The notes below the pieces were generated by a model. That model ran no database searches, was not told the DNA's origin, and saw only the letters and a list, made by a program, of their open reading frames with translations. Of a stretch of 49,451 bases of DNA, positions 1-49,451 are shown piece by piece; the first letter of the stretch is position 1; each line of letters starts with the position of its first letter. The stretch lies in IMG/VR virus record IMGVR_UViG_3300027976_003189. One strand, 5' to 3'. Both the position numbers and the translations under genes were made by a program. This DNA comes from a virus.

Positions 1-2
1 CC

Positions 3-1121
3 TGTTTCTCTCATTATAGATAATGTTTTTTCACAACGCTTTTCAGACATGGTTATAAAATTATCATATAAATCAATTCCAATGTATGATCTTCCACATT
101 TTAGAGCAACTTCTCCAGTAGTGCCAGAACCAGAAAAAGGATCAATAACTATTCCAGGTCTATAATTATTATGTCCACAATCTGTCCAGCCTTTTGTCTC
201 AGGTTTCTTTGGAACATATACCTTACCAGAATCGCACCTGCCACTAACTTCTTTACTTGTCTCAGGATTATAATCTTCAAAAGATGTATATTTCCCAAAA
301 ACTCGATTTGTTTTTTTAGATATCTGAGAACCATCCTCAAATAAATCTACTACTTCCGATTTTGCTATTTCTCGCTTTTCATCATATTCGATCATTTCGG
401 TAATACGCTCTCGGCAAAATCCGCATGTATCACAAACGAACATAGGGCATGTCATTACCACTGGACGTTCACACAATACGGAAGGATAAACAGCATAATG
501 CTTTTCCGTGGTCTGCCCCATATTGACCCGCCATACATTAGATAAGTTTCTACCATCTACGGACGTTTCAGATTCCATTAGAGAGGAAGGCAAATACCTT
601 CTTATATTAGGTATGGTTATTCTTGGGATTCTAACGGCACAAGTATCCGTCCAAGCATCTAAAGCACTTTTTGTTTTTACAAATCTGTATATTTGCTCGT
701 AAGAATTGCCATTTAATCTACTTGGAGCTGGCTCTATCATACAGCCACCCTCAGTAGATCCATCCACATTTGTTACCATCTTTGCCCAAATAACACTATC
801 TGCCAATTTCCAACCGCTTTCAACCATTGCGAAAGCAAATCTTTCTGGGATCATTAATAATTCATTGTCTGTTCCCCTAGTGTCACCTAGATTAACCCAG
901 ATGCTACCTTTCGGATGTAAATTAATGTTATTAAATACTTGAACTAAATTAGATATAAAAACATTGATATCTTTTTCTTTACCAATTTCGTTATCAGAAT
1001 CTCCATATTTTCTTTTCTTAAAATAAGGGGGAGATGTGACAACGCAATTAGCTACAGGTAGCGAATGAAGATTAACTCTAGAATCACCTTTGAGTATTTG
1101 ATATGTCAACTTGTCGAACAT
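3..1121 (-). CDS. beta-class N4C/N6A DNA methyltransferase with Cys-rich insertion (3'-partial, runs off window)
   Basis: Not in the ORF track; translated by hand from ATG at 1121, open to the window edge (373 codons). MFDKLTYQILKGDS...CVVTSPPYF (motif IV)...GSIWVNLGD...HYAVYPSVLCE...VIDPFSGSGTTGEVALKCGRSYIGIDL (motif I). Motif IV precedes motif I, which defines the beta class. Confidence 0.93.
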   Translation of the reverse strand, partial: MFDKLTYQILKGDSRVNLHSLPVANCVVTSPPYFKKRKYGDSDNEIGKEKDINVFISNLVQVFNNINLHPKGSIWVNLGDTRGTDNELLMIPERFAFAMVESGWKLADSVIWAKMVTNVDGSTEGGCMIEPAPSRLNGNSYEQIYRFVKTKSALDAWTDTCAVRIPRITIPNIRRYLPSSLMESETSVDGRNLSNVWRVNMGQTTEKHYAVYPSVLCERPVVMTCPMFVCDTCGFCRERITEMIEYDEKREIAKSEVVDLFEDGSQISKKTNRVFGKYTSFEDYNPETSKEVSGRCDSGKVYVPKKPETKGWTDCGHNNYRPGIVIDPFSGSGTTGEVALKCGRSYIGIDLYDNFITMSEKRCEKTLSIMRET

Positions 1122-1127
1122 AGCCAC

Positions 1128-1403
1128 CTATTTAGAACCATTATGCTTCGTAGGATCATACTTTACCCTATGCCCACTTCTAGTTCGTAAATATTTTGGC
1201 CTCATCTTCTTAATATAATCCGGGTCTTTTTGCCACACTTCGGCATTAACATTGACAAGCCCAGGTGGTGATGAATTAAAAAACGGTATTTTATCGCAAA
1301 CAGTTCCATCTTCCAAAATGAAAGGTTTATCACTATCACTAAAATTTCTGATTTCATCAAAAATTTCACCTGTTAATGGATTTTTATAGCTAAAAAGTGG
1401 CAT
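1128..1403 (-). CDS. small FmdB-like (zinc-ribbon-derived) protein lacking most Cys ligands
   Basis: MPLFSYKNPLTGEIFDEIR resembles the MP(I/L)YEYxCxxCGxxFE start of FmdB-family proteins, but only one Cys remains; in operon context. Confidence 0.55.
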   Translation of the reverse strand: MPLFSYKNPLTGEIFDEIRNFSDSDKPFILEDGTVCDKIPFFNSSPPGLVNVNAEVWQKDPDYIKKMRPKYLRTRSGHRVKYDPTKHNGSK

Positions 1404-1406
1404 AAT

Positions 1407-1622
1407 TTATTCCGAATATCCATCGCAATTTATCACAAACATACAATCATCACCTCTCTGAATAACGCGATGTTCACTTGTTATTCCGAGAGTACTTACT
1501 GCTTTAAACTGTATATTATTAGAACAATCTTTTGTTTTACACCTATCACATAATGGGAGTATTGGTCCTGATACGCCGATCAATAAATGAGAAATCGGTA
1601 TTGTCTTACATTGATATTTCAT
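1407..1622 (-). CDS. small Cys-rich hypothetical protein (putative Zn-binding)
   Basis: 71 aa with CDRC-x3-C and C-x4-C; start overlaps the upstream stop by 1 nt. Confidence 0.7.
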   Translation of the reverse strand: MKYQCKTIPISHLLIGVSGPILPLCDRCKTKDCSNNIQFKAVSTLGITSEHRVIQRGDDCMFVINCDGYSE

Positions 1623-2191
1623 TAGCTTCTTTTAACTTCGCTTCCACCAGACGACATTGCCTTTCTCTGCAATGCGGAAGTCTCTCCTCTGAAAACAGGT
1701 CTATTGATTTTTTCTGACTCCCCAATGGACTTTAAGGTTTGAGAAGTCTTATCTACCAATGCGGATATATTGGAAAAATTTTCAATTGGAGATATATCGG
1801 CCATTTGATCTTCGGTATATCCAGATACCCTTGGTGCATTTGGTGCATTTGGCACATTAGATCTTAAAATCTGAGGAGCAGGAAGTGTGCAAGTTCTAGG
1901 AGGAGCACTTCTCCCAAAAGAAGGATTCTGAAAAGAATCAGTCTTTTGTTGCGATATTTTTGTAACAACAGAAACTGACGAAGCAGATATGAGAGATTTT
2001 TGTCTCAAATAATCAGTAACATCTGAAAACAAACTAGCAGGGAAATTAAACCATTCAGATTTATTCTCTGATACTGAGATGGTTGGAAACCCATCAAGTA
2101 TATGATACTTAACCCATAGTCTAGTACCTGTTTCGCTAGAATCATATGGAAATTCTACGGTAACCTGAGTGTCATTATCTATTATTGGCAT
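1622..2191 (-). CDS. hypothetical protein (globular N-terminus, disordered Pro/Ser-rich C-terminus)
   Basis: 189-aa ORF in the minus-strand operon, with low-complexity PNAPNAP. Confidence 0.8.
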   Translation of the reverse strand: MPIIDNDTQVTVEFPYDSSETGTRLWVKYHILDGFPTISVSENKSEWFNFPASLFSDVTDYLRQKSLISASSVSVVTKISQQKTDSFQNPSFGRSAPPRTCTLPAPQILRSNVPNAPNAPRVSGYTEDQMADISPIENFSNISALVDKTSQTLKSIGESEKINRPVFRGETSALQRKAMSSGGSEVKRS

Positions 2192-2194
2192 ATT

Positions 2195-2650
2195 CTATTC
2201 CTTTTCGTCTTCGTCTTCCTCTTCTATCTCTTCGACCAACTGTGGCCTTAATCCGTAAATTTTATCAAGATAGTCAGAGTCTACAAGTAATGTTAACCAG
2301 AAATGTTTCCAAAATTCTATATCACCCTTAGTAAGATCATTATGAGGCTTTGGCGTGTTCCATCCTCTATCTTGTGCCCAACAACTAATATACTGTATAT
2401 CTGGATTATAAAACACATCAGACATGGATGGAGTATAATCTATGATATAAAAATCTTTATTACTATAAAGATGTAACACCATAGAACCAGAACCAAATTC
2501 GCTATCAATAGTCAATGATGTTCTAACCATCCACTCTGCCACACAGGGCCATTCAGATGTCATGATTTTATTTATTGCAGAATAAAAGCCATCTGTTTCC
2601 AATACAGTTTGGTCAGAAAAATTTAAATAAACTTGTAAATCATCTTTCAT
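2195..2650 (-). CDS. hypothetical protein with acidic tail
   Basis: 151 aa; ATGA overlap with the upstream MTase stop; Trp-rich core and an EEIEEEDEDEKE tail. Confidence 0.8.
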   Translation of the reverse strand: MKDDLQVYLNFSDQTVLETDGFYSAINKIMTSEWPCVAEWMVRTSLTIDSEFGSGSMVLHLYSNKDFYIIDYTPSMSDVFYNPDIQYISCWAQDRGWNTPKPHNDLTKGDIEFWKHFWLTLLVDSDYLDKIYGLRPQLVEEIEEEDEDEKE

Positions 2651-3504
2651 GCGAAAATATCCGTTTCTTCCTGTACTTCTTTTTCTTCCTTTTTGACAGT
2701 TTCTTCAAATAAATCTGTCTTGCTAATATCATTCAGTCTATTATTAGAGAAATCGACATATTTCTGATCTAAATCCAATCCTATAAACTTTCTTCCTAAC
2801 TGCTTAGCAACATAACATGTAGTTCCAGTTCCTGAAAATATATCCATAACAATATCATCTGGATAGCTATTCATCTTAATAATTCCCTTTGCCAATTTCT
2901 CAGGAAAAGGAACTGGATGATCTCCTATATTTCTTGTTTCCGGTGTAATAAACCAAGTACTTAAAATAAACTCATTAAATTCTTTTGGAGTAAGATCAGA
3001 TATTTTTCCTGTTTCATTCGCAAGAGTATGTGTATTTTTATCCCAAATTAAAATATACTCATGGTTGCGACGAATAATAGGATTACTAGGAGATTTCCAA
3101 GATCCCCAGGCAGTTTTTCTTCCAACAGTATTTTGCTTATACCAGCATATTTCTGTTCTAAAATTCATACCTGTAACATTTCTCATTTGATTAATTAAAT
3201 CTGCGTAAATAGGTCTGTAGTACTCCTGGACTCTATCATCTTCATGATTTACAATAGAATCAATATTAATAGCCAATCTTCCACCTTCTCTTAGAACCCT
3301 ACCGCATTCTTTCCATATATTAGAAAGCCATTCTAGATAATCTTTCCATTGTGCATTATCATCATGAGTATTATACTTTATACCTACTTTGTAAGGTGGA
3401 CTCGTAAAAATTAAAGTAACCGAATTATCTGGGATTTTTTTCAATCCTTCAATAACGTCAGTACAATGTATTTTATTAACAATATCTTCAATTAGATCAG
3501 TCAT
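2647..3504 (-). CDS. beta-class N4C/N6A DNA methyltransferase
   Basis: LIFTSPPYK (IV), HPVPFPEKL, VMDIFSGTGTT...FIGLDL (I); AGGAG SD upstream. Confidence 0.95.
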   Translation of the reverse strand: MTDLIEDIVNKIHCTDVIEGLKKIPDNSVTLIFTSPPYKVGIKYNTHDDNAQWKDYLEWLSNIWKECGRVLREGGRLAINIDSIVNHEDDRVQEYYRPIYADLINQMRNVTGMNFRTEICWYKQNTVGRKTAWGSWKSPSNPIIRRNHEYILIWDKNTHTLANETGKISDLTPKEFNEFILSTWFITPETRNIGDHPVPFPEKLAKGIIKMNSYPDDIVMDIFSGTGTTCYVAKQLGRKFIGLDLDQKYVDFSNNRLNDISKTDLFEETVKKEEKEVQEETDIFA

Positions 3505-3531
3505 GCTTCAACTCCTTTCATATCAAAAAAT

Positions 3532-4368
3532 TTAAAAGAGATCCATGTTTAATTTCTCTAATTCCTTGTTAGTCATATCTATGTATTCTTTATTCAAATC
3601 TATACCTATATATCTTCTATCATGTTCAAGACTAGATATGCCTGTTGTACCACTTCCCTGAAATGGATCTAAAACTACGTCATTGACATCTGTAAAAAGT
3701 TTAATAAAAAATTCAGGTATAGATTTTGGGTATGCCGCTGGATGATTCTTATTGGAGCACTCTGTTGGAAAATATAAAACGTTTGTTGGATAAACCATTT
3801 CTTTTCCAATCCAATTCGACATTTTTCTACCAAATGAGCTTCCTGTGTCTGACATATTTCTAGACTTATCTGTTTCACTAATATTTTTTAATCTACTATC
3901 AGCCCAATCTCCAATAGGAACCATAACGCTATCCTGATTCATTTTAAATACAGAGTTTATATTAAATTGCAAGCACCTTTCCCAAGCATCTCTAAATCTA
4001 TTAGGCCATTTCCCTGGAAAAGAATTTCTTTTATGCCAAATCCATTCTTCTGTCCATAACCAGCCTTGTTTTTTAAGAGCTAATATTAATTCTAAAACAT
4101 AAGTATGTCTTTCTTTATTTACAATTTTCTCTTTAATATTAAGTATAAATGTACCTGTTGGCTTCAAAACTCTAAAAATATGCTTAGATATAGGCAAGAA
4201 CCAATCTACATATTCGTCTGGTTTTGGACCTCCATATGTATCTTTTCTAGCATCAGCGTATGGTGGAGATGTAACTACCAGGTCGATAGAGGAAGTATTC
4301 ATCTCCTCAAATACGTCGAGGCAGTTACCGTTATAAAGAACATATTTTGATTTATTTAAATCAATCAT
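3532..4368 (-). CDS. beta-class N4C/N6A DNA methyltransferase
   Basis: LVVTSPPYA (IV), RVLKPTGTFILNI, HPAAYP, VLDPFQGSGTTG...YIGIDL (I). Confidence 0.95.
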   Translation of the reverse strand: MIDLNKSKYVLYNGNCLDVFEEMNTSSIDLVVTSPPYADARKDTYGGPKPDEYVDWFLPISKHIFRVLKPTGTFILNIKEKIVNKERHTYVLELILALKKQGWLWTEEWIWHKRNSFPGKWPNRFRDAWERCLQFNINSVFKMNQDSVMVPIGDWADSRLKNISETDKSRNMSDTGSSFGRKMSNWIGKEMVYPTNVLYFPTECSNKNHPAAYPKSIPEFFIKLFTDVNDVVLDPFQGSGTTGISSLEHDRRYIGIDLNKEYIDMTNKELEKLNMDLF

Positions 4369-4898
4369 TTTAATCTTAAAAATCTACCCTTAATGCCTGA
4401 TTGTATCATTCTATTTGTACACTCATTACCATATGAAACTAAAACAGATGGTCCTCCAGAGTTGCTAGATCCTGGCTTTCCACTGGTATAGCAAAATGTA
4501 AGCCTGCCTTCTATAAAAAGTATTCCATCTGCTTTTTCAAAAATATGTCTATGGAACATATCAGTATCAGTTCTGGCAAAAATCAAGGATATTCCATTAC
4601 CATGTTTTGCCAAACGATCTAACCATTTTCCTGTATGCGAACCATAAGGCGGATTTAACCAAACGCAACCTTCCCAGTCTTGTAATAAACCGTCTTCTTT
4701 GGCAGTATAATATTTCCTGGCTGTATCCCAGGGGCGAACAGTAGAAGCACAGGGGTCTAAATCAAATGGTCCTAATTTATCTATAACCCATTTAGGAGTC
4801 AGCCATTCATTTGTCTGTCCCTCATATGCTCTCTGATGCCCTCCTATACCCAAACCTCTTCTGGATGAATATTCTTCAAATAGATCATTAGGTATCAT
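4365..4898 (-). CDS. phage-type N6-adenine DNA methyltransferase (phage Dam-like family)
   Basis: EWLTP, FDLDPCA, DGLLQDW, VWLNPPYG, ARTDT, GRLTF. The ATG at 4898 with a GGAG SD is preferred over the track start at 4916. Confidence 0.92.
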   Translation of the reverse strand: MIPNDLFEEYSSRRGLGIGGHQRAYEGQTNEWLTPKWVIDKLGPFDLDPCASTVRPWDTARKYYTAKEDGLLQDWEGCVWLNPPYGSHTGKWLDRLAKHGNGISLIFARTDTDMFHRHIFEKADGILFIEGRLTFCYTSGKPGSSNSGGPSVLVSYGNECTNRMIQSGIKGRFLRLK

Positions 4899-5685
4899 AG
4901 CTGTCTCCAATATCAATATCAGATTCTATTCTAGATATGGCATTTTGGTAATATTCTTTATTCATTTCGTAACCAACATAATTTCTACCACATCTTTTTG
5001 CTGCCAAGGCTGTTTGGCCAGAACCCATAAAAGGATCTAAAACTAAATCTCCTACAAAGCTATAAAGCCTAATTAGTCTATAAGGTAATTCAATAGGGAA
5101 TGGAGCTGGGTGGGCTAACTTCTTAGAATTAACTGGCTGTATATCCCACAGATCAACTGCCCAATCAGCCCATTCTTTTTTGCTAATAATACTTTTATTT
5201 CTTATATCATCCGAAATTATTTTCTTAAAATCGCCTCTCTGTTTTCTTGCAGTTATAATATGCTCAGTAAGCCCGCTAATAAGAATCAAACCGGGACTGG
5301 GGTACGTACCAAATAATTTTTGCGTAGCAGTTCCTTTTCCTTTATACCAGATAATATCTTTCTCATAAAAGAAACCCAAATCTCTCATAATACAAATTGT
5401 ATCAGCCAGTAATGGTAAAGTTCCTGTTCTTTCTTCCGATTTATCCTTTGGAGGATTAGGAAGGCACTCTTGTATATTCCAGCATATCCACCCTCCTGGC
5501 TTCAATACTCGATAACACTCTTTTATTATTTCTGATATAAAGTCGAGATGATCCTTATATGTTGGCCAGCTCGAATAGCTTTTTAAATTGAAATATGGTG
5601 GAGAACTAACTATCAGATCGACAGAGCTATCCGCCAAATCGTTCATAAATTGGCATGAAGAGTTATGTATTGTATTAACTTGCAT
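4888..5685 (-). CDS. beta-class N4C/N6A DNA methyltransferase
   Basis: LIVSSPPYF (IV), RVLKPGG, HPAPFPIELP, VLDPFMGSGQT...YVGYE (I). Confidence 0.95.
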   Translation of the reverse strand: MQVNTIHNSSCQFMNDLADSSVDLIVSSPPYFNLKSYSSWPTYKDHLDFISEIIKECYRVLKPGGWICWNIQECLPNPPKDKSEERTGTLPLLADTICIMRDLGFFYEKDIIWYKGKGTATQKLFGTYPSPGLILISGLTEHIITARKQRGDFKKIISDDIRNKSIISKKEWADWAVDLWDIQPVNSKKLAHPAPFPIELPYRLIRLYSFVGDLVLDPFMGSGQTALAAKRCGRNYVGYEMNKEYYQNAISRIESDIDIGDSYDT

Positions 5686-6277
5686 TTAAAATCTTCTTTT
5701 CTCTTTTATTCATAACATACTTTTGCCTCTTTGAAAGCCTGTCAGCTATGCCTTCATAAATTATTTTCAGAGACTCAGAGTCTCTTGCTCTAATAATAGG
5801 ATCTATTTTTCGATATGTGGCATCAACATTTTTCAATTCATCAGTATCATACTCTACGTCTATTAAATAATTAAAAAGAGTTCTACTAATAAGTAAACAA
5901 AACTCGTCTAAAGAATCTATTTCTTTTCCCTCGATGTCTTTGTCTTTAATAAATGCAGCTATTTCATCTACTCTATCTCTATCTGTTATATTCAAATCGC
6001 CAGCTATTTTTCTTATAGCTTCGCTTATATTATAGTTTTTAAGAAAGCATATAAGATTTATTAAATCTCCTCCCTTGCCACATCCAAAGCATTTGAATGT
6101 CTGGTAGTCCCCGTCATCAAATATATAAAAAGAAGGTGACTTATCTGCATGAAGAGGACATGTATATACATATCTTCCACTGTACTGTTTTGCATGGAAT
6201 ATATTCTCAGAAGCAAGATATTCTACAATCTTCTTCTTTTGCAAAATGCTTTTTATAAATGGGTATCTTGTTGACAT
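5675..6277 (-). CDS. stand-alone CHC2 zinc-finger protein (DnaG primase zinc-binding domain without TOPRIM)
   Basis: CPLHADKSPSF...FKCFGCGKGGDLINL...EAIRKIA is the DnaG zinc-binding domain; the remaining ~100 aa look helical with no EGxxD/DxD TOPRIM motifs. Confidence 0.88.
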   Translation of the reverse strand: MSTRYPFIKSILQKKKIVEYLASENIFHAKQYSGRYVYTCPLHADKSPSFYIFDDGDYQTFKCFGCGKGGDLINLICFLKNYNISEAIRKIAGDLNITDRDRVDEIAAFIKDKDIEGKEIDSLDEFCLLISRTLFNYLIDVEYDTDELKNVDATYRKIDPIIRARDSESLKIIYEGIADRLSKRQKYVMNKREKKILNAS

Positions 6278-7764
6278 TAGAATGAGAATATACTATTAAC
6301 GTCTTTAGATTTCACTTTCTTTTTATCATCCGCGGGTTTTTTCTCAAAAGATATATCCTTCATAGCATCATCAACCTTCTTGAGTATATCGCCAGTATCT
6401 GCCGTTGTCCAGTCCAAAGACCTTATAAGACTTATTTCTGGTTTTACTTCTAGAACAGCACTTGTTTGATTATCCCTAAATACTTTCTTACCGTTTCTAG
6501 CTTTGATCACGAAGAATTGCAATCTTTCAGTTGGGTTAGTTGGATCTGGAAACTGTGCGTATATATTATCGGCATCAGCAGAATATTCATGACTTCCTCT
6601 AATATCCTCGGAATATGCCATCATCTTATCAGATTGCGATCTACGCAATCTCTTAAGAGCTTCTCTTCCTATCTGGGCACCTGAAACAATTGCAAAATTA
6701 TACGCTTTTCCCATAGACCTTAGATCTTTTAGCATATCACCAATTTCTAGATCGTTTCTTCCATCTCTTGATAAATCAGGAATTAAGTTAGCAATATAAT
6801 CTATAACTACCAATCTTGGTTTGAATAATTCTATGTGCTTATCTATCTCTCTCCTGATAATAGATACCTTAATTCTTTCCATATATTCTAAAAAATAAAT
6901 CTGAGAAGGCAACTTGACCCATTCCTCAGTTGTATCCTCTATCTTCTTAACTTCTTCATCTGTTAAATGTTTTTTCTTTACTATCTTTTCAAAATTAATT
7001 TGAGTTTCTCTAGAAACCATTTTCTCGATAACTTGTCCTCTAGTCATCTCTAACGGAACAAATAAAACATTTTCTTTTTTATCTTTCCAAATATTCAATG
7101 CCACATTGAGCATCATAGTGGATTTGAAACCTCCAATATCCCCGCAAAATAAAGTCAAAGTTCCTGGAGCGAATCCGTTTAACATTGTATCATCTATTTC
7201 TCTTATGCCACAGCCCAGTACAGGATCTTCTTTAATCTTCCCACTCTTATAATCTTTAATCTTCTGAATATAATCAGGCATAAAATCTAGAACATTTTCA
7301 TAAATCATTTCTTTATGAGAACCAGATTGTTCATCGAACAGCCCTGACAGATCATCAGATAATTTTTTAACAGCTAGGAGATTACCCTTTTTTTCCTGAT
7401 TTTTAGGAAATTGCTGAATTAAATCAGCAGCATTTTGAGCTAAAAAGGAATCTATAATTTTCGACTGAAGCATTGGAAAATCATCTATATTAACAGGAAA
7501 GGAAGATATCCTGTTATAGAGAGTTTCTTCTCCAATAGCTGTTTTCTTATTCTTATATAAATTAAGAACATAATTCTGATAAGACTTTCTTGTTAGCAAA
7601 ACACCATGTTCATTTGCATCCCTGATAGCATCTAAAATAATACGGAATGTTTTGTCAAAATACTTAATAGATGGCTGACCATCAACCCAATTAGAAACCA
7701 ACGTCTTGTTAGTAAGTAACAAGCTAATAAAATGCATTTGGTTTTTTAATCTATCATCGTTCAT
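6277..7764 (-). CDS. dnaB: replicative DnaB-like (SF4) helicase
   Basis: H1 LTLFCGDIGGFKST, H1a VLFVPLEM, H2 LVVIDYI, H3 AIVSGAQIGR, H4 DIRGSHEYSADAD, and KARNG. Confidence 0.93.
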   Translation of the reverse strand: MNDDRLKNQMHFISLLLTNKTLVSNWVDGQPSIKYFDKTFRIILDAIRDANEHGVLLTRKSYQNYVLNLYKNKKTAIGEETLYNRISSFPVNIDDFPMLQSKIIDSFLAQNAADLIQQFPKNQEKKGNLLAVKKLSDDLSGLFDEQSGSHKEMIYENVLDFMPDYIQKIKDYKSGKIKEDPVLGCGIREIDDTMLNGFAPGTLTLFCGDIGGFKSTMMLNVALNIWKDKKENVLFVPLEMTRGQVIEKMVSRETQINFEKIVKKKHLTDEEVKKIEDTTEEWVKLPSQIYFLEYMERIKVSIIRREIDKHIELFKPRLVVIDYIANLIPDLSRDGRNDLEIGDMLKDLRSMGKAYNFAIVSGAQIGREALKRLRRSQSDKMMAYSEDIRGSHEYSADADNIYAQFPDPTNPTERLQFFVIKARNGKKVFRDNQTSAVLEVKPEISLIRSLDWTTADTGDILKKVDDAMKDISFEKKPADDKKKVKSKDVNSIFSF

Positions 7765-8575
7765 TGTTGCCCCTTCTATTATCGGGACATAAAGATATTA
7801 CACAAGTATTTTTAGAAGTAACTATGCGATTTATAGCTGGTCCTAAATATTTTTCTATATCCATTTCTAATTCTGTTCTAAATACTAGTATCGTTATAAG
7901 TTTTTGCTCTATTCTCTGAAAAAAGAACGGATCTATAAATTGTAAATCGAATGCTATAGATCCTGAAGATAAACTAAACTGAGATTGAGATATATTATCA
8001 ACAACAAGCCAATCACATGACTGATAGTGAACTGCTTCTACCCCGTTATCCTCACGATTCATGCTTGAGTTTTTTAATATGGTTTTTAATTTTGTATATT
8101 CTACCCACCCGTATTTAGATTGCATATTTCTATTGCTATTATCGGCTTTGCTCTTAATAGCCTCTTTTAATGCAATAGCAGCAATCATAGATCTTCCTGA
8201 TTTGCCATCAGCATCGCTGAAAATAACTAGATTATTCCCATTATCTTTTCTCTCATTCATTGCTTTAATAGACATGTCTGTTATATTTATACCTGGTTTT
8301 TGCAAACCAGATAAATCGCTATTGTAACAATATCTTGCGATCTGTTCTTTTGCTTTTCTAGCTACAGAAATAGGAACCACCTGCTTGTCATCTATCATGC
8401 CAGTAAAATTGTCTATCGTATACTGCCTATATTCTTCTGGAATAGTGCAAAGCGTCCATGCCATTACCTCTGCAATAATATCGCATGAACAACAATTATG
8501 TGATTTACAGCCACTTGGACAGTATTTTGCCTTTATAACAGCAAATTGCGAATTTTTAGTTGGACCTATGTTCAT
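7754..8575 (-). CDS. DnaC/IstB-like helicase loader with degenerate ATPase motifs
   Basis: N-terminal Cys cluster then IPEEYRQYTIDNF; Walker A-like NLVIFSDADGKSGRSMIAAIA; Walker B-like DWLVVDNI; directly upstream of dnaB. Confidence 0.72.
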   Translation of the reverse strand: MNIGPTKNSQFAVIKAKYCPSGCKSHNCCSCDIIAEVMAWTLCTIPEEYRQYTIDNFTGMIDDKQVVPISVARKAKEQIARYCYNSDLSGLQKPGINITDMSIKAMNERKDNGNNLVIFSDADGKSGRSMIAAIALKEAIKSKADNSNRNMQSKYGWVEYTKLKTILKNSSMNREDNGVEAVHYQSCDWLVVDNISQSQFSLSSGSIAFDLQFIDPFFFQRIEQKLITILVFRTELEMDIEKYLGPAINRIVTSKNTCVISLCPDNRRGNNER

Positions 8576-8586
8576 ATGTCTTTAGC

Positions 8587-8595
8587 AGTATACCC
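8587..8595 (-). promoter_or_regulatory. candidate -10 element (GGGTATACT) upstream of the loader/dnaB genes
   Basis: TATACT lies in the 34-bp gap, 11 nt before the ATG at 8575; no clear -35. Confidence 0.35.
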
Positions 8596-8609
8596 TAAAA
8601 TAATTCACA

Positions 8610-9119
8610 TCATATTGGCGAGATAGTGACAGATAATAATTTGCTAGAAGATGACACCTGCCCTACAACTCCATATTCTTTAAATTTACTTAAAATGGAT
8701 AAAAATTTATCCCTATTATCTTTAACCATTTGGGTTAGTCTACCTTTAATTTCCATTCCGAATTGAACTTTATGTTTTTTTTGTAAAAATTCAATAACTT
8801 TCTTTTCCTTAATTTCTAAATCATGCTCTGCAATAACAGGACTTATAAATACCTGCTTTACAGTCTTATCAGAACTTTCATTGATTTTCTTTTTCTTAGA
8901 AATATCATACTTCAACTTTCCATAATCCATTATTTTACAAATAGAAGGTTCAGTTTTTTTGCCCTCCTGTACTTCAACAAGATCTAACCCGAATTCTATA
9001 GCCTTTTTTCTAGCATCATAGATACTTGTCAAGCCTACACCCGATCCATCAGGTAATACCAAAAATACTTTTGGCGAACGAATCTGTTCATTAATCTTAA
9101 ATAAAATCTTAGCCGACAT
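8610..9119 (-). CDS. infC: translation initiation factor IF-3
   Basis: KINEQIRSPKVFLV...GLDLVEV...CKIMDYGKLKY (N domain) and KQVFISPVIAEHDLEIK...FLQKKHKV...KGR (C domain). AGGAG SD; the ATG at 9119 overlaps the upstream TGA. Confidence 0.93.
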   Translation of the reverse strand: MSAKILFKINEQIRSPKVFLVLPDGSGVGLTSIYDARKKAIEFGLDLVEVQEGKKTEPSICKIMDYGKLKYDISKKKKINESSDKTVKQVFISPVIAEHDLEIKEKKVIEFLQKKHKVQFGMEIKGRLTQMVKDNRDKFLSILSKFKEYGVVGQVSSSSKLLSVTISPI

Positions 9120-16458: not shown

Positions 16459-17880
16459 TCAAAGCCTATTATGATCCAAGTTAATGTTATAAGACCAGGT
16501 CATACCATGCTTGCTATGAATACCAAATACCTTTTGTTCTGGCCTACTAGCTGCATGAACATTCTTTAATGAATAAACATCTGATCCAACAAATGCTCCA
16601 TTTATTATGATTCTGCCGCTATTTGTGGTCATTTCTGCCGAATTATGAAAGTGACCTGCAATTGTATAATCTGGGTATTTTCCAATAATACTAGCCATTT
16701 TCATTTCAAAATTTTGCAAACCTTTAATTGGCATACTTCCTCCCCTTACATCGTCACCGTGAACTAATAGGAATTTGTGATCCTTAATCTCTTCAAAAAT
16801 CCACCATGAAGGGGGAACAACAAATTCTACATTAGTATTATTACTAAAAGCAGCTTCCAGGTATTTGTATGAAATATAATCCCAATTACAGTAATCCTTT
16901 TCTACTCCATCTAGCCCGCATCTCCCGTGATTACCCCGAACTCCATAAAATCTAATTTTAGGAAATTTTGGAAGCCATCCATGAATCATATCAGCTATTG
17001 CCTTCCATCCTCTAGTCATTTGGTCAAAGATAGGTAAGTTAATATATGTGTTTGACCAAGCTCCTGCATTATTAGCTCCAGCAACAATATCTCCCAAACA
17101 AAAAATATGAAGAACAGGTATCTCGTATAATTGTCCGTGAATTTCTGCAATTTCTAAAACAGCAGTTTTTAAGTTTTCAATTCTTCTAGCAACAACCTCT
17201 TCATTGTATTCGCTTATTCCGCCAGTTTCTTCTAATGTATGATGAGCTCCAATATGTAAATCACTTAATACCAATGCCATTTCTTCTGGCTCTCTAGCTT
17301 TCTTAGAATCAATTTTTTTCTTATTTTTTGAGCTATCTCTTTTAGAGGTGGCAACTGTAGGCAAAGCTTCAACCGCTGCCACTAAGCGATCTGCAATTAT
17401 TTCTGCTCTGATTTTGTACATAGACATTTTTGCATCTTGCGATGCTGTTATTTTATCTCTAATGTTTACCTTCTTAGATAGGGAAATAGATTTCTCTTCC
17501 AATTCTGATAATAAGATTGTTCCAAAATGATTTTGCCAGTTTGTTTTTTGATATTTCTTTTCACAAGCTAATGGCGAACGATTAATTTGCAAAGCAATTA
17601 TCTTGTAAGGAATACCCTGCTGCCTTAATGCGAATAACGCTTCTTCTTCTTCCTTACTCCACTTATTGACATCAGATGATTCGCCTGGTTCTTTAGGCTC
17701 ATCTAAATATGACGATACGCTTTTCTTAAGAAGCTTAAATCTACTTCTGCATGATTCAGAAGTTCTCTTTAAAACAGTTCCTATATGGCCGTAAGTATGT
17801 CCCTGACTTTTAAGAGATATCATTCTCTTATCTTCATGTTCTGCCCAATCTTGTCCATGCTTAGATATCTTTGCTTGCAT
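16459..17880 (-). CDS. calcineurin-like metallophosphoesterase with two N-terminal Myb/SANT-like HTH repeats
   Basis: All five motifs present: SDLHIG, LGDIV, GNHGR, VHGD, GHFH. N-terminal repeats WAEHEDKRM...LKRTSESCRSRF and WSKEEEEAL...INRSPLACEKKY. Confidence 0.9.
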   Translation of the reverse strand: MQAKISKHGQDWAEHEDKRMISLKSQGHTYGHIGTVLKRTSESCRSRFKLLKKSVSSYLDEPKEPGESSDVNKWSKEEEEALFALRQQGIPYKIIALQINRSPLACEKKYQKTNWQNHFGTILLSELEEKSISLSKKVNIRDKITASQDAKMSMYKIRAEIIADRLVAAVEALPTVATSKRDSSKNKKKIDSKKAREPEEMALVLSDLHIGAHHTLEETGGISEYNEEVVARRIENLKTAVLEIAEIHGQLYEIPVLHIFCLGDIVAGANNAGAWSNTYINLPIFDQMTRGWKAIADMIHGWLPKFPKIRFYGVRGNHGRCGLDGVEKDYCNWDYISYKYLEAAFSNNTNVEFVVPPSWWIFEEIKDHKFLLVHGDDVRGGSMPIKGLQNFEMKMASIIGKYPDYTIAGHFHNSAEMTTNSGRIIINGAFVGSDVYSLKNVHAASRPEQKVFGIHSKHGMTWSYNINLDHNRL

Positions 17881-18634
17881 TCATTCTCTCCTTCGTTAGA
17901 AATTTGCTCATGAATCTTCTCCAGACAATCATATGAGCTTTTATCATTTCCTGCTTATGCAGTGATGTCATACCTTTACTATTTTTCCTATACTTTATAA
18001 CAGGCTTTTGAAAATTATAAAACTTCTTTCCATCTAATATAGCTTTGCACCATAAATCAAAATCGGGGACAGTATATATAGATTGTTCTAAAGTATATTT
18101 TCCTAAATCTAAAAAATCTTGCTTTCTAAAAACCGTAGTCGGATCTATCATTGGATTCATACATCTCTTGGAAATCGTATTTTCGATATCTTCATGAGCA
18201 GAAGGAGGATAAACCATTTCTCCTACCACCTTATCAGATTCGTCTATCTTAATAGCATGTCCTCCAACGCAAAATAGAAATTCATCTCTTTCTAGTTTAT
18301 CAACTTGTATTTCAAAGCGATCTTGGTAACTAAAATCGTCTCCATCATTAATAGCTATATATTTACCTTTTGCCAGAGCAATAGCTTCATTTCTCCTAGA
18401 TGGTATTTTCTTATTATCGCTATTATTTATTAAAATAACTGACTTTGCAACTTCTTGTAGTTTTTCAACTTTAGAATTTACAATATCCCATGTGTTGTCT
18501 TTTGATCCGTCATTAACAATAATTATTTCAAAGTCACTAAAGGTTTGATTAATAACCGAATCAAGAGACATGCCGATATGGTCTTCACAATTATAAACAG
18601 TTGTTATAACACTAAGTAATGGAGAATAAGTCAT
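17861..18634 (-). CDS. glycosyltransferase family 2
   Basis: SVITTVYN, SVINQTFSDFEIIIVNDGSKD, GKYIAINDGDD, DFDLW. Confidence 0.95.
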   Translation of the reverse strand: MTYSPLLSVITTVYNCEDHIGMSLDSVINQTFSDFEIIIVNDGSKDNTWDIVNSKVEKLQEVAKSVILINNSDNKKIPSRRNEAIALAKGKYIAINDGDDFSYQDRFEIQVDKLERDEFLFCVGGHAIKIDESDKVVGEMVYPPSAHEDIENTISKRCMNPMIDPTTVFRKQDFLDLGKYTLEQSIYTVPDFDLWCKAILDGKKFYNFQKPVIKYRKNSKGMTSLHKQEMIKAHMIVWRRFMSKFLTKERMNASKDI

Positions 18635-19715
18635 TATATTGAGCCTCTATTTTTTCCCAATTATATTCATTAGCAATCTGATAATAACCCTCTTCTCCAA
18701 GAGTTTTTCTAAGATCATCATTTTCTAATATATTATATAGATGATTTGTAAACACATCATAACTCTGTTCATTATAAAGAGCGTAACCGTCTTTATCCTT
18801 AGTTGAATATGGAACCAAAAATCCACCTTTTAATAATCTCGTATTCCCTACAGGCATCGAAACCCAGGGTAACTTGGATGCCATAGATTCAAGCACTACA
18901 ACCGGAGCAACTTCCTTCTGAGTAGGAAAAGCGAATACGCTAGATGATAAGAAATATCTAATCACTTGGTCCCTGTCTATATCTTTAAGAAAAAGAAAAG
19001 GGAAAGATGCTTTCTTCAAAAGACCTTCTACTTTGTTTCTTAAAACCTGTGCATAAAAGAAATTGACAGTTGATGAAATGAATACAACAACGAAATCATC
19101 TCTTTTTCTAGATAGCCGGTTGGCAACTTCAATGAAATGATCCTGCCCCTTTCCAGGAAAGAAATTAGATACACATAAAATAATCTTTTTATCTTTTAGA
19201 TTTTCTGGTAAAGGATTGGAAACCTCTTTACTGAACTCTGGTAAATTTATACCATTATTAATTACCGTAACTGGCAAATTATAATAAGTACAATCTTTAT
19301 AATCTTGATAGTTATCCGAATGAGTTACAATTCTAAATTGATCCTTCTTATCCCTGAATGTATTAAATACATTTCTATGGGATAACATATAATTCATGCC
19401 TACAAGGGCTATGCTTTTTCTACCAGGTATCTTTTCAGCGTTATCAACAATAGTAGGCCAAAAAGAAAAACAATCGCTGTAAACAAATGTGTGGTCAGGT
19501 TTCAAAGCCTGAATCTGTTTAAGAAAAGATAAAGGATCCCTAGAGCAAGGGATCATAGATATTTTACCATCCTTGATAGGCTTTAGAAGTGATCTGCTAA
19601 TAACAAAAACATCATGTCCATATTTTTCAGACATTGATGTGGATATTTGCCTTACGACCTTCTCGGTACCGCCGATGTGAGGCCAGGAATGATTACAACA
19701 AAGTACAAGTTTCAT
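18612..19715 (-). CDS. glycosyltransferase family 4 (GT-B)
   Basis: PHIGGTE, VINNGIN, KGQD, FAFPTQKEVAPVVVLESMA (E-x7-E), YNW. Confidence 0.93.
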   Translation of the reverse strand: MKLVLCCNHSWPHIGGTEKVVRQISTSMSEKYGHDVFVISRSLLKPIKDGKISMIPCSRDPLSFLKQIQALKPDHTFVYSDCFSFWPTIVDNAEKIPGRKSIALVGMNYMLSHRNVFNTFRDKKDQFRIVTHSDNYQDYKDCTYYNLPVTVINNGINLPEFSKEVSNPLPENLKDKKIILCVSNFFPGKGQDHFIEVANRLSRKRDDFVVVFISSTVNFFYAQVLRNKVEGLLKKASFPFLFLKDIDRDQVIRYFLSSSVFAFPTQKEVAPVVVLESMASKLPWVSMPVGNTRLLKGGFLVPYSTKDKDGYALYNEQSYDVFTNHLYNILENDDLRKTLGEEGYYQIANEYNWEKIEAQYNDLFSIT

Positions 19716-19723
19716 TTTATTAT

Positions 19724-20152
19724 TTATGCATAAAATAGCATTGCGAAATTTCTTACTTCATTTTTATTTCTTACTAAATGACTAAACACATGCATTAAGT
19801 TATCTATTCCATCAGTCGTGTATGCCTTTGACTCATCAACTATAACAAGATTTAAATTGCCACTGTATCCTAAAAGATCTAATTCCTTTCCTGGATTTAC
19901 ACATATTTTATTTTTTGCATTACTCATCTTATTAAGAGCATAAGACGGGTTGATAACTAAAGAATTTTCTATTAATTCAGATAACTCTCTTGCTGCTGTC
20001 GAATGACCAGCTCTTCTTCCAGAATCTATTTTTAGAGTCATATGCTCTTTTAATATATGAAAATTAGAGATATCTTCAAACATATTATTTTTAATCATAT
20101 AACTAGTATGTTTTAAGAATTTTAAAGATATATCTGAAATGTAATTAGGCAT
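19724..20152 (-). CDS. small degenerate P-loop NTPase-like protein
   Basis: Walker A-like GRRAGHST (Lys replaced by His) and Walker B-like LVIVDE; AGGA SD. Confidence 0.65.
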   Translation of the reverse strand: MPNYISDISLKFLKHTSYMIKNNMFEDISNFHILKEHMTLKIDSGRRAGHSTAARELSELIENSLVINPSYALNKMSNAKNKICVNPGKELDLLGYSGNLNLVIVDESKAYTTDGIDNLMHVFSHLVRNKNEVRNFAMLFYA

Positions 20153-20175
20153 AATTTTATCCTGTATGTTAATGG

Positions 20176-21234
20176 TTATGAAACTATATTCTTAACTATC
20201 GGCAAATTCTTCCAATTGTGAGGAGTCTGTATATGGTTCGCTCTAACAAATTTCGAACAACTGCTTCTAAATTGATTGAATCTAATTTTACCATCAAGCC
20301 TAACCACATATCCTTCCATCTCATCTCCAGATTCGGATGTATTTTTATACAATGACTTTATTTTATCTTCATCCCACTCGCCTCTGTAAATCACAGGAAC
20401 AGTTTTAAGCCCAAGTAGATTACACCACTCTTCTGTTTCACTCCAATCTAAAGCCTCATTGCTCTCATCCCATATGGAAAATACCATAAAATAACTCTTT
20501 AGATTTTTGTAGGCTATTGAGTGCTTAGCATAGATGTTCTCTCCACAAATTCTCCAGCCATCAGGTATATCTAATCTAATGGTTCCGTGAAGATTTTTAA
20601 GCCACGTCCTTGATCCATGATTGCCTGAATTGATTGACCGAGCATGCATGTAATCCCTACTTATAGTAGAATTTTCCCCATCCATCTTCTCAGTTACTAC
20701 AACTTTTTTTCCTATAAATAAGGAAAGGTCTTTTAATACCCTATCTCCTTTACCCAAGCCTTCACTCCAAGGCAGATGAAATGTTCTTGGGTAATGAAAA
20801 TAACTCGTAAATAAGTGTAAAACGTTACCATGTTCTAGTATTTTTTGAACAGATTTATCTGTAAAAAGTTCCCCCTTTACTCTTGTGCCATTTGCTAATA
20901 ATTGATTACCCCATTTATCATATGCCATACCATATTCATCTTCTAATGAAAATGGTATGATTGTTTCTTTAATTCCTGATGCTTTTCTTACCTCATCACA
21001 TGAAATTACTGTTGTTTCTGCCTTAATATGACAGTCTATACATAAAGTTGACCCATTTTCTAAGTAATAACCACCATTATCCCATAATCTTCTTTCCATA
21101 ATGTGATGAGCATTTATCTTAGATTCATCAAAAGAATGGAATCCACAAATGACGCAGGTATATTTGTCTCGCTTAAATACGTTATTGCGAAAAGTATCAC
21201 GATCAAGCAAGATGTGCTGGTTTTGAGGATACAT
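20176..21234 (-). CDS. HNH endonuclease domain fused to an ATP-dependent RNA ligase-family nucleotidyltransferase
   Basis: HNH: RDKYTCVICG...AHHI...NGSTLCIDCHIKAE. Ligase: HYPRTFHLPWS, TEKMDGEN (motif I), CGEN, EGYVVR, KFVR. ATG at 21234 preferred over TTG at 21249. Confidence 0.9.
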   Translation of the reverse strand: MYPQNQHILLDRDTFRNNVFKRDKYTCVICGFHSFDESKINAHHIMERRLWDNGGYYLENGSTLCIDCHIKAETTVISCDEVRKASGIKETIIPFSLEDEYGMAYDKWGNQLLANGTRVKGELFTDKSVQKILEHGNVLHLFTSYFHYPRTFHLPWSEGLGKGDRVLKDLSLFIGKKVVVTEKMDGENSTISRDYMHARSINSGNHGSRTWLKNLHGTIRLDIPDGWRICGENIYAKHSIAYKNLKSYFMVFSIWDESNEALDWSETEEWCNLLGLKTVPVIYRGEWDEDKIKSLYKNTSESGDEMEGYVVRLDGKIRFNQFRSSCSKFVRANHIQTPHNWKNLPIVKNIVS

Positions 21235-21286
21235 GTAATATAATAACAAAATTAAAGAAAAAATCCGGAGAACGAATTCTATCTTA

Positions 21287-22012
21287 TCAAGAAAATGCAG
21301 GAATATTATACTGCCTCAAAACAGGCATAGATTTGCCTTTCCACTTATTCCTGAACTTCTGCAAACTATTTAGGAATCTCTGGTGCTTATCAGATGCCTT
21401 GCCTAAAGTCTGATGAGGAAAGTGAATTATTCTGGATTTTATATTCCATCCTATTTTAAACCCTGCATCATATGCTCTCTTTGAATAATCTGGATCTTCG
21501 AAATAAGACGGATTGAATTGCATATCGTATGGTCCAATTTTATCAACAACTTCCTTACGAACCATCATTCCTCCACATCCGACATAGCTAAATGTTTCAT
21601 TTAGAGATGTTATTTTCTTTACAGGAAGAAAAGACCTATTTAATTGCCAAGCCTCAACTCCTATCAAGTCATATCCTGTATTTAATACGCTTAAATGCTG
21701 CTCAAGCCATCCTTCCCTTACATACTGATCGTTATCTAGAAACATAAGGATATCACACTCAGACTGCTTACTAAATTCTTCAAATCCTAAATTTCTACCG
21801 CCAATAACTCCTGTGTTATTTTCTGAAAGAAAAATAGACATGTTATCCTTGCGAAAATCTTGTAATAATTTAGGAGTCTCGTCTGATGACCCATTGTCTA
21901 TAAAATGTAAATGAAACAAATCTTGATTAGTATATTTATATAGCAAATCTAAGAATTTTCTAGTTGTACCAATACTGTTGTGGGAAAGAACTACTAAAAA
22001 TACTTTTGACAT
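21287..22012 (-). CDS. glycosyltransferase family 2
   Basis: FIDNGSSDET, NTGVIGGRNLG, FLDNDQ (DxD), GCGGMMVRKEV, YFEDPDYS. Confidence 0.94.
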   Translation of the reverse strand: MSKVFLVVLSHNSIGTTRKFLDLLYKYTNQDLFHLHFIDNGSSDETPKLLQDFRKDNMSIFLSENNTGVIGGRNLGFEEFSKQSECDILMFLDNDQYVREGWLEQHLSVLNTGYDLIGVEAWQLNRSFLPVKKITSLNETFSYVGCGGMMVRKEVVDKIGPYDMQFNPSYFEDPDYSKRAYDAGFKIGWNIKSRIIHFPHQTLGKASDKHQRFLNSLQKFRNKWKGKSMPVLRQYNIPAFS

Positions 22013-22019
22013 TTTATAC

Positions 22020-25000
22020 TCACAAAATTGTTACAGTATTTGAATCTACTGGATCTGAACTATCAAGACCGTCTGATGGAATAATTCTAGCAAACCATCT
22101 CTCTGACTCTTTAATAAAAGATGAAGGAACTATTTTTTCATCTTTCAAATCTTTTACTTCAATATTGTTCCTGAACCACTTAATATCGCTTTGATCTGAT
22201 TGGTTTGAATCTCCATTAGCAATATCGGCATCCGAGAAGGAGTAGGTTAATACCAGATTCTGAGAGCGTCTTGGACGACTAGGCCCAAGCAGTATATTAG
22301 TTACTATAGGAGGAGCATTTTCTATAAGTACAGATTCGCTAGTTATTACCTCTCCGCTTGCTCCTCCTGTTTCAGGACTAATTTCCACAGATATTTCATT
22401 ACCCATAATAAAAGGAATAGTATTAACTGAATTAGTTTCTCCAGGAATAATTCTATCTGCCTTAAATATTATATTTCCTATTTTCTTTTCTTCCCCGAAA
22501 ATTCCACTCTTAAATTCTTCACCATTAACTAGCCATGTTATTTTGGATTTATTTTCCGAACTATCAGATAATAAACTAAATTGAATAACAATAGAGCTAT
22601 TTGCCGTAAACTTTTTCGCTGTAGATCCAGTTGCTGATATAGCTACTAACTTAACATTTTCAGCTGTTGGAGAACCTTCTGATACAGTAGTTATATTAGA
22701 TTGGAATACATTTCCAAAAAGTTCTCCGTCACTAGGTCTTACTGTGAAATAAACTTTATCACCTGGCTTAACAATAGATTGCTTTGCCTTTCTAGCAAGC
22801 ATTTCAGCAGTTATATTTTCAGTTATATCCTTAGTATTAATAGTTAATACCTTTCTCCATAATGGATCGGAAAAATCAGATATATCATTCCATGTTCTAA
22901 GATCATCTAGGAACAATATTCTCGCACCATTTATATACCATCTAATTTCTGTTTGATCTGTATCCTCCTCGTCCCCATTTATATCTACGAACTTATATTG
23001 AGATGTAAATACAGAGTATACTTCAGGATCATCAGGAGTTAATATAATATTATCTGCTTCTGGAGCAATCTTATCTAATGGAGGAAGTAGATTGATATTA
23101 GAATTATACATAAACCCTATACCATCTATTTCTATAGGATCTGATACTGATTTATTAATTAGCCTCATTCCAACTCTAAGGTTATTCCCATTGTTTATAC
23201 GAATAAATAAATTTTTACTCTGAGAAGAAGAGAATACTACTATTCCCTCTCTCGGAAATACTCTGTAAGAATCAGAGCTAATAGAGTCTCCGCTACTATC
23301 AACTATAGCAACTTGAGATGATGGATCCCATCTTCCGAATTTAGCCTTATAAGAGAACCTATCTATTTTAATAATAGGCTCATCACTAAATTTATCTATA
23401 TCATTAGAAAATCTAATTGGTATAAATATCTTTCCGTTATAAGATATATGCTTTTGATTACCTGATTGGAAATCAATCCAGTTACTTGTTCTGGATGTTG
23501 CAACTCCAATCTGTATATCATTTCCTCCGTTTATATTAACATCATTTGTAGCAATAACGACTTGCTGAGGAATAGCCTCTGTGTTCTCGATATCTAAAAA
23601 TAGATAAGATTCTTTAGATAAATTAAAACTAATTGAAACAGACTGAAGCGATGGAGATCCAGGAAGAGGTATAGTTTCATACTCAGGATCATTAGACGCA
23701 GTAAATCCTGTTATTAAAACAACAGAGAATTTTATGTATCTGGCCTCAACGTTATTAAATGATATTATATCATTTGCAGCATAAACATCATTGACATTTG
23801 TAAAAGAAAAACCATCTTTGCTAAATGAAACTTTCCAATTTCCACTTGTATTCTCAAACAATTCAAAAATTGCGGATATACCAGTTATTAATGCTATGTC
23901 ACCTATATCGACTGTGAATTCAAATAAGCCATATCCTAGCGACCCGGTGGCCCCTCCAGCGAATATATCAATTAAATCATTTATAAACAATTCAGAGAGA
24001 ACAGTTATTGACTGACCACCAGTTTTCTTGGATATTTCATCCAACCCGTTTGTGTCACTTCTATTAGATTTAGCAGACAACGTTATTGGCTCTACTATTG
24101 AGAAGTTTCCGATAATAACAGGAACCAACCCCTTGCCATCTATTGAGTTAACAGATTCTATAGCTTCTTCCTTAGATAATATGGACAGGTTTGACTCGTT
24201 ATCAGTTAATAAATATATAGATTTAGATTTATCATCAACGCTATTATCAGAAAGAATACCAGCAACAGAATATATAGCATCAAAAATAGGAGAGCCTCCA
24301 AATGAAACTGTATTCTCTAAGTTTCTAAGCTTGGATAAAATACTTTCTACAGAAGCATCATTCTTATATAATATTTTTTTAGCAACTGGTACCCAGTCTA
24401 TATCACTATAACATCCGACAATAGGACTTGATTGTTGAGCCAATGCGCTTGGTATTAAGCTAAATACTGTAGAAGCAGCGGTATCAAACCCTCCAATAGA
24501 GCTACTTAAAACGTCTATGTTCTCAAATGTTATACCCTTAGAGAACGAAGACCATACAATGCTAGTATTTAAGCTATGAACTACATCACATATATCACTT
24601 TCTCCAGTAATTTTTATACTGCTATTTTTCTTTTTTGAATTTTTAATATTAACAGAACTTTTATTATCTCCAAATAAGCTAACATCATTAATAGTCTGAC
24701 CATAAAATTCGCTATCATTGATAGTTACTTGAACCAATATCTGGTATGATTCTCTTATTTCTCCAGTAATTATTTTCAACAATAACTTTTTAGCAATATC
24801 AGTATCAAGATCAATAGATGCATCTGTAATATCTTTAATAGTTTCAATGCTTTCTAATTTAATGCTTTCTAATATATCTTCTCCTCTTGGTAAAAGGGTA
24901 GCCACACCTTTTCCTTCTGATATAGTTATAATTTTTCTTGTAAATAAAACAGGATATACAGAAAGAGAATCTTCTTGCAATTCTGCTGACTGGCCCTGTC

Positions 25001-28000
25001 CTTTATCAGATTGCTGTCCTAATATCTCTTCAGGCTTAGAGATAGAACTTGCTGTTAAGAATTTTATGAATCCTCTTACGGATACGTTTACATCACGATC
25101 AGGATATTCGCCTGCATCGTCTTTTAATTCTATATTTAAAGATACTGTTGATTTTCCATCTAATCTCATATTAGAAGGAGATATTGACGTTAGCATTTGC
25201 AAGAAGCCATCTTTTCTTCCGCTTTCAAAACCACCTGTAATAAATATGGAAGGATCTCCATACTCTCCAGCCAATGCTACAGCTGCTGAAGCAGCTGTTT
25301 TAGATTTTGGCATATTATCTAGTTTTGTATATTCAAAAGGATAAATAGAAGTATCAATTTTTTCTATCAACCTAAGATGCTGAGATTGTTCGTTAGAACC
25401 ACCTATAAAATATCTATTATCATTATAGGAAACAGAAACAGATTTGTATCTAGGATCAGGTATGGAAGTAAACTCTCCATCATTTATGGATATATCTTCC
25501 GTCCCTATGTCGAAAACAAATGTGTCAGATGGATACGATAATTGATCGTCTCCGCTCTTTCTGTCCAGAATAGAAGCTCCTCCAACTATATATATTGAAC
25601 TTCCGTCATAAAATGACGTTGGAGATATTCTTTGATAAATATCTAAGTCTACTCCGGAAAATAAACTCGTTACGGCCCATTCATCAGTATTAATATCATA
25701 TATTAATACCCTATCATTTAATTTATCCAATTTACCCTGATTACTTATTTCCGTTACTCCACAAAGAATATATATCTTATCAGAAATAACTTGGGCAATT
25801 CCGAAGCATACTCCGTAATTTCTACCATCCACTGTATCATTATCGATAATGGGCATAGAAGTTAAAACATCCCATTCATCAAGAGATGGATTATATACCT
25901 CAATGCTATTACTAACATCCATTGTTTTTGCTATCGGATCTGCTGTTATTCCGCCTATTACGTATATCTTATCATTATTAACAACAGACATAGCTCCGAA
26001 TCTAGGAGTTGGCATACTTGATACAAGAGTCCATTCATCGCTATCTACTGAGTATTTTTCATTAGTTTTAGAAATTGTTGTAGCATCTATGCCTCCTATG
26101 GCATATAAATTATTATCAACAGTTTCAAGAATCATATGTCCTCTGGGTTTGGACATAGGAGATAATGATGCATCCCAATCTTCCGATACAGTATTAAAAA
26201 CGTCTAGTCTTGAACTAAATATATCTGGTATATCTGTTTCGTCAAAGTTACCAGTACTATATTCTACCGAAACACAAACGTTTCTTTCTCTATCAACTTC
26301 TCCACTCTTATCATATGTAGTTGTAAATCTAATAATTTCAAATACTTCATCTTCAGGATTTATAGGGTCTATGGTAACACTGGCATAGCTTTTTGAAATA
26401 GTATCATCGATATCATCATCAGTAGATGCTCTTGTATAAATAATTAAACTTCTAGGAACTATTTTACTTTTTCCACCAGTTATATTTGATTCTATATCTA
26501 CTCTTATAGGAGTTCCATCTGGAACATTTTTTCCAGAAAAAGATACAAAAACAAAAATCTCATTTACTGTTTCTCCATCTATAACAAGAGCATTTGATGG
26601 ATTTCCATTCGCCTTTAACCCGGCAAATGATATTTCTAATGGTTCTCTTGGAACGATAATAGTTGGAGGAACACCGTCTTTAATACCCCCTCCACCTCTA
26701 GCAAATCTTGATGCTCCATCTAAGAAAAGACCAGTAGATCCGCTAACTGTTATTTCTGTACATAAAATTGGAGATAATGGCTTGTCCGTAGCACCTAAGC
26801 ATTCGCATGGATTTACTACTGCGTCATCTCCCAATGGACTATCACCTGAAGGGCATCCTCCCTTTGGAGGAGGGAAGAATCCGTTGATTTGGAAATAAAC
26901 ATAAGTATCATCACTATCTTCAATTTCTATAACAGCCCTATCTTTAGCAGATTTGCCATTGTCTCCAAGAGATATTGATCTATATCCGGTATAAGGGTCT
27001 ATGCCTTCTTCTACGTCTCCCCATAATATATTAACAGCTCCGCTTTCCAATACGGTAGTTGGATCTTCGTCATTAATATCTTGAGAAAGAGTTCTTTCAA
27101 TTCCTGTATTAAGTATTATTCCCTGTCCTTCAATTAACGAACTTATATCTGAGCCAAACGATATAGCACATGATCTAAAGCATGAAGCATATTTTGTCAA
27201 AGCACTACTTGCATCCTTAGATATTCTTAACTTAACATAATCTTCTCCATCTGCCCAAATTACATTCTTCATCTCAGGAAATTCCATGAGAAATCTAAAA
27301 CCAAATCTACTATTGAAACCATATGTTAATGGGAAAATTTCTACAGGTACATTATCTTTTGCAGATAAGCCATCATACTGTACCGAAGTTGAAATAGTAT
27401 ACCTCTCACCTATAAATAGAATTCCACCACCTGATATAACAGTATTCCATTTAACTCCGCTCGCCGGTCCGAAGAATACCCCTCTTGAAACTCCGTTATT
27501 AATCCTGGAGAAAACTCCACTTGTAGGAACCGTAGGATCGGTAGAATAAAATGGTCTGTTTACTCCAAATTCACCAAGAGCCAAACTCCATCTAATAACT
27601 GTACCATCAGGAAGAAGCTTTATCTTGTTTTCATCATTTGGAAAATCAGGATCAATTAGATATGCTTGAGCAAATTGTTCTGCAACATCTGTACCATCTG
27701 AAATTGGAGCTAATACTGTGTTTTTAATAAAAAGTATATTATTAAAATATAGTGTCATATCTTTACTGACATGATACCCATTATAATTTACGCTAATATA
27801 AAGAATAGCACCCTGTTCGAATCTAGGAACAGACAATGGGATATCAACAAAGGATATAATCTCTTTCTCTCCTGTTGTCTTTCCTGTATCCTTGTCAACT
27901 ATATCTTGTATTTTTACCACTGAACTTAATGTAGTTGCTAATGGCAAAACTGTAGTACTAACCCTAAGAGGTCTACTCGTGGGCTTGCAGACATCAACTG

Positions 28001-30890
28001 CTGCATCAAATACTCTTATACTAACAGGAATGCCAGCAGGAATTGATTCATCTTTATACTCTAATAGGACTCTTGCATAGAATGGATTATCTGACCTAAT
28101 ATAAGCACCGTCCATGTTCTTTTCCTCAGAACACGCTCCTTCAGCAGCAAGTAAACTTGAAAATGACATGCCATCACACTTAATTGGACAGTTCTTTCCT
28201 ATTGATCTACCATCTCTGTTAGTAAGATCAACGCTGAATGGATTTATCAATAAAACTGATATGGGAGAGGATTCAAATTCAAATAAATTATCTCCAAATG
28301 TCCCATCTGACCTTCTTGTAGACAAATCAGGAACAGTAGATTTTACTTTTATAGAGAAATCAGCTTTTTGTAGCAAAGATAACAGATCTACAGATGATGT
28401 CATCCGAAGTGATCCCTTTAATACTCCAGGAGATACTATTCTGGAAGTAAAAGAATAAAAATCTGATTCAGAAAAATTATCTATACCAGAAGATGATCCT
28501 CCGAAAATATCTTCATTAAATTTTTGAGTAGAAAATGAAGCATCAACTTGTAATGATATATTTGTATCATCCGCTATAGGAGCTCCCAGTCTATCTGAGA
28601 TTGCAGCATATATTAATACTTCTTCATCAAAGAACCCATCTAGATCTCTTTGAAATTCTATAGGATTATTCCATGAGACAGAGATAGACGAATTATCAAC
28701 AATTTCATATCTTATATTATATATGTCTAGTAATGGTATTCCAACTTCGCTAGCCGATCTAAGAGGAATAACATCTATATTTGTAGATTCTGATACTCTT
28801 CCAACCTTATCTCTATTTACTATAGTATAGAAGGCACTTTTATTATTAGGTATATCCCTATGAACAAAAGACTTATCCGATACAGATCCTTCAAAAACAA
28901 GTTCCCCATCGGTAGATTTGTAATCCGAAATTATAGGATAACCATCTTGTTTATAATAAACTTCTACTCTGGAAATTCTTTCATCAGTACTATTTGACCA
29001 TTTAATATAAGCTTTCTTATTTCCAGCCTTTACGGTTGGACTATAAGGAGCAGAAAGAGAAGGAGATAAAGTATCTAAGGAACCAGATATCTCATCTGGC
29101 AATATATCTATATCAAGAGATATATTTGGAGAATCTTCTAATATGCTATAGTTATTATGTGAATTGTAAGAAAATATTCTATAATTAACTTCTTTTCCGA
29201 GAACAAAATTATCAGAATCAGTTACTATATAAGATCCGGATGAAGCTGTTGTTTCAAATAAAATGTCTCCGTCTTCTTCCCAGGATGGAGCGTTAAATTC
29301 ATTTTTAACAATCCTTATAGAATCATAATTAGCATCAGACGGTATATTGTATTCTAAGACAACAATCCTATCTCCGTTATCAGGATTAGGTTTCGACTTA
29401 TCACTACTATCATCAATAGTTGTAAATTGAGATATATAAGAATCACTTCTTATTGTATTATGTATACTGACTTCTGTTATTTTTCCGAAAAATTTATCAT
29501 AAGAACTAATTCTGTCATAACCAATATCTGCATACTTGTCATCGCCAGATAGTGAATATGCGGCTATCGTGGATGATGAAACACTAAAGCCATTTACAAA
29601 GAATTCTACTGCCCTTGTAGACATATTAACCGTAACCGCTACATGGTTCCATTCATTTGCTGTTAAAGCAGAACCTGATGTCAAAACAGAAGATCCTATC
29701 TTAATTCCAATCTTATCAGTATCTTGGTAAAGTAGATAATTAGTATTAGACGCTGACTGTACACCAGTAATAGCTTTTGTCCCGGTTATAGTATATGGAT
29801 AAATCCATGCCATTACTGTTAAATTTTCAGATGAACCTATTGATAAAGACTGAGATGCAGATTCAGACTGCGCGTACGTTGTAATACTATTAAATCTTAA
29901 TCCCGACAAACCTGAAGGAACATCAGCCGTGCCAAGCCATACTGGTTTCTCATCAGTAATAAGTAAATTTACCTTATTATCAGAGAAATCATATATCCTA
30001 CCTTTTGATCCCTCATCCATATGCCATGCAGCAATAAGGTTATCATCCCTTACTACTCCTGTTCCTCGTAAGGATTGACCAGAAAAAGATGCGACTCCTC
30101 TTGGAATAACTCTCTCTCTTGGAGTAACTTTTATATTCTTTCCACTACTAAAGTGGAAATTCTTATCAAATGTAAATATAGAATAGAAGTATTCTGTTCC
30201 TTCAATTAAATCTATGTCAAGTATAGCTTCAAAAAATCCCTCAGTAACTATATCTCCATCAATAGGACTTGTAGGATAAGATCCTTCTTTCCTTAAAACC
30301 CTTATACCTGCGAATCTGCTCTCATCATCCTGAAAGAAGGAATTGTTTATATCTTGGAAATTAGTTCCAGAAATATCTGAGCTTTGCAATATAGCAAACA
30401 TTGTAACGTTAATAGGATCTCCAGCAAAACTTAATAAGTTAAAAGATACATTTCCAGGATATGTGCTTGCCAACCTTGTAACCAATCTCTGCGCCATTGT
30501 ATGACGAAGACCTGTCTGATCGTTCCAACTCTGACTACCGCTCATATCCATAAGAATAGACATTATGTGGTCATCAAGAGAAAGATCAACCTTCTCTACG
30601 TCTCCATCAACTTGTGTTATTTTTGTTCTAAAAAGTAGATCATCCGTAACCTCAGAGGAGAAATTGGAAATTGATCTTGTAATATTTTCTGCTGGATACG
30701 AACTTAAAGCATCAGGGTCAGATTTATTGGGCTGAGAGTCTGTTGACTCAATAAGAGAATCACGATCACTAAATACTTTTATAGCATGCTTCTTATTACT
30801 ATTTAAAAGCCAAACACCAGTAGAAAGAGAAGATTCCTTGTCGGAAGCTTTATAATATTCTAAATGTCCATTTTCAATCAATTCAGACAT
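22020..30890 (-). CDS. giant multidomain virion/tail adhesin-like protein (split vWA, FN3-like, LamG, Ig-like, Kelch propeller, three C-terminal A9-like Ig repeats)
   Basis: MIDAS DMSGSQS at aa 115; LamG AAWHMDEG...WNHVAVT; Kelch repeats LYAIGG/IYVIGG/IYIVGG/FITGG; vWA C-half GGSPIFDAI...LLTD...KTGG at aa ~2198-2292. No signal peptide. Confidence 0.88.
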   Translation of the reverse strand: MSELIENGHLEYYKASDKESSLSTGVWLLNSNKKHAIKVFSDRDSLIESTDSQPNKSDPDALSSYPAENITRSISNFSSEVTDDLLFRTKITQVDGDVEKVDLSLDDHIMSILMDMSGSQSWNDQTGLRHTMAQRLVTRLASTYPGNVSFNLLSFAGDPINVTMFAILQSSDISGTNFQDINNSFFQDDESRFAGIRVLRKEGSYPTSPIDGDIVTEGFFEAILDIDLIEGTEYFYSIFTFDKNFHFSSGKNIKVTPRERVIPRGVASFSGQSLRGTGVVRDDNLIAAWHMDEGSKGRIYDFSDNKVNLLITDEKPVWLGTADVPSGLSGLRFNSITTYAQSESASQSLSIGSSENLTVMAWIYPYTITGTKAITGVQSASNTNYLLYQDTDKIGIKIGSSVLTSGSALTANEWNHVAVTVNMSTRAVEFFVNGFSVSSSTIAAYSLSGDDKYADIGYDRISSYDKFFGKITEVSIHNTIRSDSYISQFTTIDDSSDKSKPNPDNGDRIVVLEYNIPSDANYDSIRIVKNEFNAPSWEEDGDILFETTASSGSYIVTDSDNFVLGKEVNYRIFSYNSHNNYSILEDSPNISLDIDILPDEISGSLDTLSPSLSAPYSPTVKAGNKKAYIKWSNSTDERISRVEVYYKQDGYPIISDYKSTDGELVFEGSVSDKSFVHRDIPNNKSAFYTIVNRDKVGRVSESTNIDVIPLRSASEVGIPLLDIYNIRYEIVDNSSISVSWNNPIEFQRDLDGFFDEEVLIYAAISDRLGAPIADDTNISLQVDASFSTQKFNEDIFGGSSSGIDNFSESDFYSFTSRIVSPGVLKGSLRMTSSVDLLSLLQKADFSIKVKSTVPDLSTRRSDGTFGDNLFEFESSPISVLLINPFSVDLTNRDGRSIGKNCPIKCDGMSFSSLLAAEGACSEEKNMDGAYIRSDNPFYARVLLEYKDESIPAGIPVSIRVFDAAVDVCKPTSRPLRVSTTVLPLATTLSSVVKIQDIVDKDTGKTTGEKEIISFVDIPLSVPRFEQGAILYISVNYNGYHVSKDMTLYFNNILFIKNTVLAPISDGTDVAEQFAQAYLIDPDFPNDENKIKLLPDGTVIRWSLALGEFGVNRPFYSTDPTVPTSGVFSRINNGVSRGVFFGPASGVKWNTVISGGGILFIGERYTISTSVQYDGLSAKDNVPVEIFPLTYGFNSRFGFRFLMEFPEMKNVIWADGEDYVKLRISKDASSALTKYASCFRSCAISFGSDISSLIEGQGIILNTGIERTLSQDINDEDPTTVLESGAVNILWGDVEEGIDPYTGYRSISLGDNGKSAKDRAVIEIEDSDDTYVYFQINGFFPPPKGGCPSGDSPLGDDAVVNPCECLGATDKPLSPILCTEITVSGSTGLFLDGASRFARGGGGIKDGVPPTIIVPREPLEISFAGLKANGNPSNALVIDGETVNEIFVFVSFSGKNVPDGTPIRVDIESNITGGKSKIVPRSLIIYTRASTDDDIDDTISKSYASVTIDPINPEDEVFEIIRFTTTYDKSGEVDRERNVCVSVEYSTGNFDETDIPDIFSSRLDVFNTVSEDWDASLSPMSKPRGHMILETVDNNLYAIGGIDATTISKTNEKYSVDSDEWTLVSSMPTPRFGAMSVVNNDKIYVIGGITADPIAKTMDVSNSIEVYNPSLDEWDVLTSMPIIDNDTVDGRNYGVCFGIAQVISDKIYILCGVTEISNQGKLDKLNDRVLIYDINTDEWAVTSLFSGVDLDIYQRISPTSFYDGSSIYIVGGASILDRKSGDDQLSYPSDTFVFDIGTEDISINDGEFTSIPDPRYKSVSVSYNDNRYFIGGSNEQSQHLRLIEKIDTSIYPFEYTKLDNMPKSKTAASAAVALAGEYGDPSIFITGGFESGRKDGFLQMLTSISPSNMRLDGKSTVSLNIELKDDAGEYPDRDVNVSVRGFIKFLTASSISKPEEILGQQSDKGQGQSAELQEDSLSVYPVLFTRKIITISEGKGVATLLPRGEDILESIKLESIETIKDITDASIDLDTDIAKKLLLKIITGEIRESYQILVQVTINDSEFYGQTINDVSLFGDNKSSVNIKNSKKKNSSIKITGESDICDVVHSLNTSIVWSSFSKGITFENIDVLSSSIGGFDTAASTVFSLIPSALAQQSSPIVGCYSDIDWVPVAKKILYKNDASVESILSKLRNLENTVSFGGSPIFDAIYSVAGILSDNSVDDKSKSIYLLTDNESNLSILSKEEAIESVNSIDGKGLVPVIIGNFSIVEPITLSAKSNRSDTNGLDEISKKTGGQSITVLSELFINDLIDIFAGGATGSLGYGLFEFTVDIGDIALITGISAIFELFENTSGNWKVSFSKDGFSFTNVNDVYAANDIISFNNVEARYIKFSVVLITGFTASNDPEYETIPLPGSPSLQSVSISFNLSKESYLFLDIENTEAIPQQVVIATNDVNINGGNDIQIGVATSRTSNWIDFQSGNQKHISYNGKIFIPIRFSNDIDKFSDEPIIKIDRFSYKAKFGRWDPSSQVAIVDSSGDSISSDSYRVFPREGIVVFSSSQSKNLFIRINNGNNLRVGMRLINKSVSDPIEIDGIGFMYNSNINLLPPLDKIAPEADNIILTPDDPEVYSVFTSQYKFVDINGDEEDTDQTEIRWYINGARILFLDDLRTWNDISDFSDPLWRKVLTINTKDITENITAEMLARKAKQSIVKPGDKVYFTVRPSDGELFGNVFQSNITTVSEGSPTAENVKLVAISATGSTAKKFTANSSIVIQFSLLSDSSENKSKITWLVNGEEFKSGIFGEEKKIGNIIFKADRIIPGETNSVNTIPFIMGNEISVEISPETGGASGEVITSESVLIENAPPIVTNILLGPSRPRRSQNLVLTYSFSDADIANGDSNQSDQSDIKWFRNNIEVKDLKDEKIVPSSFIKESERWFARIIPSDGLDSSDPVDSNTVTIL

Positions 30891-31736
30891 TTAACCAACC
30901 TTTATTGCCGAGGGTAAAAAATCATATTCATCACTATCAACCATCTCCCATATAACGTAATTCTTATTACTACCTCCACTGGCAGATAATACAATTGAGT
31001 TATCTCCGCTAAAAACTATAACAGACCCATCTATTGATCTGGTATCGAAATTATACCAATCATCTACTATAATACTATCAAGAGTAGTCTTATAATCATA
31101 TATCAATAACGGATTTGTTGGCAGATAATCCACTGTCTCATACATTTGTACATGGACGGTTGTAAATGGGCTTTCCGTTAAATCTGGTCCATATCCGGAT
31201 GGAGTACTAGAACTATCACTAATATACAATTTGTCTAAAAACGATCCTATATCCTTCATTTGTATTCCAAGATGATGAGTATCTGTATCTGGAATAATAA
31301 ATGACAATTCAATCCATGTCCAGTCAGTAGTTGCAGAAACCTGGCTAAAGGTATTAACAACATTTTCGTCTATAAGTATATCTATATTTGTTGTTGCATT
31401 TGGATTTTTAATCCTTAGCCATAAATTATAGCCATCAGGTGTGGACGTTTTTATAGGATATACAGCATAATCAAATAACTCTGAAACGGATGTATTCTCT
31501 ATTACACTAAGGTATCCATTTCCAGTAAAATCTGCATCGGTATCAGAAAATATAACATAATTTCCATTTTCCTCAATTGAAGAAAAATTACTAGCATCTA
31601 TAGACACATCTTCGCTAATATCAAAATATTTATTTACGTTATAGCCAACTTTTTTTAGGTATAACGATACCTTAGTCGGAATGTACGATCCATTAACAGA
31701 AAAAGATTGTGATAACCGTGAAAATTGATTTGACAT
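30891..31736 (-). CDS. putative virion protein: beta-sandwich with inserted carbohydrate-binding-module-like domain
   Basis: LSQSF...VSLYLKKVG and WYNFD...IVLS flank a CBM6/35-like segment (YNLWLR...WTW...HHLGIQMKDIGSFLDKLYI). Confidence 0.75.
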   Translation of the reverse strand: MSNQFSRLSQSFSVNGSYIPTKVSLYLKKVGYNVNKYFDISEDVSIDASNFSSIEENGNYVIFSDTDADFTGNGYLSVIENTSVSELFDYAVYPIKTSTPDGYNLWLRIKNPNATTNIDILIDENVVNTFSQVSATTDWTWIELSFIIPDTDTHHLGIQMKDIGSFLDKLYISDSSSTPSGYGPDLTESPFTTVHVQMYETVDYLPTNPLLIYDYKTTLDSIIVDDWYNFDTRSIDGSVIVFSGDNSIVLSASGGSNKNYVIWEMVDSDEYDFLPSAIKVG

Positions 31737-31746
31737 ATTATGACTC

Positions 31747-34700
31747 TTATACAGGAGCTCCTGTACTTAATCTAATCGGCTGTTCTATAAGAGGTGTCTT
31801 TAATCTGTCGTATCCGAATAGCCAAGGTTCGTTATTTATAAGTATAATTTTATGTATAGATTCTAAATTTGAATCTTCCATTAAATCAAAACCTCCAGTC
31901 CCATTAAGAATATAGTATGAGCCATCAGATACCCCTGCTACTATACTAATTGTGTCAGACGCTATGCAGTTAAAAACTATATCCGAAGATGCTGATCTAT
32001 CTCCCAAAACGTCAATAAGAGACAATATTGGATCATTATTAGAGTAAAAAGTACTATCGTCCTTCCTCAAGCCACTTGACGTTGCTGCAAATATAAGAGA
32101 CTTAAACTTAGACAAAGCATTTATAGTAATATCAAATGCCTTTCCTGATTCACTAAAATTAAGGCCATTTGATGATTTGTAAATTGATCCGTCTACTATA
32201 GCGAATATAAAATCCGGATTTATCATTACCTCAACAGGATCAGTAGAGCTAACAACTTTGAGCCATAGTTCTTGTTGCTCAGCCTTGTAATATATACCGT
32301 CAGAAGCACCAATTATTAAAGAATTTGATATGCCTTTTATACTAAATAAATCATTTGGCAATCCTGATCTACCAATTTTTGTCCAGATTGATCCGTAATC
32401 TGATGAATAATATATATTAGACTTTGTAAGAACATATATATTATTATTTATTCTTATTATATCTTTTACAAATATATTTTTTTCCGAAGATGTAAATTCT
32501 ATTTCATCAATATCTAAATTAGAAATATCAATAGATAACAAGCCTCCTATTCCTCCAACTAATATTTTTCCTGTTTCAGAAATAAATAAAACAGAAGTAA
32601 CGGAAAATAAAGATAAAGATATATCATTTACAGATTCCTCTTCTAATGTATAATCTACCGTAGAATCTAATTTTCCATAAAAATCAGAATTTCTTGGGAC
32701 AATATACTTTGCCTGATACGGAGCTATAACATATTCCTGCTGAGAAGGCCAAATCTTTTCATTTAGGACTCCTCCTTTTACAATATTGGAATGAAATACC
32801 TGAGACAATGCAGATGGCAGTCCTGAGTTAGCTAACTCTAATTTATCTTCTAAATCTCTGTGAGTATTATCTCCAATATTCTTAACTGTAGATCCTATTA
32901 TATCAATATTTAATACGTCAAATTTAGAATACTCTTTTGAAAACGTAAATGATCCGTCAGATACATTTATAACAACTCCAGTATCAGAAACTGATATCTC
33001 AGGATAAGAAAAAGGTTCTTCTCCTTCAGACGTTTCTATAACCCTAGCATCTTCAAATAGGTATGATAGAAAATTACTAATAGATAAAATAGAATCCCTA
33101 ACAACATCAGAAAGTATCTCTCCATCATTTAGTTTTACAGCATCAGCATCTAATTCTCCGCCTTCATCTCTTACTTTTTGATTATTAACAATATCAAATA
33201 CTCTATTAGATTTGCTCTTAGCAATATCTAGTGACAATAAAGCACCTGCATAATAAGAATTTCTTTCTGTTATTTCTGGATATATCAAATTAGAAAAATT
33301 AGATTCATTTTCTATAGCAACTTTGTCAATATTATATATCTCTTTTCCATTTACTCTTATAACTATTTTAGAATCAAACTTATGACCAGCCCACCCTCCT
33401 GATTCAATGGTGTACTTTTTATACTGATTTGCCACAGTAACTTTAGATAATACATCTATTTTTTCATCAAAGCTTATAGTATTATTAGAAATACTATATC
33501 TATAAGATATATCTATTTTCTGGTTATCAATATAAACAGATGGAATAACCCCGTTAATAGCATCATATAATAAATTTATTTTGTTATTATTTTTTGTAAA
33601 TATTCTCTTATCCGAAAGAATAAACAACATATCTTCTATAATTGATATTCCTGTTACAACTGCCTGATTAATAGTTATATTTATTTCTGGCATAGAATTC
33701 TTAAAATCTATATCAGTATCACTATATATATCTGAAGTCTTATCAGATATCAATAATCCCAAATCTGTTGATATGTAAATTCTGTCATCATATATGGTTA
33801 AATTTCTGGCATAATCTGAGTCTAATGATGCTATTTCTATAAAATCTACTCCATCTTTTCTCCAAACAGTATCATTACTTATAGCAAATATTTTTTCATT
33901 ACTAATTGCAAAATTATATAGTTTTTTTGTCAAATCAAATTCTGAGGAGAAAGACCATGACAAACCATTATTAGAAGATTCTAATAATCCGAATTCATTA
34001 CCAACTACGATTCTGTCATCATTAGAATCATAAAGCATGCCATAAGCTTCTGTACTTCTTACACCAAATATAGGAGTTTGATCCCAAGATAAGAACTTAT
34101 CAACTCTATTAATATCTATCTTAAAAACCCCAAGATCAGTGCTGCAATATATAAAGTTATCAGCATCGATAATCATATCTCTTACAACTTTTACGTTCTC
34201 TAATCCTGGTATCTTTGTCCAAGACACCAGATCCCCACTTGACAAAAAAACTCCCTTATTAGTTGCTACTAAATATTTTCCCAAACTATTAGAATATATA
34301 ATTTTTCCAGGAGCGTATTTTGTATCAAATAGTATAACCCATGTTAATCCGAAATCGTCACTAGACATTATACCATTACTAGTCGAAGCAAGGAGCCTAT
34401 CGGATGTTCCGACTTGAAAAACATCATAAAAAGATACAGACTTTCCTATAACCTCAGATACTACAGATAAAGAGAAATTTAAGAAATCCTCAGTATCTGT
34501 TGATATCTGGTCTGGAATAATCTTATGATTAATTCTACCATTATGATTTACAGTTGGGATTTGTCCAATATTAATATAACCAGAATCTACCTGATTAGCA
34601 CTTATATCTCCCATTTTATCAAGAGGCAAGATATTTGATACTTCTGAAACTCCTAAAAGCTCAACTTCTATAAATGGAGGTTCTGTATATTCCAGTATGA

Positions 34701-37497
34701 CATCTCTTGGAAGAACTCTACCACGTCTTCCTGTTAAGATTAAAGTAGCTTCATAAGCCTTATTTAGCCTATCAGTTTGTTCATCTTCAGTTCCTGAATT
34801 GGCATTATTTTGAAAATCAACTAATTTTTCCAACCTGACCCTATCACTGGAAGATAACCCTAAACTATCTAAGTCAGATGCTATGGATCTTAAATAAGAA
34901 GCTATCTGAAACTGCTTGATTTCGTCAGTAGAGAAAAGTATCTTTTCGAATACTAATGTTCCTTTTTCAAAATCTATAGTATAAAGAATATCTATAGGCT
35001 CTCCGTTTATTCTTACTACAGACTCGGCTGCACCACTCATATCAGACTCTGTTGTATACTGAAAAAAATCTTCTGTTACCCAGTCTGATACTAGTATATT
35101 ACTACCTAAATCTATCCTTCTGTCTGTTCCGTCATTGTCTAATGTGTGCTTGTGAAAAGAAATTTGCCTTATAGTTTCCTCTCTAACAGGATCTTCTATA
35201 TTCTTTATCTCATTTGCAGGAGTTTCGTCTATTGATATTATTCCGTTATCTACAGTAATTTTAGCCAGTATAATAGATAAATTTGGATAAGTCTGAGATT
35301 CTGAAACGATAACGTCAACTTCGTCTCTGTATTTTCTTATAATATAATAGTACTTACTACCTCCAGTAAGCAAAACATCTTCATCTGTATATGATAAAGC
35401 AGAAGCATCAGCAGATGCTACTGGTTCAAATGAATACTTATTCCCAATTGATCTATGAATCTCATAACCATCAAATTGCTCAGTTCCATTATTTGTCCAG
35501 GTAAGAACTGAATCAAATCCAGACTGAACAACAGAAAGCGTAGACGGAGACGAGAATGTTCCACCAGTAGACGGTGATGATATAAGTAAAGTATAAGATA
35601 TATAATTATCTTCAGGATTAAAAGATTCCTGTCCAAAAATATCTATAGATGTAACAAAGTAAGCATACTGGTTTCCTTTAATAACTCCGAAATCTGTATA
35701 TTTAGTTACACTTGACGGAACAGTATCAATAACATTAAAGTCATCTGCTGTTAAAAATGAAGTAAAATTAGCTCTCCATATTTTATGGTAAGATATTAAT
35801 GATACATTACTTTTATCCCAAGATATTTGAATAATGCCATTACCGGAAGAAGATCCTTGACCATCTGGAACATCAGGTCTCTCTACATTATCTATAGACA
35901 GTGTTGTATAAGAGGATGATGTACTTGATCCTTCATTCTCATATATGTTAACAGGTCTTATCGTGAAATCAAATTTAGAATTAGTGGAAAATTCAGATGA
36001 AGATAGTGTATAGTTTGATGTTATCCCTATATTAAGTTCGGAAACCAGATCCTCTACAACAGTAGTATTTAAATTAGTTTTAGTTATAGTTAAGATATTA
36101 TAACCAAGAAACTTACTCTTACTATTTGTCCACGTTATAAAAAAGGCATTACCATCTGTCTTTAACACACTTAAATTGGTAATTGGAGATGGAACTTTAA
36201 AACTAGGAGTTTTAAAAGACGTAATAATGCCATTGCTAACATTGGCATTCAGATCAACTGATTGAACAATAAGAAGAAATGATGTATTTTCTTTTATTGA
36301 GGAAAATGAAGTAGAACCACTGGAACTTGTAAACGGCAGTACCTGTACTACCCTGCTCGTAACTCCATCTAGAACTTTTATAGGATTTGATCTAATACCG
36401 TTGGATATAAATGTTAGAATATAACTTGCTGGCAGTTCTACATACGGATCTATAAAAGGAGTCCAATCAAGAGAAACTATAACATTTTCTTCGCTTGATA
36501 AACCTTTTGAAAATGATATATCAATATCAGATATTTCTTCTGGTCCATTATTGAATGTAGGTATAGATCTGACTATAACCTCTTCTGAATATATATTATT
36601 AGATGTTACAGCATATAATTCTAAATTATATGGAATATTATTTTCCAATCCTCGAATTACTAGAAAATTCTTTTCAGGTTGAGCCTCAAATACGCCAAAT
36701 GTCTCAACGAATTCATAAGATAGATTCAATTTCTTAACATGAACTTCGTATTTATCTATATTATCTGAAGGAGATGTTTCCCAAAATAACTGAATTAAAC
36801 CGTCACCTGAAAAAATCTTGGCACTAGTTGGGCCAACAGGTATACTTAAATCTTTTGTAGTACTTATAGTTACAACAGAAGAAAAAGAACTTAAATTTCC
36901 TGTATAATCTACGGCTTTAATTTTATAATAATATAATGTATTTTCTTCAACATTAATATCTTCGTAAACTTCTGTTCCTGATTCTATCCTATACTCTGTA
37001 TCATAAACCGATCCATTAGTACTTCTTGCTATGACATAATGAGAAAGATCAACTTCAGAACTGCCATCCCATAATAATGATACACTATTAAATGATACAT
37101 CATCTACTGTAAACCCTAATGGAGTGGCTGGTGCTGTTATGTCTACAACAGTAACCAATGATAATGGAGAGAATCCGCTGAAACCTCCTATGATACCTTG
37201 CTTCCTTCTCATATAGAGATAAAAGGTATTATTGTCAGATATCTCAACTATCTTAGTACCAAAAGTTCTTGTAGCGAACCTCTTAATTAGTCCCATGCCT
37301 GGAGATACAGCCAATTCAAAATCAACTTCACTGAATACAGAAACCCCCCAGCCATCTATGCGACCATCAGTTATCTGATCTGCAAGAAATGCTAACTGGT
37401 TATCAATAGTTAAAAATCTACGCCTATCAGCAGATGCCGAATAGATGTCTCCAAATGAGAATGCTTCTAGCTGGTATATAGGAGTTCTAATTGGCAT
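31747..37497 (-). CDS. giant tail-fibre-like protein with six FN3 domains and two BNR/Asp-box beta-propeller regions
   Basis: FN3 motifs (VSLLWD...YYYKIKAVDYTGNLS); Asp-boxes SDDFGLTW, SSNNGLSW, SSDYGSIW, SSNGLNF. Confidence 0.87.
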   Translation of the reverse strand: MPIRTPIYQLEAFSFGDIYSASADRRRFLTIDNQLAFLADQITDGRIDGWGVSVFSEVDFELAVSPGMGLIKRFATRTFGTKIVEISDNNTFYLYMRRKQGIIGGFSGFSPLSLVTVVDITAPATPLGFTVDDVSFNSVSLLWDGSSEVDLSHYVIARSTNGSVYDTEYRIESGTEVYEDINVEENTLYYYKIKAVDYTGNLSSFSSVVTISTTKDLSIPVGPTSAKIFSGDGLIQLFWETSPSDNIDKYEVHVKKLNLSYEFVETFGVFEAQPEKNFLVIRGLENNIPYNLELYAVTSNNIYSEEVIVRSIPTFNNGPEEISDIDISFSKGLSSEENVIVSLDWTPFIDPYVELPASYILTFISNGIRSNPIKVLDGVTSRVVQVLPFTSSSGSTSFSSIKENTSFLLIVQSVDLNANVSNGIITSFKTPSFKVPSPITNLSVLKTDGNAFFITWTNSKSKFLGYNILTITKTNLNTTVVEDLVSELNIGITSNYTLSSSEFSTNSKFDFTIRPVNIYENEGSSTSSSYTTLSIDNVERPDVPDGQGSSSGNGIIQISWDKSNVSLISYHKIWRANFTSFLTADDFNVIDTVPSSVTKYTDFGVIKGNQYAYFVTSIDIFGQESFNPEDNYISYTLLISSPSTGGTFSSPSTLSVVQSGFDSVLTWTNNGTEQFDGYEIHRSIGNKYSFEPVASADASALSYTDEDVLLTGGSKYYYIIRKYRDEVDVIVSESQTYPNLSIILAKITVDNGIISIDETPANEIKNIEDPVREETIRQISFHKHTLDNDGTDRRIDLGSNILVSDWVTEDFFQYTTESDMSGAAESVVRINGEPIDILYTIDFEKGTLVFEKILFSTDEIKQFQIASYLRSIASDLDSLGLSSSDRVRLEKLVDFQNNANSGTEDEQTDRLNKAYEATLILTGRRGRVLPRDVILEYTEPPFIEVELLGVSEVSNILPLDKMGDISANQVDSGYINIGQIPTVNHNGRINHKIIPDQISTDTEDFLNFSLSVVSEVIGKSVSFYDVFQVGTSDRLLASTSNGIMSSDDFGLTWVILFDTKYAPGKIIYSNSLGKYLVATNKGVFLSSGDLVSWTKIPGLENVKVVRDMIIDADNFIYCSTDLGVFKIDINRVDKFLSWDQTPIFGVRSTEAYGMLYDSNDDRIVVGNEFGLLESSNNGLSWSFSSEFDLTKKLYNFAISNEKIFAISNDTVWRKDGVDFIEIASLDSDYARNLTIYDDRIYISTDLGLLISDKTSDIYSDTDIDFKNSMPEINITINQAVVTGISIIEDMLFILSDKRIFTKNNNKINLLYDAINGVIPSVYIDNQKIDISYRYSISNNTISFDEKIDVLSKVTVANQYKKYTIESGGWAGHKFDSKIVIRVNGKEIYNIDKVAIENESNFSNLIYPEITERNSYYAGALLSLDIAKSKSNRVFDIVNNQKVRDEGGELDADAVKLNDGEILSDVVRDSILSISNFLSYLFEDARVIETSEGEEPFSYPEISVSDTGVVINVSDGSFTFSKEYSKFDVLNIDIIGSTVKNIGDNTHRDLEDKLELANSGLPSALSQVFHSNIVKGGVLNEKIWPSQQEYVIAPYQAKYIVPRNSDFYGKLDSTVDYTLEEESVNDISLSLFSVTSVLFISETGKILVGGIGGLLSIDISNLDIDEIEFTSSEKNIFVKDIIRINNNIYVLTKSNIYYSSDYGSIWTKIGRSGLPNDLFSIKGISNSLIIGASDGIYYKAEQQELWLKVVSSTDPVEVMINPDFIFAIVDGSIYKSSNGLNFSESGKAFDITINALSKFKSLIFAATSSGLRKDDSTFYSNNDPILSLIDVLGDRSASSDIVFNCIASDTISIVAGVSDGSYYILNGTGGFDLMEDSNLESIHKIILINNEPWLFGYDRLKTPLIEQPIRLSTGAPV

Positions 37498-37498
37498 A

Positions 37499-40400
37499 TC
37501 ATGTCAAATTCAAGGTTACAAATTCATTATTATCAAGTTCAAAAAGTAAAGCGAAATTCTTAACAACAGGAACATCAAAGTAAGGACCGCAATAAATAGA
37601 GCTGTCTACATTCCTAGCCTGGAATGTATAAGAATTAGATGCCAATATAAAAGAGCTTCCATCAAAAGCATCAATAGTTAAATAGTATATCTTATTTGCT
37701 TCTAATAATTCCAAATCAGGAGAGAAATCTACAGTTATCGTTTCATCAGGATTAACCTCAAATCCTTCATCTGGAATATTATTACTATTTATTAACCATC
37801 CGCTAGTATCATTTGCACTTAATTTTGTTAAGAACAAATCTGTTCTTTCACCATCTTCAAAGAACTTAACTCTAAAGTGGTAATCAGATGTAGAATTGGT
37901 TGTATTTGTAAAGTTGAAATCTATTGTATCAACAAACGAAGAGCTACAACCAGTTATATATGAATGGTTATTAGATATAAGCGTATAATCAGAGCCATCA
38001 TAAGCTTCGATTTTAACAAAGTAATACACATTGCAATTTATATTTGCTGATGCAGGAGGAGTATATAATACGTCAACTCTAGATCCTGATGATATTAACT
38101 CACCATCACTAGGTATAGCCGACCCTTCAACATTAAATCCTAATTGAGAATCTACAGAAGAAGCCTGAAATGCCTGATCTGTCAAAGAAGAATCTCGATA
38201 CAAGGTAACTCTAAAGTGATACCTTCCTGTATCAGATACGTTTCTAAAAGAGAAATCAACAGTATTGGCATATAATGCTGTACTGTAAGGACCGTACTCA
38301 TCAAACTGGTCAGCATTAATCTGTGTCCTTCCTGGACTAATTAATTTTATACCAACTCTTAAATTTTCACCTATCTTAGAAATATTGAATAATCTATTTT
38401 CATCAATAGGCTGATAATCAGACCAATCTACAGAATCAGTTGTATTAATGCCAAATACTATATCTGCTGAAATAGGAATCATATTTTGACTTGTTAATAT
38501 GCCCTTTCTTATACGACTTGGTAAAACGAAATTAGTTGTAAAGAAGTGTATAGATTCAGCAGTTATACTTCTTATAACAACATTATGAATCGTAGGAGAT
38601 ATATCCTTAGACTGCGACGTTAAAACTGCTCTAAACTGTACAAACTGTCCTATAAACGAATCTAATGAAACTCCAGATGCCTTATCTATACCATATGGTC
38701 CTGACCAGTCTTTAAGAAGAATATCCGTGCTAGTTGCACTCGTTCTGACATATATCTCTACTGTCGTATTAGTTGGCTCAGTGGTCCTCCATGATATTCT
38801 ATCCCACTTAATTAAATCATTAGTACCATTAAATATCTCACTATCATAAATACCAACTTCTTCATCTAATTTTTTCGCGGAATAAAAGAAGTCGTCTCCG
38901 TTAATAGTATCAACTATATTTCCAACGCTATCAACTTCAACTATCCTATACTGATTAACAAATTGCTGAAGATCAGATATAGATATTTCTGCAAATGTAC
39001 ATTCAATAAGATTACCAGATGAATCAAGTATATCAGATTCATTTCCTGCTCTATCAAGAAGCTTTAAGTATATTTTTTTACTTTGAGTAGGAGCATCTAT
39101 TTTTATTACTGCCGTGGAAGACACTATAAATATCACACCTGTATTTATATTTACAGTAAAATCTATAATATCAGTATCATGAGTATATTGCCATATCCAT
39201 GAACCTGTATCAACTGATAATTTATATATATGCTTTCCTATTGAAGAATATAGATTATCTTCATCAAAAGCCTTAACTGCATATGATTTAGAAGATGTAG
39301 TCTGGAAAGAATTATTAAAAGATATATCAGAAGTTTTAGATCTAATAATCTTTCCTTCTGAAGAAGTTCCTGCAAATATGTAATTTTTATCATCAATTGC
39401 AAATGTATCCAATGACGTAATAGATTCATCACTATCAGAATGGATAATTATAGCCGTAGAATCTTCAGGAGATATCCTGTACACCCTTCCGCTAGGTCCA
39501 GTAGCAGCATAAAGAACACCATTTCCTGCCGTTATACCAAATACATTACTGTCCACTCCGCTAAACAATGCTACTAATGCCTTTCCATCAAATGAATATA
39601 TTTTACCATCTGATCCTGTTCCTATATATAGTATATTATTTAATATATCAGCACAGTATGCCCTACTTCCACTAACTGCAAATGTTTTTGAACTAGAAAA
39701 ATTAACACTTGATGTTGTTTCTGGGAAAATATGTATTTTAGCTGTCTTTGTATTATGACCAATACTTACAACAAGACTTCTATTATATCTTATAACAAAA
39801 TCAATATATTCATCAGATCTAAATATTTTTACAGCAGTCCACTCCTCGGTAGCTATATTTTGCTCATACAAGACCGCTGGATTAGACGTAGCAGCATACA
39901 GCCTATTAACTATTGAGAAGTATTCTATTTTAGACCCAGAGCCAGAAGTAAATTCCAACTGCTCTGAGACAGCATCAGAACCAAGACCTAAATCATGAAT
40001 TATAGAAGTAGAAAATGGAATTGGATCTAATTCTGTAGTTCCATCTGATGTAAAGTTAGGGAAGTTAGATACTATCATCTCACTAACTCCTGACCCCTTT
40101 GCTCCATCATCCACATCTTTAATATCTACCCTGACTTTTGTTCTATCTATCTGCTCATTTACTACAATACATCCTTTTGGCTTATTAGTATCAAGAAATA
40201 CTCGATCAAAAGGAATTGAAGTAACTCTATCATTTAGTTTAACTTTTCTCTCGTCTCCCGTTGTAGATAGGAATATTTTTTCCCCAAGAATATCTAATGA
40301 TTTAGCTCTTATAATATTAGAACCAAGAGATCTTCTTTCGACATCTGTTTGAGCAAAAGAACTTAATATTCTAATATCATTTCTAATAATAACATCAACA

Positions 40401-43240
40401 GTATCGCTGTGTTTTAATTTTGTCTTAAATTTTATAGTTTTAAATTCTGAATTTGATACAGATACATCATATCCATGATGTATTCTATTTCCATTAAGAT
40501 ATACTTCAACATAAGCATCTTCCGCTATAACATCATCTTGATCTGACATAATAAAATATGTCTTATAATCATCATAACTTTCAGATGATGAAGAATAATG
40601 CTCCGGCAAAAATGATACCGTATTTGCAAACTCATTATTATCTATTAGTATCTGATTTAGAGTAGATACTGTCCCTGCCCATAGTATATTAGGATCTTGC
40701 CATGCCAGACTCTTTACGTTACTATTCCATATAATATCATTTTCTGATGTAACTCTTTCAAAAGAAGTTCCTATCATCTTGTCTATACCAGCAGGCGTAG
40801 CTATATATCTAATTGCAGAATTTCTTATTGCTATATCCTGAATTGTATTAGATGACAATCCGTTCCTTGATGTGTATTTGTTTATAACACCATTTTTATA
40901 TCTAACAAGACCTCCTGCGGTTCCAATCCAAATAACGTTATAAGGGTCTGCCTTAATAACTGTTACAAAAGAATTTGGCAACTCGCTTTTAATATTATTT
41001 TTCTCGGTAAAAACTCCGCTATCTGAAACAGAACCTACAAACATACCATCTGATTTTGTTCCAATAAATATATTATTATCAACATCAAATTCTATAGCTG
41101 TTATTTCATCTTTGGAAAATCCTGTTATATCTTTGAAAGATATATGATCTTTACTAAATATTATCTTAGAATCTGTTCCTATAAACATTACGTTATTTTG
41201 GTCAAATGATATAACCCTTATGTTATTGCTATCCATGCCTTCTATATCCTGAACAATGTTCTTAGATATATTAGAATAAAAGGTCAAGCCGCAATTAGAG
41301 GCTATCCAGGAATCTCCATAGTTGTTGACCAGTGCATCTTGTGCTACAAGATCATTTATGGGATATAAATCGCTATTTATATAAGAAGCTTCAAATGGCT
41401 CAACAGCATCCTTAGTATAATATCTAACATATTTTATTACGTAAGATCCACTTATGACATCTGAAAAGTCTCCAAATCTTATTTCTTTTCTTAAAGAAAC
41501 TCCACTTACAATTAAATCATTCTCCACATATTCATCAGAAAGTATGATATAATCTGCCGATCCAGATAAATCATAAGATACATGTCTTATCTGAGAAAAT
41601 ACATCTACAGCATTTAGATATTCATTATATTCATCATCAGCAGCCGCCATCTGTGACTTATAGAGTATATCCAAATACCCATTGAAAGAACGAGGTACAG
41701 CCGCATCTGACAAACTTCTATTATCAGGTGTAACTATATTTGTATCATAATCTCCATTACCGCTGGATACCCATCCTGCTTGTAGATTATCATAATAAGC
41801 TACTTTTAATGAACCTGCATATCCTGTCTTTATAGCATCAAGATAAGGATCTCTATACTCATCTATGTCTGGAGATAAAATTCTAAAATCTTCCCAAACA
41901 ATATAAACATTTCCTGTTGATCTTTGCAAGGACAAAACAGGGTATTTGGAATCTTTTGTTGCTGAAACAGAAATCCTATTTACAGATGATATAGGTTCCA
42001 TATCTGGTGATAATATTGACCCATATATTTCATCTAAACTATTTTTGTTATCATTCCAGACAATAAATATTTTTCCAGCATGATCTACCACCATATCTGG
42101 GTAATCTGCATTTACGAATACATCTGATCCTTGCGATATATCTCCACCTATAGTCTGTTCACCTGTTTTGGTATTTACTGATGTTATTTTTATTTTTTGT
42201 CTATCACTAGTAGTTCTTGTTACATACGCTACAAATACATTATTATTATAAACAGCAATAACAGGCTTCATACATCCAAATTTTGTATTAGTTAATCTCT
42301 TCTCTCCGGAAAATATTAACTGGTTTGAATCCCATCTGTTATAATATATTTCAGGATGGCCGTTTCTATGATCTTCCCATACAATATGGATAGTATTACT
42401 GCTATCTATATCTATTTTTGGACGAGATGATTTTCCGACTCCTGATCCTACTATATTATTTTCGCTCCATCCTGTGGAGTTTTTAATTAAGAATCCTATT
42501 GACCCATTATCGAATTCATCTGTTTGATATACAACATAAATAAGTCCAGAGCTATTTACCACAATATCTGCATATTGTATTTTGAAATCTCCAGAAATAA
42601 TAAGCTCTGGCTCTGACCATGAGTTATTTGTGTGTTTTGAATAATAAATCTGCCCAAGCCCATTTCCATCATCATGCCAAACAGCATGATTGTTTCCACT
42701 TGAATCTCTGAATATTGCAGGAGAACTTCCATTTCTTTGTTTAGAAGAACCAGTTAAAAAAGAAACATCCGCTATCTTTTCAAATTTCAAATCACCAACA
42801 GTTCTTGCAAATAATTTTAACTTATCTTTTTTACCAACAAATCTGTATTCTGTATTCTCAGTTGTATCATATGGTATCTTAACATTTGCATTAGAAAATA
42901 ATATCTCCTGAGTCATGAAGTATACAGACTCCATCCTTGTTCCATCATTAAGATAAACTCCAAATCCATCAGGATTTTGAGGGTAAGAAAATCCAAAACT
43001 ATTTTCAACTTTATTGATCTTTATATTAAAATCAACTGTCCATCCTTTAAGATTATCTGCTGAATCAACCCAGGGGGTACCAGGTTCAAACTGTGCAAAA
43101 TAGCATTTCCCACCATGAACAGATGTATATTCATCAAAATAAGGAGTATCAAAATAAGCGTACTCGTTAGTAGTACTTACGCAATCAGTTGGATTGGCAT
43201 TACCGAACCCGCTACTTGTTGTTATTAATGGATCACTCAT
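37499..43240 (-). CDS. giant virion protein with lectin-like domain, three beta-propellers, Ig-like domain and C-terminal tandem repeat
   Basis: HAVWHD/HIVWEDHR blades; Reg_prop-like LPNSFVTVI...IWIGTAGGL and GLSSNTIQDI; LYIGTGSDGKIY blades; two NTVDFSF...YHFRV repeats. Confidence 0.87.
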   Translation of the reverse strand: MSDPLITTSSGFGNANPTDCVSTTNEYAYFDTPYFDEYTSVHGGKCYFAQFEPGTPWVDSADNLKGWTVDFNIKINKVENSFGFSYPQNPDGFGVYLNDGTRMESVYFMTQEILFSNANVKIPYDTTENTEYRFVGKKDKLKLFARTVGDLKFEKIADVSFLTGSSKQRNGSSPAIFRDSSGNNHAVWHDDGNGLGQIYYSKHTNNSWSEPELIISGDFKIQYADIVVNSSGLIYVVYQTDEFDNGSIGFLIKNSTGWSENNIVGSGVGKSSRPKIDIDSSNTIHIVWEDHRNGHPEIYYNRWDSNQLIFSGEKRLTNTKFGCMKPVIAVYNNNVFVAYVTRTTSDRQKIKITSVNTKTGEQTIGGDISQGSDVFVNADYPDMVVDHAGKIFIVWNDNKNSLDEIYGSILSPDMEPISSVNRISVSATKDSKYPVLSLQRSTGNVYIVWEDFRILSPDIDEYRDPYLDAIKTGYAGSLKVAYYDNLQAGWVSSGNGDYDTNIVTPDNRSLSDAAVPRSFNGYLDILYKSQMAAADDEYNEYLNAVDVFSQIRHVSYDLSGSADYIILSDEYVENDLIVSGVSLRKEIRFGDFSDVISGSYVIKYVRYYTKDAVEPFEASYINSDLYPINDLVAQDALVNNYGDSWIASNCGLTFYSNISKNIVQDIEGMDSNNIRVISFDQNNVMFIGTDSKIIFSKDHISFKDITGFSKDEITAIEFDVDNNIFIGTKSDGMFVGSVSDSGVFTEKNNIKSELPNSFVTVIKADPYNVIWIGTAGGLVRYKNGVINKYTSRNGLSSNTIQDIAIRNSAIRYIATPAGIDKMIGTSFERVTSENDIIWNSNVKSLAWQDPNILWAGTVSTLNQILIDNNEFANTVSFLPEHYSSSSESYDDYKTYFIMSDQDDVIAEDAYVEVYLNGNRIHHGYDVSVSNSEFKTIKFKTKLKHSDTVDVIIRNDIRILSSFAQTDVERRSLGSNIIRAKSLDILGEKIFLSTTGDERKVKLNDRVTSIPFDRVFLDTNKPKGCIVVNEQIDRTKVRVDIKDVDDGAKGSGVSEMIVSNFPNFTSDGTTELDPIPFSTSIIHDLGLGSDAVSEQLEFTSGSGSKIEYFSIVNRLYAATSNPAVLYEQNIATEEWTAVKIFRSDEYIDFVIRYNRSLVVSIGHNTKTAKIHIFPETTSSVNFSSSKTFAVSGSRAYCADILNNILYIGTGSDGKIYSFDGKALVALFSGVDSNVFGITAGNGVLYAATGPSGRVYRISPEDSTAIIIHSDSDESITSLDTFAIDDKNYIFAGTSSEGKIIRSKTSDISFNNSFQTTSSKSYAVKAFDEDNLYSSIGKHIYKLSVDTGSWIWQYTHDTDIIDFTVNINTGVIFIVSSTAVIKIDAPTQSKKIYLKLLDRAGNESDILDSSGNLIECTFAEISISDLQQFVNQYRIVEVDSVGNIVDTINGDDFFYSAKKLDEEVGIYDSEIFNGTNDLIKWDRISWRTTEPTNTTVEIYVRTSATSTDILLKDWSGPYGIDKASGVSLDSFIGQFVQFRAVLTSQSKDISPTIHNVVIRSITAESIHFFTTNFVLPSRIRKGILTSQNMIPISADIVFGINTTDSVDWSDYQPIDENRLFNISKIGENLRVGIKLISPGRTQINADQFDEYGPYSTALYANTVDFSFRNVSDTGRYHFRVTLYRDSSLTDQAFQASSVDSQLGFNVEGSAIPSDGELISSGSRVDVLYTPPASANINCNVYYFVKIEAYDGSDYTLISNNHSYITGCSSSFVDTIDFNFTNTTNSTSDYHFRVKFFEDGERTDLFLTKLSANDTSGWLINSNNIPDEGFEVNPDETITVDFSPDLELLEANKIYYLTIDAFDGSSFILASNSYTFQARNVDSSIYCGPYFDVPVVKNFALLFELDNNEFVTLNLT
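37615..38265 (-). repeat. intragenic tandem duplication of a ~105-aa domain
   Basis: NTVDFSFRN...YHFRVTLYRD...IPSDG...YYFVKIEAYDGSDYTLISNNHSY versus DTIDFNFTN...YHFRVKFFED...IPDEG...YYLTIDAFDGSSFILASNSYTF. Boundaries approximate. Confidence 0.85.
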
Positions 43241-45342
43241 TATAGTATTTGCCTACCGCCTGTATTCTCAAAAGTAGTATTTATTAAAAGTCCCTCATCT
43301 GTTATAGATATAGTATCGTTATTAATTGTTTTAACTAATAACCAATTATTATCTTTTGGATTATCCAAAGTAGTGCTAATTGTTAAATCATAATCCCAAT
43401 CAGGTATTAAATAACTCTTGAATATTGTAGCCCCTTGTGAATGACTTATAACCTTATATAGCCCATTTGATGATATTTTAATTTTATTAATAGGAGAAAA
43501 TGTTCTATTAGCAGCAGTATACCTAGCAGGGGTAGATGGGTATAATTTAAATAATGAAGCTCCTATCTCTGTATCATTTGGATTAGTAGCAAATATTTTA
43601 TAACTAACAGAATCTTTAATATAACTTTCAATACCTATCGCTTCATTTCCTTCCATATCAGACAAAGTTCTAAACTGTATACTAGAATATATCTCATTTC
43701 CAGGTGCACTAAATCCTAATGTTGTATAATAAATTGTCTTATATAAAACAACTAATGGAGACTCTACAACTCCTCCTATTTCTATTTTCTTACCGTTTGT
43801 AACTTGTGTAAAATAGCCAGTTCCATCAATAGATAGTACTCTATTAACATAAATCTTAATATCACTTCCTAACCCGACTATGGTTAATGTAATTATTCCT
43901 GACATATCTATGTCGCCACTGTATACTAGTTCATCAGATAGTAATCCTATCTTCCCAGCATATAATCTTATTTCAGCAAATTTAGATCCATCTTCAATTC
44001 TTATTACTTGATATTTTTCTTCATCGAATACCTCAGATGCGCCTATGGTAAAAGACACATCTACCGTCCAACCCCTACTATTGCTAACATTGTCAGCCCA
44101 CCTAGATCCTTTAATTCTAAAAGATGCTGATTGGTATGGTCCAAAAGAGTCATCTGAACTTCCTGCTGCTATAGACACAAAGTAATCCCTACCCTTAGTT
44201 AATAAGTTTGATGGAATAGTAAATGTTGTCTGTCCAGTTGGAACAACAGAAGAGTATATATTGTCTGATCCAAAAAATGTTCCTATTCTTACAGATATAT
44301 ACCTAAATTCAACAGATGTAGGTTTGCGAATAGCCCATGATAAAACTGGCCTAGTAGAAGATATATCTAATGGATTTATCTTACCATCTACCCTTAAATC
44401 ATTTATAAAAATAGGAGTCTCTAAAATGGTTATTTTTTCAGAAACTATTGAAGAGCCGTAAACAACCCCATTAAAAGGCTGTACTTCACACCATACCATA
44501 TCTCCTGAAACTAAATCTAATCTTACATACTGTTCATCATTAGAATCAGATTGTAAAATATCATTAACATACCATCTTATTAAACTCTTATCATCTATAG
44601 CATCTTCCTCAAAAGAATAAGAAGCCTTTAATATATCATTAACATTAGGGTTAGATGGTAATATGGAAACATCATTAATAGACGGTGTGTCAGTCTGAAC
44701 TATAACAGATGTAGATGTGGTCTTTGTACCATATTCATAGCCATCTCTAGGAGATACCTCGACATACCATATATCCTTGTAAGATAAATAGGATGAGTCT
44801 ATGTACGTTTGATCGTCAAACTGCCTTGTATGAACTCCGTTTTTAAACCACCTGGTTCTGGTCCCAGATTCGCTATCTCCGTCATTATCTTGATAAGTAT
44901 AATTAAGTATTAAATTATTTGTAATTGATGGAGTTTCTGGAGATATAACTACATTAGATACAGATGGGAATGAATTAAACCTAAATGAGAATTTCTCCCA
45001 TTCGCTAGTTTCTCCATTTGCATCTGTTATCTTAACCTGTCCGTAATATGTTCTTCCTCTTACTAAATCTACGCCATTAAATTTAACAGATCTAGAAGAA
45101 CTTAGAATTGTACCAGTATCAAAAACGTTTCCTGAAAATCCGCTAAAACCCCAATCCGCTATTGAATTACCTAATTTAACTCTATATGATGCCTGATTTA
45201 CATACGATCTGTCTGAAATAATTCCATATTCATCAATAGAAATAACTGGCTTTTCGATGAATGCCCAAGAGAATACAGGCAGCCCGTCAGTGATTACTGC
45301 GGTTCCTGACTGGTTATTTGTTTTTACAATTAAATCTATCAA
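43240..45342 (-). CDS. putative virion protein: two FN3-like (rhamnosidase-N-type) domains, two A9-like Ig domains, lectin-like domain
   Basis: PVFSW...QASYRV...LVRGRTYYGQV; YTYQDNDGDSESGTRTRWFKNG; RWADNVSNSRGWTVDV. TTG start overlaps the upstream stop. Confidence 0.82.
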   Translation of the reverse strand: MIDLIVKTNNQSGTAVITDGLPVFSWAFIEKPVISIDEYGIISDRSYVNQASYRVKLGNSIADWGFSGFSGNVFDTGTILSSSRSVKFNGVDLVRGRTYYGQVKITDANGETSEWEKFSFRFNSFPSVSNVVISPETPSITNNLILNYTYQDNDGDSESGTRTRWFKNGVHTRQFDDQTYIDSSYLSYKDIWYVEVSPRDGYEYGTKTTSTSVIVQTDTPSINDVSILPSNPNVNDILKASYSFEEDAIDDKSLIRWYVNDILQSDSNDEQYVRLDLVSGDMVWCEVQPFNGVVYGSSIVSEKITILETPIFINDLRVDGKINPLDISSTRPVLSWAIRKPTSVEFRYISVRIGTFFGSDNIYSSVVPTGQTTFTIPSNLLTKGRDYFVSIAAGSSDDSFGPYQSASFRIKGSRWADNVSNSRGWTVDVSFTIGASEVFDEEKYQVIRIEDGSKFAEIRLYAGKIGLLSDELVYSGDIDMSGIITLTIVGLGSDIKIYVNRVLSIDGTGYFTQVTNGKKIEIGGVVESPLVVLYKTIYYTTLGFSAPGNEIYSSIQFRTLSDMEGNEAIGIESYIKDSVSYKIFATNPNDTEIGASLFKLYPSTPARYTAANRTFSPINKIKISSNGLYKVISHSQGATIFKSYLIPDWDYDLTISTTLDNPKDNNWLLVKTINNDTISITDEGLLINTTFENTGGRQIL

Positions 45343-46352
45343 AGCCTAATAGTCCCCTTTGTTATTTTCAAAGACCCATTTTTAATTTCTATTATATCAC
45401 CAAATTTAACTAATACATCTTCTTCCGCAGGATTTGAAAAAACAAATCTTGTATCCCACAAAAGAGGAGATCCTTGTAATATCTTCCCATCTGTTCTAGA
45501 TGCGTATATAAAACTACCATCATCAATAACTGATGTTAACCTTATAGCTGTTGGATCATCATATAGTAAGGCAAAATCTACTTCTTCGAAATCTTGATAT
45601 TCTTCTCCAAAAAGAAAATCTATTCCTGTATTTATTATTTTTTGTATTTCCGACTGATTGCTTATGGTAGAATTAAGAATTATAACATCATCTATATATC
45701 CATAATTATTTGTAACATTACCTTCCGATCCTACAAACCTGTTTATACTTACCTCAACTTCATCTGCATCTAATGTACTTGGCAAGGTTCCTTCAAGATA
45801 TAAGGATGATTCACTACCGTCTATAAATACCTTAAAAAAATTATCTCCATGAAACGTTATCCAAAAATAGTGCCACTTACTATGCTCATAAGAATCAGTT
45901 ACAGCGGTAAATGTATTACCATCAGGATCAATAAGATTAATTACAAGACTATTTCCACTATTAGCTGCCCTCTCTCTGATAATAAGAACAGGATCACCCT
46001 GTGTCCATGATCCGGCATAAGGGTCTAATATCCCTTCTGATAAATCCAAAAGAGATATATATACATCATCAAGTCCGCTATTGGTACTATTTACCACGCT
46101 TCCTGGGTTTACAGGAAAAAGCCAAAATCCTACAGAAATCTTTCTGCCAGATCGAAGTATGCATGCACTTTTAGTTAATGACTGATTTTGCTTCATCTGA
46201 TAAGCATAGTCATTATCGTCATTGTCATTATCTCCATTTAAGTAAGCAACATCTGTATCGCTTCCTTCAATAGATAGAAAATCCCCTGAAAACTCTTCCA
46301 AAAGAGAATTATCTAATTTAGCAACAAATTTTACTGCTGAAATAAATGCCAT
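45339..46352 (-). CDS. LamG/concanavalin A-like domain protein
   Basis: ISVGFWL, KWHYFWITF, KVFIDG, GYIDDVIILN. Confidence 0.85.
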   Translation of the reverse strand: MAFISAVKFVAKLDNSLLEEFSGDFLSIEGSDTDVAYLNGDNDNDDNDYAYQMKQNQSLTKSACILRSGRKISVGFWLFPVNPGSVVNSTNSGLDDVYISLLDLSEGILDPYAGSWTQGDPVLIIRERAANSGNSLVINLIDPDGNTFTAVTDSYEHSKWHYFWITFHGDNFFKVFIDGSESSLYLEGTLPSTLDADEVEVSINRFVGSEGNVTNNYGYIDDVIILNSTISNQSEIQKIINTGIDFLFGEEYQDFEEVDFALLYDDPTAIRLTSVIDDGSFIYASRTDGKILQGSPLLWDTRFVFSNPAEEDVLVKFGDIIEIKNGSLKITKGTIRL

Positions 46353-46353
46353 C

Positions 46354-47325
46354 TTATGTCCTATAGTTAATCGTCAATATAGCATTATTATTATTATATT
46401 CATCTGCATCTTTATCAAGGGTCCTCTTGATCCAGATATAAACAGTGTCTCCTGGTTGCAAATCAGATCCGTGATCCCTATCATAATAACTTAAATATAA
46501 CGGATTATCCTTATTGGCTAAAGAAAAATTTGTTACCTTTTCGGTTCCAGATTCAGGCTGTATTAATCCAGACTTTATTCTCTGAGAAGGACCAGATTCT
46601 ATCTCGTACTGAACTCCCTCAATTGTAATATATGGTAATGAAGAGTCTAAAATAAATGTCTTCGATGATAAATCGTAACTAGATATTATTCTTGTCTGAT
46701 CTACATTAGATCCACTTGTAATCCTTAATAAAGCATCTTGAAAATGATTATCAGGAAAATCATCAGACAACGCTGTGTCAATAATAGATAATTTCGTTCC
46801 GCCAGTTGCCTCACTTGATATATAATCGTTTTTAGGAAATTCAAGTGCTATTCTTATTTTTGATCTTTTACTAAAGCTATTTCTTTTTACATATACCTGA
46901 AAATCATATGCTGTTCCAGTTGTACTTGTATTTTTTATAGCAATACATCTATATTGTTCAAATGAATCATTAAATCTATTATTAAAAACACTAGTCAAAG
47001 ATATAGCTCTAACCTTATCAGATGAAATATGAGAATTTAGAATTCCTCCAAAAGCCCTATTGAGAACTTCTACATTCGTAGAAGATACGGATGTAACATT
47101 TATAATTTCAGAATTTATATTTAAAAAATTATATCCTGAAAATCCAGATACACTATCTAAAATTATACTAGAATCATATAAGGCAATATCGGAAGATAAA
47201 GAAGATTCACCATACACAGAAGATGTACTAGCATATCCTCCTATGGACTGAGATGATATAGATTGATCTATATCCGGTTCAACGCTTGTAAGTAAAAAAG
47301 CTATCTCAGATTTGAGTATTGCCAT
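46354..47325 (-). CDS. putative phage tail/baseplate-associated protein with two inserted beta domains
   Basis: SIGGYASTS...EQYRCIAIKN...DLQPGDTVYIWIKRT pattern recalled from phage structural proteins. Confidence 0.75.
   Translation of the reverse strand: MAILKSEIAFLLTSVEPDIDQSISSQSIGGYASTSSVYGESSLSSDIALYDSSIILDSVSGFSGYNFLNINSEIINVTSVSSTNVEVLNRAFGGILNSHISSDKVRAISLTSVFNNRFNDSFEQYRCIAIKNTSTTGTAYDFQVYVKRNSFSKRSKIRIALEFPKNDYISSEATGGTKLSIIDTALSDDFPDNHFQDALLRITSGSNVDQTRIISSYDLSSKTFILDSSLPYITIEGVQYEIESGPSQRIKSGLIQPESGTEKVTNFSLANKDNPLYLSYYDRDHGSDLQPGDTVYIWIKRTLDKDADEYNNNNAILTINYRT

Positions 47326-49451: not shown

What the first reader, a model, noticed from the sequence alone, without database searches (positions are those of the whole stretch)
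23960..30570. A single vWA domain split by a ~2000-residue insertion
Seen: aa ~108-157 give the vWA N-half (HIMSILMDMSGSQSWND, helix, VSFNLLSFAG) and the vWA pattern then stops. The missing C-half appears at aa ~2175-2310 (ILSKLRNL...GGSPIFDAI...SIYLLTDNESN...PVIIGNF...LDEISKKTGGQSITV). Neither half has another partner in the protein. Between them lie FN3-like, LamG, Ig-like and Kelch domains. Established: MIDAS needs DxSxS plus a downstream T/S and D. Inference: the chain forms a giant loop closed by a metal-dependent vWA clasp, or the halves complement between subunits; this could act as an assembly latch or adsorption trigger.
Basis: partly seen in the sequence, partly recalled or inferred. 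Interest (0 to 1): 0.82.

Follow-up and report, generated by a model that had tools for sequence, protein, structure and literature searches.

The report
Phage vWA domain split by giant insert
A 2,956-residue protein of an uncultured huge phage carries one small metal-binding adhesion (vWA) domain in two pieces about 2,000 residues apart, and related phages put the pieces on two separate proteins, so the domain probably works as a clasp joining distant or separate parts of a giant adhesin-like protein.

Summary
The ORF at window 22020-30890 (- strand, 2,956 aa) has the first part of a vWA domain (strand A with DMSGS, helix 1, strands B and C; aa 98-172). The remainder (helix 2 to helix 7, with the MIDAS Ser2200 and Asp2230) lies at aa 2168-2322. 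About 1,995 residues of FN3-like, LamG, Ig-like and Kelch domains lie between them.

The two pieces cover complementary parts of the Pfam VWA_2 model: 3-53 for the N-half here, 51-106 for the C-half of relatives. All five MIDAS residues are nearly invariant across the family. A two-chain model pairs strand A with strand D (ipSAE 0.71, best control 0.00). Neither piece folds confidently with its own neighbouring sequence.

Every sufficiently long relative keeps both pieces 1,480-2,900 residues apart, and none is contiguous. In at least four loci the gene is split just before or just after the Kelch propeller, so the pieces lie on adjacent proteins.

Best reading: one discontinuous vWA fold acting as a clasp. 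A role in the virion, in metal-dependent closure or as a trigger is untested. This scan noted the same arrangement earlier in at least six other phage genomes. I found no paper describing it.

The parts
22020..30890 (-). Giant ORF, 2,956 aa (P0001), adhesin-like multi-domain protein that carries the split vWA domain
   Evidence: 19 full-length relatives at 28-86% identity. 161 family hits in the 1.84-billion-protein library.
30375..30599 (-). vWA N-half, aa 98-172: strand A, MIDAS loop, helix 1, strands B and C
   Evidence: Pfam VWA_2 positions 3-53 of 107. The profile of 120 N-halves hits vWA chains in the PDB (9no5 E 1.8e-4, PilB, CobT, PTMP1, CLCA1, ITIH4). Translation checked.
30534..30548 (-). 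MIDAS motif D115-M-S117-G-S119, followed by the family-specific W122-N123-D124
   Evidence: D, S, G, S, W and D are each conserved in 119-120 of 120 N-halves..
24390..30374 (-). Insert of about 1,995 aa (aa 173-2167) between strand C and helix 2 of the vWA fold
   Evidence: The gap between the halves is 1,480-2,900 aa in every relative that has both.
30105..30323 (-). FN3-like beta-sandwich, aa ~190-262, first domain of the insert
   Evidence: Folded with pLDDT 75-87 while the adjacent N-half stays below 50.
29433..29846 (-). LamG / concanavalin-like domain, aa 349-486
   Evidence: PF13385, E 3.1e-16.
25176..26213 (-). Kelch beta-propeller, aa ~1560-1905
   Evidence: Kelch_1 E 2.7e-19, plus the Kelch_KLHDC2 and Attractin/LZTR1 propeller families over aa 1560-1772. 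The end of the propeller is taken from collinearity with the split relatives.
26256..26288 (-). Position equivalent to gene-fission point 1 (aa ~1535-1545, just before the Kelch propeller). The gene is not split in this window.
   Evidence: L003, L005, L006 and L008 gene pairs are collinear with P0001.
25176..25214 (-). Position equivalent to gene-fission point 2 (aa ~1893-1905, just after the Kelch propeller). The gene is not split in this window.
   Evidence: L002, L004 and L007 gene pairs are collinear with P0001.
23925..24389 (-). vWA C-half, aa 2168-2322: helix 2, MIDAS Ser loop, helix 3, strand D with the MIDAS Asp, then helix/strand repeats to helix 7
   Evidence: The predicted secondary structure H H E H E H H E H is as expected for this part of a vWA fold.
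24291..24293 (-). Codon of Ser2200, in the place of the MIDAS Thr (motif F-G-G-S)
   Evidence: S in 99 and T in 2 of 101 C-halves. Aligned to the G-K/R-T loop of TRAP.
24201..24203 (-). Codon of Asp2230, the MIDAS Asp at the end of strand D (motif L-L-T-D-N)
   Evidence: D in 101 of 101 C-halves. Aligned to the TDG motif of TRAP and GBS104.
23607..23942 (-). Discoidin / CBM32-like beta-sandwich directly after the vWA C-half, aa ~2317-2428
   Evidence: pLDDT 74-86. Foldseek CBM32 hits at E 1.5e-4. VIA-align Z about 8 to F5/8 type C, CBM32 and neuropilin b1 domains.

Best explanation
The ORF encodes a giant adhesin-like protein of an uncultured huge phage. It is probably a particle appendage, but that is inferred from its domain content only.

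One vWA/MIDAS domain in it is discontinuous. Strand A (with DxSxS), helix 1 and strands B and C lie at aa 98-172. The chain then leaves the domain for about 1,995 residues of FN3-like, LamG, Ig-like and Kelch-propeller domains. It returns at aa 2168-2322 with helix 2, the Ser2200 loop, strand D with Asp2230, and the remaining strands and helices.

The two pieces fold together into one Rossmann-like domain with a complete five-residue metal site. This ties the two ends of the insert together, so the insert becomes a closed giant loop. From textbook vWA topology, the break after strand C lies on the face opposite the metal site, which would stay free to bind a carboxylate ligand.

In related phages the gene has been cut just before or just after the Kelch propeller. 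There the same fold must form from two polypeptides, so the domain acts as a non-covalent joint between them.

Shown here: the two pieces, their complementarity, their conservation and the split-gene forms. Predicted: that they fold together. Inferred: the clasp role, ligand binding and a place in the virion.
For: 1. Complementary coverage of one model. The N-half of P0001 matches VWA_2 positions 3-53 of 107. The C-halves of relatives P0134 and P0068 match VWA_2 positions 51-106 and 52-106. The P0134 C-half also matches PF00092 positions 62-166 of 174 above the curated cut-off.

2. Independent profile searches of each half hit solved vWA domains first. Language-model features of the C-half point to VWA clusters.

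3. The MIDAS residues are the best-conserved positions of each half. D115, S117 and S119 are conserved in 119-120 of 120 N-halves. S/T2200 and D2230 are each conserved in 101 of 101 C-halves.

4. The two-chain model gave ipSAE 0.71 (runs 0.73, 0.71, 0.71) against a best control of 0.00. At least 87% of contacts agreed between runs and the partner pLDDT was at least 63. The tool's mark was reached by 58 of 80 solved complexes and by 2 of 110 mismatched pairs.
- The best-defined contacts are C-half residues 55-61 (KSIYLL, strand D) with N-half residues 11-17 (HIMSILM, strand A).
- One face of the last helix touches the N-half.
- All five MIDAS residues lie in the interface.

5. Each half is unconvincing alone but gains confidence with its partner.
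- Modelled with its own flanks, the C-half reaches pLDDT ~45-66 and the 83 residues upstream are disordered.
- The N-half stays below 50 while the FN3-like domain next to it reaches 75-87.
- In the complex runs the C-half has pLDDT 70 with the N-half against 47-48 with unrelated partners. The N-half has 63-64 against 35.

6. In the family scan, every protein of 2,277 aa or more that matched the C-half as a single stretch also carries the N-half, 1,480-2,900 aa upstream. The two halves are never adjacent.

7. Four loci show a two-gene form: gene A carries the N-half and the next gene, in another frame, carries the C-half.
- L004: 1,926 aa then 1,049 aa.
- L007: 1,984 aa then 1,024 aa.
- L006: 1,608 aa then 1,531 aa.
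- L008: 1,276 aa then 1,527 aa.
- The pairs are collinear with P0001 end to end.
- The length classes recur in dozens of 50%-identity clusters.
Against: - No coordinates of the two-chain model were available. The fold could not be superposed on a solved vWA domain, nor the metal-site geometry measured.
- The complex prediction used my own alignments, and vWA domains are abundant among solved structures. The pass may therefore partly reflect likeness to known folds.
- P0001's own C-half has no significant Pfam or PDB hit. The family profile reaches only E 0.04 against the PDB.
- The position that is usually Thr is Ser, and the usual TDG motif is TDN.
- No contiguous ancestor or short-insert intermediate was found.
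- No family search assigns the protein or its neighbours to the virion.
- Pairing within one chain cannot be told from pairing between subunits.
Confidence: 0.78

Rival explanations
1. The two pieces do form a vWA fold, but between subunits. The N-half of one chain pairs with the C-half of another (a domain swap), giving dimers, rings or head-to-tail chains of the giant protein instead of closing a loop within one chain.
For: The two-gene forms prove that pairing between separate chains is the normal state in many relatives. The complex model was itself a two-chain model. Phage fibres are commonly oligomers (general knowledge).
Against: - Nothing in the data favours swapping over closure within one chain.
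- In the two-gene forms the natural partner is the product of the adjacent gene. That maps onto the same chain in the fused form.
- Copies of the whole protein were not modelled.
Confidence: 0.15
2. The pieces are two unrelated or vestigial remnants that do not assemble: a decayed vWA start and a separate alpha/beta segment. Each packs against neighbouring domains.
For: P0001's C-half has no significant family hit by itself. Both single-segment models have low confidence, so they exclude little.
Against: - A vestige would not keep all five metal-site residues nearly invariant down to ~25% identity.
- The pieces cover complementary parts of the Pfam model with nothing missing or duplicated.
- Both are kept in every sufficiently long relative and in the split-gene forms.
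- The flanks of each piece are disordered, or form a separate domain, in the models.
Confidence: 0.05
3. The apparent single giant gene, or the split genes in relatives, are assembly, frameshift or stop-codon-recoding artefacts, and the real arrangement differs.
For: All relatives come from metagenome assemblies. Two contigs carrying P0025 end close to the gene junction.
Against: - The fused form recurs in more than 60 distinct clusters with no internal stops.
- The split forms recur in dozens of clusters with consistent lengths.
- Their junctions show a stop followed closely by an ATG in another frame. One has an AGGAG upstream of the ATG and two have a TAATG overlap, so read-through of a recoded stop cannot join them.
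- The same junction was assembled in two samples.
Confidence: 0.02

Closest known systems
Canonical vWA / integrin alpha-I type domains with a MIDAS (Pfam PF00092, PF13519; solved examples hit here: Plasmodium TRAP 4hqk/4f1j, CLCA1 6pyo, PilB 7ba2)
   Same: DxSxS after strand A. A Ser/Thr on the loop before helix 3. An Asp at the end of strand D. The order of helices and strands. Both halves match the family models in register.
   Different: Known vWA domains are contiguous, at about 180-200 residues. Here the chain leaves after strand C for about 2,000 residues and some 15 or more domains, or for another polypeptide. P0001 does not reach the Pfam cut-off. Ser replaces the usual Thr and TDN replaces TDG. 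An invariant W-N-D follows the DxSxS.
Integrin headpiece nesting (beta-I domain inserted in the hybrid domain; alpha-I domain inserted in the beta-propeller)
   Same: Nested domain architecture around a MIDAS domain. The C-half plus the following beta-sandwich gave weak Foldseek matches to integrin beta headpieces (E about 2e-4 but TM about 0.15). From memory, the motif DxSGSMxWND recalls the integrin beta motif DLSYSMKDD, whose last two Asp residues form the ADMIDAS.
   Different: In integrins the vWA-type domain is the guest, inserted into another domain. Here it is the host that is interrupted. The matches come from a low-confidence model, and the ADMIDAS likeness was not tested.
Gram-positive pilus tip adhesins RrgA (2ww8) and GBS104 (3tw0, 3txa)
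   Same: Adhesins whose vWA domain carries insertions and sits in a nested domain arrangement. They are among the top hits of the C-half profile (E 0.056-0.39).
   Different: From memory, their inserted arms are tens of residues long and lie at other positions. Nothing like a 2,000-residue multi-domain insert or a two-gene form is described for them.
Naturally split proteins that reassemble from two genes (for example split-intein DnaE, or fission pairs of multi-domain enzymes)
   Same: Two adjacent genes encode parts that must associate. The fused and split forms alternate among relatives.
   Different: The cut here is not inside the vWA domain. It lies in the insert, at linkers beside the Kelch propeller, and leaves the two halves of one small domain on different chains. 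There are no intein motifs and no sign of splicing.

Membership tests
vWA / MIDAS domain (Pfam clan of PF00092, PF13519) | DxSxS motif directly after the first strand | tested here: met
   D115-M-S117-G-S119 lies within the VWA_2 match. It is conserved in 119-120 of 120 family N-halves.
vWA / MIDAS domain (Pfam clan of PF00092, PF13519) | Downstream MIDAS Thr/Ser (loop before helix 3) and Asp (end of strand D) | tested here: met
   S2200 and D2230 align to the G-x-T loop and the TDG motif of TRAP and GBS104. S/T and D are each present in 101 of 101 C-halves. They lie about 2,085 residues after the DxSxS instead of about 70-100.
vWA / MIDAS domain (Pfam clan of PF00092, PF13519) | Match to the family model above the curated score | tested here: not met
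   P0001 scores 24.3 bits on VWA_2 against a cut-off of 27, with only model positions 3-53 matched. Its C-half gives no hit alone. The C-half of relative P0134 does pass PF00092 (25.2 against 23.8 bits, positions 62-166). The shortfall is what is expected when a local model sees half a domain at a time.
vWA / MIDAS domain (Pfam clan of PF00092, PF13519) | One alpha/beta Rossmann-like fold with strand A next to strand D in a six-stranded sheet | tested here: inconclusive
   The two-chain model pairs strand A with strand D and places the last helix against the N-half (score 0.71, best control 0.00). The secondary-structure order fits. No coordinates could be compared with solved vWA domains. The single-segment models are of low confidence.
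vWA / MIDAS domain (Pfam clan of PF00092, PF13519) | Domain contiguous in the chain (about 180-200 residues) | tested here: not met
   The halves are 1,994 residues apart here and 1,480-2,900 apart in all relatives that have both. In others they lie on two proteins.
vWA / MIDAS domain (Pfam clan of PF00092, PF13519) | Binds a divalent cation at the MIDAS | not testable with these tools
   This needs a purified protein or a structure.
Integrin beta-I-like subtype (MIDAS plus ADMIDAS) | Second metal site formed by two acidic residues shortly after the DxSxS | not tested
   This is a lead only. N123-D124 are nearly invariant and resemble the integrin beta DD pair recalled from memory, with the spacing off by one residue. 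The Foldseek matches to integrin beta headpieces are weak.
Phage virion appendage / tail-fibre protein | Homology to a known virion protein, or a position inside a tail or baseplate module | tested here: inconclusive
   Only a weak PHROG hit over the Kelch repeats (virion structural protein, E 8e-4) and a Kelch match to a phage structural protein of Paenibacillus phage phiERICV. The neighbours are giant beta-rich proteins without family names. Replication genes lie downstream.

The most novel reading that the evidence does not exclude
The split vWA domain is a regulated joint and not a passive one. The metal site is built from both pieces, and the elements that move in vWA activation belong to different pieces: helix 1 to the N-half and the last helix to the C-half. 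Metal or ligand binding could therefore control whether the two ends of a 2,000-residue loop, or two separate fibre proteins, are locked together. That would give these huge phages a ligand-triggered assembly or release step in a particle appendage. Alternatively, swapping of the halves between chains could build polymers.
Probability: 0.12. Interest if true: 0.85.

Novelty: new variant of a known kind. Interest (0 to 1): 0.64.

Why it matters
vWA/MIDAS domains are among the best-studied adhesion modules, and as far as I know and could search they are always contiguous.

This family keeps one vWA domain interrupted by 1,500-2,900 residues, or divided between two proteins. That is an extreme case of domain nesting, and a natural demonstration that a vWA fold can be rebuilt from two fragments cut after strand C.

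It matters in three ways. It gives a testable model for how huge phages hold together giant multi-domain proteins. It warns annotators that half-domain hits below threshold can be real. It also suggests a natural pair of fragments that might serve as a protein-joining module.

Tried and rejected
- tblastn of the whole protein against 50,697 deposited phage genomes found only a Kelch match.
- The search for related loci failed with the C-half alignment (no conserved stretch). With P0025 and P0057 in IMG/VR it found nothing.
A single divergent sequence as target is uninformative.
- A search for relatives of that P0014 vWA, meant to build a reference alignment, found none.
- No whole genome is held for this window.
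- VIA-align on the C-half model reported only the discoidin-like sandwich. The vWA part was too uncertain to be tested.
- A search for contiguous or short-insert intermediates found none among 161 family hits.
- Phrase searches for split, interrupted, discontinuous or bipartite VWA found no paper. Broader searches gave nothing relevant.
- Recoded stop codons as the cause of the split genes were considered and rejected, because the downstream genes are in another frame.
Full report
**The object.** The finding lies in one ORF, window 22020-30890 on the minus strand. It is 2,956 aa long with no internal stop. All ORFs of the window run on the minus strand.
- Downstream of the ORF lie a family-2 glycosyltransferase, an RNA ligase, helicases, an exonuclease, primase/DnaB genes and several DNA methyltransferases, all with phage family matches.
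- Upstream lie a 281-aa protein and three further large beta-rich proteins of 1,916, 1,913 and 700 aa without family names.
- Earlier notes of this scan describe the same genome as an uncultured huge phage.
- No whole genome is held. Deposited phage genomes contain no relative beyond a Kelch match.

**Checking the observation.** The N-half is as described. Pfam VWA_2 matches aa 112-163, but only to model positions 3-53 of 107 (E 4.9e-5, below the cut-off). LamG (aa 349-486) and a Kelch propeller (aa 1560-1772) are clear.

The stretch proposed as the missing half (aa ~2175-2310) has no Pfam or PDB match on its own, so I tested it through its relatives.
- 19 full-length homologues (28-86% identical, 2,552-3,449 aa) conserve both stretches.
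- An exhaustive profile search with the C-half found 161 family members.
- A profile of 101 C-halves hits solved vWA domains first: TRAP E 0.044, GBS104 0.056, RrgA 0.39. All are aligned over the G-x-T/S loop and the T-D motif.
- A profile of 120 N-halves hits 9no5 (E 1.8e-4), then the PilB vWA module, CobT, PTMP1, CLCA1 and ITIH4.
- Scanned singly, the families hit by most C-halves are VWA_2 (7 members), DUF1194 (7) and VWA (4).
- The C-half of relative P0134 matches PF00092 positions 62-166 of 174 above the curated cut-off, and VWA_2 positions 51-106 of 107. That of P0068 matches VWA_2 positions 52-106.
- Language-model features of the P0001 C-half alone also point to VWA clusters (0.91, 0.90, 0.89).

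The two pieces therefore cover the model as 3-53 and 51-106, with nothing missing and nothing doubled. The break falls after strand C and before helix 2.

**Do the pieces belong together?** Four lines of evidence say yes.

1. Conservation. The five metal-site residues are the most conserved positions of their halves. D115, S117 and S119 are conserved in 119-120 of 120 N-halves. S or T at 2200 and D at 2230 are each present in 101 of 101 C-halves.

2. A two-chain prediction, using the family alignments of the two halves.
   - It scored ipSAE 0.71 in three runs, against 0.00 for the best of three controls. Contact agreement was at least 87% and the partner pLDDT at least 63.
   - The tool's calibration gives 58 of 80 solved complexes and 2 of 110 mismatched pairs reaching the mark. 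These counts hold only roughly here, because my own alignments were used.
   - The most certain contacts join KSIYLL (strand D, aa 2222-2228) to HIMSILM (strand A, aa 108-114).
   - One face of the last helix (aa ~2297-2311) touches the N-half, and all five MIDAS residues lie in the interface. This is the neighbourhood expected in a vWA sheet.
   - Because vWA structures are common, the pass may reflect likeness to known folds and not independent proof.

   - The C-half modelled with 73 residues upstream and 158 downstream gave the expected helix/strand order but low confidence (pLDDT ~45-66). The upstream flank was disordered, and a separate, confident discoidin/CBM32-like sandwich followed.
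   - The N-half modelled with aa 1-290 stayed below pLDDT 50, while the FN3-like domain next to it reached 75-87.
   - In the complex runs each half gained confidence only with its true partner (C-half 70 against 47-48; N-half 63-64 against 35).

4. Distribution. In the family scan, every protein of 2,277 aa or more that matched the C-half as a single stretch also has the N-half, 1,480-2,900 residues upstream. The halves are never adjacent.

**Split-gene relatives.** Many family members have only the C-half and fall into tight length classes: about 1,000-1,050, 1,070-1,100 and 1,450-1,560 aa. Conversely, proteins with only the N-half cluster at about 1,240-1,280, 1,550-1,620 and 1,930-2,000 aa.

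Fetching their contigs showed adjacent gene pairs.
- L004: A 1,926 aa with the N-half at 85-159; B 1,049 aa with the C-half at 251-405.
- L007: 1,984 aa then 1,024 aa.
- L006: 1,608 aa then 1,531 aa.
- L008: 1,276 aa then 1,527 aa, on a 546-kb contig.

The downstream gene is always in another frame and starts with an ATG 4-11 nt after the stop or overlapping it (TAATG). In L003 an AGGAG precedes the ATG. Read-through of a recoded stop is therefore excluded.

The pairs are collinear with P0001 from about residue 10 to the end. The cuts map to two linkers, at about aa 1535-1545 (just before the Kelch propeller) and about aa 1893-1905 (just after it).

On a tree of the C-half the split forms fall into several separate clades among fused forms. 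This suggests repeated fission or fusion, but the tree rests on 155 columns and its root is arbitrary.

In these phages the vWA fold, if it forms, must be built from two polypeptides.

**Mechanism.** I commit to one discontinuous vWA fold that ties together the two ends of the insert, or two proteins. From textbook vWA topology, the end of strand C and the start of helix 2 lie on the face that also carries the domain's termini, opposite the metal site. The giant insert would therefore hang from the bottom of the domain and leave the metal site exposed for a carboxylate ligand.
- Shown: the pieces, their register, their conservation and the split forms.
- Predicted: their association.
- Inferred: the clasp role, ligand binding and a place in the particle.
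- Not decided: whether the single-chain form pairs within one chain or between subunits, and whether the metal is needed for closure.

**Comparison with known systems.** The domain works like, and by sequence belongs to, the vWA/MIDAS superfamily. It fails two usual properties: contiguity, and the Pfam threshold for this protein.
- Integrins nest a vWA-type domain as a guest inside other domains. Here the vWA domain is the host.
- RrgA and GBS104 carry short arms inserted in their vWA domain.
- I found no paper describing a split, interrupted or discontinuous vWA domain.

**Earlier notes of this scan.** The scan noted the same arrangement on at least six other phage genomes, with the same reading. 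These are unchecked AI notes. My tests on this window agree with them but are not independent of the shared method.

**Verdict.** This is a real feature and a new variant of a known domain kind. It is of moderate to high interest as an extreme, conserved case of domain nesting with natural two-chain forms. The functional claims remain to be tested.

Noticed in passing
P0014 aa ~2104-2290 (relative; no window coordinates): One relative carries an extra, complete and contiguous vWA domain (PF00092 positions 1-160 of 174, above the cut-off) inside the insert, just before its split C-half. A normal vWA domain therefore sits nested within the interrupted one.
   Followed up: partly
window 30521-30527 region (aa 122-124) and the family alignment A6: An invariant W-N-D follows the DxSGS motif (family consensus DQSGSMTWND). 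From memory this resembles the integrin beta DLSYSMKDD motif, whose last two Asp residues form the ADMIDAS, so a second metal site is possible.
   Followed up: no
window 30582-30890 (aa 1-103) and 23607-23942 (aa 2317-2428): Short strands (aa 89-103) directly precede the vWA N-half, and a discoidin-like sandwich directly follows the C-half. Weak Foldseek matches to integrin beta headpieces raise the question of whether these flanks form a further nested, hybrid-like domain.
   Followed up: no
window 21287-22012 (-); L001, L004, L006, L007: A family-2 glycosyltransferase gene lies immediately or closely downstream of the giant gene (or of gene B) in this window and in four related loci. This suggests a conserved link between this protein and glycosylation.
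   Followed up: no
L004 13668-14654: An IS605 OrfB/TnpB-like gene (OrfB_IS605, Cas12f1-like_TNB) sits just downstream of gene B in one related phage contig.
   Followed up: no
L008 1-3346: On a 546-kb contig, a neighbouring protein of 3,426 aa carries a VWA_3/VWA match together with BNR/Sortilin-type repeats. A second vWA-bearing giant protein therefore lies in the same module.
   Followed up: no
window 20176-21249 (-): The 357-aa RNA ligase (phrog_24030, E 3e-124) also matches many HNH endonuclease families over aa ~18-89. This suggests an HNH-like segment at its N-terminus.
   Followed up: no
window 3532-12741 (-): At least four DNA methyltransferase genes (3532-4368, 4888-5685, 10209-11426, 11632-12741) are interleaved with primase and DnaB-like helicase genes.
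   Followed up: no
L001 10388-13164: A ResIII helicase gene in a related contig carries a faint intein-splicing match.
   Followed up: no
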